DNA of 61,742 nt, filler included, from Hausera hauseri (lineage: Eukaryota), in the NCBI GenBank assembly GCA_046269625.1. It is 10 parts of 10 records of this genome, joined end to end, with 100 filler letters (N's around TTAATTAATTAA, not from the genome) between each part and the next. Parts side by side here need not be neighbours in the genome. Positions count along the whole stretch, not along the records: positions 47,562 to 57,280 come from JBJURY010302166.1; positions 57,381 to 61,742 come from JBJURY010617220.1; 8 more parts are not named here. The stretch is one strand, 5' to 3'. Shown piece by piece: positions 1 through 61,742 of this stretch. The notes beneath the pieces are model-generated. The model ran no database searches. It was given only the letters and a program-made list of their open reading frames with translations, and had not been told where the DNA came from. A program made the translations under genes and the position numbers. Position 1 is the stretch's first letter, and every line of letters starts with the position of its first letter.

Positions 1-104
1 CTTTCTCTGGGATTTGGCTCCAACTTATAACTATGGTAGGGTTTAATTCTAACTATTCGGGTGTAACTTCCGTGTGACTAGTATTTAAAATTAGCGGCTT
101 CGGC

Positions 105-239
105 CCGGCATACTGGACATGTGGTCTTTCCATTATCTAGCGTCCATTTCTCCAGGCAGTCTCGACAAAACTTGTGTCTGCAATATGGATTATTTAATAC
201 TACATATCCTTGCTTCAGGTTCCCTTCACATACTGGACA
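105..239 (-). CDS. C3HC4 RING finger (putative E3 ubiquitin ligase domain)
   Basis: CPVC-x15-CRHKFCRDC-x3-W-x8-CPVCR. Confidence 0.92.
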
Positions 240-1260
240 CTCGTCTTCTTCTTTTGCCCATTTCTCATCATCTAAATCGAATCGTGATGTGATCTCTATG
301 GGTTCTGCTGTCAAACCGTCTTCCTCTTGATATAAGTAAGCGTCTATTCTCTTTTGCTTCGGGTTTATCGAGCTTTTCTTAGGATCGCATCCAACGGCTA
401 TTGGGGCCCAATTGCTGTTAGTATCTCGATCTAAATCGGGAACTTCACCAGCCGATCGATATTTTTGGTACTGTTTCTTTAGTAGTAGCTTAACTGATTT
501 GTCCACCGGGACTAAGATTTTACCACTCCGTTTAGATTGAAATATTGGGGCAATGTATTTTCCGATTTTTGGATTTTCCCAGACATACGTGTTCTCGTAA
601 ACCTGTAGGCAAGCAATAGTTTGACAAAAAACATTGCTTCTTTAATCTTCTGCCTACTATAGTACTCAGTGACTACTAACATCCTGGGGTAATCTGCCGT
701 AGTAACATAATGAACGTTTTCCGTGGATGTCTTTTTTCGTAATACGTTTATTTCTGTTACTTGTTCTTTCCGTTGGCTTGGTTTTTCCGTATACTTCTCA
801 ATACGGGACTGCGTATTTAGTTTTGAAGGTTTTTCTGCCGGTTGTTTTGATTTTGGATCTTTTCTATCTGACCTGTGTTCTTCCTTTAGCCCCTTTTCTC
901 CTTCTTTATTTTTCTTCTTGAATAAATAATCGGAAAAGGAGGTTTTTCTCTTTGTTGGTTTCCCGGTTTCGGTTTCTGAATTTCCATGTTTTTCTTCTAT
1001 GTATTTCCGAGAAACTTCTGGTATCTTAAATAAACTATTATCCGCTGTAGCGCCATTACTTGTACTGGGTTTTTCATCCATCCGTATCTTATTTTCCTTT
1101 TTCTCCGTTCTTAATCCTTGTATAGTTATTTGGTAGTTCCATTCTGGTTTGATCTCGATATTTTTGGGTGGAGAGTATAGGCGAACATGTTTACGGTATC
1201 GTGTGCTGAGTCTTTTGGATTTTGGGAAATTTCGTAAGTTTTGTGCAGGGTTGCTGGGAA

Positions 1261-1780
1261 TCCATTCATGTTCCCACTCTAATCCAGCATTTATATCCCT
1301 TAGATGTTGGGATCTCTGATTTGCAGTTAGCACTCTGCTTATTTTTATATTTCCCCCGGTCATGGCCTCTACCATTAATTTAAAACGGCCTTCCATGATT
1401 AGTGGTATATTACTCTTTTTTTCTTCTACCTTAATTCCCACTTGTCACATAATAGTTGGGTATGTTTCTATCTCTCTCACTCCGGTTATATAAGTTACCG
1501 GTATGGCTAGTTTCTTCATTATCCTCTCTACTTAATACCCCACTAAGACGTATCCACAGAGGCATTGAGCTACTTCTTGCTGCACTAACTTGACATCTTT
1601 TCCATGATTCAATTGCTCTTTTTTAATTCCAGTAACTTCTGAGTAAGTTTCAAGCACTTTCCGTCTTCGGTTAATGATTTCCGAATAGACCTCGGCCCCG
1701 TCTTCTTCTCGGATGGATATTTCGATTGCAATGTAATTTCCTTTTTCTCCTTCCCCATAATTTATCGCGGCAATCCTGAG
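1261..1780 (-). CDS. REX4/ISG20-like DEDDh exonuclease domain, catalytically degenerate
   Basis: VYSEIINRRRKVLETYSEVTGIKKEQLNHGKDVKLVQQEVAQCLCGYVLVGY follows the REX4/ISG20 pattern (..VxDYRTxVSGIxxxxLxxGxxxxxVQxEVAxxLxGRILVGH); the ExoI DCE motif is replaced by AINY. Confidence 0.7.
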
Positions 1781-2435
1781 ATTTTTTTCATCAGCCACCA
1801 GTCTGAACGAGTGCAAGTGGGTATCTTGTTCCTCCTTTGTGGGCCTTTGCCTAAACTTTCAGGGTGGTAACGGTATAAGTATTTCTTCTTCTTCTGTTGT
1901 TTCGATCATCATTTTTACCGGCAAGGCAGCTACGCGAAATTCTAACTCGTAATTGTATAAGTTTCTACTGTTGAATACAAATGTACTAAACCGACTTTGT
2001 CTTCCTTGGAAGGAATCCCATTTCTGATCCTTTAGTCGATGGTATATCTCCCCGTCTGCCAAGTGCACATAAATCTTCTGTTCCTTCTCTGGTTGGTATT
2101 GAGCGATTGGTTTGAAAGGGTATGCCCTAGCATCTTTATCTTCCCTCCATGCGTACAAATATACTGCTCGTGCCTCCTTGGTTGTTCCTTTTAGTCCATT
2201 CGGTATTTCGTCAACCTTCCCGTATTGTACGAAACTTTTTCCTTGTATTTTTATGTTTATTTGCCTATAGACGGCCTTTGAATTTGGGATCCGCACTGTT
2301 ACGTAGTTCTGTAGGAATTCGTCGATACTAGGTCGACTGGTCATTTCATCCATGTGGATCCTAAGTCGGCTCGGATCTTCCTTGGCGTCGATACTAATTC
2401 GGCTTGGTTCCATCTGTGTCTGAGTACTTACCAAT

Positions 2436-2462
2436 CTGAACAAAAGAACATAAAGGTTAATC
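2436..2462 (-). promoter_or_regulatory. Candidate splice acceptor for the accessory ORF
   Basis: Minus strand reads gaTTAACctttatgttcttttgttCAG|attg: branch-like TTAAC, pyrimidine tract and CAG just upstream of the ORF's first ATG (2413). Confidence 0.45.
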
Positions 2463-2556
2463 TTAAAACAAAGGGTGGTTTTAAACCCAAACCAATTCTT
2501 TGTTTGATGACAGAATAACCTGATCTGTAATTGTCAGGTTATTTTATCATATGGAT

Positions 2557-3859
2557 CTACGGGGTCTCCAATTCCCTTAGTTCCCATTCTGAATTTTTAT
2601 GACGCTTAGAATAACATTTTTTGGTGACTAGTCGAAAAATCGCAATTAATATAATGAGAACAAATGCTGAAAGTACGGAAATGGATACAATTGGTAGTGT
2701 GGTTAATCTTAGTGGTGCTTGAGTAGTAATTGATGTTGTGGTTTCGTCGTTTATATCTTCACGTGTATGCGGTTTCGCATGATTTTCTTCTAGAGTATGC
2801 AGTGTAATTGTTTGGGTTGCTTTATTCTCTGCAGACACTTGTATTATGTATTCAGGTTGTGGTTTTAGTAAATTGCACTCTGTTTGATAAGTATTTTTAA
2901 ATAGAGTTACCATTTGCTTATTATATGTGGTCCTCCTGTTTTTCCTCCACAGAGAACACGATTTTATATCGTTTGGCCGAAAATTTGATAGTTATATTTT
3001 CCAACTCTACTTTATGTACGTCGTTTGTCGTAAGAGCTCGATCAGCTTTATTAGTCGTAATTTCCACTGAAATTTTCTAAATCTTATTTTCCGGATAGTA
3101 AGTTCGTAATTGTATGCTTGTCTTATTTGGTCGCACCTCGTATAAGGCAAATCTTATTCTCAATTCTTGGTTCACCGGCAGTTTGCAGCAGGGGTGCTTT
3201 ACACCTGCGCGAATAGAGCAATATTCTATTTCCGGGGTCGGTCCAGTGGTTGCTTTAAATCTAATACTAATTTCTCGGCTATCTGTTAATTTTATCCGGG
3301 TATCTACTTGGACGCATTGTCTTGCCTTGTTAACCACAATTCTCTGAATATTCTTGTCTAATAATTTTATATCTGGATCCGTATATTGCAGCATTTCGTT
3401 CAGTTCTATTTCACGGCTTTTTACTCATGTAGGGATAATTAATTGAAATGGTGGCTTTAATTCATAAATTTTAGATAAACTTGGTACGTACAGTTGATAA
3501 GTAAGGTTGTAGGCACATCGGAAATCTACGTCGCAACATTTCGTATACTTTCCGTATTCAAAATCACAGTTTTTGGTTTCCTCCGTATTTATATTGTCCA
3601 AGAAAATTTTGAATCTTCCAAAATCATAATGTGATTTCTGCACCCTGAACCCGACGCATGTGGAGTTTGGCAAATAGAAATGAATTGACATTGATTGTAA
3701 TAATCTTTGAATTTTTCCGATTGATCGTTTTCTTTCTGCAACAAATCTGTCGTGCCACTTTTTTGCTTGTGTTCTCGGAATGTAAGAAGCAATTAACGAT
3801 AGTGCTAAAACTATCTGAACATATAAGATTGGTCTGGTTACTATTGACGAAGTTTTCAC
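2557..3859 (-). pseudogene. Predicted type-I membrane glycoprotein (~430 aa) in frame with the integrase C-terminus; fragmented into ORFs 3425-3859, 3077-3394 and 2557-2913
   Basis: Signal-like ILYVQIVLALSLIASYIPRTQA; two repeats CV...C-x9-CC...LY; FN3-like LKPQPEYIIQVSAEN; Thr-rich stalk; TM IVSISVLSAFVLIILIAIF; basic tail; sequons NST, NLT, NKT, NIT. Confidence 0.7.
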
Positions 3860-3894
3860 CTCGCGTTGGCGTAAATTATAACGTTTGTTGGGTC

Positions 3895-4880
3895 ATATTT
3901 CTGTCTTGACAGCTCTTTGTACTGATATGACTTCTTTTCCATTTTTGTTAATATATACTGTAGTTGGCGTAACCCTTGTAACTTCGTACGGTCCTCTACC
4001 TGTACGAGTCAATTTTAATGAAGTGCCTTTTATGGCTACTGGATAATGTACATAAACCCAATTTTTTTGTTCTATATAATGTGGTTTCGCTTTCTTATAA
4101 TATTGCTTCTTAAACTGTTCCTGATATTCTTGGGATAGTTCTTTGGCGATTCCTCAACACTTTTGCAACCGCGTTTGCAACACCTCTGCGAAATTCTGTT
4201 CTAGATCTTCGGAATTAACTGTGTATGGCTTCATTCCTAAGTCCGTGGGCAACACGGCTTCACCTCCGTACATCATAAAAATGGCGTAAATCCTGTCGCT
4301 GGATGTGGTGTGGTATTAATTGCAAATTGAGTTCCCTCCAAAAACTCGTCCCAGTCCTTTTGGTCCTTAGCCACTACTGTAGATATTATATGTATGACGG
4401 TAGCATTCATCCGTTCGACCATTTCATTACATTGAGGATGATATGCAGTAGTTGTTAATCGTTCAGTTTCAAATATTTGGTGATTTTCTCAAATAATTCA
4501 CTGGTAAAATTTCTTCCTCGATCCGTGAGTATCTGGTCTGGGGATCCATATCGACAAATAATTCTTCATACAACGGCTTCTGCTAAAGTTTCAGCTTTCT
4601 GATCTATCAGTGCTATCAATTCGACAAAATGAGTTAGGCGATCGGTGCATGTCAAGATATACTTATTGTTCTTGTGAGTCGTAGGAAGAGGTCCTACTAT
4701 ATCCATCGACATGGCCTGCATGGGCCTATCGGGCACATTGATTGGTTTTAATTCAGCCCTGTAGTTTTTTGTCTTTTTCTGTTTAGTTGTACACACTTCA
4801 CAGGCATTCACCCGATTTTTCACGTCAATATAGATACTAGGCCAAAAATATTTATTCATTACTCTTTCTAATGTTTCCTT
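3895..4880 (-). pseudogene. Gypsy integrase (HHCC zinc finger, DDE core, GPY/F), interrupted by stops and frameshifts
   Basis: H..GH at the end of the 4881 ORF, then YFWP..CEVC, MDIVGPLP, YGSPDQILTDRGRNFTS, TTAYHPQCNEMVER, GPYEV. Confidence 0.93.
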
Positions 4881-5939
4881 CTAAGACATGTGTCCGGCTA
4901 AGTATGAGTCATGTTCTGATATCAGCACTTCGGTTAGTAAACTTTTTGCAATAACCATTAGCTGTCTTCTCTTTCTTTCGTAATATAAAATATCCTCATC
5001 ACTCTTGTCATTTATGATGCGATATTTGTGTCCATGTCTACGTAAATGCTCCTTTAACTGTCGTCCTTTCGGCTCGACATACCTTTTTGCAAATTCTATA
5101 ATCTGCTGGATGACCTTATCCTTTGTTTGTTCTGCTGAAATTTTAATGGTCTTCTCAATCGTTAACGCGAGTTGACGGTCTATCATTTCCTCAAGTTGAT
5201 TTTTCTTCATTACGGTGATTGCGCTTGTTTTAGTCTTTAATCTCGATAGTGCATCAGCGTCTACATGTTTATTTCCTGGCTTATACTGGAATTCAATATT
5301 ATATCTGGAGATTTCTTTGATCCATCTATTAAGTCTGCACACCGGGTTATTGGCTAGACCCTTTAAGGTCGTAACGGCCTTGTGGTCAGTGACAATTATA
5401 ATTTTCTGCCCGTAAACATAAACGTTAAAATGTCGAAGTGCTTCCTTTACCGCTAGAGTTTCTAATTCGGTAACAGAATAATTTTTCTCAGCTTTTTTCA
5501 AAGAACGTCCTCCATAAGAAATTGGATGTTTTAATTCTTCATCCTCTCTTTTCTGTGCTAATTCATATCCAATACCTTCCTTACTGGCGTCTGTTTCAAT
5601 TATAAGCGGTAAGGTAAAATCTGGATATCGCAAAACGGGTTCATTTGTTAATGTTTTCTTCATCTCATCAAAAGCCTTCTGCTTAACGTCTGTCCATTTC
5701 CATTTGATTCCTTTCTTAAGTAAGCGATATAGAGGTGCATTAATCTTTGAATTATCTGGTACATAGGTTGCGTAATAACCACAGAGTCCCAACCAGTGTC
5801 TTAACTCTTTCTGATTTTGCGGTTCCATGCAATCTGATATTTTGTTCAATAATGATTTATCAGGTTTCGATCCTCCTTCTCCAACTATATGGCCAAGGTA
5901 GGATACGGCATTTTGAGCCCATTTGCATTTCTTCGGATT
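4881..5939 (-). pseudogene. pol: Gypsy pol: RT C-terminus/connection and RNase H
   Basis: KKCKWAQNAVSYLGHIV, WLGLCGYY, PVLRYPDF, IIETDAS, NYSVTELETLAV, VTDHKA, YKPGNKHVDADALSR; a frameshift lies near 5850. Confidence 0.95.
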
Positions 5940-6039
5940 NNNNNNNNNNNNNNNNNNNNNNNNNNNNNNNNNNNNNNNNNNNNTTAATTAATTAANNNNN
6001 NNNNNNNNNNNNNNNNNNNNNNNNNNNNNNNNNNNNNNN
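5940..6039. other. Artificial contig-joining spacer (one of nine)
   Basis: N-run + TTAATTAATTAA (stops in all frames) + N-run. The same spacer occurs at 13693-13792, 18697-18796, 25496-25595, 30456-30555, 35556-35655, 41473-41572, 47462-47561 and 57281-57380. Adjacency across spacers has no biological meaning. Confidence 0.98.
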
Positions 6040-6244
6040 GCAGGTGTTCAAATACTTATTTGCAGCAGTAACACACAAATAAATTATTAAAAAATCATAC
6101 ATTGTGATTTCTGGATATTTATTTAGATTATGTCTCTCACAGTGGACATGCAGCTAAGATGAACATTTCAGACCCTCCATGATTTCTAAGTGGGAGAACT
6201 TGCAAAGTCTCAGGCTGTTCAGATACTTATTTTCCTCACTGTAG
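6040..6244. mobile_element. Tc1/mariner terminal remnant (fish-type IR/DR end)
   Basis: Repeated ttcaaatacttattt / ttcagatacttattt motif ending ...cctcactgTA. Confidence 0.5.
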
Positions 6245-8180
6245 TTCAGTCAGTTTGACAGACATGGAGCTAAAATCTGAGCTGGATCCTGATCTGAGCA
6301 CATTCCATTTTCTATTTAAATTATTTGTTGTCATGGCAACTTGGCAAGACTTCTTCAGAGCTCTGATGACATCATCTGTGACATCATCAGGTCTCTTCTG
6401 TGTCAGACCTTGGTACCATAGTGAGCCTTCAGAAACCAGGTTCCACTGGTCCAGTCAGACAGAGAGAGGACTTGGACCTGCTCAGCCGGTCTTACAGCAA
6501 CATGTCTTCTGGACTCTTGTGGACCTGGTTGGAAGCTTGGTCAGGAAGACTGAGAGGAAGTTCTTCAAAGCAGATTGTGTTGAAGGACAAAGCTTTGCTC
6601 TTAGAAATGAAAAGTCAACAGAAGAACCTGCAGATTTTTGATTGGACCCAAAGTCTGATGGCCAGACCGCCAGCACGTCTGAATGAAGTCAATCTGTTGG
6701 ACTGAACTTGGACACCAGAGCAGCGGTCAGAGTGAGACGGACAAAATGTCCTCCAAGGTCCAGCTGAGCTGACTGCTGTCACATTTAGGTGAGAAGTCCC
6801 CAAAGGTAGAGATGAACTCTTTGTTTTAGAGAAGGAGGACGGAGGAAAGACCTGTTTATCATTGGACTTAGAGGAAAATGTCTTCAGGGGGACACGTCCA
6901 AATCTTGTCCACAAAGACTTGCTGACTCATCACTTGCTGACAGTTAGCTCCACTTTAACTGAGCAGCTTCATCATGAACTAATTATTAGTTCCTCGTGAC
7001 TCTGGTCAGCTGAAAACTGGAGGTAATGAGGAGGTCAGCATCACTTTATGAGCTGAAGCAGAGCACTAGCTAAAAGCTAAAATGAGCAAAGTCATGGCTT
7101 AAAGGAGCAAAAGGCCAGCTACAAGCTAGTTGTTGCTACATGGTAGCTAGAAGCTAAAAGAAACAGAGTTATATCCAAAAGTTTGAACTGTCAGCTAAAA
7201 GCTACAATGCTGCCCTCTGGTGTTCAGTTGTTAAAAGCACAACAGAAAACTGAACTTGAGTTTTCTTCATGTGTGACTCTGATCACAGCAACATAAACAC
7301 TCAGAAGTTTGTCTGAATGGAAAGAAAATACTTTTGGATGAAGACTTTTGCACACTTTCTTGAAAGATCCACCATGATGTGAGAGTGAAGGAAGCCTTCA
7401 GTAAATGAAAAGCCTGATTGTGTTTTTTAGGATTCTGAAACAACTCTTGGTTAAAAACAACAAAGTAAACAAACGGTGTCGTGCAGAAGTGTCGAGGTTT
7501 AAAATCACTTCATGTTGGCTTCTGTCACTCTACAGCCTCTGCTTCTAAGAGCTGATTCCAAATGTCTGTTGTTCCAAGAAAATGTTCCATTTAGACCAGA
7601 GAGTCCTGAACCTGGTGTTCAGGAGCAACTTTTAGAGGTTCCACAGTGTAATGAGCAAGTATTGATCCACTAACAGAGGCTCACTGACTGACAACACACC
7701 TTAGAAAGGCACACGTTCAGGAGCTGCCTGCTTCCAGAAGCTGTTGAAGTGAACAAACAGACTGATTGTAGGCTCATGCAGCAGGGAAACACATCAGCTC
7801 AGTCTGTCATGGACTGACAGAGACCTGCCTCTGTGCTGAAAGCCAGGACTGAACCAAGGACCTTCAGAGCTTCAGGCTGACACTCAGTCAGGTCCATGGG
7901 ATGGTCTACTGCTGCACCAGATTGTTGGACCTTTAAAGTCAGGAGACGTTTGATCTTTGGATTCAAACATCTATCAGCTGTTTGATCTTTGAAACATGGA
8001 GCAGATCTTTGTGAACTCAAGCTTCTGACATTTGATCCAAAGTGTTTCTGATCTCTTGTAATAAAGTGCTGTTCAGAATATTTTAGTGCAATAAAAGGAT
8101 ATTTTTGAAGCTCTGATGGCATTTTGACGTCTAGTCACTGTAGAATCAACATGAGATGGTTGTGTTGGAGAACCATTGAA

Positions 8181-8430
8181 TTTGGTTTTGATTTTGCAAA
8201 TCTGATCAATGTTCAAGTAGCAACGTCCTTGGTACGTCAAATCTCTCAACATAGGTGAATTTGCCAACATTTAGTCAATATTGATTTTTATTTAGATTTT
8301 GCAAATCTAATCAACGTTAAAATAGCAACGTCATTTCCACGTCATATTTCTCAGCATAGGTGAACTTGCCAACATTAAATCAATACTGATTTTAGTTTAC
8401 ATTTTTCAAATGTAATCATCGTGGAAATTT
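8181..8430. repeat. ~106-bp degenerate tandem repeat (~2.4 units)
   Basis: gattttgcaaatct..atcaa..gtt..aa.tagcaacgtc....cataggtgaa.ttgccaacatt recurs at ~8190, ~8295 and partially ~8400. Confidence 0.8.
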
Positions 8431-8838
8431 CAAAAAGTATTAAGTCCTGCCTTTTAACATAGTTTGACAGAAATGTATTACTCTGATCACTGTTTTAACT
8501 TAAGTATTGATGTGCTGAACCGTATAGCTGCGCAGCAAACATCTTGAAATTGGTACATTAATATGTTTGTCACGTTTGGTGGATTGTACTTTAAGGTCAG
8601 AGCCAGGGTGCAGACAGAGGCAAGGAGTTGTAATCTACAACTAAAAATGTAATAACAAAACAAAATGCTGTCGTGGCAGCAAACATCAAAAACCAAAACC
8701 TCTTGCAGAGCAGGGCCCTCATGCATAAAGACTGAGAGCAGCTGCTGGTGCCGCGCGGACCGCCCTGTCCCCGCCCACAAATAAATATGCTAATTAGTAT
8801 AAATACAGTGCAGGCTTCCTCCCTTCATCCAAATAACC

Positions 8839-9652
8839 ATGGCAACAGCATTGAGCAACACCAAAAAAGAAATTTCACTGAATGTGAAGTAGAGGTGTTA
8901 GTGTCAGAGGTTGAGGCAAGAAAACAACTTCTATTTGGAAGTCCCTCCTCTGGGATTACTGATAAAATGAAAAGAAATGAGTGTCAGAAAGTAGAAGATG
9001 CAGTTAACGCGGCAGGAGCACAATTGAGATCACTGTCCGAAGTTAAGAACAAATGGTCCCACATCAAGGTGGATGTGAAGAAGAGGGTTGCTGCACATCG
9101 CCGGAGTGTTTCAGCCACAGGTGGAGGCCCAGGTTTACCGGAGCTGACTCCACATGAAGAACGAGTTGCTGCAATGATTGGGGAGACAGCGCTCGTTGGC
9201 ATCCTGCCAGCACATGAAGCTGAATCTGACATGATTGGTGTGTATGATATGTAAAGAAGTCCTTTCATTATGTTAGTCTAGACAGGTAAATATATTGTGA
9301 CCTATCATTAAGCAGAGTGAGACTCTGAGTTATTCAAGTGTTTTTATTGGCAGATCAAGTGGAAACCGGGGAATGCAGTGCCAGAGACACAGAAGAACCC
9401 GGTTCTGCATCCAGCTTCTCCACAGGACCCCCGACAGCCCCTCACTCGGAGCAACAGGAGGCGCCTGAAGCAGAGGCACCGCGGGCCTCGGTTGGAGGAG
9501 GTCATCAGTCAGGCCGGGTGCTGACCAATGCTGTGCTGCAGTCACAGAGGGACATTGTCCAAACAATGAGGGACATTTGTGCTGAATTACAGCAAACCAA
9601 CAGGCTTTTGACTGATATCAGTGAGTCATTAAAGAAACTGGCTGAAAAATAA
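8839..9652 (+). pseudogene. Harbinger Myb/SANT-like DNA-binding protein, two exons
   Basis: KRNFTECEVEVLV..LFG..AVNA..RS..EVKNKWSHIK..ATGGG. The Kozak ATG at 8839 is 1 nt out of frame (A-run 8863-8868). Intron ~9238-9353; exon 2 to 9652. Confidence 0.85.
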
Positions 9653-9679
9653 ACAGTTTGTGCTCATACCTGTGTTGTT

Positions 9680-10318
9680 CTACAATGTCTGCATGAAATC
9701 CAAACCATGCTGTCTCGCTGCTGCATTTAGCTCATGTATGTGTGCTGGCCCAGGGTCTGGATCATCGTTGTTGACACCCACATCAAGCAGAGGCACACCA
9801 CCAAGATGTGCCACATTATGCAACACGCCACATGCTACCACAATGAGACATGCCTTCTGTGGGGAGTAGAGCAGGACGCCACCACTCCTGTCCAGGCAGC
9901 GCCAGCGGCCTTTGAGATGCCCTATAGCACGTTCAATAACAGAGCGTGCACGGGCGTGCAGCGTTATATGGCAGCTCTTGTTCTGTCTGGGGGTTGAAGA
10001 GTGGAGTGAGGAGCCAGGAACCAAGTGGGTAGCCTTGGTCACCTCAGGATAATTAGTAGACTTAATAAACTGAACTGACATGAATATGCCTCTCATATAT
10101 CAATTAGGAAGACTGTGACACAAATGATAAAATGCTGTAAATAATTCAGAATGTTGCAAAAATAATATTATACCTAGAAGCCAGCCGTCACACACGGCTC
10201 CTGCTTCAAGTTTATTCCCAACAATACTATTCCTCAGTATAAAGGAATCATGAGTTGAACCAGGCCAACGTGACACTAGATTTGTGAAACACATTTGTGC
10301 ATCACAAATTAGTTGCAC
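9680..10318 (-). pseudogene. Harbinger (HARBI1-like) DDE transposase, 5'-truncated, with intron
   Basis: QLICDA..RWPGSTHDSFIL, GWLLG|DQGYP..WLLTP, RARSVIERAIGHLKGRWRCL, ACGVLHN. Confidence 0.92.
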
Positions 10319-11651
10319 ATTTATTATTTTTATTTAATTTATATATTTTATATTTGTGTGTGTTACTGGATAAATGTGGGACAGTTTCATCGTTCAAGTT
10401 TAAACACTAAAATGTTATAATCATGGAAAAAACACAGCGTTGATGCTCCTTGGATTAAATAACACTGAATGGAGTCTGATTTCAGTGGATTTAGGGGAGT
10501 TTTGCTGCTTTGTGGTTTGTTTTTGTCCACTGAAAAACTTTGCGTGGCTGCCGCACGTTCTCACGGCAGGTGAAAAATGTGCGTATATTTACGCACCCTT
10601 TCACGCAACGTTGGTTTTGATACATCCCGACGTGTGCGTAGAACCTGGCGCACGCAGCTTTTTGATGCAAACGCACCGTTTCTACATGAGGCCCCAGAGC
10701 TACTGCTGACAGAAGACATAATAATGCCAAATCACTGAACCAAAGCACACAGCAGGAATATAAAGTCAAACTAATGAAGTGAAACCACTGACACCTGTGC
10801 AGGGACAACCAGGATCAGGTACAGGTGGGTGTGGCAGAAACAGAAGCAGGAACAATGCTGAAACTCAACAGACTAACCAGAAATACACAAAACACAACAT
10901 CAAATACTGAATAAATACTAAACAAAAGCACAAGTCTTGACAGTTTGCAGATCAGCATCCTGAAACACGGTGCAAAACACCAGAAACTAAATAGTTGATT
11001 GTACAATCTTTGTTTTGTGTTGGAACCAAGTTTACAGTTTTTTCAACTGATGTACTTAATCTCAGCATACAGTATAAAAGCAACCTGATGTTGCTCCCAT
11101 AGAGATATGTGCGGACTGTAACCACTGCACAATCTGTTCCAGAAGCTCATTTGGTCATGCGCTAAGAGATCTACTTTTGGATTACAGGTTAATGCGCTTG
11201 ATTTAGGAGAATATACTGGAAATAATTATTTCCATACTTAATTATAAAGGTGTGCTAATTTATATTCTGTAAACTATTTTACATACATTCTGATTAATAA
11301 AATATAGATTTACGGTGTGTACATATTTATATGAACTTGCCGACCTAAACAGACCTCATTTCTAGACGACGTTATAAATGATCTCATCTCCGTTTTATTT
11401 ATTTATTTTTTCTGGAATAAAAATCCACATCTGTTGCAAACGTTCCCTTTTCTATAAAACACTGCAGGTGAAAAAAGACTGAAATCAATCCATTCTGTCA
11501 TCAAGCGGTCTAGCGATGCTACATGCTAAAAACAAACAGCCCTCCCGACAGTATTTCTTTTAGCGGATGCACAGATTAGCTGACAGTACGGATCGTGCTT
11601 CCCAAAGTACGCCGGGAGGAAAAAAATAAGGACGCCGGTAGATGAAGATAG

Positions 11652-12334
11652 CCCAGATAGCAAAATATGAGTGAATCAACATTGAAATCTGGTCAGGCAT
11701 GATATTGAATCCATGTTAAAATGATACAAAAAGTGGTCGCTGACTTACTTGTTGAAACAATGTTGGGTTTTCAACCATAACTGATATCAATGTTGCTTCA
11801 GCATCGATTAGACGGCGTTTCAATCATTAGAATTCAACCATGAAACATTGATTCAATAACATCTTTTCAACAGTGGTTATTTGGATAGAATTGGATGATT
11901 GTCTGATGGTTGATTCACCATCAATCATCGACCTTAACCAAAAATCAACTCTTTGACCAGAATCCAACAATGAATTAACATCTTCTGCTCTCTGGGTGGA
12001 CATGAACTCAAACATCAGATTCAGAGTTGAGCTTTCAACATTGCATCATTATTCATGTGTCAACACTTTTTAATTAATCAGCATTGATTGGATGTTGGAA
12101 CAAGGATATTATTCAACTGACATATTTCAGCAAAATGTTTTAGTCATGTTTGTGAAAAACAATGTTGATTAGACATACAACTCAAAACTTGATATTTAAA
12201 AGCTGAGTCCACAGTGAGTTCACACCACCATTTCAACTGTTTGGTCTTCAACATTGTTTTGACGTTGAATGAATGTTCTTCTTTAAACTGACATTATTTC
12301 AACAACATTTAATGTCAGTCATATGCCAGCTGGG
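11652..12334. mobile_element. Possible non-autonomous CCCAG-terminal DNA transposon with internal ttcaac/gttgaa repeats
   Basis: CCCAGATAGCA... and ...TGCCAGCTGGG form imperfect TIRs; no clear TSD. Confidence 0.35.
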
Positions 12335-13358
12335 AACTTTTACAGTTCAAAATCTAATTTACTGAAGACCTGGGTTGGTGCTCCTCACAATCCTCTGATC
12401 AGGCTTCTTAGGCTGCAAGCAGGTGGGGGGGTTAACTCAGCGCAAGCATCTTTATGGTACCAATTACAGACCCAGAAATGGAACTTTTAAAGTAACTCAC
12501 CACAGAATCAGGGAAAACCCAGGAGCCGCAGATCAGTTTTGTGCTCGTAGGTACATTTATTTGAAGGTGAACAGAAATAAGGGTACAGTGAACTTAAAAC
12601 AAAGATTACAGAAAAACTGATATCTATAAAAAAATCAAAGAAATTATAAAATGTCGCTAGGTGAATATAATCACAGCAAATATCCCCCAACAATGCTCAA
12701 TCTAAATCTAAAAATTAAAGTGTTAAAAGAAGAGTAACAAAGATAAATGCATGTCAGGATTATCTGCAGAATAAGGACAGATTAATGAGAGCTAGGACTT
12801 TATATGTCTCTAAGAAAGCTTTTTAGAACAAAGTTCAGTTCAAGAGAAAACATGACCTGTGGGGTCAAGAGGTCATGTTAAAATGACTCATCCTTCATGC
12901 TACACAACATAACACACAATAAATTCATGCCTAAAATAAAGTTTGTTGTCATTTTAGCGTTATTTGCAGCTTACTGCTTTGCTCTGTCTGTCGTTTTCAT
13001 AGACAGAAGAAATTAATCAATCAAAGTCTTTCAGCAGAGTATGTATACCTGGTGCACTGGCTAGGACACAACACACGAGTTAACAAATACAACCATTAGC
13101 AATGTGACAAGAGCAGATTAAAACCCTGCATGTCATTTTCAGCTATTCTGCTTAAACATACATATATGACACTGTAAATTTTTAAATAAGGTCAAAGTTA
13201 CCTAAAGACAACAAATGAGTTGCTGTTGTCTTGATTTCATTGGATTTTCCCTGGGGTCTCACACAAAAAACAATGTTTAAGGTTAAAATATCTCCACAGG
13301 TGTGTCTACAATTACTCCAATGTGGTCAACTAACCCATCAAAGTTTCCAAAGTCATGG

Positions 13359-13388
<30 letters not shown>
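13359..13388 (+). repeat. (CAT)10 microsatellite
   Basis: Read directly from the sequence. Confidence 0.95.
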
Positions 13389-13389
<1 letters not shown>

Positions 13390-13440
13390 TGGACATTCCC
13401 AACTAGTTTAAAAGCAAAATAGTCTTAGATTATTTGAAGT

Positions 13441-13692
13441 GTGTGTGTAGAGAAAAACTGTTTTCTCCTGTGTGGTTTCTCATCAAGGAGTCAAATTAGT
13501 GTTTCTTATGTGGATTCTTGTGTCTTTTAACTGCCCTTTGTGGTAAACCTTGGATCACCCAGCTCACAACAAAATGGTCTCTGTCCTGTGTGGATTCTCA
13601 TGTGTGTGTTTAAATTGCTCTTTGTGGTAAACCTTTGATCACACAGCTCACAACAAAATGGTTTCTGTCCTGTGTGGATTCTCATGTGTGTG
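13441..13692 (-). CDS. 3' end of a tandem C2H2 zinc-finger gene (last fingers degenerate), truncated by the contig end
   Basis: [41 protein letters not shown] with 84-bp periodicity. Confidence 0.85.
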
Positions 13693-14169
13693 NNNNNNNN
13701 NNNNNNNNNNNNNNNNNNNNNNNNNNNNNNNNNNNNTTAATTAATTAANNNNNNNNNNNNNNNNNNNNNNNNNNNNNNNNNNNNNNNNNNNNAGTTTGAT
13801 GAAATTGCGTTCAATAAAGAGAAGTGTGTTAAGAAATGGTAAATCACATCTACGTTATATCTCTTTTACGGGGAGAAAATCAGATAAAATCAATAAATAA
13901 TAATCCGTGTCAAAATAGTTGTAAAAGAAGGAAAAACGGTTCAACAGTATCGCCTTTTCAAAACAATTCTGATAAGAACGACGAGGTAATTGTCATTAAA
14001 TAACGCCACCGAGTGGGCCGGTGTCGAGACCAACAATCAACTGGTAAAGGAAATTCACATGGGGTCTGAAAGAGTTATCCGCAGAACCAGTTCCACCACG
14101 CGAACTGTTGCCGGAACTTTCGTTTGCACTGTTATCGGATCGACAAGTGTCCAGTCCGCCTTCATATAT

Positions 14170-14476
14170 GCTATCCATTTAGGATATGATAATCTTCCAA
14201 TACGTTAATGACGCCTTTCGTTTTCATAGAGAACATATCAGTGCCACTGGACTTTTATAAAAGAGAAAATACGCCAATAAGCTCACCGCTAGTCAATTTC
14301 GGTAAATGCTCCTTCTGATGTTCTGGTGAACCATATTGTAAAATTGTCTGAATACAGAGATTCCGATGTGCCATCAACGGTAGTACCCAGTCTATGAAAT
14401 TAGGATGCTTCGAACTGATGTGGAACGAGAGCTCCAAACAAACTGAATTTTTTAAGGTTTTCAATACAGAAGTCAT
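14170..14476 (-). pseudogene. Degenerate acyl-CoA dehydrogenase (isovaleryl-CoA DH-like) fragment
   Basis: AHRNLCIQTILQYGSPEHQKEHLPKLTSGELIG..., then SGTDMFSMKTK..YHILNG*; compare IVD AHSNLC..GNxxQKxKYLPKLxSGExIG..GSDVVSMK. Confidence 0.7.
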
Positions 14477-14718
14477 AGTTTGTCAAATTGAGACTGTTGA
14501 GCTTGTCATAGATTCCATAGGCAATATTGTGATTTACCAGTGAATCGGGAATTTTCAATAGTTGGGGGTTAAGTAGTCCTTTTGAAAAATCACTGATAAT
14601 ACTGTCGTTTCGAACTTTCCTGAATATATACTTTATTTCATTAAGATTTAGTGGCTTATTTTTTCTAATCCAATCTTTCCAGTCTTTTTACACAAATGGT
14701 CTGAAAATTGATCGTTGT

Positions 14719-17700
14719 TGTACAAAACTTGAGAAAGGAAACCGTAGCCCGCCTATGGACCCGACGCGGTGGCAACGGACGCCCGGCTGTGTCCAACCAA
14801 ATGGTTCAGAGGGCGCCGGCCCCTATGGGCACCACAGTAATCATTGATAATGATGAGGAGAGTTCGAAATACCAGAAACATGTTAAATACATAAATTGTT
14901 GGTTTGACTGTAGATATTGGTACTGGTGCTGATGTACTTTTTGTTGTAGTACTTACTGATATTGACGATGCGGTTATCGAGTTTGAAGTAAACAGTTGTG
15001 ATAAAGGAGAAGAAGTAGATATACTTAACACATTTGTTGACGTAATGGTGGTTGTGGACGTAGTAATAGCGGTGGAATTAGACGTTGACAAAGTATTTTC
15101 TATCTTTAAGATGTAATTGCTATGGATGTAACAGACGAAGATGATGTTGTAGGCGCGGCTTTAGGCCTTGTAGATGGCGCCATTGATGTTAATCCTGATG
15201 GTGGTGGTATAGTTGGCGTCGGTTGTTGCATTGTTGAAGTTCTTGTAAAATTTTCGAGGCGGGGAATCGGACCTAACTATAGGCCCGACGCGGCGACGAC
15301 GAAGGCCCGGCCGTGTACAAATAAATGGGCCAAAGGGCACCGGCCGCAATGGACCCCACACCACTCCCGTGGCAAGGTTAAAACTATAAAGAGTAAAATA
15401 GACAGAAAAAAAATCGCCAAGCAAAAAAGTGTCTCTGTCAGTTGGTCTTAGTGTGAACATGACGTTGGGTGCCTTATACTGATTTCTCCCTGCTATACAT
15501 ACTAAATGTGACTCTGCGTGTTTTTTCAGTATGCGATGTGTTTGCTTGCAGAGTTTAAAGTTAGCGAAAAATCGTCAGATTTTGTTGTGAGTGTTGTGTC
15601 GTGCAAAGACGAGTCAGAATGAAGAAAAAGGAAGATGAAGGAGGAAGAGAGATTGTTGGAAACGGACGGTTGGAGGTATTCAAGAGAGTGTTGGAAGAAA
15701 AAGTATTAACAAAAGGTGTAGTGGCGAATGAAGGAGGAGAGATGACAATTTGGGTAGAAATTGGAATTGTGTTAGGCGAAAGAGTAGAAGTAGAAAATGA
15801 AATAGAGGTCGTGGTAGAGATAGGAAGGGAGATAGGACTAAAAATAAAAGGTGTAGAAAATGATGAAGCAGAACTAGGAGCACAAAGAGGAGGTGAAATA
15901 AGTGTAGCAATAGATATAGGAATATTAGGAAGTGTAGGAGTGAGAAAAGAGGTTGACGTGTCGATTGGAGAAGTGTCGTCGACAAAGAAGGAGGGCATTA
16001 AGTTGGTAATATATACTGTAAGTTCTTTGCCGTCTTTACAGATATTAGCGTTGTGTGAATGCAGCTATACCACTTTATAGGGTCCCAGATACCGCAGCTA
16101 AAAACCGCACAACGTCATACTTTTTAGCCATATGAATTTTGCTGAATACAAGTCTTTGGGTAAATATGTTTTGTCATTGTGAAGTAACCTGCAGAACAAA
16201 TCTTTGCTGACCGCAACGAACTGATTTTGCGCCGCTCGTATCGTCTAATCTGTAGGGGTGTTGTCTAAGGCAGTTAGTTCGAAAAATTATTGTACAGGAG
16301 CTCCGAATAAGGCTTCAGTAGGTGAGCATCGTGTAGAAGCAGACGTAGTGTTCCGCCAGCCATGCAGAACAAACGGAAGAAGATTCGTCCAACTATTGTT
16401 GGACTCTGCCAGAATTCTTAGTGACGTTTTCAATTTTCGGTGGAAAATTTTTAAGAGACCATTCGATTGAAGGTGATAAGGCGTAGTATGTATGTGATAG
16501 ATCTCTAGTCGGTTACCGAGGGTTTTGAACAGGTTGAATTCGAACTGTAGGCCCTGGTTCATGATGATGAAGCGAGGTGATACAAACTTGCTAATCCATG
16601 TAAGAATGAAAACGTCAGCTATAGTGTCGGCGTTTGTGCTCCGCAGAGGGATGGCTTCTGGCCATCGCGAGGAACGGTTTATTATGGTGAGAATGAATTG
16701 ATGGACGTTGTCTGGAAGAAGAGGTCCAACGATGTCGATATGCACGGATTCAAAACGCGATGTGCAGGGGAAGTGGAATAGTGGTGGCTTTAAATGCTTA
16801 GTTGTTTTGTATTTTTGGCAAGCCAGACACTCCTTAACCCATGCCTGCACATCAGAATGCATTGACGGCCAAACTACTTATCGGTGGAGTAAACGAAAAG
16901 TGGCTTTAGTCCCGGGTGGTGTAGCGAATGTACACTATTAAATGCTTGCCTTTGCAACGACGGTACAAGGGTTATTAAGGAATGACCTGGTTTGTAAGTG
17001 ACTAAAGCCACGTTGTCAACGACTGTGCAAGACTTGAAAGAATTAAGCATGTCTTTAGGTGGCTGGTTCTGTTGAAGCTGAGCTTGCCTAAAATTCGGTG
17101 AAAAATTAATCGAACTAACCGACCGAGATAAAAAGCCGGCAAATAAATTATTAACCCCGTTAATGTGTTTTATGTCAAATTTAAATATCGGTAAGTATGA
17201 TATCTGTCGGATTTGGAGTGTGAAAGGACGTTTCATGGCCATGATGTTAAGTAAGGGTTTGTGATCGGTCTGTATGGTAAAATGGTGAGCGATGAGTAAA
17301 TTGGAGAAATGCTTTAAAGCAAGAACGATGGCCAATAATTCTCGATCGAACGTTGAGTTTCTAGTTTCAGGGGATGTTAGCTTACGAGAAAAAATTTTAG
17401 CAATTGGTTTTCTTATTTGTAGATTTAGTGGAGTACAGCACCTACCGCAGTTGTTGAAGCGTCTGTGGTAAGGATGAGTTCAGCATCAGGTTTGAGGAAA
17501 GCGAGAATGTCGACGGACTTAATTCCTTCTCGTAGCTTATCAAACTTATCAACCAGCTTAGATGTCCACTGGATTGGCTGATGTTTTTTGCCACCGCTTA
17601 AGTGTGCAAATGGTGCTGTTAATTCAGAGCAATATGGTACATATTTATGTACAAAGTGTAGTGTACCAAGGAAGCTGCGCATTTCGGTGGTCGTACGTGG

Positions 17701-18696
17701 TAACTGGATATTCTTAAATTTTTCAACTCGGTCTGGTTAAGGAGAATGGTAGTCGGGTGAAATAACGTAGCCTAAAAAGTTGATGCGCTTTTTGAAGAAA
17801 TGACATTTGTCAAAATTGACTTGGAGATTATGGCGGTTAAAGCGTTGGAATATTGCGGAAAGGTGTGCCGCGTGTTGTTTGGCAGAAGAGGAAGCGATCA
17901 CAATATTATAAATGTAAGGGTGCGCAAAAGGAAAATCTGAGAGAATTGAGTCAATATGTCGCTGAAACGTCTGTGCGCCATTTCGCAAACCAAATGGCAT
18001 AAACAAGTACTCATAGAGGCCAAAAGGAGTAGTGACAGCAGTTTTTTCTATGTCTTCGGGTGCTACCGGTATTCGGTTATATGCTTTGGCTAAATCGATG
18101 ATCTAATAAATGGTAGATGAATTAAGGCGATGCAATATATCCTTGATGAGTGGTAAGGGGTACGCATCCTTGATAGTCAAGTTGTTTAACTGCCGTTAAT
18201 CACTGCTTGGTCTAAAATTTCGGTCCTTTTTGTACAAAATGTAGAGGTGACGACCAAGGAGATTTGGAACGGCGTAAAATTCCGGAGCGTTCTAGTTCAA
18301 GAAATTCGGCTTCTAGTGCCTGCCTACGACGAGGTGACAGTGGTCGTACCTTTTGGCGTATTGGTCGTTAATGCTGTGTAATTATGTGATGTACAGTGAT
18401 GTTTGCAGGAGTAAACGAACGATCTTTTTTGAGCATTCGTGGACATGATGTGTTGACGAATTGCTGTAAAGTTGTAGGTAGTTGTGAGAGATTCGGTGAT
18501 GATGGTGAAACATCTTGATTAGTAGCGGATGCCATTTGTGAATTGTTTGCTGATGTAAAGTCAATTGCTATTTGGTGTAAGGTGGTCAAATTGAAAATGG
18601 TGTTTGATGAAGTGATTTCGTCAAGTGAATTGACGTTGGTGACAGTACAAAAATTAACGACATCAAACCTCGATTGAATGTCAATACTATGATTTA
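14719..18696 (-). mobile_element. Decayed Ty3/Gypsy element (CsRn1-like): RT-RNase H-integrase, S/T/P-rich tail and LTR-like ends
   Basis: KTAVTTPFGLYEYLFMPFGLRNGAQTFQRHID, LTTDAS, TDHKPL, VHIDIVGPL, TTPYHLQSNG; purine tract then TGTGGGG at 15360. Same family as 35656-38501. Confidence 0.93.
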
Positions 18697-19189
18697 NNNN
18701 NNNNNNNNNNNNNNNNNNNNNNNNNNNNNNNNNNNNNNNNTTAATTAATTAANNNNNNNNNNNNNNNNNNNNNNNNNNNNNNNNNNNNNNNNNNNNTTTT
18801 TTTCTTCTGCATTTCCCGGCTTTGTCTTTTGCGACACAGGAAATCCGACCGCACCACTGAACTCGCCGTTGTCGAATTAACCAATCAGCATGCGAGACGC
18901 TTGTGATTGGTCAATTGGTGCGTGGGTGGACCCCCCCTCCCCCCTTGGCCCAGAAACGCCTTTTTCCCCCTACTTGTGCGCGTCGATAAATCTTTAGTGC
19001 ACATGTGCTAATCGATAGTGCACACGGAGCCCTATCGATCGATAGAGAGCTAGGCGAGGGTGCCGCTAGGCACCGTTGCTAAGGGCACTTTTGCACATGT
19101 TACAAATCGATTGCTACAGAATGAAGTATTGATCGAATCGATTGGGACAAAGTGTTAATCGATAGTGCACATTGCAGGTGTGCAGCACA

Positions 19190-19865
19190 TGTGCAAGTGT
19201 GCAAAAATGAATAATATCGGATTTCCGATATTCAAAATATTGATGATTAGGGCACGGCACCGGGTGCAATCGAAAGCACACATGATGGACTGTGTGTATG
19301 TGCAGTTAGAATTTAAATAGTTGGGAATTATTCAAAAACCAATCAATATGAGGGAGAACCCGCATAGGCCTTTCCGCTATAAAATAAAAGTCGATAATAT
19401 CGATCCGGGACAAGTACTGGTAGGTAACACACACGGTGCACTGCCGATATGGAAATGCTCAAGGTAGAGGTGCTCTTGGATACGGTTGCCAAGGTACTTT
19501 TTCACTTTTCACATATTTGTCACTGTGCATTGTAGGATTGATGGAATCGATTGGGGTCAAGTGCAGGTAGGTAGGGCACATCGAGAAGAACCTTGATATA
19601 TACTGTGCAGTGCAAAAACACGTGCAAATATGCAAAAATATATAATATCGGTTTCCCAATATTTCTAATATTGATGATTAAGACATGTGGCTAGGTGCAT
19701 TCAAACACAACCATGGTGCAGTATATGAATGTACAGTTAGAATTTAAATTTATTGATTAGTTTTCAAATAATATCGATCCAAAGTGCAACTGAGGGAGAA
19801 CCCGCATAAGATTTTTAGGTCCTAAGGAAGCAAAATTCGTTATTATAATTAGCGGGGACAGATAG
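19190..19865. repeat. Imperfect direct repeat (period ~430-445 bp) in the putative subterminal region
   Basis: gcaaaaat..ataatatcgg..atattgatgatta..gttagaatttaaat..gagggagaacccgcata at ~19200-19370 and ~19630-19810. Confidence 0.75.
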
Positions 19866-20507
19866 GAAATTGACTATGGCGATCTCAAATCTCGAGTCAG
19901 ATATTCGAAATTCAAATATTTTTGACTCGAATATCGAATATCGAAATATTCGAAAAATCTAACAGAGAGAATCGATTCCTCATATATGAAAACCTTCTAA
20001 TATATAAAAATGATTCCATGAAAATGTACTATATAGACATAAAATAAATATTTTGAATTAAGCAAAATGTGCATTTAAAGCCGAGTGAAGCGGAAATCAA
20101 TAAATGCAATAGAGGGACTTGATAGCAAGCCATTTATGCCGAATCGGAATATAGCACCAGGTAATCGAATTCAAGCTCACAAGTCGAATACTTATCTATT
20201 CGAACTCTAAAACTCGGTCAAACATGCATTATTTGAAGAATCTAATGACGTCATGGTCGAAAACCTTAAATTTGGCTCCATCTTCTATTTAATTTAATTG
20301 ATGCATTAAAACAAAAGCGCATTAAAACCAATCAATAAGCGAGGCAGTACATGGTGATATGGCAATATTTTTCATTATTTCCAAAATCACTTCAACGAAT
20401 GGTGAGCTTTTAATTGTGGTCCTCAAATAGTTAGTTGAATTTAGGTGTACAAACTTTACAGCGAATGTTTGGCTTAAATCCACGAGCCGGAAAATTGCCA
20501 CAATGTT

Positions 20508-20969
20508 ATGAAGAAGTACTTTGGCCACATGTACAACAGGGTTCAGTATTATATATGCCTTACACGTGAGGTAATGTGCCAAACCAAATATGAAAACTTT
20601 TACAGTGCCAATAAACAGCACTTGATTTTGTTCACCAAGTCGAAAAAACAAATATTCAGTACCAATATGCCAATAACGACTTTCGTGGCAAAGAAAAATA
20701 GAAGGTGCAGTTTATATGTGTATTGCACATGTGCAATACATAACCCTCAGAATTGCTACAATGCCATGCGGAGCTATTATGGACACAAATTCAATAGAGT
20801 CCTCTATTATATTTCCCCTGGATGTGAGGCTGTATGTGATGGAGAATACACGCAATTTGACAAAGATCATATTGCTTATTTGACAGACTTCAATTCAAGG
20901 CCAAAGAAGGTCATATTTAATGAGCAGCATCCTGCTGTGAGAGCACAGCCAGTGTACAGCTTGCTTTAG
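20508..20969 (+). CDS. Unknown protein with an internal duplication, upstream of pPolB
   Basis: YFGHMYNRVQYYI..CQTKYENF..HLILF..KKQIF versus YYGHKFNRVLYYI..CDGEYTQF..HIAYL..KKVIF. Confidence 0.55.
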   Translation: MKKYFGHMYNRVQYYICLTREVMCQTKYENFYSANKQHLILFTKSKKQIFSTNMPITTFVAKKNRRCSLYVYCTCAIHNPQNCYNAMRSYYGHKFNRVLYYISPGCEAVCDGEYTQFDKDHIAYLTDFNSRPKKVIFNEQHPAVRAQPVYSLL

Positions 20970-21100
20970 CAGCAAGGCCTGATGCAGGACCAAAACGCCT
21001 ATCAGAAGTAGCAGCAGATGTTCCATCAAAAAGCCAAAGAGAGCGGCCAGTTGATGCAGCTGCACTGAAAAGCAAAGTTCGCCGATACTTCATAACAGCA

Positions 21101-24100
21101 TTGGGGCAGACATCGTTCCATGAATTCCTGCAATATTCAAAGAAGGAGGCTGCAGGAATTCTCCAGGACAACTTGTTGGAGCTGAAGGCCCTTAAGATGA
21201 ACTTCAAATTGGAAGCCACCTTCAACAATGTCAAAGGAGAACTGTCTAATAGAGCCTTCAAGACAAAGAACAGGACACTATTGAAATCGTTTAACATTAA
21301 GGATTTCATTACTGAGGACTATGCAAGGCTTATCCGTAAAGCCGAAGAAAGCCAGGACAAGAAGAGTGGTCGGACTTTAGCAACAATAAAGGGGTTACTT
21401 GTGCATGTGCACAAGTATTCTCCCATGAAAGGCAGTTCCTACATACCGCTTCCTCAATGGATAGTTAAGAAAAAGGCATGTGTCAATGTCCATAATAATG
21501 ACAACATGTGTTTCACGAATGTCATTTTATCAAAACTAGTCCAGGATCAACATAGTGCTTCCCGAGTTTGGATATATAACAAAATGCAGTACACATATGA
21601 CTTCAGCTGTATTTCATTCCCGTCGAGCTTACATGAAGTCGTAAAATTTGAAAGCATGAACAACATCTCAATCAACATTTTCGGATTGGAGGAGGACAAA
21701 TTTTATCCATTACAGGTGTGCAGGGAGGAATTGGAGGATCATAGGGATCTACTTCTGCTAGATGATGGAGAAACGAAGCATTTCATGTGGATCAAAGATT
21801 TTGAGTGCCTCGTAGGTTCTTAAATATTCAAGCATAAATCAAGGCTGGAAATATGCAAGAAATGCTTTATCCATTTTAATGGGGACACAGCCGTAGAAAA
21901 GCTGGTGGAGCACAAAACCAACTGTAATACAAATTATTGCATCCGAGCAGAATTCTTAAAGGAGGACTACCTGGAATTCAAGGAGTTTGAGAAGATGCAG
22001 AAGGTGCCGATTGTCGTCTATTGTAATTTTGAGGCCATCCTCAGCGCAGTTCACAGTTGCATCCCTAATCTCTAACATAGCAGCACAACAGCATATCAAT
22101 ATCATGAAATTTCATCATATTGTATGTATGCCAATGGACTGGACAATGAACCATTTCTATTCAGAGGGCCAGACGCAGCAGCACATTTTCAGAAGAGATT
22201 AGAAGACATGGCTCATAGGCTTGAAAACATGCTTCAGCAACATAAAGATACAATGAGCATGTCGAAGCAGCAAGAAGATAAATAGAGCAAGGAAACATAA
22301 TGTTACTTGTGCCACAAGTCCTTTAGCAAGGATAATTATAAAGTCAGGGATCATTGCCATTTTAAGGCAAATATCGAGGTGCCGCATGCAACAACTGCAA
22401 TCTACGTTGCAAAAAATGTATATATGTGCCTATAGTGTTCCACAATCTCAGTGGTTATGATTCCCACTCATTGTACGGGAACTGCGTAATATTGCGGGGA
22501 ACATTGATGTCATTCCAAACAGTGAGGAAAATAATATCACCTTAACTAAGCATGTAGGCCGCATTAGACTTCGATTCATAGAGAGCTTCCGCTTCATTAG
22601 CTCGTCACTAGATAGATTAGTGAAGAACCTCCCTACAGAAGAACTCAAGGAGACGAATCGGTTCTTCCCCACTGCATTTGACCTCGTCGAGAGGAAAGGC
22701 GTGTTTCCCTATGACTATATAATATCATGATAAACACTGGATGAAAAAGCATTACCGGACAAGAAGGACTTTTATAGTCAGTTGTCATATTAGCGATGCT
22801 GACTATGAGCATGCCGAAAGAGTATGGCAAACCTTCCAGTGCAGGACAATAAAGGAATACAGTGGTATCTATCTCCTCACAGATGTGTTTCTGCTTACAG
22901 ATGTCTTCGAAAGCTTCCCGGATGTGACCCTTAAGAGCCACAAGTTAGATCTAGCCCATTTCTTTACAGCTGCAGGAATGAGCTGGGGGGGGGGCGATGC
23001 TGCGCTATACCGGCATAAGGCTCCAGTTATTGAAGGATTACAATATGTTCCTCATGGTTGAGAGAGGTATCAGGGGTGGAATCGGCCAGGCCATTCACAG
23101 GTACAGTGAGGCCAACAACAAATACATGGTAGATTATGATCCATCAAAGGAGCCTTCATATATATCATATCTGGTTGCCAACAACCTGTATGGATAGGCA
23201 ATGAGCAAACCATTGCTGTATGATATCTTCAAATGGGTCAAGAATCCTGAAGACATCTCAATATTGGACCTAGATCCCACTAGAGATACGGGTTATATAC
23301 TGTAGGTGGATGTGGAATACTAACATAGCATCCACACAAGGCATGAACAGCTGCCATTTCTGCCGGGGAGCAAGAGGCCGCCGAATGGTGAGCATAAGAA
23401 GCTGCTCTGCCATCTCGGAAACAGGGAGAGGTATGTAGACCACTATATAAATCTCCAACAGGCCATCCAAAATAGACTCCGAGTCATCAGGACTCATTGA
23501 GCCTTGCAGTTCAGGCAGTCCAAATGGCTGAATTTATACATAGACCTCAATACCCAGTTGAGGGCCAATGCCAAGAACGAGTTTGCAAATGACCATTTCA
23601 AACTTTACAACAACTCTGTCTTTGGCAAAACTATGGAGAACATCCGGAACCGGATAAACATTGAGCTGGTATGTGACTGGAAGAGAGCACAGAAACTCAT
23701 CGCCAAGCCCAACTTCTACAGCAGCACAATCTACACAGAGAACCTGGAGACCATCCATATACTCAATACATCACTTGAGTTCAACAGGCCTATATATGTG
23801 GGCATGTCCATATTGGATCTATCCAAGACCTTTATGTATGACTTTCATTACAACATCATGGTCCCCACATTCAAGGAGCTGCAGCTAATATACGTGAACA
23901 CGGACAGTTTCATATACCAGATCCAGACAAATGATGTCCTTGAAAAGTATACAAAATTGGCGCAGTATATGGATACCTCAGACTATCCGAAGGATCATCC
24001 AAATTATTCAATTACCAAGAAAAGGTCCTCGGGAAGTTTAAAGACGAGGTGAATGAGAAGATTATCACCCGTTTCGTGGCGTTGAGATCAAAAATGTACG

Positions 24101-24366
24101 CCATCGATGTAAGTAGTCAGGTAAAGAAGCGTGCCAAGGAAGTTCAAAGGGCTACGTTAGCTAAAGACATTGGCTTTGGAGATTTTGAGAGAGTGTTGCG
24201 GGAGCAAAGTCACATAGTCAGCGAGATGAAAAGGATCCAGTCCCGAGAACATCAAATTGCCACAGTTTCGCTGCGGAAAAAAATTCTCGATTGGTTCGAT
24301 GATAAAAGGCACATTCTTGAAGACGGAATTCAGACACTACCTCATGGACATGTGGCATTATTGTAA
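21101..24366 (+). pseudogene. Protein-primed family-B DNA polymerase (Polinton-type) with embedded endonuclease VII-like Zn motif; many stops and frameshifts
   Basis: GSSYIPLP, RDHCH..YRG..CNNCNL, FHNLSGYDSH, RKGVFPY, GIRGG, YLVANNLYG, FKLYNNSVFGKTMEN, YVNTDS, DDKR. Confidence 0.93.
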
Positions 24367-24574
24367 CTATGTAAATATTGTTATTCTTTGTTCAATAAAT
24401 GTTGTATAGAAATATCGCGTTGTTTCCTTGATTAAGTGATGTGGGATAAGGCCAAGTAAAACTAAGTAACTGTTATAGGTTAATACCAAGTAAAACTTAG
24501 ATCAAAAAAATCAATAAATTTGAATAATCAATACAGAGCGTCATTTACTTGCATTAATCTTGCATTATTTCAAA

Positions 24575-24754
24575 ATGTTGAAAACTTGTCCGATTTGCTG
24601 GGAGCAGATGTCGGATAAAACAATGAGATTGGCGACATGTGACACACATAATTTCTGTATAGGCTGCCTGCAAAATTGTCTAAGCAGTAAAATGTCTTGT
24701 CCGCTATGCACAATAAAGTGTGAGTATGTGGTAGTCCAGGATGCTGAAGACTAG
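24575..24754 (+). CDS. Small RING-finger protein
   Basis: CPIC-x12-CDTHNFCIGC-x10-CPLC. Confidence 0.75.
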   Translation: MLKTCPICWEQMSDKTMRLATCDTHNFCIGCLQNCLSSKMSCPLCTIKCEYVVVQDAED

Positions 24755-24914
24755 TGCCTGTATGTAACATGGGTAGGGTGCCTGATATAAACCCTACATG
24801 AATTTTTACCTGACAGTGACAGTGATGATACTATTATTGTGTGATTGTTGTTGTCAATACATGTTGTTTTCAATATACTTAGTCTTATAAAACCAACTAA
24901 TTTTCATAACACAT

Positions 24915-25434
24915 TTATTTAGTAACAATATAACTTTGACATAACCCTAAACACTTTTTATAAGCACAATGTGAACCATGTTCGCGATAAATACATGTAA
25001 TCTTCTTTGGAATAGTTACCAATTTGTTACATTCATATGCACATATTCGCAATTCTGGAAATATGCTATTAAGTGTCTTCTTCTTTCGCCCATCAGCATG
25101 ATCTTTGACATAGAACATAATTCTTTTATATCACACATATTCTCAATATCTCGCATAATCAATCTCTGCAAAACTGGGTATTATATTCTTCCCAAGTCAG
25201 TTTGTGATAATGGTTTGTCAAATAAGCATTTGTTGCTTGAGCCTTGTTTGTGCAACAATGTAGTGTAGGCCTAAAAATAGCATAAATCACATGTACTATA
25301 CTAAAATTCACTTACGCAAATACATAATGTAGTGGCTGAAACATATTATCCACTGGCATTATACATAGCTCCTTTATGATGTATTCATTATTATTATCCA
25401 CAAATCCCTCAAAGTCAATAAATAAGACAGACAT
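24915..25434 (-). pseudogene. Polinton-associated DnaQ/DEDD-like small protein with a 45-nt intron (25271-25315); largely missed by the ORF track
   Basis: MSVLFIDFEGFVDNNNEYIIKELCI..HYVFA|PT..TNAYLTNHYHKLTW..FYVK..C..H..HCA. A GTAAGT...TTTTTAG intron removes an in-frame TAA; frameshifts lie near 25120-25160. Confidence 0.6.
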
Positions 25435-27499
25435 TATTTCAACAAAACATTTATTAACACAACAACGTTTATAACAATTTTATGTACATTGGCGTNNNNN
25501 NNNNNNNNNNNNNNNNNNNNNNNNNNNNNNNNNNNNNNNTTAATTAATTAANNNNNNNNNNNNNNNNNNNNNNNNNNNNNNNNNNNNNNNNNNNNCTATG
25601 GCACAGTTTTTATGGCAATTTGTTTTAAAAGTCGAAAATTTTCTAAATTCTAAAGGATTTCCAAACGAACCCAAAATCATACACTAGAAGCATCCAAAAA
25701 TGGACTGTTCTTCGATACTTATTCAACTTTCCTCAATTTAAAAACAAAACGTGACCAATTGTTACCGTCACCTTTGACCAATTTTCAATTAATATTCAAT
25801 TTATAGTGTGTTGTTGATGTTCTATCGAACTGACGTTCTCGTGTTGACCTGTTTGTGTATCGTAGTCATATAAAGCCAAAATCGAATATTAATTGGAAAA
25901 AGTAACGAAGGGTTTATCAAAACTCAGAATCTGTTTGCATATTAGAAGTCATTTGAACAAGTGCTAAAATATATTGTCAAAATCATACATTTGAAAGCTG
26001 ACGTATCACAGTGAGGTCCCTTTTCTAATTAATATACGTAGAATATGTTCGTTAATAACAATGTTTAATTAATTTGTAATTTGTAATTAATACAATTTCT
26101 ATGGATTTTTGTTTACTACTATTGTTCTTGACAAAATTTTATGAACCTCTGTCTAAGTCAAAGAATTATACATGTCGCATAAAAATGAGCTTTCTGCGTG
26201 ATACAGATTTTTATAAAATTTAGTATAGTTACCCGACATTTTACGTTGAACACAAATNNNNNNNNNNCCACTGAAAAGCGTATAAGTTTCGGATAACACT
26301 GAACATTTGTAATACTGAGTTAGTTTAATGTTTAAGAAATCGATCGATTTGTTTGGAATTGTTTTCAGTTCCTATTTGATAAACGTTTAGTACAATTATT
26401 TGCAAAACTGATGAATTGGACACGAAAATTCCAAGGAATGAATAGAATCATATGAATTGGTAAAACAAAATAAATTGATGTGTAAAAATATATTTAGAAA
26501 AAATCATGCTCCTTTAAAAAGTACTACAAAGTAAAAATAATTTCTTAATGAACGATTTCATGTTTGTTGCTACACTTGACTAAAAGTGCAGGCCGCTCAA
26601 TTAACAAATATTGAGTCATGATGGCATATGTACGAATTGGAAAAGATAAAGATACGTGAAAACGCACTTATTCTAATTTACCATTAATACATAGATGTAC
26701 ATTGTTTCACGAGATTGCATCTTTAGTTAAGTTTGATTTGTGCCCAGATTCATTTCAGTAAATACTCTTATTTACTTTAATTTTAATCCGCAGGACTATG
26801 TGACTCACGAGAGAAGATCAAATAAGAGTATATCGATTTCTCGTAAAATAATATTTTATTGTTGAGAGCAACGTTGTGACTGAATTCATTTTGTAAAAAA
26901 ATCAATTTGTATAATTACTGTTCTTATCTAATTCGAAAACCTTTTCAAATTATGTATCATGAGAAGAAAACAAAGCAAGATGTTGTTTAGTGTTATTAGT
27001 CGTTGTTTCATTTAATTAACACGTCTCGACTCACATCCATCAAGTCTTGAATAAATCTGACTTTACTTTCGTTAAGTTCATGCGTACAGTCGATGTTCCA
27101 TTGCATTGTTATTGTAATTGCACAGCTGTCACAATTAATCCTGTATCACATTGTTTAGCAGTAGTAATTAAGTAATGAGATGTATACATATATGTGAATG
27201 AAAATAAATAGAGAACAGAAAAAATAAATGATGATGTTGTATAATCGTTTTGCTTATTTCGTGAATTTTTTTTTTATGTTGCTGCAATAAAGTATCTGTG
27301 ATGTACGGTAGAAGGAAGAGAAGGGTTATTAAGCGGGCCTTCGCATCAAATTAATATAATGAAGAGGCATTTTGACAAGTTAGAAATGAAACGGCAATTG
27401 TTAATTCAAACAAAACCGATGAGGTGATGATACCATTTATTACATCAAATGTACAATTCTATTGTTGCATGCTCACAAACGGCACCATTCACCCATCCA

Positions 27500-30206
27500 C
27501 TAAGACCACATTGTTCTGCATGGCGCATGCGTATCCTGGAAGCGGAAATCCTGATCACGGGACCCATACGTGTCCTCGCCTTGTGGTGTATACACACTGA
27601 CTCCTTGTCGATACTGTGTCTGATATTTGTTGCGATCTAATGTCTGTTGAGAAAATGGCGCATTGTCTGCCCTATTTAACTGTAAGAATGTGCCCTTGTC
27701 ACCACCATTGTACGTTGAGTACGCTGTTTTATACATCGGTGTTACATTATCAACTGGCTCATTCTTTGGTGTGTTGTCCTGGTTGATGAGCATCTCCAGC
27801 AGTTTCTTAGCTACATCTTCTTTTTTATCCTTTTTCACCGGCGAATGTTCTCGTGGATCTGGAGAACCCAAAACATCGCTCGTTCGTTTCATTGAACCAA
27901 TAGATCTAGTCAGTTCAACATCGGTCAGTCCGAGGGGATTCTCAATTGGGTCGTATGGTCGATCCAACAGTGATTCGGTCCGTGTCAATGACATCTTGTT
28001 GCCGTTGGTAACCACATCGGGACTGACATGGCGATCACCAATGAAATCGATTGGATCAAATTTGAGTGGGTTTGTGGGGATGCCGCAGATCTGACGTAGT
28101 TTCATCTTCTGTACGGCATTCTGACTCTGCACAGTCTGTAGTAACACTGTCAATGGCATGACAGATTCCTCTCCACCTCCTTCTTGTCCATCACACAAGG
28201 CGACAATATTCGCCCCAATGGCTGATTCAATAGACTCGTCTACACAATGAATCATGACCAATAATAATCGCGGTCAATGGACAAACCTATATGCCGATTA
28301 GCAATGTTATAATCGAGAGATTTCTTCGTAACGAGAAATACATAAAGGTAATTAACATCGAGTGTTTTGATTGAGGGAATACCGAAATTCTATGACAAAC
28401 TCCAGTCGGGAAATGCAAACAACAGGGAATCTGATGTGTCGTTAATTCGAATGCGGCCAACGGTTTTCGTTTCATAGAAATGTTCGATGAGTCTGGCCAT
28501 TTTGGCTCGATCTCGACTGGGGTCATTGACGACCATTCGTAAGTAGTTGACGAATAGAGATGGTTCATTAGTGCAATTAGTCGATGATGATAAATTCCCT
28601 GTCAGTTTATTTTCAATACTGCGGTTAATTGTTACTTGTTTATTGAATGCATCTGGTAGATTGTATGTATCATCTATTGTACTGCCACTGGCATCAGTGT
28701 TTATTGGTGGTACACTGTTATTGATGATTGTATTGTCTGCATTATCCTGCTGTTGTTGATGGATCTTCAAGAATCCTTGTTCAAATGCTGACCATTCCAT
28801 CAGTTCACAGACAGTCCATACAGGAGATACACTAATATCAAATGATAAACACATATCGAATGTCTATAAATAAACAAACATCGCGTCATAAGGAAACCAA
28901 TTTGTCTGATAACTAATCAACGTAACAGGAATATCCAATGGATACACATCAGTTGTCGAATTCAACTGTAATTTCAACTGCAGCTGAGTACAAAATACTG
29001 GCGTACAATCGGCATACAACTGACGTATTCTATTCGGTATAGTGCACGTCAATCTCGTCACGGATTTCGATTTCTTCTCTGCAGATTTCTGATGTTCCCT
29101 CGTTGTCGTTGCCTACAACAAACAAACAATCAAATCTATGACAAATGCAATTTATTACGTCAGTCCCATGAGATGGCAAGGGCACCGAAATCAATTTAAA
29201 TAACGGTGGACCAGGCCAAGAAAACTCAACGGCGGCAAACGGGATAACATGGGAAGGTTCGTCGAGTAAATCTAAATCATCGGAATATTCGTACAAATAA
29301 AGTTGGGTGGAATGAAATGCTCGAGCCATCGACAGAAATGTTTCATGAGTTGCCGATTTCGACAAGTGACAATCGTAATTCGGCTGCGGTTCCATCGGAT
29401 TGGCGTCTTCCACCACGAAATGCACTCGTCCTTTTATGTATTTGACAACGAGTAAGTAACCTTGACGTGGGAAATTCTTTCCGTCACCGCCCGGATGGTA
29501 AATATCGGCAAATTGGCTGACACTGACGCCTAGTTCAATATTCAAAATTATGATGTGTGGCCATCTCGAATAAAATAATCAACCCATTTCCGGTCGACCG
29601 ACATACGATTCTTTGACATTGCCCACTTTCAATTTACCGGCAGCAACAACCTGCTGTAAATCGTAGATTGTTTTCAAATTAATAAATCCAAAACAATCGG
29701 TAGCGGCCTGTGGGGAATATTCCTTTTTTAATATCTGTTTCTTCCCACTGAACATTGCCTCGACTTCCGGATTGTTGATCATAAATGCTGATGTGAATTT
29801 AAATACGTTCACTGAATTTGGATTTTTTAAATTGGCACGGATTTTAGGTAAAACATTATCACGGAATTCTCCAGATTGAATGGATATTTTGTCGAGGGAA
29901 CCTTTTCAATTTGTAATATTACATAGAGACATGCCACTATACAGTAAGACTTACATTTGTTTTTGAAATTCCGCTTTGGCACTTTGTACGACTGCAGATT
30001 TCGGTTTTCCTCGTCAATATCCATTTTGTTTTTATTTCCCGATATTCAAAACAAACCCGAGAAAGTAATCCATACAATTTTATAAAATATTCAAATATCC
30101 AAATGAGATCGGGAACTTCTTTGTTACAACAACATTCGAGAAGCATATTTAAATCCTTTCTAAAGACATCAAAACTCACAATTAGATGTATCTTGTTTAT
30201 TTTCAA
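27500..30206 (-). pseudogene. Decayed long intronless ORF of unknown function (~900 codons in tiled fragments)
   Basis: Seven same-strand ORF fragments tile with almost no gaps; higher GC than the AT-rich flanks. Confidence 0.5.
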
Positions 30207-32106
30207 CAGATTTCTGAATAATATTAAAATTCGGATGTTTCGTATTTTCTAGTATATTCTGACACCAATCTATTTCTTGGAATTTCAATGTTAAAATCCG
30301 AATAACATCCATCAATTGCAAACAAAAATTATCTCCAAACAAGAGTTATGAGATTGAAAATAAAATTCCAATGTGGAAAAAAGCAAAATTCATATTGAAA
30401 TCGCTGAAGAAAAAATGTATTTTTTTGGTAAATTTAAACAACACAAATTTAGACANNNNNNNNNNNNNNNNNNNNNNNNNNNNNNNNNNNNNNNNNNNNT
30501 TAATTAATTAANNNNNNNNNNNNNNNNNNNNNNNNNNNNNNNNNNNNNNNNNNNNAGTGACTTAATTACTGGTACACGATTCTGTGAATTGTGGTCAGGT
30601 AAAGATTTAATGTTATAGGTACCTGACCTTTCGGGGTACTGTGCACAGCATGCGACAACCCTATTTTTTCAACATTGTTTTAGTAACAGATAAACCTGAT
30701 TCCGGGTTTGATTACGATACTAAAAAATTTATCTTCTGGACAAAACATAGTGAAAATATTCAGTCAAATTAAAAAAAGTAATATTTAAAAATTTAATTGA
30801 TACCAAGTGACAAATATGATATTTCCAACATGAACAATTTCGTACAGCGATAACGCAATGTTGTAAAATCAAACTAATGTAAATCCAAGCAGCATAAAAT
30901 GTTCAGAAATGAGTAAATGAAAATGTTGGATACCAAAATGTATGTGAATCTGAGATTTTGTTCAGTTATGGAGTATATAGTTAATTTCTTTTTCTTGGAT
31001 TTGTAGGAATTGGTGTGCCAATTGGAGCAAATCAAAAATTGCGAAATGTTCGAAGATTTTGCCCGACTTCGGAGTATGTAGTTGATTTTGTCTTTACCGA
31101 AAATTTTAATGAAGGATGAATGCGGATCGGGGTTCTGGCACAAATGAGCAATGTCGAAATTCATAACTTTTTTGGCCGAAAAGAAATTTACAAACTCGTA
31201 GGAAATTAAGAGCAGAAGAAAATTTTGCAACAAGAAAACCACGTAAAGTAACCAATTGATTAAGTCGGTTTAAATTTCGAAAACCAAACAAACAGTTACC
31301 AAACGTGATTTGGAGTTGGAAAATTACGATTAAATGGACTGAAAATCGTATTGTTGATCTCTGTACTGAACTCGACGAAATTGTTGCCAAAGTGTGAAGG
31401 ATTAATTGAATTAGTGACGATGACACAATGTCTGGAAATCGATCCAAAAAGGTTGTTTTAATGGTAGCAATATTGTAGTAGTTCATTCAAACATTGGTGC
31501 TGGAATTTCTGGATGACCTTGAAAATTGTTCTTGTATAATTTTGATAATTCTGCAATATTAATATCTGATCAAGATAATTGGTGTTTGCTGTGCAAGGCG
31601 GAACCAAATGGACAATGATATCTCTAGCTGATCTGAAAACTTTAAACTACGGAATTCTTTGGTTTTTTAGTCTGGCATGTCAGCCGATAAATGTTCACAC
31701 CGACTAAAATATGGTGAGGTTGTTAAATGACATTTTAATGTAGTTGAAACTGCTGTCGATAATTTTAACGCCAGCGAGCGTGAGCCGAAGGACGAAGGCA
31801 AAACCCACAAATGGAACCGGCTTGAATGCCGTCTAGCTGTAGCCATTTTTGTGAAGACGCGAGTTGTGTCTGCGACCGCGGCATTATAATGTAACTGTTA
31901 ATTAGATGAATACACTGTACTTTAACATGACTTAAGCGACGAACTGGAAATTCTACCTTAGTAAAAGATTGGTTGAAAAGAAACGAAAATTTTATGAATT
32001 TTGAAAATTCCTCTTCATTTAATGGGGGAAATTAAAGAAGTGCAAAATTACGTAACATTTAGACACTCATGTTGCATAACCTTAGATTTGTATGAAAATA
32101 CGGTTT

Positions 32107-32597
32107 TTAATGACGTTGATGAATTTTAAGAAAAACAAATAAATAACCATTGTTCAATGAACTGGTAAAGCCAATAATCGTCAGGAAGAGGACAGCAAAA
32201 ACCCCAATATTTGGTGACCATGGCATACAAATTCCTGCAATTGCGGACAACAGTAGTTCACCAAACATCAGATAATGGACAGTAAATGGAAACGAATCGT
32301 ACAAGTAACTGGCAAAAAGCAATGAAGTTATTGTTGAAACGAGTTGACTCGACATGATCTTGCCCACAGTTTCGTATGACGATTTCATTTTATCTCGTAA
32401 ATTCGGCAGTGTTGGTACCCAAATTTCAATAAGTAGACCCTAAATGAGACATGTCGAATACACGCAGAATGTACCGAAACATTACCATTGCCACACCATT
32501 GCAGACGAGAACAGCAAGTAATCCATACTTGTACAATATGTCGTACTTGCAAATCGATTCTCGTAACTGGCGAAATTTCAATTTCATTTTGGATCAA
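32107..32597 (-). pseudogene. Fragment of an MFS-type membrane transporter gene (first exon, frameshifted)
   Basis: Successive hydrophobic helices: ..ASYLYDSF..LLLSAIAGICMPWSPNIGVFAVLFLTIIGFTSSLNNG|gt. Confidence 0.5.
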
Positions 32598-32756
32598 TAT
32601 AATGAATTTTGTTCGAATAATTTATTCAATACTTAACTGACAACTTGATTTACATCGATTAATATTATCGATGAATGATGTAAACATAATGCAAAAATAA
32701 ACAATTGAAACTAAATGCCTGTAGAACAAATAACAAGTACTTATAAAATCATGTAT

Positions 32757-35555
32757 TAGGGTGGTCCAAAAAACTAAACTTTCAGCTACAAACCATCCCA
32801 TACCCTATTTTTTTCTTTTTGCTAAAAAGTACTGGTGCAAAATTTTAGCCCGTGAGTCAACCAGAAGATGATGCTCAATTGACCTCTTTGTATACCATTG
32901 TTAAGACTATAACTAAAACCAGTTTTATTCCCACGTTTTGATTGCTGCACTTTTAAGCTGACTGTTATTTTTCAATTAAAAAAATTCAGTATTATTGTAA
33001 CATGTGCTTGTATTCCAGAAGGTCAAGGACATTTAAATTCAGCTGATAGCTTTTTACTGTAATAAATTATAATAATTTAAATTATTCAAATTCATCGCTT
33101 AGATAATGCAGAAAATTGTAGAAATTAACGCAAAAGTTCTCCCAAATCTCACATATATGTAACTCTATAGTTTGCAACTACATTAGGATATTTAAACTTA
33201 AATATTAATTAGGCTGTAACAGTTGGCCTAATGATGATTAATCTTATTTAACTGTTCCGGTAGCCACAGTCCATAGATCAGATCAAGTATAATACAGTAA
33301 TTTCTGTTCTTGAAATAAGTTGATTACGAAAGGATCATGTGATATGAAAACTAGAAAACTTTCACGTGTGATGGCATGTACTGAAAAAAAACAAAGGACA
33401 TTCTTCAGAGTCGCAAAAAACTGCAGAATGTGCATTCCAGAGAGAGATAACTTTACTGTTCTACACTGCGCACATAGATGCATTGCTCTCAATAAAAATT
33501 CAAGGATTTCTTTATTGATCAACGCGGTGAAAGGAAGATGTATATGTCAACAGTAGATAAAGATGTACAGAAAAATAAACAGAGATTACGTTAATGACAG
33601 TTAAAAGAGAAAGAGAGAATGTGCTGGGGTTTATCAGCAACACGGTCGGTTAGCCAACAAAAAGCAGAGGAAATGTTGGAAATTTTAAGCAATGACACAA
33701 GGGCAGATTCTAGCGATGAATATACACAGCAAAATTTTCCAGATTATCGCAAGATAAATGCCTCACAAATGAATAGAAACATATATTCACTGATCATGTT
33801 GTTAGTGCATTAGATCGAAATAAGATGTACGATCGTTATGCTGTTAGACTCATTGCTCCAGTTGCACTAGGCCATGATCCAACGGCTCTCGCAATATCTA
33901 GAGTTACGGAGAAAAGACATACCACTAGAGAATCAATTATCAAATTAGTCATGGAAAGTTTTTATCCAACGTATCCTCTGGTCGTAAACTGAGACAGCAA
34001 ATTATTGCCAGAAATAGTCGGGACTGGTGCGACTGACAAGCTTCCAGTGTTTGTATCGGGCAACTAAAAGCTGCTGGGAGTTCCAAAATTGACAGCTGGA
34101 ACTGGTGCGAATACTGCTAGTGCTGTGTACATTTTAATACAACAGTGGAATGTGTTTCAGAAGATTCAATGCATGGGTTTTGACACCATCACAGTGAACA
34201 CGGGCCAGACAAATGGTGCGTGTGTTCTATTAAAATCTAAAATGGAGAGAAAGATATTGCGACTAGTCTGCCGTCATCATGTTATAGAATTAATTTTGTC
34301 AAAGGTTTTCACGTCCTGTTTTGGACCATCAAACTAGCCAGAAATTCAGATGTTTAAACGTTTCACGACAACATGGAAAGAAATCGTGAAGCACGATTTT
34401 TCATTCCTGACTGTTACACCTACTGAAGCTGTGTTCTGTCAAAATACAACACAGTTTCTTCAATCAGCGTGCAGGAAGCATCAGTGCAGAGGTGATTACA
34501 TGGGATTGATAAAATTAACATTTATTGTTCTTGATTCTCCACTACACACCTTACACTGAAGATGTCTAGGAACTATGTATCGAGCATCCTTGATGGCAAA
34601 ACTGCTGTATTCTATGAAAATAAGTTCTCTTTAGAGAACATGCTGAAGTTTTAAGAGTTAATAAGGAAAAAGCAGCACAAATTGAACGGTTTATTCAATT
34701 TCTATCCTCCTCTACGCAAAGGTATGGATCCAAGCATCAGATGTAGATGATGCCGTAGTAAATGATCTGCAGTTTTGGTTGGATCTTGACAACGTTGCAG
34801 CTGTTGGTCCAGAAATTAACAGAGTTTCAAGTCTGCTATGCATAATCGTCTCTGGTATCTTTTCGATGAACTAGTTGGATTTGCATTATTCTCTGAGAGA
34901 GTTACGGCAGCTGAAAAGAGAGAAATAATTGACGGATTCTCTCGTCATAGAATGACACGCAATGTCACAGGAGATTCGAGGCTTTTTTCAGGATCGGATC
35001 TCCATTTGGGGGCTTTCTGAATCTATCAGATTAAAGCAGTATTTTAATTTCTGAATATCAACACAAAGTTCCTTGAGACAGATCCAGATACTTATAATAT
35101 TAGAAGAGATTATATAGGAGAACGGCGTCGTTCNNNNNNNNNNCTTGGAATCCGCATGGTGTAAATTACACAGCAGAGAGAGGTATAAAATTGTATCAAG
35201 ATTTTAACTTGGACCTGACCAAAGATGAACAAGGGAAGCAACTGATCATGCGAGTTGAAAAAGCAGAAAAATTGTACCAACTCAAACAACCAAGAAATCA
35301 CTTGTTACTGCATTACCAAACTAAATCATTGATGATGAATATTGCAAAGACTTTTGCTGTGTTACATATGTACATGCACTGAAAAGTTAGATTGTTTCGA
35401 ATACATCATTTTGTTAAGAACTACAGTCTCATTTGTAACATTGTTTTACTTGCATAATATAAAACTTTCAAAACATGAAAAACAAGAAAAATATGTTTTC
35501 TCGACCAAATAGACCTCTACAGGTACAACTTCGGGATCGTTGACCATTACCTTTT
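32757..35555 (+). mobile_element. hATm-type DNA transposon with a decayed transposase (~33650-35300)
   Basis: Left end TAGGGTGGTCC; motifs KLLP..DKLPV, KLLGVP..GTG, MGFDT.TVNTG..NGAC, CRHHVIEL, FKRF, RGDY, LWYL.DEL, AERGIKL.QDF. Confidence 0.8.
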
Positions 35556-35655
35556 NNNNNNNNNNNNNNNNNNNNNNNNNNNNNNNNNNNNNNNNNNNNT
35601 TAATTAATTAANNNNNNNNNNNNNNNNNNNNNNNNNNNNNNNNNNNNNNNNNNNN

Positions 35656-38501
35656 AGGCGTTGGAATATTGAGCGAAGATGTTCTTCATGCTGTTTTGCG
35701 GAAGATGAAACGACTAGAATATCGTCGATATAAGGGTGTGCAAACGAGAAATCGGAAAGAATGGAATTGATGTGTCGCTGAAAGCTTTGTGCGTCATTTC
35801 AAAAACCGAATGGCATAAATAGATATTCGTAGAGGCCAAATGGAGTAGTTACTGCGGTTTTTTCTATGTCTTCAGGTGCTACCGGTATTTGATAGTAGGC
35901 TTTAGCTAAATCAGTGGTCGAATAGATGGTGGCTGGATTAAGACGATGCAGGATATCCTTGATGAGTGGTAAAGGATACACATCCATGATAGTCAAGTTG
36001 TTAAGCTGTTGGTAATCACCGCATGGTCTAAAGATGCCGTCCTTTTTTGTACGACGTGTAACAGTGATGATCAAGGAGATTTGGAAGGGCGTACGATGCC
36101 GGAACGTTCTAGCTCGAGAAATTCGGCGTCTACGGCCTGTCTTCGGCTAGGTGACAGAGGCCGTACCTCTTGGCATATTGGACGTTGATGCTCTGTGACT
36201 ATGTGGTGTAAAATGCTGTTGGCAGGAGTAAAAGAACGATCTTTTTTAAGTACGCGTGGGCATGATTTGTTGATGAATTGCTGTAACGTTGTATGTATCT
36301 GTGAGAGATTCGGTAAAAGTAGTGGAACAGTTTGCGTGGTAGCGGATGCAATGTGTAAGTTGTTAGGGTATGTGCAGTCGAGTGGTATTTGGTGTAAGAT
36401 GGTTGAATTAAAAATGGTGTTGGATGAAGTTACTTCGCTGAATGGAACAATGTTGGTGACAGTACCACACTTATCGACATCAAATCTTGATAGTATATCA
36501 GTGTTATTGTTTAAAAATTTCCGAATTGAATTATTATTATGAAAATTCGAATTATTGTTATAAAAAATCGAATTATTCATAGACATTTTAAGGACTGACT
36601 TCCGCCTCACGGTCGACCGCGCGGTAGTCGAAACGCTATTTACATGTTCAGAAACGTCGCTAACTGTGCCTTTCCTCAAACATCGTTGGCTGCAGTCAAC
36701 CAGTAGGTTGTAGTGCAAAAAAAAGTCAGATCCAAGGATTGCCGACTGGACGTTAGCAACTGTGAACGTCCAGCGGAAAGGGGCAGAGAAAGCAGGCAAG
36801 GTGAAAGATAATGTAGCCGTGCCCGAGAAGTGCAGCGGCTGGCCTGAAGCAGTATATAAAGGCTTAAGTTTGAATGGAGAGCTTTATGTAGGAAAGGTTT
36901 GCGGTAATAGAGAAATTGCGGCCCCTGTATCAATAAGGAAGTCAAGAGATTGAGTTGTAGGAGCAGTGATTGCAGCCTTTAGCGTGAAGACTGCGAAAGA
37001 GATGTGTCGGTGGTCAGAATGTGAAAATTTGTCTTCGCCAGAGTTTGCCGTGACTTCTGGTGGCGAACTTAGTTTTTTGGAAAAGGTGAATAAGGGCGAA
37101 TGTTAGAAGGAAAGGCAGTACGTCCTTCATTCGTATTGGATTTGAATGTGCAACCTGGAAGACATTTACGGGCCTGAGCTTTGAACCTTGCATGATAAAT
37201 GCAGATAACGGTGTCCGAGGAAAATTTTTTATTATAAAATTTGCATCCTAGGCAGAATCTCTAAGCATTAGTGTTAAATCTGCTGTGGTGGTAGCAGATC
37301 GACGAACGCGCGGGCGATGGTGAGCGGTTTCGTGAAGTAGAACGGGTACGGTCAGCGGAAAAACCCCCTAGTCGGGACAGAGACATTTCGTTCAGTTTGT
37401 TACTGGTGTTGTTGATAGTTGCCTGCAATGCAATATTTTCAGCACGTAGATGATTTAGTTGCTGTTCTATGGGCGTGTTAGTTGTTTGTATGTCGTTAGC
37501 AGCAACTGCTGCCGATACTACGGGTTGCGCATTTATGTGTAGGACATCGTATGTCCTATCGGCCAATTCGGCCAATTTTTCAAGCTGCGTGGAGTCTCCC
37601 ACCACGGTAAGAAGGGCCCGGATTTGGATAGGTAGGGCATTCAGAAAATAATGGCGTAGAAGATCTGGGTTATGTTCCTTAGTTACTCCAAGAGTACGCA
37701 AGTGTGCTAATGAGGTGCGTAAGAAGTCACTAAGTTTTTGTGTGCCCAGTGCATTTTCGTTAAAGAAACGCTGCATTATGGAGTAAATGGAAGATTCGGT
37801 ATGTTTTAATACAGCGTCTAATAGTTGAGTGTAAGGGTCGGGTGCTGAAAAGTGTCTAGCAAGTTATGTATTGAGGCTTTTACGGAACTTGGGAGAAGAT
37901 AGAGTAGGCTGTGGGCTTTAGATAAAGAATCTATGATACCATTAGACTGTAATCACAGTTGATGAAAGTGAAGCCACGTTTTACTGGACTTTTCATTATC
38001 TATGAAGTATTCAGTGCAGTGTGGAGTATTGGTAGGATGTTTATGGAAATTTGCATTGATTGAAGAAAGTGGATGGTTTGGTTCGGAGTAGTAAAGAATG
38101 GGTATTGGCTTTTTTGTCGTTGTTGTATCCGTTGTCGATACTTGGTGGGGAATTTATTCCACCACGGATATAGAGATGCATGTTAAAGCAAACGTGATTT
38201 GAAAAGGGAGGTAAAGTCTCGTTCACGTGTATGATGGTACCTTGATGGCTAAGATAGAAGTCAAAAGAACCAAGGATAGAAGAGAGGTGAGCTTGAAAGG
38301 TGGGGATATGCGGGTGTGTAGTATGGAGGGTACATATGTGAATGTTGTTATAAAAGAGAGAATGGAGGTGGAAGAAGTGGTGGGCCTGAGAGCGTGATTT
38401 AGAGCCGACATCGAAGGTGCCCCCGACCGACCGGAGCACAGTTGGCGGTCGGAGCCGCCACCCCGGCACGAAATTGCAGAGTGCCCGAGTTTCCCGTGAC
38501 A
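35656..38501 (-). mobile_element. 5' part of a CsRn1-like Gypsy element: LTR region, gag, protease, RT
   Basis: Gag (37261-37860) with twin CHCC-type motifs CYHHSRF..A..C..C and CIYHARF..ARKCLPGC; protease LDFLIDTGAAIS..ILGSDF (36700-36950); RT FRPCGDYQQLN..YPLP..DLAKAYYQIP..MPFG. Confidence 0.92.
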
Positions 38502-38652
38502 TGTCGCAAAACCCTGGTTGCTTCTTGAAGCTATTTGCGAAATTCAAAATTTGCGGGTTCATAACTGCTCTTCTTTGCACAGTCCAACATTGTAATACTA
38601 TCGTATGATATATTAATGAAATCGTGAACGAAATCAATTTGATTTAGTTTTT

Positions 38653-39174
38653 TTACTTCCATGGATTTGGGATTAACTGTTTTTTGTAATAATTTAACCT
38701 TTTCCCCGATACAATCGATAAGCTAGAATCAATATCTTCTTCAGAATCATCGCTACGATAACCTTTTGACGTTATTCCGCGTTCACCGGGTACGACGAGT
38801 AGGATTTCGTTATCGACATGATCCACCAGCTGCTTCAGAAAACCATTCAATTCCTTCAACTTCATTTGCATCTGCGCGTGATGCCTAACGGACATATGGC
38901 CGCAGTGATTGGTATAGAGCATATGGTCGATCATTATTTCCGGTGCTACCTTCGTGCCGTATTTATCAACGAAAGAATTCAGAATAAATTGTTCAACGTG
39001 TCGCATTTGGCGTCTAAATTTCATGATTTTTATAATACCGTCCTGGGCACGAAACTTTCTCAGTTCAGTAATTGCATTTTCGTCTTGTTTATCGGCAGTG
39101 ATATATTTTGGATATACAAGTTCGTCCGAGTGAAGTCGAATAGCAACCATTTTGGTATTCGACGACGTAGCCAA
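38653..39174 (-). CDS. Hypothetical 173-aa protein
   Basis: Clean protein-like ORF, preceded by a TATA-like motif at ~39262-39268; no recognised domain. Confidence 0.45.
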   Translation of the reverse strand: MATSSNTKMVAIRLHSDELVYPKYITADKQDENAITELRKFRAQDGIIKIMKFRRQMRHVEQFILNSFVDKYGTKVAPEIMIDHMLYTNHCGHMSVRHHAQMQMKLKELNGFLKQLVDHVDNEILLVVPGERGITSKGYRSDDSEEDIDSSLSIVSGKRLNYYKKQLIPNPWK

Positions 39175-39470
39175 ATTGTCGAAAATAGAACCTGTACAAA
39201 CAATCGTTTGATTGAGCTGAATTATTTTCTATCGTCCATTTTGAGCATGAAATGGTAACTTTTATATGCACGTTTTACACAAATCGGTGAATAATTTTCT
39301 AAATGGTACAGTTTGACATCTCGCCGACTTTTCTCTTCCTCCTCCAAAATCTCAATAAAATTCTCAATTATTCAATTTGGAATAATCAACTGGAACATTG
39401 CCTTCCGTACCAGGGCAATCCCGCAAACAACCGGCGTCCAGAAGTAACTTCAGCACATTTCCGTATCCTC

Positions 39471-40983
39471 TCAGACAGGCCAAGTGCACTGGTTTCTGTT
39501 CTTTTTATCTTCACTTTCGACATCAGCTCCTCGTTCAATAAAATGTTTCACCACATCGAAATGTCTTCCAATTGTTACTCTATGGATTGGATTTTCATTG
39601 AAATTATTCTGGCACTCAATATCCGCACCATGATCAATAAGGTATTGTACAACATCAAAATGACCATTGTCCAAAGCCAAATGAAGGGGTCTTTCTCGAT
39701 TCTTAACTTGCGGTTCAAAATTCGCGCCATATTGGATTAAAACCTCTAAAACCTTCAAGGAACTTTTTGAAGCAGCTTTGTGTATCGGTCGAGATTTTAA
39801 ATAAAGATCGACAGTGTTCTCGGATTTATAGAATGCCGTGCGTTGTGCATAACCAGTTAGTGATGACCAATTACCAGATTTCTTTTCAAACCTATTTACG
39901 CAGTCTACACTAAGTCCATTTTGTAAAAATAATTCCAGAAATTCAACATGTTCCTCGTTACACGCAATCTGAATAGGCGTGTCACCATTAGTGTCTTCAC
40001 AATCAGTATTTGACCCAGACTTCATGAGGTAGTCCACCACAGCAACATGACCCCGATATGATGCCATATGAATGGCGGATCGTTTGTTTTTATCTTGACT
40101 TTCAATATCCACATCTTTTCGAACGAGTATTTTAACTACAGATAAATGGCCATTGTAAGCTGCTTTGTGAATTGGTCTTTCTAAGTCCTCGCCTTTATAT
40201 TTCATATCAGCACCGGTATTTATCAAAAATTCCACAACATCGGAATTACCACTAGACGACGCCATGTGAATGGGTCTAAGTTTGTTCTGATTCTGACATT
40301 CAACATCAGCACTGTTGGTGAACAACAAACTCACCGCTGATAATTGACCATTATTCGCTGCTTTATGAATGGGTCTTTCATTACACATTATGGCATTCAA
40401 TGTCTGCCTGATGATCTATCAAAAACTGCATGATATCGACGTGATCGCCGGCAGCGGCCAGATGAATCGCTCTATTTTTAATTATGTCAAAACTGTCAAT
40501 ATCTACTCCGTGTTTAACAAGCAACTTTACAGCATCTGTTAATCCCTGACTTGTAGCTACATGGATCAGATTAGAATTAGAATTCTCTATTTCAATATTC
40601 GCCCCACTGTTCACAAGAAATTGAATTAATTAAATGTTTCTACTTTTCATAGCTTTGAAAATCGGAGATTCGTCATTATTATCCATACATTCGATGTCTA
40701 CGCCTTGATTTATTAAATACTTGACAACCTTTAACTGACCCTTTTCGGCTGCCATATGTATTGGTCTTCGTTTGTTAATGTTTACACATTCGATATCGAC
40801 ACTGCTGTCCCATTTAAAAATTGTTCCATTACCCCATACTGCTGATAGCTGATTGTCTCTGTAAATAATCCGAAAAACAAAATCACAGTTGCGATGGTTT
40901 GATACTAAATCATCATCCGCATGAGATTCTTCACTTTTTGTTTCCGATGACGTTTCAACAGCACGTTTACGTGATCTTTTCAT
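39471..40983 (-). pseudogene. Intronless multi-ankyrin-repeat gene, frameshifted into three ORFs
   Basis: More than ten 33-aa repeats of the form RPIHxAAxxGHxxVVxxLIxxGADIE; basic N-terminus MKRSRKR. Confidence 0.9.
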
Positions 40984-42455
40984 ACTAGATAAAAGATTAG
41001 ATGGAATAGGTCTTTTCCGTTTCGTTGTCGTGTTGTTTTCTTTATATATCGGAGAATTAATACTTTTAGGACGTGAGAGTTTGGGAAAACCCTTTGCGGT
41101 GTCTCTAATATGAAAGAATGGGGGTCTAAAGTTTCATCGGGCTCTAAGCCATTTTATAAACAAATAAGAAAGTGCAATAAATGACCACCGGACGGAAAAT
41201 GTAGAGGAGGTTGTTGAACACCGACTTGCTTACAAACCATACCCGCACAACTGTAAACAGGCAGGAAAGAGGCATTAGTGTTTCACTGATAAGTTGCAGC
41301 CTCGCATTTGTCACAGGTGTAAGTGGCTAATTTCGCGAAAGGTTTAACTTGAGTAGTAACAGTTTAAATTTTAATAAGGTGGCCAAATTTATCAGATAAA
41401 AAATATTGCCAGTTGCAACAGTTGATACAAAATTTATAGCAATAAAATAAGCTTCATGCCTTCTCAATAATTNNNNNNNNNNNNNNNNNNNNNNNNNNNN
41501 NNNNNNNNNNNNNNNNTTAATTAATTAANNNNNNNNNNNNNNNNNNNNNNNNNNNNNNNNNNNNNNNNNNNNTTCGCCCGTGATGTAGTTGTAGTGTGTG
41601 TTGCCTGTAACGTTTTCTGTGTTAGATGTGCCTAACGAAGACTTCGTTGGTCGTAACGTAGTTTCTTTTGTCTTTTTTCACCATCCTCGTAAGACTTCAT
41701 CACCCAGTTTATATTTTTTTCCCACTACTCCATTGTACAACATATATACGGCATGTCCTCCCGAAATGTTAAATATATACGGCAACAAGGCGGAAGATAT
41801 CGTCAAATCCAATGTCACTAAAAAATGATGTATCGTACAAGGAAAGAATAAGTGACGGACATTTTTCACGATGTCTAGCGGCTGGACAAAGAAGCAGAAA
41901 CAGTTCTGTTGTCTTTCCCTTCAGATGCCATTTGGTTAACCCACCAGGCAGTTTACTGTTGAACTACGTCTGGCTTTCTTTGCTTCAAACTCCAGAAATT
42001 GCAAAATTCTCCATCTGTTGACTTCTTATCACATGCCCACATAGTTTTGCTTGCTCTTTTTTTAATGCCACTAGTAAGTCTGTGCTGTTTTATAACTTCA
42101 CTCGGGACATTTTGACTTGTTTTCTTTGCTGTCAAATGTGATAGAATCCTATCACTCCACTGAGTGGATGGCCGGATATAGTGAGGTTGAGTGGCCGAAC
42201 TCACCAAATTGGTTCGGACAATGTCACCCTTAACTTTCGTGACTCGCACTCTTGGCTTTCGTGATCCTCGTACTTCTGTGCTACGTTGTGACGAATCAAC
42301 CCAAGTAACTGCTGAGGATACAGGATCTCCTGCTTAAACTTGTCCTAGCACACATGTCTCAACCACTAATAAGATGAACACACAAAACTCCACATAGGAG
42401 GAACCTGACATGAAGCCTTGCATTAATTAAATATAATTTTATAAGATTTAATAAA

Positions 42456-44033
42456 TCATCTCATAGAAAATTGACAACATGACATTAGAATTAGACAGAC
42501 CGACATGAATTTAACAAAACCAACATAAACACATTTAAATTACCCTTAGACCACTGCCGGAATTCTTTCCTCCTCTTGAATTACAATATTCTTCTTCACA
42601 GTGACCTCGAACTCCATCATCACGACAGTTCAGTCTTTTGTTTGGACGGTGTAATATATAGCTCAGTCAAAAACCAATTCATACTGGGAAGACAGTAATT
42701 CACGCTGCTGCAAAAGATATAATTCTTCACAAAACCACACACTGGATCAGGATATCTGGGAACAGGCTGGATTACAGGTAAGACTTCAACAGCATACACG
42801 AGACTGGAACTAGACTCTCTTCAGACCCACAGTAGGCCCGAACTCTGGAACGTGGTTAGACAGTAAGAAACATCTGGAGCATCTTCAAACGATAACATAC
42901 TCGAACTGGACTGGAACTCGAACGATGATATGGCGGTGATATGGCGACAGAATTGACAAAACAGAACTGGAAACCAAGTTAACTGACAATATATGATTGT
43001 TATCTATTGATGGGTGTCAGACTTCAAATAATGGTTGGCTTCAACACAAACATGAATGACGAACAGAATAACAGCTGAGAATCTTGGGTTTTGAGCGTGG
43101 CGGAATATCAATCTGATTTGGAACAATTTGACAAAACGCGCCTCTTTGAAATTAAAGTTATAGCACTGATTCTGAATAAACTCTTCTGACAGCTTCACAA
43201 AGACCTTACTAGTAGACATATAATTTCTCACAATATCAATCTCCTTTTTCTTAAATCTCTCTCCAAAATAACGACAGTTGCTTTAGACAATTCGTAATGT
43301 ACCTCTACTGTGTACTTCTCTCTGCACAGTCAAAATATCAATTCTCTTTCAACAAAGACTTTGTATTTTACGCGTTGAATGTTTCAACAACACATTTTCT
43401 CCTCAACCGTTAGCTATTCAAAAATTCTCACATAAGACCAATCGCTTCAATAGTATTGTTTACAGCCCAGAAGTAACCACACCTGACCTACATCTGAGTT
43501 TTCAGGTATGTTACGTTCACTCGTAACAAGCCTGACGCGTGACGAACTGAGCACACACGTTCCGCCAAGCATGACTATGTTTATACATGTTTTTCTCATA
43601 GCTGAATTCTTATTATAGCAGATCATTCAAAAATGTACACACTGTTCTGCTAAGCATACTCACGCAACTTCTTGATGCTAATATGTAGATTCCCCGTTTT
43701 AAACATAAACGCTGCATCAAACTGATGATTGGAAACACGCCTCAGGAATCTACTAGAATACACTTTTGTAGATTGACGAAACACAACAGTATGTACGTGT
43801 AGGCCTCCCACATAGAGACTTTCTTGTTCAAACACAAGAAATCAACTGCTAAATTAAAAAACGACTTGCTTCTTCCTTGCTAACAGCCAAGTCTCGGTGT
43901 CGACCTACTCGGTCAAAAATCAACAACCAACAGTCTTCTTAACTCATTTCGCCAGTCCAAAAATAGCTTCCGTCTTTTCACATGGTCAGCGTGAAATCGT
44001 GCAAAGCGTAAACTGGTGCGTTCAGCTTTGAGC
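42456..44033. repeat. Copy 1 of a ~1.57-kb diverged direct repeat (LTR-like, non-coding)
   Basis: Colinear with 45890-47461 from tcatctcatagaaaattgac to gttcagctttgagc. Confidence 0.9.
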
Positions 44034-44059
44034 GATCCTTCTGGAATGTACCAGAAATC

Positions 44060-44760
44060 TAGGGAAAGTTTACCCAGTCCAAGCCTGAGCTTCTTTATTT
44101 TCCCCTTTCATTTTTCTTGTCTCCCTTCTGTTTATTTTCTCAAATGTTTCTAACATAACACTTCGTCTTTCTTTCCTACCACAGAATCCATGCCATCTGA
44201 GCCATCTTCCATCGCCTTCTTTATTTATGTCAAGAAGTACATGCTTGTTCTCAGAATGTTTATATTGCCGCATGTCTTCTCAAATCTATGAATAAGACAC
44301 ACTGCATGCTGTTTAGTTCATTTGTTTGTTCCATTATTTGTCTGAGTATAAATATCTGATTCTTGCAGGATTTACCTTTGCCATTTCGTCAGCTTACCTT
44401 CAACCGCGTTGCTAATTCTGTGGAGAATTATGCAGTTAAATTTTTTGCTACTGAGTGTCAATAGTGTTATTTCACATTTGCCTTTCTTGGGTATTTGAAC
44501 TATCAGTCCTGTTTTCCACTCTTCTAGGGCTTTTCTTCCCTGATTTGCAATTTTTTTTTTTTTAATCAGGCATCCCTGTATCCTTTGCATTTAAAATCAT
44601 CAGCATTTGCTTCATCTTCTCCAGGTGCTTTCCAGGTTTTAGCTTTCTCGTTGATTCTTTTACTTCTAGCATTTTTGGGCCTGTGTTTGTTTTTCCTGTT
44701 ATATCTGCGGCTACTTGTGGTCGAGGTCTGTTCACTAAGCTATTGAAGTATTCTTCCTAT
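44060..44760 (-). mobile_element. RTE-like LINE reverse transcriptase remnant
   Basis: KTWKAPGEDE..ADD, EEWKTGLIVQIPKKG..ITLL..SKKF..IILHRI..KL. Confidence 0.65.
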
Positions 44761-45179
44761 TGAAAGTGCATAGGTGGATCTGGCCTTAAAGCCAAGCATT
44801 GCGCTAATGCCTTGAGATCCTGGACCACTCCTAGACACCTACGAGATGGCAGCAAAGCCAAAGTACTACAGTCCTTCTTTCAACTATAACAGCCCTCTTC
44901 AGTGCTCATCCAGAAGAGCTGATAGCTCAGTGAGGAGGGGCTGTCGTGCGTCATGAACTCGAGAATTCTAGGCACGGTGCAAGGGAGAAAATTCAGGAGG
45001 CTACGGGGTTTCAAGCAACTGCAGTCATGGCTGTGACAATCGCAATGCAATGGCTCGCGACTCTAACTTATACTCATGAGTTATTTCAGGAATATGCGCT
45101 AAAAATTTAATATGGAGGAACACAAAAAATCAATGGTTCGATTCTGTTTGTCCAGAGATCTTAGTTAATAGGCCCTCGT

Positions 45180-45377
45180 GTGTTATGTTACAAACGATCT
45201 ACTGTTCAGCGGTCACCTATCAGGGCAGTTGTTTTCATCTTCGTCCTTGGTCATGCTGGGGTTAGGGGCAGTGAGGAAGCTGAGATGACAGACTCCGCAT
45301 ATATGATAGACGGCCAGGGGCAGACTGGAGCTTTAAAGCGGCCCAGGCATTATTTACAGATGCGTCAATTAATTTGA
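45180..45377 (+). mobile_element. RNase H fragment of a LINE (I/Nimbus-like)
   Basis: FIFVLGHAGVRGSEEA resembles W(V)PGHxGxxGNExAD. Confidence 0.45.
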
Positions 45378-45889
45378 CCAGCACTGCGTACAATATGATG
45401 CTTCTACGTGCATAATATTATTCAATAGAACAAAATAGGCCCACCGGGCATTGCCCAAATGCCAGATAGGCCAGTCCGCCACTGTAGACGGCCCATCAAT
45501 AGAGCGAGCCGACATCGTGAAAGTCTTCAAATTTGTTCGCCACGTGGACGCCAGTGAAAGCGAAAAGACAACTGCCCTGTTCAGGGTGAGAGAACTTTGC
45601 ATTAAATACAGGCATGGATAACATGAAAGAGATATTAGGAGGATTGTGAATCAATACCATTCCAACCTATCTTCTGGCATCCCCTGCGGCTCTTCCGATT
45701 CCCAGTTGTATCGCTTTGTCTTTCCCTGGGTCAAATCAGTGGACACGAGAGGGGGGTAGTGCAACGTGGGCATGGCACTTCCTCCATATTGTTAGCCCAG
45801 GCAAGCAGAAATTAATACAGGTGTAACCTGTTCATATTGTGGCAGAATCTGTAAGTCAAACATTGGTAAGTTTAATAAGCTTCAATTAG

Positions 45890-47461
45890 TCATCTCATAG
45901 AAAATTGACAATATAACATTAGAATCAGACAGACCGACATAAAGTTAACAAAACCAATATAAACACATTTAATGTACCCACAGACCACTGCAGGAATTCT
46001 TTCCTCCTCTTGAATTACAATATTCTTCTTCACATTGACATCGAACTTCTTCAACCCGACAGTTCAGTCTTTTGTTTGGACTGTTTAATATATAGCTCAG
46101 TCAAAAACCAGTTCGTACTCGAAGGACAGTAATTCACGCTGCTGCATGAGATTCAGTTCTTCACCAAACCACACACTGGATCTGGATATCTGGGAACAGA
46201 CTGGACTACAGGTAAGACTTCAACAGCATACACAAGACTGGAACTGGACTCTCTTCAGACCGAAATCTGGAACGTGGTTAGACAGTAAGAAACATCTGGA
46301 GCATCTTCAAACAATGACATACTCAAACTGGACTGGAAACTCGAACAATGTATTCTCTGGTGACATGACGACAGAATTGACAAAATAGAACTGGAAACCA
46401 GGTTAACTGACAACTTATGATTGTTATCTCTCGATGGGTGTCAGACTTCAATTAATGGTTGGCTTCAACACAAACATGGATGACGAAGAGAATAACAGCT
46501 GAGAATCTTGGGTTTTGAACGTGGCTGAATGTCAACCTGATCTGGAACAATTTGACAAAACGCCTCTCTTTGAACATAAAGTTATAGCATTGATTCTGAA
46601 TAAACTCTTCTGACAGTTTCATAAAGACATTACTAGTAGACATATACTTCTCATAATATCAATCTCCTTTTTCTTAAATCTCTCTCCAAAATAACGACAG
46701 TTGCTTTAGACAATTCGTAACGTACCTCTACTGTGTACTTCTCTCTGCACAGTCAAAATATCGATTCTCTTTCAACAAAGACTATATTTTACACGTTGAA
46801 TTTTCCAGCAATACATTTTCTCCTCAACCGCTGGCTATTTATAAAATTCTCACATAAGACCAATTGCTTCAATAGTATTGTTTACAGCCCAGAAACAACC
46901 AACCTGACCTAAATCTGGTTTTCGGGTACGTTACATTCACCCGTAACGAGCCTGATGCGTGACGAACTGATCACACACGTTCAGCTAAACATGACCCTGT
47001 TTATACATGTTTTGTCACAGCTGAATTCTTCACACAGCAGACCATTCAAAAATTTACAACACTGTTCTGTTAAGCATACTCACGAAACTTCTTGATGCTA
47101 ATATGTAGATTCCCCGTTTCAAACATAAACGCTGCATCAAACCGATGATTGGGAACACTCCTCAGAAATCTACGAGAAAACACTTTTGTAAATTGACGAA
47201 ACACAACCGTATTTTCGTGTCAGTCTCCCACATAGAGACTTTCTTGTTCAAATGTATACAAGAAATCAACTGCTTGAATCAAAAACGACTTGTTTCTTTC
47301 ACTGCTACCAGCCAAGTCTCGGTGTCGACCTACCTGGTCGAAAATCAACAACCAACTGTCTTCTTAATTCATTTCGCCAGCCCAAAAAAATGGCTTCCGT
47401 CTTTTCACATGGTCAGCGTGAAAAACGTGCAAAGCGTAAACTGGTGCGTTCAGCTTTGAGC
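45890..47461. repeat. Copy 2 of the ~1.57-kb direct repeat (runs into the contig end)
   Basis: Colinear with 42456-44033. Confidence 0.9.
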
Positions 47462-47561
47462 NNNNNNNNNNNNNNNNNNNNNNNNNNNNNNNNNNNNNNN
47501 NNNNNTTAATTAATTAANNNNNNNNNNNNNNNNNNNNNNNNNNNNNNNNNNNNNNNNNNNN

Positions 47562-47688
47562 TCTGTCCATTTCCATTTAATTCCCTTTTTAAGTAGGCGA
47601 TAAAGGGGTGCATTTATTCTTGAATTATCTGGCACATAAGTTGCATAATATCCGCATAGTTCTAGTCAATGCCTTAACTCTTTCTGTT
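47562..47688 (-). pseudogene. RT connection segment joined directly to the post-protease region (RT core deleted)
   Basis: QKELRH*LELCGYYATYVPDNSRINAPLYRLLKKGIKWKWT, near-identical to C1 5690-5815. Confidence 0.88.
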
Positions 47689-47805
47689 GTATTTGTGCAT
47701 AAATTATTAACTCTGTTCTAGGTGGAATGTTCTCATCTACTGGTATCCACAATTTTCCAAATTTCCTATCCTTAGCCTTTTTTACGTCTTTATTTGGTCT
47801 AATTT

Positions 47806-48294
47806 CTAATTTCCTGTTTGTAAATTAATTGCTATATTTGGTAGTCTTTTCAGTAGATCACATCCTAAAACTACGTCGTCAGTTAGTTGTTCCATAACTG
47901 CAAATTCGTGACAGAAAAACTGTCCAGCAATTTGAACTTCTGGATTCCATTTAAACATCGGTTTCGACATTTGGCCAAAAGCTCCTGTACTTCCTGGATC
48001 TTTTGAAGATGATGGGTATAATTGTCTTCTCAACGTTTGAGGTATTGATTCATTTTTGATGTAGGACATCTCGGAACCTGTATCGATTAATGCATAAATT
48101 TCCAAATCTTTAATAGTAATTTTGGTGAAGGGTCTTCCTTCTATTACTGTTCCGAAAGAGTTTGATGCAGCTTTTGGGCGTTTAACTGCCGATATTTTAT
48201 GTCCATTGATTCGGATTTCTGGGGAGGAAATCATATTTTCTGACAATTGTTTTAGTTCTCCGTTTGGATATAATTCATTGTTTTCTATATTCAA
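47806..48294 (-). CDS. Retroviral-type aspartic protease
   Basis: IYALIDTGSEMSYI ... DDVVLGCDLL. Confidence 0.93.
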   Translation of the reverse strand: MNIENNELYPNGELKQLSENMISSPEIRINGHKISAVKRPKAASNSFGTVIEGRPFTKITIKDLEIYALIDTGSEMSYIKNESIPQTLRRQLYPSSSKDPGSTGAFGQMSKPMFKWNPEVQIAGQFFCHEFAVMEQLTDDVVLGCDLLKRLPNIAINLQTGN

Positions 48295-48789
48295 TACTTC
48301 CGCTTCCTGTGTACTAATTAATGGTTCTCGGTTGTTAGTATGTTATATATTCTGAAAAGTTTTTAACCTTGGATTTTCCCAGAGTAGTAGTCTAGTTTCT
48401 ATATTTCGGGGTTCTCTCGGGAAATATAACATTCTGGGGTCGTCGAGGGGCCGTCGATAACACATTTTCCGTAGGACTCCGTAACGTTTCGTTCCTTCAT
48501 AAGGGTCTTCTAAACTAATTATCCTTTTATAGATTTCCATCTGATATGAATTTATGGATCGTTTGTCACAGTCTTCATAGACCGGGGTGGTAGTTGGTAG
48601 CATAGCCAATGGTGCTTTAATGATCGAATACGTTTTATGCCTGTTGGTTCCTGAAAGTACTTCTCCTCCCTTAGGCTCATCATCATCTGAATTATTTCGT
48701 CGTATATTAGGTTTTGTAAGTTTCCGTTTATACAATAACATAGGCCTTCCTTTTCGTTTACGATTATAATATCCGACATAGCGTTCCAC

Positions 48790-50590
48790 GTCCGATTCTC
48801 TTCGTATGATTTTAAGAATTTCCCAAAAGGCGTTATGATAGCAGTCAGTATTTTACATGAAAATCCGGTCAACGTAAATATTTCGTACCCGTTAATTATT
48901 GCTGGGATGACTGCCTTATTCATTTGTATTAAAAAATATATCGCTAAGAATCCATATACGGCTTGTCCAAAAATCAAAAATCTTCCCAAAATTTTGCAGA
49001 GTATTTGGGTAGTTAATCGCTGATAATGGTTTACTACGGGCAAGGATTCCCATTTAGCTTGATGTCGAGTATCGTCTACTACAGAGGCCATGGCTCGATT
49101 TAATTTGTGTGTCCGCTGTCGCGGAAAAGCGAGGAATTGTCTGAAAGCTTCGCTTTCCTTAGGTCTATATATGCCTTTTAACGAGGTATCTTGGAATTTG
49201 TCGTCTGTAATTCCTTTTGCAAGATTTGTTCCTGTTAATTTGTTTGGAGCGGCAGTAATACCCCCATTTGGTAAACTAACCCAATCCGTTTCACTTCGTC
49301 TAAAAATGGGTTCTCCTAGGCTTGCTTTACAATCTTTAAGGATCGTCGGTTCCGGTGCATTGTCTAATAGCACTCTAGTGAGTGGCATAGCTAACCTTGG
49401 ACTATTTTGGTAAATAAAGGGAAGTTCTTGCATGCAGCGTTTTCCTTCAACGTTAATTGGCACATCTCTTTTCTCACATTTGTAAGTTAATAGTACTTCA
49501 CCAGTAATACGACCAAAAATTCCTTCTCTCATGGGAATTATTGGCATAAATAAAAGCCATTTTTGTCCTCATGATTTCCATGTCCAATTTACAATCATTA
49601 TTCCTACTTGCGCTTTGTAATAGAAGTAATCGTCTCTGTTTTTCAGATAGTCCTCAATTCGGATATCTTGCGTTTCTAACTTGTAAGTCTTTAAATTTAT
49701 CTCCGTCTCCGCGACAAAAATGCTTTGTAATTGATGGCGAACATCACTACCTGGCAACGTGAAATCAATTCTTTCTTAATGAATTTTAGTCCATGTTAAT
49801 TGGAAACTAATATCGTACGTGTATGATGCTCCAGAATGTCCTCGCGTTTTCTTGAACTGATGATGGAATTGTCTACATATCGTTTTCTGGTAGTTTCGTT
49901 AAATTTCAATTCTCTAATTTTGATAAAATTACAGCTTTTCCCAGGGCGGTTGCCATATTATAACCGAACTTCTAAAAGCACAAGTTCCGTCTTGTATATG
50001 ACATTTTCGATTTTTGGTATATAGCTTGGTAACACTGTGGAACATCGTTTTCTGTGCTCGCATTTCTGATTCATAGAAATCTACAACCACAACGTTTGCC
50101 TCTAATCCTTTTCCAGTGTCATATTCGGCTCCATTGCATTGTCCATTGTGCATATCCAATCTTCCGACTCCTATTTTGTATGCTCTTATTATTTTTCCCG
50201 GTTGCGTCTCTATTTCCATGCTATCCCAATTTAACTTCCCGGTCTCTCTGGTCTGCTTGCAATGCTGATGTTCCAAATTCATTGGTATTGGAGGAGTCGT
50301 TGGTTTAATTATCGGTGAATGTCCGTGCATTAGCCCACAGTAAAAAATGCTACGAGATCGTCTCAACATACATTCCATTCCGTCTAATGAAATCAATTTT
50401 TGTTGCTGGTATAAAAAATAATTTTTCTCTATTGTTTCCAATTTGTGCGGTTTGCGTCTTCGCACGATTCGAGATCCATCAACGAATACTTCTGTCCGAG
50501 CTTAAACCTGTCGCAATCGTAAATAGTAACGGCACCCATTTGTTTAACCAACATCATTATAGTGAGTAAGCTAATTAGCCAGTTGGACTC
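48790..50590 (-). pseudogene. env: Envelope glycoprotein, chuvirus-G/gB-like (class III fusogen), copy 1
   Basis: Internal signal WLISLLTIMMLVKQMGA, then YDC..YSLMDLESC, CMLRRSRSIFYCGLMHGHS, GQCNGAEY, GEVLLTYKC, RCMQELP, KGIYRPKESEAFRQFLAFP; TM FLIFGQAVYGFLAIYFLI. Confidence 0.82.
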
Positions 50591-53500
50591 ACTTTTTCTA
50601 TTATTACTATCCGTGATTGCCGGATTCCGTAAAATTTCTCCCAATCAATTTTTACTGGCTCTTTTGTCTTCTTCCCTATCAAATAATTTTGACCAATTTA
50701 TTTTACTGGGTAGTTTCCTAGCGGCCTTCCGGGCTAAACTTGTAGCCCGATTGAACTCATTTTCTCGGTTTGGATTTGTCATAATGGCTAAATATAACAT
50801 TATTTTTCTTAATTCTTTCTTTGTATTTTGTACCATTATTTTTTCAACTACTGTTTCATCATTTAGATTACCTTTCGATAACTTGAAACGTGTATTCTTC
50901 ATGATCTTGGCTGCATTAAAAATTGCTTTTTCTTTATCGTCTAATGTATCACCTCAAGGACCCGAATAATTTACGATTCGTATCAAATTCCTTAATAATT
51001 CGTTTAGTTCCTCGTTACCCGTACTGAAGGTGGGGATCGACAATTGTCGCAATTCTTTAATCAATTCTTCATTATAATCGACATCTCGGACTATTTTAGG
51101 TCTACCTACTGGGCGTCTTTGCTTCTGAGCGGTAATCGATGTTTTGTTCAGTGGAACCAAATTTTTATAATATTGTTCGTTATCTTCATGCGTTTGTAAA
51201 TATTCGAAGTACATTGCCGCATCTTGGACTCCCATAATTTGTCCTACGCATTGTTCTGCCTTGGCTTTACGCGTAGCTTCTTCCTTAGTCTGTTCGTTGG
51301 CTATTGTTACCACTAGTTGGTTTGTCTCATTAGGTATAATCCCGACATTTATTAGTTGTTCTAAATCATCTAATATTCCATCTCTCAAATAAAATCTATA
51401 GTTTAATTCCTTCGATCCTCCATTATTCATCAACCACTCTCTTACGTCCTTTACATAGGAATAAGTGGTTAACTCACATTCTTTTTCGTCCATCCATTAT
51501 GATAATATTTTCATTTTCATTATCCGCTCGGGTTTAGCCGTCAAGATTTTAGCGTATATTTTTATCAGTAATTTCGGCACAGTACTATAAATTGTGTTCT
51601 CAGTAGATAATTTAGTCAGAGTTGGAATAAGTTTTCTCAATCTACTCTCGTTAATATTTACGTCAATTAATTTAATTAAATCCTTTTCTGTTAGCACCGA
51701 ATCCAAAAGCATCTCCACGTCAATTCTCTTACTTCGTAGATCTGTTTCTATTTCGTTCAATTGTATTGAAATCACCGGGTTTTCATTATTTATCGTATCT
51801 AGGTAAATATCCCATTCTGGATCATGTCCAACTCCTGGAAGTCCGTAATCTATTAACGTTGTACTTGTTCTCTGTACATTTTCGCGGATTTCTTTTAATC
51901 TGGGTTGTATTTCTTTCATTTGTGTGGTACGAAAACCCACTCCGTTTCCCTCAAGCATATTGGATTTGCTTTAGTAGATCACCAAGTTCACTAGAATTAA
52001 TAAGTCCTTTTTGGTGATAATCGGTTAGTTCGATAATTACATATTTTTGCAATCTTTGTACGAACTCTACCTTGTTTTTAATTTCGGATTCGGTAAAAAC
52101 GTATTTGTTCCGGTAGATTTCGAGTTCTTTTACTAACTCATCTAACCTTGTTGCTCTTTGTTTAGTCTTAATGCATGTTTCGTCCATCTGTCTTATCCTA
52201 GGTATCAGTTGTCTCCTCTTCTCATCATTAATTTCTGCCATCTATACTAGCAGAAAGACTAGTTCATACATCTCATTTATGACTCTTGAGTAGGGGTCCA
52301 ATGCATCTAGTAGCTTCTTTACGACTTGGATTCTTCAAAACTGAGGTATTGATTGTTTCTTATTTTGTCAATTCGATATGATAATTCTGATCTGTCTCGA
52401 ACATCCATTCTTGTAGTCTATGCAAAAATTTTATTGTTGCTGTTAAGGCGACTATATGTGCTGGACAAATGTCTAGGGTTTCGATGTCTTGGATTGAAAT
52501 CTCATTGATATGTCTTTCTGTTAAATGTTGGACTCCTTCTAACCAGAGATTTCTTAGTCTTGAATAAAAATTACAAGTCATATTCTGCTTTGTATAAAAT
52601 TGGTTTCTTCAATCATTTTATAAATTTCTTCCATTATCGTCATTTCTTGCTTCTTCTTCATGAAGTTTAGTGGTCGTAAAGCTTCAAATCGGTTTCGGAT
52701 GTTTATTTCTGCTAGTATCGTATCTAAATTACGAGCATGTTCTTCTAATTGTTTCTTTACCGATGGTTCACTTTCCGGAAATTCTTTCTTTCGATCTTCC
52801 ACTAATTTGCTTAATAGCATTATAGTTCAGACCATTTCGATAGATGATTAGCAATTATTTGCTTTGCCAGTATAGCTCTATCTAACATGTTATATGCATC
52901 CTTTAACTCGTCGTCTAAACCCTTTATAAATTTCATAATTCGGCTAATATATTGGAACTCATCTTTATATTCATCAAACTCTATGATACACGACTTTACT
53001 ACATATTGGGTTTCTTCATGGTTTGGAGTCATGATCCGGTTCTTCAGTTTGCAAATTTGCACCCGTTTTTCATTTTTAACTTTGATTCAGTCCTCTAAAT
53101 TCGTATACCGTTTCGGTGAGTCAAAAGCAGTTCTTACCATTTCCATCAATGGAGGAATATCTATTGGGTCTATGCCCAATATTTCTAAATCAATGTTACC
53201 TCGTTTGCTGATCGGTTTTTCTCTAAGTCGATTAATCATTGCATAACGAATTTCGTGTACCATACGTTTTAAGTTACGGACTACTTGTTTTAGCTTCGGA
53301 TTCTCTTCTAGCATGGACAGTAACGTCTGTGCTTTAGTGACTTTCACGTCAATACTCTCTTCATTTTTGTTCCATCCTTCCGAAAATTCAACCACACTTT
53401 TAATCCATGATTCTAATTTGTGTTTCCATTTTAATAATGTTTCGGTAGATATTTCTTTGGGTTATTCTGACTCTACTGTTCCATTGAGCTTCCCTTCGCT

Positions 53501-54280
53501 GTACAGTTTTAGCTTTTATATAACCTCTCGACATACTGTTGGTCTTTTCCCGATATTTCTGCTTGTTTGCTAATTTGTCTGAGTCTTTCTAAATTTCGCT
53601 GTAATAATTCCGGGTCGTGACACCTAATTCTCATTTTCTTCAACTCATCGGCATTTTTCCAAGAATGTCTAACTTTCCACCTCTTTGGATTAAATCGTCC
53701 TGATTATTAATTTTTTCCGTTTCTTCCTCATTAATGGGTAGTGGGCAGATCTCGTTGATTTCGTTAAGTGACTCGGTAGATCCTTTTATCTCGGTAGGGG
53801 TGATTTGGTTATTTTCGGTTGTACTTAAACTAAGTTCTAGTTTGCTTCCTAGGTTGACGTTAGTATTCTTTACTTCTTCTGTTCTAGTTAGTTGTGAGCG
53901 TGAGTGACTTCTACGTCTTGTTTTTAGAGAAGGACTACGACCCATATTTTTCGTAATTTTAAGTATCTATGGTTCCATGAAGTCTCTTTCTGCTAGAGCA
54001 TCATCTGTCGGCTTATCTACCTTTTTGATAGTGAACTCAGGCTCTGTATCTAAATCGACTTCCGTCGAAGTTCCTGGTTTCTCTCCTATTTTATTGCTTG
54101 TCAGAATACTCTTTTTTCGCGTCATATCAGTTCGTTTGAGTGCTATAGCACGTTCGTATTCCGTTTCCGGTTCTATCAACCCGTGGTACACTTCTAATAA
54201 CCTTAGCTTATTTTCATATTCCCTCCTAACCGTTAAAATCTGTGGGTTAATAGTTTCCGGCTGGGGGACTAAGAATTTCT
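50590..54280 (-). pseudogene. ~1100-1200-aa unknown, charged and probably helical region between the Gag zinc knuckle and the glycoprotein
   Basis: Ten abutting ORF fragments; the C-terminal part is conserved in C10 (61145-61742). Confidence 0.7.
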
Positions 54281-54281
54281 G

Positions 54282-55442
54282 CTAATCTTGTATATCGATT
54301 ATAGTACCTGTATCTCGGCGCGCTGCGTATTTAGCTTCTAAGTTCTCATTAATTTTGAATATACTAGTTTTACTAGGTTCGGTTAAAGAAACACTACGCA
54401 GATTTGGACATGACTCTTCAATATGGCCTTCTTTACCACACGTAAAACAGATAAAGGTTTCCTTTTCTGCCGACTCTTTGTCCACCATCTTCGTTCACTG
54501 GTGATTTAGACCTATTGGAGCTCCTGTTATATCGATTAGATGAACCTTGTATGCCTTCTATGCTTCGCCGACTATTATTAGTTCGATTGTCATCATGGTG
54601 ATTTTGAAAATTTAGGTCTCTATAGTTTCCTTGGTTTCTATTGACATTGAAATTTGACCTATTCGTATTCCGTTCGTTTGGGAAGTAGTTATTCCGACTA
54701 TTCCTATAATTATTATTACTATTTCTATCCCCATAATTTTTATTAGTAGCAAATCTTCTCTTCCGCGGTTATCGACCCGATTCCTATCGCTACGATCATT
54801 GGTTCTATCGTTCCTCTCGTTGTGATTGACATACCCATCAAGTGCCATTTCTAAGTCTTGGGCTAGTCGTAATGTCCCTTCGAAAATTTCTGGTCTGGCT
54901 AGAATCAATTGTTTAACTAAATTTCGGGACCAGATACCATTAATAAATTGAGTCGTCATCATGACGTCTAAGTCTGGAGGGGTTGCCTTCTCTGCGGCAT
55001 CCCGTTCTGCGTCCGATTTGGCTTTGGCTACATGGGCTATCCTCAGTGTGCTCATATAAATATTTGCAAGTTTCTTCAACGCAAACGCAAACTGGGTTAC
55101 CGATTCACTCTTTTGTTGCGTTCTATTCTGAAATGCCATAAGCTTCTGTTGTGGCGTAACTTTCGGCAATAATTTACGGTTTAATGCTCCTACTAAGGAG
55201 GACAAAGTTTTCTTTTCCTCATTCGTGAGTTCGCTGTAAGCATCATCGGCTAGATTTTTCAGATATAACGACAAGCGTTTGATCATTACTTCAGGGGTTA
55301 AGCTAGCACCTTCTGCGTGTAATTTGTAAGTTCTTAAAAATTCATTTAGTCCATCTGGATCACCATCGTATGGTGGCAGGTTCAGAGAATCAAAAGTGAA
55401 AATGTCTAACTTCTGCGCTACTAGTTGATTATCTGCTTCCAT
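54282..55442 (-). pseudogene. gag: Gag: retrotransposon capsid domain, N/R-rich linker and CCHC zinc knuckle
   Basis: LPPYDGDP..FL..Y, YLKNLADDAY, QQKSESVTQFAFALKKLA, QFINGI; CFTCGKEGHIEESC; frameshifts around the N/R-rich linker. Confidence 0.9.
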
Positions 55443-55796
55443 GTGATTAATTTCAGAGTTAGTTTTGTTGATTTTATGTTTCTCAAGTGGGATTTTAAAT
55501 TGCTTATTTTGTTCAGTGACATCTATCTTATTTCTATTCTCTGAATTTGAACTTCTATCTGTCTTGGTAAATATATCAACGTGTTTGACGTATAGGTGAA
55601 ATATCCCTTAACACAAGGTTGGCCTTTGATTTATCAATATAGGTTCTCAAATTTTATGTTATTTATCCCCGTTTTAAGCCTATAAACCCAATTTAGTTTT
55701 CCGTTCCAACTATATCAGTTATTCGATATAGGTGGCGCTGTTCGCCGGTGTGTGTTTATTTAACTCTCTATAGTAAAGTCTAGAGAGGTACAAACT

Positions 55797-55814
55797 GTCC
55801 GGCTAGGGTTGCCA
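55797..55814 (-). promoter_or_regulatory. Primer-binding site TGGCAACCCTAGCCGGAC (possibly tRNA-Arg)
   Basis: ...ACA-TTT-TGG junction, complementary to a tRNA 3' end ...GGTTGCCA. The tRNA identity is unverified. Confidence 0.7.
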
Positions 55815-55817
55815 AAA

Positions 55818-57198
55818 TGTTATAGTGTGGGTTGGCCCTTATCGTCTCCCGCCATAACAGAAATTATGCGAAGTTTTAATCGTTTATATGTTAGGATTAT
55901 TCGATCTCGAATAATCAGTTTGTACCTTATGAACGTTGAATAAATTATCGACTAATATGCAGGTACTGCGTGTCGGAGATGAATGTCTCAGATTAATTCG
56001 TTCTGTACTTATCTAGTGATTTTACTCTTGATTTTAAACTTAATGTGAGTCCAATCGGTTTTAAGAAGCGATGAGAAATTATAAATCAATTACACAGAAA
56101 AATTTTATTTAACTCAAAATTACCAAGTTTCTAACAATAACCACAATATCGAAGATCAATGTCTATGAATTTTTGGTTCAACCAATTCAGCAAGGTCTTT
56201 AATTCACCCACAGGTAAATCACGGAAAATCAACTTTAATCAAAGTCTGATAACTATGTTTTTCTTGTCCTTTATATAGTCTCGCTGCAACAATAATTTTT
56301 CCTATACTTGCATTAATTTAGATATTTTCTTGTTTTCAATTACTCGCCCACGTTTTTTATTAGTTTTTCTGACAGTTTAATCCATTTCCAGTCTGATGTT
56401 TCATTCCATTTGCGATCATAAATCATTAAATTTCTGGTTTTAATTATGAAATATTAATTCAATCATGCTTTCTGGTTACGAATTCCTCAATTATTCAATT
56501 TTATATACAACGGCTAATTTAGTAATTTCTACCTAAACATGACAGCTGCTACATTATTTACAAGCTTGCTGCATTGCTGACAGCTAATACACTATTTACA
56601 ACATTTGTAAACGTCAAAATTAGATTATGGAATTTTGTACTGAGATGGGTCTGTGAGGAATAATCGTTCGGTATCACTTTTATAAATTGAGTGAGTTCGG
56701 TAGTATTGAATGAGTGATTCGATTGTGCTGAATACTTTCCGACCGACGTGGAGTTCATTGTTTTTAAGGTAAACTTGAAAATCTTGAAAATGTCCCTGCT
56801 GTAGTTAAATGTCAGAAAACAGATAATATTCCAGGTGCAAAGGTTTCAGTCTTTGATTATGTAATCGGAGCTTTACAAAAGAGCGAGTTGAATGAACTGA
56901 GAGAACTTATTTTGTAACGTGTTATGCTTGTCGCAGATAATACTTCTGGTCCTAAGTAAAAGCTTAAGTTGACGACTGACATTTGAACAGGTCTTGATGA
57001 ATTTCATGAATTGTTATTTGCGTTTGATGAATTTCTTTGTAACGTTGCGATATTTTTACTATTGGTACCACTGGTATTTAAGTGACTAAGTATATAAAAT
57101 TTGAAATTTTCAAAATACGATTTTTCACTGTCATTTTATTCGCATTGGACAGTTCGGCGATTTTTAGCAGATGTGTTGTGAAAAACGTCAGTGTAACA
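55818..57198 (-). repeat. Candidate 5' LTR (~1.38 kb)
   Basis: Minus strand TGTTACACTG...CACTATAACA (8/10 inverted termini); TATATAAAG at ~56268-56277; AATAAA at ~56104-56109; ends 3 nt before the PBS. The outer boundary is tentative. Confidence 0.65.
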
Positions 57199-57380
57199 TA
57201 ATGCACAAGTGATAATCAAGGTAGAGAGTCTCTTGATTGTTCAAAACGCTCTTTCTGATTTTTGGACTGTGGTGGTGCCCNNNNNNNNNNNNNNNNNNNN
57301 NNNNNNNNNNNNNNNNNNNNNNNNTTAATTAATTAANNNNNNNNNNNNNNNNNNNNNNNNNNNNNNNNNNNNNNNNNNNN

Positions 57381-57830
57381 AAATGTCCTTCTTCTGTTTT
57401 TGATGCTATCATCACGTCATCTAAGTACGCGAAAGCATGATCAAGTCCCATGAGCATCTTATTCATCATTCTAGTAAAGATAGCTGGTCCGGTTGTGATA
57501 CCGAAGGGCATAACATTAAATTCGTATACGCCATCGTGCGTTTTAAATGCTGTTTTATATCGGTCTTCTTCTATTTCCACTTGCCAGTATCCTGATTGTA
57601 AGTCGAGAGTGGTAAACCATTTTGCTCCTGATAGTCTATCTAAAACGTCTTTCATCATCAGCGTGTTCAATGCCCGATAATCTATACAAAACCTGTGTTT
57701 TGTAGTCCCTTTCTTAACCATAAGTATAGGCGAGTACCATGATCGGTAGCTTGGCCGAATTATGTCGGCCTTTAACATTCGCTCTACTTTAGTTATCTCC
57801 GGTCTCAATGAATGAGGAGGCGGGTACCAC
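57381..57830 (-). pseudogene. pol: Gypsy reverse transcriptase core (truncated at the contig end)
   Basis: SPILMVKK..RFCIDYRALN..FTTLDLQSGYWQV..KTAFKT.DG.YEFNVMPFG..YLDD; the usual YPLP segment is deleted. Confidence 0.95.
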
Positions 57831-57835
57831 TTTGG

Positions 57836-58038
57836 CATTTTTTGTTCTATATCGATCTCGTCAATTGAGCCTGGTTTCTTCTTGAGCCTTGCTCTACCTG
57901 TCTTCTTTGTTTTGCGCAATTTGTTTTGTGCATTTTTTGTTCTAGATCGATCTCGTCAATTGAGCCTGGTTTCTTCCTTAATGGAATAGTTAATCTTAGA
58001 GCCTTTGCTCTACCTGTCTTCTTTGTTTTGCGCAATTT
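57836..58038. repeat. Local tandem duplication (~90-105 bp, 2 copies) upstream of RT
   Basis: cattttttgttcta.atcgatctcgtcaattgagcctggtttcttc...gctctacctgtcttctttgttttgcgcaatt occurs twice. Confidence 0.9.
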
Positions 58039-58104
58039 TGCGCTTCTTGAGAGAATTTAGTTTCAACATAAGGCGGAAATTCAGCGCACTTGTATGGTTT
58101 CTCT

Positions 58105-58730
58105 TCAATTGTTACCGCCGATACTCTGACCTAGAGTAGTGTTAGCGTGCAATCGTATAGGAGTTGGTGAACTGTTCACTAATCTGATGGGTATTCGTCC
58201 CGTCACTACTCTACATAGAATATTACTAAGCATGAGATTTGGTTTGAAATATACCGGTAGATCTTTATCTTGGCGAATCTGTGCAAAAATTATCATTTTA
58301 GTTCTAGACGGAATGTCCTCATCTACTGGAATCCATACTTCGCCTGATTTCCTTTTCTTTATTACTTTCGTCCCTTTTATTGGTCCGAGCTCAATTAATT
58401 TTCCATTATGCACATCAATTGCCATACCTGATATCTGTTTTAATACGTCACAACCCAGTACTACATCATCTGTTAATTGGTCCATTACTGCAAATTTATG
58501 TGAAAATGCTTGGCCCATCGTATAAACGGTTGCAGTCCACTTAAATTTTGACTTCGATATTTGCCCAAATGTTCCTACGCTACCTGGATCCGACGATGCG
58601 GGTGGACATAACTAGTCCCACAATGTGGTTGGTATTGATTCGTATTTTATAAACGATTTTTCTGATCCTGTGTCGATTAGCGCATACACCTCCCAATCTT
58701 CTATGTGTATTTTAGCGAAAGGTCTTCCTT
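58105..58730 (-). pseudogene. Aspartic protease and post-protease beta-rich domain, copy 2
   Basis: WEVYALIDTGSEKSFI (~58650-58695), DDVVLGCDVL, IPIRLVNSSPTPIRLHANTTLG. Confidence 0.88.
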
Positions 58731-59271
58731 CTGCTACTGTTCCACAGCAATTCGGCACTATCTTGGACCGTTTTATAGTGGAGACACTGTGTCTATTTAT
58801 CGTTATTTCTGGTAATTAAATGATACCTGTCTTAATTGTCTTAATTCCCCATTTGGGTACAAATCGTTATTTGTTATTTCCGTGACGCGGTTGTCAATGA
58901 GCGGTTCTTGAGGTAAGGGACCTGAGATTGAGCATAACCTCGGGTTCTCCCAGATCGTTGATTTCGATTCTATGTGCCGAGGTATCCTTTTCGAGTATAA
59001 TATTCCGTGGTCGTTTTCTGTTGGTCCGTTGTTGATAACGTTCATTTTGCGTAATACTCCATATTGTTTTTTTTTCCATAAGGGTCTTCATAATCCATGG
59101 GTTTTCGGTAGATATCAGATCTATAAGATATGACTGACTTTTGATCGCAGTCCTCGTAAATCGGCGCAGTTGGTGGCATGATGGGTATTGGTACGTATGT
59201 TCTATGTAACTTTATTCTAAAATTTCATTCTCCTCCCTTAGGCTCGTCATCATCTGAGTCATCTTTCCGCA

Positions 59272-61210
59272 TTATTGTCTTTTATTTTTGCGTTTATTAA
59301 GAATTGAGGGTCTTCCCCTTTGTTTGCGATTGTAATATTCAACATGACGTTCTACAGCATTTTTCCATCGATTTTCATCGTATGCTTTAAACATTTTTCC
59401 AAAAGGTGTGATAATTGCAGTTAAAATCTTACAGAAGAATCCTGTCAATGTGAATATTTCATATCTGTTTATAGCAGCTTGGATTACGGCTTTATTCAAT
59501 TGTACTAAGAAGTAGATGGCTAAGAATCCCGATGCAGTTTATCCAAAAATTAAAAATCTTCCCCAAATCTTATAAAATATTTTTGAAGTCACTCTCTGGT
59601 AATGATTAGCGCCAAGGAGAGATTCCATTTAGCCTGATATCGTGTGTCATCTACAACCGAGGCCATGGCTAGGTTTAATTTGTGCATTTGCTGTCGTGTA
59701 AAAGCGAGAAACTGTCTAAATGCTTCAATCTCTTTGGGCCTACATATGCCTTTTGATGAAGTGTCCTGAAATTTATCGTCCGTAATTCCTTTCGCAAGAT
59801 TTGTTCCCGTTAGTTTACTTGGGGTAGTAGTAATACCTCCATTTGGTATGCTGACCCAGTCTGTTTCACGTCGCCTAAACATGGGTTCTCCCAAACTCGC
59901 TTAACAATTTTTAAGGATAGTAAGTTGGGTTGCATTATCTAATAATACTGCCGTCAATGGTGTAGCTAATCTGGGAATGTTTTGATAGACAACCGGAAGT
60001 TCCTGTATGCAACGTTTTTCTTCTACATTGATGGGTACATCTTTCTTTCCACATTCATAAGTTAGTAATACTTCACCTGTAACTAGACCGAAAATTCCTT
60101 TTCTCATAGGAATTATTGGAGAAGCCAGTTCTGGGTTGGTATATATAAGAGCCAGTTTCGATCTCATGATCTCTGTATCCAATTTACAGTCATTCGTTAT
60201 CATCTTGTGGTACAACTGAGTTATCCCAGTTTGTCCTTTGTAATAGAAATAATCGTCTCTATTCTTCACGTAGTCCTCAATCCTGATATCTTGTGTTTCT
60301 AACTGGTAAGTTCTCGCATTTATGTCAGTTTCTGCTACGAAGAATGCTTTGTAGTTAATAGCAAACATTACCACATCACAACGTGACATCATTTCCTTCT
60401 TAATAAACTTTAGTCCATGTTGATCGGAGATTAGTATGGTGGGCGTAGGATATTCTAATACATCCTCGCGTGTCCTTGAATTGGTATCTAGTTTATCCAC
60501 ATATTTTTTCCCTGTGGTCTCAATAAACTTGAATTCTTTTATTTTAATAAAATTACAGCTTCTTCCTGAGGGAAATCCCATATTATAACCGAGCTTGTAA
60601 AAGCACAGGTTCCATCTTGTACATGACATTTCTGATTTTCCGTGTATAATTTGGTGACGCTATGAAACATTACTTTTTGTGCTCTCATCTCTGATTCATA
60701 GAAATCCACTACTACTATATTTGGTTCTATCCCTTTCCCGGTATCATATTCAGCTCCACTACAGTGTCCAGTATGCATGTCTAACTTTCCTGCTACCACT
60801 TTGTATGCCCTGATTATTTTACCAACTTGAATTTCTAATTCCATATTGTCCCATTGTTCTCTTCTGGTTTCTATAGCCTGTTTACAATGATGTCGTTCCA
60901 AGTTCATGGGAATTGGAGGATATGTCGGTTTGATTATGGAAGAATATCCGTGTATTAATCCACAGTGAAAAATACTGCGAGACCGTCGTAACATATATTC
61001 CATTCCGTCTAGCGATATCAGTTCTTGTTGCTGATATAAGAAGTAATTCTTCTCTCTTGTTTCTAACTTGTGTGGTCTGGCATCTTCACACGTTTCCAGA
61101 TCCATTAGAGAATATCTTTGACACATCTTGAATTTATCACAGTCTTATATAGTGACTGCTCCTAGCTGTTTTACTAACATCATTATTTTTAACAAATTGA
61201 CTAAGCAGTT
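59272..61210 (-). pseudogene. env: Envelope glycoprotein, chuvirus-G/gB-like, copy 2
   Basis: Colinear homolog of copy 1: RYSLMDLETC, SIFHCGLIHG, GHCSGAEY, NDCKLDTEIMRSKLAL..NPELA..GEVLLTYEC, RCIQELPV. Confidence 0.82.
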
Positions 61211-61742
61211 GGATTCATTACCTCTATTTAAAAAAATATTTCGTATCATATCTTCCAACTTATTGGCCCATTTTTCATTTTCCTTTTTTTCAAATAATTT
61301 AGTCCACTTTATTTCTTTGGGCACCCTTTTCGCAGCTTTTCTAGCTAATCCAATTGTCTTTTCAAATTTGTTTTGCCGGAGAGGATTAGTTCTCACCACC
61401 AAGTATATCAAGACTTTCCTTAATTCTTCTGTCGTATTGTCTGTCATAATTTTGTCAATCACTATTTCGTCAGGGAAGGTGCTTTTAGATCATTTGAATC
61501 GTGAAGTTTTCATGGTCCGTTCTATATTATATATTATTCTTTCTTTTTCGGACAGTATGTCGCCTTGGAGTCCGGTATAGTTTACTATCCTAATTTAATC
61601 TCTCATTCGTTCTATCAATTCTTCGTTATCTGAGCTCGGAATAGGTACTGTAAGTTGTCTCAGTTCCCTAATCAAATCTGCATCATAATTTACTTCTTTT
61701 ATTTTTCTTGGTCTTCGGACTGGCCGTTTTGGTTTTACTGGT

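Follow-up and report, generated by a model that had tools for sequence, protein, structure and literature searches.

A predicted tandem-FN3 membrane protein gene behind the integrase of a divergent Ty3/gypsy family in Hausera hauseri

What kind of gene follows the integrase of a Ty3/gypsy element in Hausera hauseri, and is its product made as a continuation of Pol or as a separate protein? The question is raised by a minus-strand stretch that a first-pass annotation had read as a second membrane glycoprotein fused behind the integrase, i.e. as a candidate attachment protein in the canonical env position of an element that may encode a class III fusogen as well. The window, by which we mean the whole stretch of DNA that was analysed (61,742 nucleotides of assembly GCA_046269625.1), consists of separate pieces joined end to end with N spacers, and the gene of interest is encoded by the minus strand of piece 1-5939. 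The sequence text, strand and coordinates quoted in the annotation agreed with the window.

Gene reconstruction and predicted fold

The minus strand of piece 1-5939 carries, in order, an RT thumb, RNase H, integrase, the membrane-protein gene and, beyond it, an extended decayed ORF followed by a RING finger. The pol part (3896..5939, minus strand; RT thumb/connection, RNase H and integrase) is decayed and truncated by the piece end, but shows the RT-RNase H-integrase order of a Ty3/gypsy LTR retrotransposon and clear Pfam matches (RT_RNaseH_2, E 2.4e-34; Integrase_H2C2, 2e-07; rve, 1.1e-4). Among Ty3/gypsy pols it is divergent in sequence: the 56 proteins matched in the database are 29-43% identical to it, the best pols 37-42%. 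No long repeat (LTR) was found within the piece, both ends of which are cut. Family copies were taken from one public run, in which 14,148 contigs match the piece and cover all 30 of its bins; because this run may be the source sample, we take the contigs to represent other copies and not another organism. The window copy is evidently decayed, since nearly all depth at the codons of three of its other stops contradicts these stops (among the variants listed, 40 of 1781). Summed contig depth is lower over the membrane-protein gene than over pol, a measure that cannot rank genes.

The minus-strand region 2557-3892 is the damaged remnant of a genuine gene. Its first part, VKTEI*PNKRYNLRQREVKT, stands in the integrase frame, and its terminal part (LKPQPEYIIQVSAEN, stalk, transmembrane helix and basic tail) stands in a different frame that ends at 2557-2559. 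When 1.84 billion representatives were searched with a read-through of the gene, in which X was set at the stops, one protein was returned: P0058 (479 aa, E 1.8e-39), a singleton from a 4,939-base ENA contig that is a natural intact homolog. P0058 aligns from the signal across both inner stops (32% over 337 columns) and over the third module, stalk and transmembrane helix (34%), and shares ten Cys columns with the window protein. Since it aligns colinearly through all three window fragments, these fragments constitute one gene. The two inner stops that the annotation had placed at 3425 and 3077 are indeed present (3425..3427 and 3077..3079, minus strand) and are attributed to decay, P0058 having residues opposite both, whereas the frameshift expected around 2975 was moved by the same alignment to near 2940, with about nine residues absent relative to P0058. 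No intron was seen in the gene.

The protein is predicted to be a type I membrane protein with a signal, three FN3-like modules, a stalk, a transmembrane helix and a short basic tail. The signal-like segment (3764..3835, minus strand, as are all features of the gene; hydropathy 2.56 over a 13-aa window) is its best-conserved part, with 19 of 25 residues (76%) identical to P0058 versus 29-43% for the modules, and it ends in a small-residue T-Q-A site of the cleavage type, at which it would be cut. Module 1 (3428..3691), with the motif C...C-x9-CC, is followed by its repeat, module 2 (3089..3376; 41/95 residues identical to P0058), and by module 3 (2794..3004; 19/50 identical to residues 353-402 of P0058), which contains the frameshift. 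The juxtamembrane stalk (2692..2793) had been called Thr-rich; it exists, but is only modestly rich in S and T (29%). Both the transmembrane helix of about 19 aa and the basic tail held up: the helix (2635..2691) reaches a hydropathy of 3.04 over 19 aa and is matched by a helix at 433-465 in a low-confidence model of P0058, and in the tail (2557..2634, 25 aa plus stop) seven of the first 14 residues are K, R or H. This tail carries no enzyme domain.

The proposal of two repeats was likewise borne out, although modules 1 and 2 of the window copy, compared on their own, resemble each other weakly (z 3.05; reached by 21 of 2000 shuffles). In P0058 the repeat is clear (z 9.8), as it is in the two cross comparisons between the window protein and P0058 (z 7.0 and 8.1), with 0/2000 shuffles in each case, and the CC motifs recur with a period of 116-117 aa. 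The four N-glycosylation sequons of the window copy exist as well, but we rejected them as evidence: 3.2 are expected, 39.5% of 5000 shuffles reach four, and none of the four shares a column with the four of P0058.

Module 1 is predicted to adopt an FN3 fold. The model of its P0058 counterpart (pLDDT 78.5), folded together with the two window repeats and thus predicted from an alignment of three rows, gives a seven-strand beta sandwich that superposes on FN3 domains. VIA aligned it with fibronectin (Z 9.4, rmsd 2.6, 86/93 residues aligned) and also with Dscam and NCAM, nearly all of the 50 matches listed being of the FN3 type, and Foldseek put cytokine-receptor FN3 domains at ranks 1-6 (TM 0.63-0.73), so that the check for an Ig or FN3 fold suggested beforehand pointed to FN3. 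Among the viral structures, Foldseek gave weak matches to module 1, none at E 0.001 or better. Module 2 is predicted to be FN3 by its homology to module 1. The third FN3-like module is the least certain part of the original description: it is homologous to P0058 and carries the L-x-P-x-x-x-Y strand, yet it resembles module 2 at z 2.7 only; with this motif and the beta strands in the low-confidence full model it is likely FN3. The full-length model of P0058 is poor (pLDDT 46), and its Foldseek list, led by tandem FN3 proteins, serves as a lead only.

The absence of fusion-protein features that had been noted was confirmed, as neither the window protein nor P0058 has a furin site of the type R-x-K/R-R or matches a fusogen profile in Pfam, and the best fold match is FN3. 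The WSXWS motif of class I cytokine receptors is also absent from both. Word-based protein searches gave no matches for the read-through and the profile search returned P0058 only; Pfam and PDB sequence searches of the gene were blank, without a Pfam fn3 match. In the ESM Atlas, the first piece of the gene retrieved nothing and P0058 retrieved FN3-leaning feature matches only (0.83-0.87), which we treat as leads. The metagenome and viral contigs scanned held no loci for P0058 or its alignment, and the viral contigs held none for pol or env. Scanning the metagenomes with pol yielded 11 distant loci (28-38%), and no relative of the membrane-protein gene (E below 0.4) was found near pol in any of these 11 or with any of the 56 database pol proteins.

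The junction with the integrase

The integrase tail had been described as running in frame, through one stop, into the signal-like stretch. This stop is found at 3893..3895 (minus strand), and it appears largely private to the window copy. In the junction region 3816-3950, to which 186 contigs of the one public run match, 48 contigs with 1610 of 1739 units of depth (93%) differ from the window at the stop codon and do not encode a stop, and seven of the eight contigs listed span this codon by at least 31 bases on each side. The variant rows of 3816-3950 contain no indels. The segment beyond the stop (3836..3892, minus strand; RYNLR at 3869-3883) thereby continues the pol frame, and in the window copy this segment offers no in-frame ATG ahead of the signal.

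The family variants suggest that this frame is under selection. Out of 18 variant rows, two inside the stop were excluded and only variants of 12% or more were listed; past the stop there are 11 variants, and nine of them leave the residue unchanged when read in the integrase frame (against an expected share of 0.30; p 6e-4). In the other minus frames two and three are synonymous, on the plus strand at most six, and none of the 11 creates a stop. The test covers 45 bases in one run and reaches 3848, four codons short of the signal, and it uses contigs that are short and unphased and copies that are related and hence non-independent. Because the stop is largely private, indels are absent and nine of 11 variants are synonymous, the pol frame of the family would run on into the signal. 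Not all copies continue into the membrane-protein gene, however, since 12% of the contigs matching the junction region pass into unlike sequence.

Splice acceptors near the junction are weak, with 3-9 pyrimidines out of 15 at the 12 YAG sites in 3780-4050. The strongest acceptor among 184 sites lies at 2436, just ahead of the next ORF, and a donor-like GTAAG is found four bases past it. P0058 starts with a Met of its own, 11 residues ahead of the signal, and an RYNLR-like lead-in is lacking; the fusion to integrase may therefore not hold for the whole lineage. From this Met, a separate ORF was at first favoured as fairly likely, a reading that the open frame and the synonymous bias overturned for this family. 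Because of the open and selected frame, the missing ATG, the weak acceptors and the conserved signal taken together, we favour an in-frame fusion, which is probably the arrangement in this family. The gene is thus retained in other copies, and in most of them the integrase frame is open across the stop: family contigs extend over all bins and the stop is absent from most of the depth. The first-pass annotation had named what would speak against it (copies without the gene or a host insertion, no predicted signal or transmembrane helix, a TGA conserved in all copies), and none of this was found.

The gB-type env and further cargo

The annotation suggested that the element may encode a class III fusogen besides this gene. 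The window does contain such fusogens, on the pieces 47562-57280 and 57381-61742, separate from piece 1-5939. A class III env of the gB/chuvirus type lies between gag-like ORFs and protease at 48552..50501 (minus strand; PF24664, E 1.6e-25 and 2.4e-10), and a second gB-type env lies upstream of a protease-like ORF and RT on the other of these pieces, at 59901..61144 (minus strand; PF24664, E 1.9e-17; RVT_1, 6e-22). The two pieces are 69% identical in DNA over 3.5 kb and both have the layout gag-X-gB-type env-protease, in which gag is called by position and appearance and has no Pfam match. The connection to piece 1-5939 comes from the pol residues at 47564-47686, of which 38 of 41 are identical to that piece while the 56 database pols reach at most 22. 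By this similarity, env piece and membrane-protein piece are probably of the same family, and one element would carry both genes. The original claim is thus supported by the shared pol residues, but the fusogen stands on other pieces and no contig was found that joins env and the membrane-protein gene. With env located between gag and pol, the slot after the integrase is left free.

Several further observations concern these pieces. At 47562-47810 (minus strand) the RT core is missing from this relative, whose protease region passes directly into the RT thumb, which is an internal deletion. The interval from the gag-like ORF to the gB-type env (50954-53461, minus strand) is occupied by several ORFs without family, which form further cargo. 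The stretch 58105-58400 (minus strand), after the protease-like region, resembles by eye what we take to be a dUTPase-like remnant, without a Pfam match; it would presumably correspond to the one described between PR and RT in Burro.

Downstream of the membrane-protein gene, the same element has additional cargo at 78..2413 (minus strand). A long ORF, decayed like the rest, includes a stretch that weakly resembles DEDDh exonucleases (ISG20L2, E 0.062; DnaQ, 0.13; SDN1, 0.88; without Pfam support) and is followed, in another frame, by a C3HC4 RING (E 2.6e-10). The cargo behind the integrase on piece 1-5939 thereby amounts to at least 3.9 kb. The intergenic region 2400-2560 (minus strand) contains a hairpin with 17-base arms at 2507-2550 and folds at z -2.4 (1/200 shuffles), and summed contig depth spikes to 33,407 in bin 2377-2574. 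Elsewhere in the window, piece 6040-13692, which is higher in GC in its first part, is fish-like in look and may be DNA from a different organism included in the assembly; 8736-10333 holds what by eye is presumably a Harbinger-like transposase; and remains of a Polinton-like DNA polymerase B together with an ankyrin-repeat gene were recognized by eye at 20478-24366 and 39471-41133 (plus strand).

Possible role and known systems

As a tentative explanation, with somewhat less than an even chance of being right, we propose that the element bears a tandem-FN3 protein, in frame behind the integrase and freed by signal peptidase, which serves as a non-fusing attachment or adhesion protein beside the gB-type fusogen that its near relatives encode ahead of pol. 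Translation of Pol would proceed through the integrase tail into the internal signal, which would insert into the ER and be cut after T-Q-A, likely by host signal peptidase. The integrase would be left with a short hydrophobic end or anchor, and the disulfide-bonded FN3 protein would reach the cell surface and could be incorporated into budding particles; displayed on these or on the producing cell, its ectodomain may bind a partner at the surface of host cells. The strong conservation of the signal would fit this scheme, because a site of processing and cleavage would be constrained. The FN3 fold by itself shows no function. The more specific notion of a two-protein entry kit, in which the class III fusogen would come from the region ahead of pol and the attachment protein, a distinct tandem-FN3 product, from the end of the integrase, is drawn by analogy and must be called rather unlikely.

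The same gene and processing might instead provide a host modulator on the producing cell, either a signalling-dead receptor mimic acting as ligand decoy or a blocker against related elements, without any attachment role. This would agree with the top Foldseek matches of module 1, which are FN3 domains of cytokine receptors (PRLR, EpoR and IL-7R), with a tail of just 25 aa that lacks an enzyme domain and with adjoining cargo of a regulatory type (a RING and an exonuclease-like stretch). The viral fold matches also include the soluble IFN-gamma receptor of a poxvirus, though no higher than rank 33 (E 0.055). In VIA, however, the scores of cytokine receptors and those of fibronectin, Dscam and NCAM differ by no more than 1 Z unit and the fold therefore does not favour receptors, P0058 has no WSXWS motif, and no host paralog was found in the protein searches (1.84 billion representatives; profile), which leaves a modulator with a limited chance of being correct. 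That the gene is a captured host FN3 membrane gene, carried as a functionless passive passenger, appears quite improbable. P0058 could be a host gene and FN3 plus transmembrane proteins are common in animals, but the family copies span all 30 bins of piece 1-5939, the junction is in frame and selected, an intron is missing, and no host-like cluster beyond P0058 exists among the 1.84 billion representatives.

The remaining alternative concerns the junction and not the function: the membrane protein would normally be a separate ORF, with its own start or a spliced RNA, and the in-frame link a side effect of one subfamily. We consider this distinctly unlikely, as against the Met start of P0058 and the remark of Arkhipova and Yushenova (PMC6431247) that accessory ORFs of Burro may be either separate or within the polyprotein stand the open frame with its synonymous bias right up to 3848 and without indel rows (one run), and a window copy that has no in-frame ATG and only weak acceptors.

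The preferred reading, an attachment or adhesion protein linked to the integrase, can be compared with several known systems. Errantiviruses of the GAG-ENV-POL type, with an HSV/gB-type env between gag and pol, are described from Nematoda, Bryozoa and Platyhelminthes (Chary and Hayashi, eLife, PMC13524379). They resemble the elements studied here in their Ty3/gypsy pol, in the position of the gB-type env (here on two related pieces) and in being multi-copy, but only three ORFs are described for them, whereas at least 3.9 kb of cargo follows the integrase here; the words 'fibronectin' and 'accessory' do not occur in the main text of PMC13524379. In the supplement of that paper an LTR is unlisted for 6/6 Schmidtea and 8/9 flatworm rows, with a search that reached 3 kb past pol, and these rows would fit unannotated cargo, as a suggestion only. 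In Burro/GYPSM1, a giant planarian Ty3/gypsy element, env stands between gag and pol and in frame with them, and the cargo domains, which include RING, are found either in frame within one polyprotein or as accessory ORFs (PMC6431247); the position of env, the RING cargo and the two ways of carrying cargo make it similar; an FN3 or post-integrase membrane protein is unlisted in PMC6431247, a comparison made by description. Burro/GYPSM1 is moreover over 25 kb long, with a single giant ORF containing BIR, MATH, BCL2 and Smc, none of which was found among the 23 ORFs scanned in our window, whose pieces are short, incomplete and decayed.

Other elements also encode a non-env ORF downstream of pol. 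The ORF3 types of bdelloid rotifer LTR elements include transmembrane proteins and DEDDy exonucleases, but are transmembrane ORFs of 210-230 aa or enzymes, and 'fibronectin' and 'in-frame' are absent from the main text (PMC5408684). The sORF2/FAST-like proteins of MDG1-group elements are, as presented in bioRxiv 2025.03.14.642691, non-Env transmembrane proteins for spread, sometimes encoded downstream of pol; they are candidate fusogens of about 100 aa in env-less elements, unlike the window protein of about 480 aa with FN3 domains. Cargo-rich GAG-ENV-POL elements are already known, as are transmembrane ORFs behind pol (PMC5408684, bioRxiv 2025.03.14.642691). Tandem-FN3 surface proteins (fibronectin, NCAM, LAR, class I/II cytokine receptors) share the predicted fold of module 1 and the type I topology, but identities are 4-21%, Pfam fn3 and PDB sequence matches are lacking, and the window protein has its own C...C-x9-CC and no WSXWS. 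In the literature covered, which took in few subscription papers, we found neither a retrotransposon-encoded tandem-FN3 membrane protein nor a Pol-processed, receptor-like FN3 protein.

Herpesvirus gB-type fusogens depend on companion proteins to bind the receptor and to be triggered, and the membrane-protein gene is a concrete candidate for such a companion of the gB-type fusogen, located in the usual env slot. The analysis also suggests that flatworm-type GAG-ENV-POL elements may carry kilobases of Pfam-invisible cargo behind the integrase, which could explain missing LTR calls. If true, the two-protein entry kit would share out the tasks of entry as large enveloped viruses do, and would do so with an adhesion fold of host type.

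Follow-up and report, generated by a model that had tools for sequence, protein, structure and literature searches.

The decayed elements on three contigs of the analysed DNA (C1, C9 and C10) are probably fragments of three old sister subfamilies of a single GAG-ENV-POL Ty3/gypsy lineage, whose members would combine an internal env and a 3' cargo in one element with ~15 kb or more of internal sequence. The window, i.e. the whole stretch of 61,742 nucleotides (filler included) from the animal Hausera hauseri, consists of ten contigs with N-spacers between them, in which C1 occupies positions 1-5939, C9 positions 47562-57280 and C10 positions 57381-61742. Their genes are encoded on the minus strand; each copy is dead and decayed, and no contig of the window contains both env and cargo. 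By their pol order, as read from the sequence, they are members of the Ty3/gypsy LTR retrotransposons; this order (PR-RT-RH-IN) was assembled from C10 (PR-RT), C1 (RT end-RH-IN) and C9 (PR-thumb), all four domains being present in no single contig.

C9 carries a gag-like ORF (54408-55607, minus strand) with the first in-frame ATG at 55442 and one CCHC knuckle (54449-54408), revealed by the motif scan and by a zf-CCHC match below the cutoff (E 0.0013); the capsid part of this ORF gave no Pfam match. Between gag and env lies an accessory stretch of ~1,250 codons (50600-54400, minus strand), coiled-coil-like in character, in which a helical domain is common to C9 and C10 (50% identity). The segment 51523-51290 of C9 encodes a ubiquitin-like candidate, recognized by eye from what we take to be the ubiquitin fold pattern and from a low-confidence β-β-α-β model (pLDDT 48); neither this candidate nor a Bcl-2-like one, likewise located before env, found support in Pfam, PDB or Foldseek. 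The env region (48552-50578, minus strand) comprises an internal signal-peptide-like stretch (50578-50549), a predicted class III fusogen-like ectodomain (PF24664, E 1.6e-25 and 2.4e-10) and a putative membrane anchor near 48953 identified from motifs, and in C9 it is disrupted by stops and frameshifts. It precedes an aspartic protease with the start of a post-protease spacer (47691-48342, minus strand; PF00077, E 6.5e-7; DTG at ~48084), and from gag to the RT thumb C9 contains at least 26 breaks.

C10 (57381-61742, minus strand) was found by Pfam, blastn and motif analyses to encode the helical accessory domain, an env with PF24664, the protease and the spacer, as well as RT as far as a point shortly after the YLDD motif (57427), with the protease regions of C9 and C10 collinear down to 47691 and 58277, respectively. 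Env of class III type (PF24664), situated after gag and before protease as in GAG-ENV-POL gB-type errantiviruses, was recognized in C9 and C10, which thereby belong to that type; it matches the env of the natural polyprotein P0150. The window does not contain the 5' half of C1. The C10 spacer also contains a ~105-nt local duplication (57831-58038), just upstream of RT.

At 47687-47691 (minus strand) the post-protease sequence of C9 passes straight and in frame into the RT thumb, with one side of the junction matched by C10 (58277) and the other by the thumb of C1, and ~1 kb of sequence, with the catalytic core of RT, is absent there (47691-47687). The junction is in frame, collinear and same-strand; we infer that it is most simply an internal deletion of the RT core, in which case the thumb stub at 47562-47686 (minus strand), the sole overlap of C9 with C1, stands for C9's own pol. 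The stub forms the contig end, beside a rearrangement, and the link between C1 and C9 is indirect, because the 125 nt of C9 that provide it adjoin the in-frame discontinuity at which the RT core is missing.

The thumb stretch of C1 (5689-5813, minus strand) was aligned with the C9 stub by blastn at 83.2% identity (104/125 nt, E 1e-31). Codon comparison assigned 17 of the 21 mismatches to position 3, two to position 1 and two to position 2, and 38/41 residues are identical (pS 0.71, pN 0.02); the three differences in C9 are one stop and two substitutions. The initial annotation had reported this match, with differences mostly at third codon positions, within 2 nt of the coordinates given here; its own caveat was that the link rests on ~125 bp of a conserved region in diverged subfamilies, and the stretch is indeed 125 nt of highly conserved RT thumb, with synonymous sites near saturation. 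Since the RT thumb is conserved across all Gypsy elements, we measured the background among 151 database RNase H relatives, in which the best 41-residue window had 22/41 matching residues (median 16); C3, from the other Gypsy family of the window, matched the thumb at 11/41 residues and 45/123 nt. The value of 38/41, compared with at most 22/41 in the relatives and 11/41 in C3, indicates that the C1-C9 link is specific. The possibility that the stub is mis-joined C1 sequence was rejected on account of the identity of only 83%.

C9 and C10 are 69% identical over 3,535 nucleotide columns, with pS of 0.50-0.79 across six blocks, comparable to the pS of 0.71 between C9 and C1. This near saturation of synonymous sites indicates that C1, C9 and C10 represent old sister subfamilies and not copies of one insertion. 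According to the 80-80-80 rule, members of one TE family share at least 80% nucleotide identity over 80% of the element; C9 and C10 remain below this at 69%, and C1 and C9 reach 83%, yet over 125 nt only. The earlier assignment of C1 to the same family as C9 and C10 can therefore be retained in the sense of one lineage, on the basis of the thumb match, composition and even decay, but not in the sense of a strict family, given the near-saturated synonymous sites and the C9-C10 identity. As to composition, the coding strands of C1, the C9 stub and the C10 pol are A-rich (0.34-0.40) with G>C, in contrast to C3 and C7 (A 0.29-0.31, C>G).

In C1 the end of RT, the thumb, RNase H and integrase (zinc finger, core and GPY motif at 3994) were identified at 3900-5939 (minus strand; PF17919, E 2e-34; PF17921; PF00665). 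Beyond the integrase, hydropathy (2.37) and motifs predict a type I membrane protein (2557-3840, minus strand) with a signal-peptide-like stretch at ~3826, a Cys-containing ectodomain, a Thr-rich stalk, a TM helix at ~2706-2640 and a basic tail. No Pfam family matched this protein, whose signal-peptide-like stretch lies in one frame with the integrase tail, with one stop between them. The Atlas reported a bacterial RNase A-like match to part of it (0.92, low recognition 1533), probably due to chance, and gave no usable match for the 310-aa cargo ORF of C1. The segment 1280-2416 (minus strand) encodes an uncharacterised domain (from the ATG at 2413) and a DEDDh-exonuclease-like domain (~1759-1280). 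In the PDB search, DEDDh exonucleases (DnaQ, ISG20L2, SDN1) were the top three of the four matches, with weak E-values of 0.12-0.68 only, and the acidic catalytic motifs of the C1 domain look degenerate at the sequence level. The single-sequence folds were too low in confidence to be of use (pLDDT 31 and 48), and Foldseek found no match at E <= 0.001. The segment 78-641 (minus strand) contains a C3HC4 RING finger (239-108; PF13639, E 2.6e-10; PF00097, E 4.9e-9) and a stop at 78-80.

We found no LTR or PPT between the integrase and the RING of C1, and no PPT or 3' LTR in the 77 nt between the RING stop and the window start. The density of breaks is even along C1 (2.4-3.0/kb, versus 12.75 in shuffled sequence and 9.4-9.8 in two control contigs), and by its decay the cargo therefore behaves like the rest of the coding unit; the cargo and RH-IN also have the same strand, the same GC3 (0.34) and similar A-richness, and no intron-like gaps are present.

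C1 begins 18 residues past the end of C10, according to all 44 references used for the trees, and the two do not overlap. Trees were calculated with 44 of the 151 references (81 with a contiguous RT-IN stretch, then dereplicated) and then with 23 of those 44. C1 and C10 formed long, unresolved branches in the same broad region. The placement weights were 0.57 and 0.30 for C1 and 0.31 and 0.16 for C10; the second branch (0.30 and 0.16) is common to both, and the best branches differ. In the control, two pieces of C3 were placed together, on another clade. As the end of C10 (57381) and the start of C1 (5939) are separated by 18 codons, C10 and C1 may be two parts of a single subfamily, or even of a single locus that was divided during assembly.

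The top-scoring RH-IN relative of C1 is P0088, a one-ORF gag-env-pol polyprotein (37% identical), whose nearest tree neighbour has no env match. P0088 (2,338 aa) ends right after the integrase and P0150 (2,146 aa) within it, and the two are apart in the pol trees. Both have the PF24664 env, as do C9 and C10, and after it PR, RT, RH and IN, all in one frame; unlike C1 and C9, they have neither a long gag-env accessory stretch nor a match to the cargo, and their RH-IN is 35-37% identical. The Pfam scan covered nine of the 151 proteins, two of them with PF24664, and blastp with env queries covered all 151. Protein searches returned nothing for env among proteins of 591-2000 aa and 1780-5667 aa, and nothing for the cargo among proteins of 370-1178 aa. 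The RNase H of C1 was compared with 1.84 billion proteins, with at most 44% identity among the 150 matches listed. The viral-contig scans (0/14 and 0/285) and one metagenome scan (0/174) were negative; a second metagenome scan found relatives in 11/132 cases (28-38% identical), none of which matched env or cargo. Altogether, the protein, viral-contig and metagenome searches revealed no close relative of env or of the cargo, and no natural relative with both the env and the C1 cargo.

Read by the usual convention for LTR ends and primer-binding sites, C9 has a putative LTR 3' end (CA at 55819-55818), followed by a 3-nt spacer and a primer-binding-like site from the TGG at 55814 (55799-55822, minus strand). 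The region upstream (55818-57280, minus strand) is non-coding (break density 12.3/kb), and its TATA-like element (56277) and AATAAA (56109) suggest an LTR length of ~0.5 kb or more. A 5' boundary of the LTR was not found in C9, blastn detected no second copy of the upstream region within the window, and there is no LTR pair in the window, the single CA end and primer-binding-like site occurring in C9 only. The same region contains fragments of a host RhoGAP (57120-57263, minus strand; PF00620, E 3.3e-5, 24.3 bits versus a cutoff of 24.5) and of a host Nck-like SH2 domain (56652-56807, minus strand; phmmer against PDB, NCK1 SH2, E 1.2e-4; the remaining top PDB matches were SH2 domains too). Both fragments (56652-57263) are located 0.8-1.45 kb upstream of the putative LTR end and would belong either to a long LTR or to flanking DNA. 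The two ~1.4-kb LTRs of the initial annotation were assumed and not observed: the 1,463 nt are the distance from the CA end to the contig edge, they have no partner in the window and hold the RhoGAP and SH2 fragments, and C1 has no 3' LTR; we do not take LTRs of this length as established.

Added together, the internal parts measure 14,913-15,018 nt (8,129 + 971-1,076 + 5,813), in good agreement with the lengths proposed initially (~8.1, ~1.1-1.3 and ~5.8 kb), and this ~15 kb is a minimum, since C1 ends, without a PPT or LTR, only 77 nt beyond the RING stop. The complete element may have measured ~16 kb or more, with 17-18 kb possible; the earlier total of 17-18 kb depended on an LTR length that is not delimited, and what the contigs provide is 14.9-15.0 kb of internal sequence as a minimum. 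The earlier single ~4000-aa polyprotein likewise gives way to a range that depends on the end point: ~3,550-3,600 codons from gag to the end of the integrase, ~4,000-4,050 to the tail of the membrane protein and ~4,800-4,900 to the RING stop, with the ends of the ORFs unreadable because the copies are broken and decayed. A polyprotein of ~4000 aa would fit gag to membrane protein, and the exonuclease-RING part probably constitutes a separate ORF from the ATG at 2413.

An arrangement in which env and cargo never meet, i.e. modular subfamilies of one lineage of ~11-13 kb each, C1 having the cargo without an internal env (with its membrane protein in the usual env position) and C9 and C10 having env with little cargo, is unlikely, although several observations are in line with it: C1, C9 and C10 are synonymously near-saturated, natural P0088 stops right after the integrase, the gain and loss of ORF3 in rotifer elements is family-specific according to the available text of PMC5408684, and the bryozoan and Macrostomum GAG-ENV-POL elements for which LTRs were found measure ~10-13 kb in the supplement of PMC13524379, as far as it was available. 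C9 and C10, however, which are as distant from each other as C9 is from C1, keep env at the same place, which argues against the modular arrangement.

It is improbable that the last 125 nt of C9 originate from another element (through a template switch among co-packaged RNAs, a nested insertion or an assembly error), which would untie C1 from the env lineage. The position of the stub at the contig end, directly after an abrupt junction, and the non-identical tree placements of C1 and C10 would agree with such an origin, but the junction is in frame with the correct gene order, the stub is only 83% identical to C1 and hence not C1's own sequence mis-joined, and composition ties C1 to C10 independently of the stub. 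Far less credible is that the RING and exonuclease-like part of C1 is host DNA, flanking or captured. In favour of this, C1 contains no 3' LTR that would close the element, and host fragments (RhoGAP, SH2) do occur beside such elements; against this, the cargo shares with RH-IN its strand, decay rate, GC3 (0.34) and A-richness, with neither LTR or PPT between them nor intron-like gaps. The reading that we favour thus remains that of one lineage with internal env and 3' cargo in the same element.

The anatomy, together with general knowledge of Ty3/gypsy elements and viral polyproteins, suggests how such an element could work. One LTR-driven RNA would serve as both genome and message and yield a long polyprotein, in which internal signal peptides and anchors would direct the two membrane proteins, env and the one after the integrase, to the ER membrane for cleavage by the host signal peptidase, whereas Gag and Pol would be freed by the protease of the element. 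Entry would depend on the class III fusogen, with attachment as a possible role of the second membrane protein. The probably separate ORF of ~780 codons (ATG 2413) would combine a non-catalytic nucleic-acid-binding fold with a RING E3 that ubiquitinates host factors. Extending this, we tentatively speculate, with more doubt than confidence, about a Burro-related lineage of 16-18 kb with two surface proteins (the internal class III fusogen and a post-integrase, type I attachment-like protein) cut from a ~4,000-aa polyprotein by host signal peptidase, a pseudonuclease-RING E3 that recognises nucleic acid and ubiquitinates host defence factors, and LTRs with captured fragments of host signalling genes; this would be a design similar to that of complex retroviruses, arisen independently in invertebrate Ty3/gypsy elements.

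A large Gypsy element with an internal env and a ~4000-aa polyprotein is already known, from Burro/GYPSM1 and the GAG-ENV-POL errantiviruses. The Burro/GYPSM1 elements are planarian Ty3/gypsy elements of >30 kb in total, with an internal region of up to 25 kb and a 4,873-aa ORF, in which env, matching mononegavirus fusion proteins, lies in frame between gag and pol, and which have ubiquitin-like, Bcl-2-like, MATH, BIR and ankyrin motifs (PMC6431247, available text). The initial impression of a size well above that of typical Gypsy elements thus holds for ~15 kb or more of internal sequence, but next to Burro this size is not exceptional. Likenesses to Burro, as far as that text describes it, include env between gag and protease, a long gag-env accessory stretch, a PR-RT spacer and the length of the polyprotein (4,873-5,140 aa in Burro/GYPSM1, 4,800-4,900 codons from gag to RING here). 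Cargo of the ubiquitin/apoptosis type, as in Burro, may also be shared. Compared in the same way, the differences are the length of the internal region (15 kb or more here, up to 25 kb in Burro) and the number of CCHC knuckles (one here, 2-3 in Burro); moreover, the available Burro text mentions neither a post-integrase membrane protein nor an exonuclease-RING gene (PMC6431247). MATH, BIR, ankyrin and Bcl-2 had no Pfam match in the scanned frames of C1, C9 and C10, although decayed stretches and the 3' end may hide them. Because MATH, BIR and ankyrin were not found and the ubiquitin-like and Bcl-2-like calls are unconfirmed, we do not claim that C1, C9 and C10 belong to Burro; a named Burro sequence was returned by none of the searches.

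The GAG-ENV-POL errantiviruses with HSV/gB-type env described by Chary and Hayashi in Platyhelminthes, Bryozoa and Nematoda (PMC13524379, available text and supplement) have the same pol order (PR-RT-RH-IN) and a class III-type env between gag and pol; they are intact, whereas C1, C9 and C10 are dead. That survey used a 10 kb prefilter and accepted LTR pairs up to 14 kb apart, limits owing to which it would have missed elements such as those proposed here. All six Schmidtea rows of its supplement, in the part available, lack LTR and PBS, which would fit elements above the 14-kb limit, and its main text, as far as available, never uses the words 'accessory', 'zinc finger' or 'exonuclease' (PMC13524379). 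An accessory gene 3' of pol with an exonuclease fold, as in C1, is found in the rotifer elements Juno and Vesta, whose ORF3 encodes a DEDDy exonuclease with intact catalytic residues; the C1 domain is DEDDh-like, appears degenerate and is followed by RING, a word occurring 0 times in the available text of PMC5408684. C. elegans Cer1 (CERV) also has an accessory gene 3' of pol, with other domains (PMC10309623, available part), and the parts available of PMC8532177 and PMC11410931 hold nothing further on element structure. In the literature outside subscription papers and Repbase we found no description of a post-integrase membrane protein together with an exonuclease-RING gene in such an element. 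If env and 3' cargo do occur in one element, there are compact relatives of the planarian Burro design that are equipped with another surface protein and with an accessory gene encoding a RING, which would offer a handle on cell attachment and on the countering of host silencing by invertebrate retroelements; the dead and split copies analysed here are poor material on which to test the large internal-env Gypsy design.

A second Gypsy family of the window is represented by C3 (13793-18696) and C7 (35656-41472), both on the minus strand, which are 78.5% identical over 856 RT columns and differ from C1, C9 and C10 in composition and tree position. We considered whether C1 might be the 3' half of this family and rejected it, as C3 has its own thumb-RH-IN, with 11/41 identical residues, and both of its pieces fall on another clade. 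C3 contains ~1.3 kb of further minus-strand ORFs past the integrase, with no Pfam match. Upstream of the C7 Gypsy ORFs and on the same strand lie ankyrin-repeat ORFs (39471-41133, minus strand; Ank_2, E 1.5e-61), either cargo or a captured host gene. C8 (42437-47461) contains two 1.6-kb direct repeats, 89% identical and 3.4 kb apart; the interval is free of long ORFs, and the structure may be a non-autonomous LTR element or a tandem duplication. C5 (29030-29578, minus strand) shows a match to DUF3715 (E 3.6e-11) among broken ORFs, a domain that we presume to be associated with TASOR/TEX15, and the region 8736-9254 (plus strand) encodes a Myb/SANT-like DNA-binding domain (E 4.8e-16), presumably of the kind typical of Harbinger transposons.

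Follow-up and report, generated by a model that had tools for sequence, protein, structure and literature searches.

Decayed Ty3/gypsy retroelement copies in Hausera hauseri that carry an envelope gene of chuvirus/gB type between gag and pol

The giant gypsy-like LTR elements of planarians termed Burro, or GYPSM1, occur in many copies, and their ORF1 is described as one 4,873-residue frame in which an env related to mononegavirus fusion glycoproteins lies between gag and pol (Arkhipova and Yushenova 2019, PMC6431247). 'Errantiviruses' of GAG-ENV-POL order with an ENV of HSV/gB type were catalogued in Nematoda, Bryozoa and Platyhelminthes by Chary and Hayashi (eLife 2026, PMC13524379); no statement that gag, env and pol share one frame was found in the available part of that account. 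According to the same account, nematode endogenous retroviruses described by Sacco et al. 2022 also have a flipped env/pol order. Atlas virus of the Belpaoviridae is described as making one Gag-Pol-Env polyprotein of 2,828 residues (PMC9094657). The sequence-only reading of the DNA analyzed here had stated that in retroviruses, errantiviruses and env-bearing BEL/Pao elements env lies 3′ of pol, usually as a separate or spliced ORF; Atlas is a further exception to the second part of this statement, its env being 3′ but within one polyprotein. The nematode elements reportedly have a continuous gag-env-pro-pol frame and are said to be restricted to nematodes.

The stretch of H. hauseri DNA analyzed (assembly GCA_046269625.1), referred to as the window, is 61,742 nucleotides long and consists of ten contigs and the spacers between them. 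Two of the contigs, C9 (47562-57280) and C10 (57381-61742), carry decayed copies of a highly repeated Ty3/gypsy LTR element, on the minus strand in both (Table 1). The copies are 69% (about 70%) identical across 3,535 bases. Altogether 16,005 contig pieces align to C9, and 13,742 of these are less than 95% alike, i.e. there are many diverged copies; no intact copy of the family was seen. Chary and Hayashi kept only intact elements (PMC13524379); C9 and C10 are decayed and poorer material than those published.

The order read from the two contigs is gag, zinc knuckle, X, chuvirus/gB-type env, linker, protease and RT. The sequence-only reading had reported an X-glycoprotein-protease order in both contigs, gag and the zinc knuckle upstream in C9 and a Gypsy RT core in C10, and the Pfam domains and the frame map agree with this (DYRALN at 57682 and YLDD at 57427 for the RT core). 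No Pfam gag family matched C9 gag, but it has no stop (z -5.7 against shuffles), and tblastn with two relatives as queries matched it at E 1e-14 (P0004) and E 6e-8 (P0011). The RT core of C9 has been lost internally, and the post-protease piece joins the RT thumb directly. Since C9 overlaps a third contig, C1 (47562-47686 against 5689-5813, 83% identical), C10 and C1 could be joined, and the result is protease-RT-RNase H-integrase, the Ty3/gypsy order, its RT motifs being of gypsy type. C1 likely represents a third copy of the family, of which it would hold the 3′ half. At the other end the LTR stays a candidate: a possible inverted LTR start at 56600 is not significant, no second LTR was found within the window, and no tRNA matching the PBS-like 18-mer was identified. 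The beta-rich stretch of C10 behind the protease is dUTPase-like by position only; no dUTPase family in Pfam matched this conserved protease-RT spacer.

Table 1. Features of the retroelement copies, with positions along the window
Feature	Position	Strand	Evidence
C1 further coding-like stretch ending in RING finger (239-102)	81..2556	-	z -8.5; PF13639 E 2.6e-10
C1 predicted second membrane protein behind integrase	2557..3899	-	hydropathy 1.95 and 3.04; coding-like z -5.4
C1 RT thumb, RNase H, integrase	3900..5939	-	PF17919, PF17917, PF17921, PF00665
C9 short post-protease piece, then RT-thumb piece from 47683	47562..47811	-	C1 overlap, motif places
C9 aspartyl protease, DTGS at 48084	47812..48222	-	PF00077 E 6.5e-7
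C9 basic/charged linker from env to protease, coding	48230..48800	-	pN against pS; z -4.1
C9 second, weaker hydrophobic stretch behind anchor	48881-48825	-	
C9 predicted membrane anchor	48921..48977	-	hydropathy
C9 env ectodomain, chuvirus/gB-type	48978..50521	-	PF24664 E 2.4e-10 and 1.6e-25 (best)
C9 internal hydrophobic stretch, signal-like, sharing the frame of X and env	50522..50578	-	hydropathy
C9 region X, a decayed coding sequence of about 1,270 codons	50579..54407	-	stop-depleted on element strand
C9 CCHC zinc knuckle	54408..54449	-	PF00098 E 9.7e-5, above cut-off
C9 gag, frame open over the capsid region, Met 55442 as candidate start	54770..55607	-	tblastn of relatives
C9 candidate 3′ end of 5′ LTR (55818), then PBS-like 18-mer starting TGG (55814)	55797..55818	-	sequence reading
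C10 post-protease beta-rich stretch, short tandem duplication (D15/D19), Ty3/gypsy RT core	57381..58401	-	RVT_1 E 6e-22
C10 linker, then aspartyl protease with DTGS (58674)	58402..59374	-	PF00077 E 9.2e-8
C10 signal-like stretch, env ectodomain, predicted anchor (59553-59497), second hydrophobic stretch	59375..61204	-	PF24664 E 1.9e-17 (best)
C10 final part of X, in frame with signal	61205..61742	-	identity to C9, pN/pS

The envelope family PF24664 (Monjiviricetes fusion glycoprotein) was found in two of three env pieces scanned from C9 and in two of four from C10. A structural model of the C10 env (pLDDT 87) was compared by Foldseek, and all 38 rows listed were class III fusogens, 36 of them herpesvirus gB and two thogotovirus Gp, every match being weak (best E 3.5e-3, none at E 0.001). 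Sequence searches of the PDB with the relatives P0006 and P0011 returned no fusion protein. In the C9 ectodomain the reading frame shifts several times and meets one stop.

The lesions of C9 and C10 are complementary. Three places where the C10 frame had been said to continue across a lesion of C9 were all recovered in the frame map: ORF 61145-61462 across the stop at 50645 (X into the signal), ORF 59272-59499 across the frameshift at ~48790 (behind the transmembrane stretch into the linker) and ORF 58803-59045 across the stop at 48343 (linker toward the protease). The shared stretch holds four stops in C9 and seven in C10, and none of the eleven faces a stop in the other copy. Both copies shift frame at one homologous spot of the ectodomain (C9 ~49940, C10 ~60563), by different amounts. 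In all 12 correctly framed C9-C10 segments pN is far below pS; in the linker, which is included, pN is 0.11-0.32 and pS 0.70-0.81, and at the end of X, where amino-acid identity is 49%, the values are 0.27 and 0.80. From gag to protease no non-coding gap was seen (z -3.5 to -7.9, against -0.5 upstream of gag), and X is depleted of stops on the element strand of C9 (z -4.6 to -7.9). Continuity of gag with X was read in a single copy, C9, because C10 begins within X.

Relatives were collected as phmmer matches to env, of which there were 36; the false match P0031 was dropped, leaving 35. Their env is only 22-34% identical to the window copies. Ten relatives reach the anchor: eight run on into the protease motif and four into RT-RNase H-integrase, while P0006 and P0021 end soon after the anchor. 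A CCHC knuckle precedes env in five of the 35 (P0004, P0005, P0011, P0013 and P0017), all of which pass from knuckle into env without a stop, and P0013 and P0017 also run into RT-RNase H-integrase. The best match, P0004, pairs with both gag and env of C9 in one frame. In one cluster the element is present as a single 4,844-residue frame and also as two shorter proteins. Word-indexed protein searches with env gave no match, which is weak evidence, since HMMER over representatives found the 36. A phage scan gave no matching locus and a metagenome scan one short locus; no named Burro sequence was among the matches.

PF24664 was absent from the precomputed domains of the pol-search matches (120 of 151 matches listed), and these were therefore used as background for trees. 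In the careful trees, which kept 37 of 92 and 35 of 122 rows and in which P0051 was counted with the env group only for having a contig as long as that of P0006, the RT grouped weakly with relatives bearing env in the polyprotein (support 70/74). C1 received no supported placement, and its best blastp scores go to env-bearing relatives.

Because unbroken relatives keep the same order in one frame, it is likely that the active form of the element made a single Gag-X-Env-PR-RT-RNaseH-integrase polyprotein of the Burro or GAG-ENV-POL kind, C9 and C10 being dead copies of it. The sequence-only reading had proposed such a polyprotein, and this part is upheld by the constraint at the junctions, the absence of a non-coding gap and the one-frame relatives. 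Its claim that the layout is unknown in LTR retroelements is refuted. The placement of env between gag and pol is real but is known from flatworms, roundworms and moss animals: env lies in frame between gag and pol in Burro/GYPSM1, the GAG-ENV-POL order has been catalogued in three phyla, and an earlier cataloguing of the architecture is what the reading itself had named as a refutation. C9 and C10 represent a further family of a known but little-studied design in which env is part of the polyprotein.

Compared with Burro as described (PMC6431247), the element shares a CCHC-bearing Gag, a long accessory region, a spacer after the protease and RT-RNase H-integrase, as well as an in-frame env related to mononegavirus fusion glycoproteins, the in-frame position being read here from complementary breaks, coding constraint and unbroken relatives. 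Burro has two or three knuckles whereas C9 shows one. Burro exceeds 25 kb and has a dUTPase-like spacer; the present element is known from contigs of 4-10 kb and has a conserved beta-rich spacer at that place. With the elements of Chary and Hayashi, by their description, it shares a Ty3/gypsy pol, a gB/chuvirus-type env, the gag-env-pol order, multiple copies and an ectodomain with a signal or TM in front and a TM behind; with those of Sacco et al. 2022, as cited there, a metavirus pol preceded by a captured RNA-virus glycoprotein. Atlas is similar in that envelope proteins within the polyprotein are cut out as in an RNA virus, and differs in its BEL/Pao RT, class II phlebovirus-like env and C-terminal position of env (PMC9094657).

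Three other explanations were weighed against a single continuous polyprotein. The order could be the same with Pol, or Env-Pol, reached by programmed frameshift or read-through, most likely between gag and X, so that Gag is in excess. Most LTR elements do make Gag in excess, and one-to-one Gag and Pol would be unusual for them; C9 also has two frame changes between gag and the knuckle and several in X, a part that C10 does not cover. We nevertheless regard this as unlikely, since the five relatives named above pass from knuckle to env without a stop, Burro ORF1 is a single frame, and from X to the protease no junction break is common to both copies. Less likely still is a continuous frame from which env was also, or mainly, expressed through a spliced or internally started message, so that ER threading of the entire polyprotein would not be required. 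Retroviruses and insect errantiviruses as a rule splice their env message; in C10 an ATG lies in frame 15 codons upstream of the signal stretch, and five of 14 relatives have a Met among the 28-55 residues that precede env. However, the ATG is missing from C9, no in-frame ATG before the signal being common to the two copies, and neither has a pyrimidine-rich AG acceptor in the 240 bases before the signal. Even with an internal start, env would continue into Pol, there being no stop behind the anchor. Finally, chuvirus glycoprotein insertions beside gypsy fragments are described as common in arthropods (PMC10084718), but that env is such a separate insertion, whether a nested element or an endogenous gene of chuvirus type, copied passively within an ordinary gypsy is very improbable and largely refuted, because both env junctions lie at the same place, under coding constraint, in copies 30% apart, the env borders have neither a non-coding gap nor a terminal repeat, and unbroken relatives carry env fused in frame.

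For the single polyprotein, we infer threading through the ER by an internal signal and one anchor. The signal-like stretch of C9 has a hydropathy of 1.82 over 19 residues and stands at the same place in unbroken relatives; such a stretch precedes env in 14 of 14 retroelement-type relatives inspected. By hydropathy only, an ectodomain lies between it and the predicted anchor in both copies, and one glycosylation sequon is present per copy, at different places. On a rough scale, the first stretch behind the ectodomain outscored the second as a membrane helix in all 12 cases, and the predicted anchor itself scores marginally. In C9 and C10 the hydropathy of the second stretch (1.52-1.71) is close to that of the first (1.75); if the second also spans, two passes would place Pol in the lumen.

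Translation would begin at gag. The hydrophobic stretch in front of env would serve as an internal signal, where cleavage by host signal peptidase would leave Gag-X in the cytosol and start the lumenal ectodomain. Transfer would be halted at the first stretch behind the ectodomain; the second, which has a central basic residue and cysteine, would run along the membrane on its cytosolic side. Linker, protease, RT and integrase would stay in the cytosol, to be excised by the protease that the element encodes. If this topology is true, Gag, Env and Pol would be produced one to one, with host signal peptidase used as in RNA viruses, and would be held at one membrane, from which enveloped particles could bud. 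Release of the second protein with signal and anchor, predicted behind the integrase of C1, would follow the same route.

The remaining points of interest are the long X and this second membrane protein. No Pfam family matched X above cut-off, and single-sequence folding of its last 513 codons gave pLDDT 32. The MATH, BIR, ankyrin, SUMO-like and Bcl-2-like domains of Burro (PMC6431247, as far as described) were not detected in X by Pfam; decay may hide them. A Bcl-2-like X, prompted by a BH2-like motif and four relatives, was rejected as unproven: a profile of the relatives' Bcl-2-like domain scored 13.6 on X, within the range of shuffled sequences (maximum 18.4).

The predicted membrane protein of C1 consists of a signal-like stretch (3844), a beta-rich ectodomain, a Thr-rich stalk, an anchor (2691) and a short tail; it matched no Pfam family. 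A signal-plus-anchor protein also follows the integrase in four of four env-bearing relatives, but a profile of their post-integrase ectodomains did not match C1 (E 1.2), and only the layout is common. The available part of the Burro account (PMC6431247) does not mention such a protein, and a literature search for a membrane protein behind integrase found nothing relevant, which is not proof of absence. Only tentatively would we set this lineage apart as a distinct branch, with a gB-type fusogen in the middle and a type I attachment partner behind the integrase, both in one polyprotein with four ER crossings and an X of 1,270 residues. Retroelement envelopes of gB type are presumed to have no such attachment partner. 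How these envelopes achieve entry without the herpesvirus partner glycoproteins is given as an open question by Chary and Hayashi (PMC13524379), on which the post-integrase protein would bear if it is an attachment factor. The C1 stretch that ends in the RING finger is covered by many diverged contigs.

Two of the ten contigs in the window, which have spacers between them, carry copies of one retroelement family (C9 and C10). The two copies aligned over 3,535 bases with 69% identity. Pfam analysis gave the order CCHC knuckle, PF24664 (chuvirus-type fusion glycoprotein), aspartyl protease and, in C10, RVT_1; the C9 gag matched gag of database relatives (E 1e-14). This order, together with a frame-by-frame comparison of C9 and C10, confirmed the layout proposed in the sequence-only reading, in which the envelope gene (env) lies between gag and pol. 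The three read-throughs claimed there, with C10 frames open across C9 lesions, were also present in that comparison. They lie between X (the long region separating knuckle and env) and the signal, between the membrane anchor and the linker, and between linker and protease.

Within the stretch common to both copies, C9 has 4 stops and C10 has 7. At nine of these 11 the other copy reads sense, one lies opposite an alignment gap spanned by the C10 frame, and for the remaining stop the opposite C9 piece is open. A frame break was observed within the ectodomain at the same homologous spot in both copies (C9 ~49940, C10 ~60563), away from any domain junction and differing in size. Other contigs also vary in length at this spot, so the common break looks like two separate lesions.

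Features of the window
Feature	Position	Contig	Strand	Details
Element copy	47562-57280	C9	minus	
Element copy	57381-61742	C10	minus	
Short tandem duplication	57835-58038	C10		at RT start; 47 and 34 bases, 98-100% identity
Pol and downstream region	1-5939	C1	minus	RT thumb, RNase H, integrase, predicted second membrane protein, long coding-like stretch ending in RING finger
Harbinger-type transposon pair	8736-10099	C2		Myb/SANT PF13873 + DDE PF13359
Env-less gypsy element, unrelated, two copies	16287-18748; 35656-37863	C3; C7		78% identity over 856 bases
DUF3715 piece	29030-29578			E 3.6e-11
Ankyrin-repeat frame, intron-free	39471-41133			
Internal duplication, 1.6-kb	41573-47461	C8		89% identity

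Twelve correctly framed segments, the first at the end of X and the last in the post-protease spacer, with three linker pieces among them, gave pN of 0.11-0.32 between C9 and C10, far below pS (0.65 to saturated). Each segment of the C9 gag-to-protease stretch is depleted in stops relative to shuffles (z -3.5 to -7.9) and the stretch upstream of gag shows no such depletion (z -0.5); therefore env is flanked without a non-coding gap in C9. In run X1, 16,005 contig pieces aligned to C9, 13,742 of them less than 95% alike, and 14,148 aligned to C1, a depth that must not be taken as copy number. These sequences belong to a large, diverged repeat family. Over a candidate LTR interior (55818-56600) contig depth was 17-245, against thousands over gag or env; this stretch might simply be flank.

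A phmmer search for unbroken relatives used as its query the C10 frame that runs from the end of X through the signal into env, whose first third it includes. There were 36 matches, one of which, a false repeat protein, was set aside. PF24664 was found in all 22 of the other matches scanned (15 + 7), and env identity to the relatives was just 22-34%. The anchor is reached by 10 of the 35; eight of these ten continue stop-free into the protease motif and four as far as RT, RNase H and integrase. A CCHC pattern precedes env in five of the 35, and P0013 and P0017 have both this pattern and RT-RNase H-integrase behind env. P0040, a member of a cluster, is a single frame of 4,844 residues from env to beyond integrase. 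Against one frame, P0006 and P0021 end shortly past the anchor, and the P0040 cluster also contains two shorter proteins. P0013 is filed as a protein of a Flavobacteriaceae (bacterial metagenome) bin, where it is probably a contaminant. Several protease-like domains stand in tandem behind env in P0005, P0009, P0014, P0020 and P0040, and in P0018 a mitochondrial ribosomal L47 domain is fused to an env piece.

Given the coding constraint and the unbroken relatives, the C9/C10 family probably encoded one polyprotein, as the sequence-only reading had it. Its further claim, that this layout is not known in LTR retroelements, did not hold: the architecture is already catalogued. In Nematoda, Bryozoa and Platyhelminthes, Chary and Hayashi (2026, PMC13524379), building on Sacco et al. 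2022, describe GAG-ENV-POL elements whose env is gB-type; they report that these elements are not monophyletic. The C9/C10 family agrees with them in gene order and env type. Atlas virus is described as having a single Gag-Pol-Env polyprotein (PMC9094657). Burro works like the C9/C10 family, but its accessory domains were looked for here and not found, and for this reason the family is not filed as Burro.

The predicted model of the N-terminal ectodomain reached pLDDT 87 (34-row alignment). Every one of the 38 Foldseek matches listed is to herpesvirus gB or a thogotovirus glycoprotein, and all of them are weak (the best has E 3.5e-3). Taken with the PF24664 match, these hits to the predicted fold place env among the class III fusogens. 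Directly ahead of the ectodomain, both C9 and C10 have a hydrophobic stretch. The 14 retroelement-type proteins inspected have it too, 144 to 1,365 residues into the protein; in the chuvirus-like free protein P0029 it is N-terminal. Ahead of this signal-like stretch we found no in-frame ATG common to C9 and C10 and no acceptor-like AG in either. Two further hydrophobic stretches follow the ectodomain. On a rough scale the first of these outscored the second as a membrane helix in 12 of 12 sequences, and in all 12 the second contains a cysteine. Env would pass the membrane once, leaving Pol cytosolic; this is the weakest step of the reading, because in C9 and C10 these two stretches differ little in hydropathy.

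Region X comprises about 1,270 coding-like codons and matched no Pfam family above cut-off. Four relatives have a Bcl-2-like domain immediately ahead of env, as does Burro (PMC6431247). A Bcl-2-like reading of X was set aside as unproven: its match to the relatives' domain was no better than shuffles.

Comparison with 126 pol proteins gave top scores for the C10 RT against P0013 and P0040, and in a 35-row tree it grouped tentatively with the env-in-polyprotein relatives (support 70/74). The C1 pol also scored highest against such relatives; a 37-row tree gave it no firm placement, and a clade uniting it with them was not rejected (AU p 0.57). The RT core is missing from C9, whose terminal piece shares 83% identity with C1. 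From this identity and the C1 pol results, C1 is likely, though not certainly, the 3' half of the C9/C10 family.

Past the C1 integrase, the same frame, with one stop crossed, leads into a predicted signal-like stretch, beta-rich domain, Thr-rich stalk and anchor, which the RING-ended coding-like sequence follows. Many diverged contigs cover C1 throughout. The integrase end could be located in 59 of the 126 pol proteins; two hydrophobic stretches follow it in 4/4 env-bearing relatives versus 1/55 others, many of which stop close to integrase or where the contig ends. The relatives' post-integrase ectodomains share their layout with that of C1, with no homology found by profile comparison.

Among the other contigs, decayed frames in C4 (20924-24366) resemble a Polinton/adintovirus-type DNA polymerase; the three pieces scanned had no Pfam match. 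The Harbinger-type pair looks fish-like, and the sample may mix fish and invertebrate DNA.
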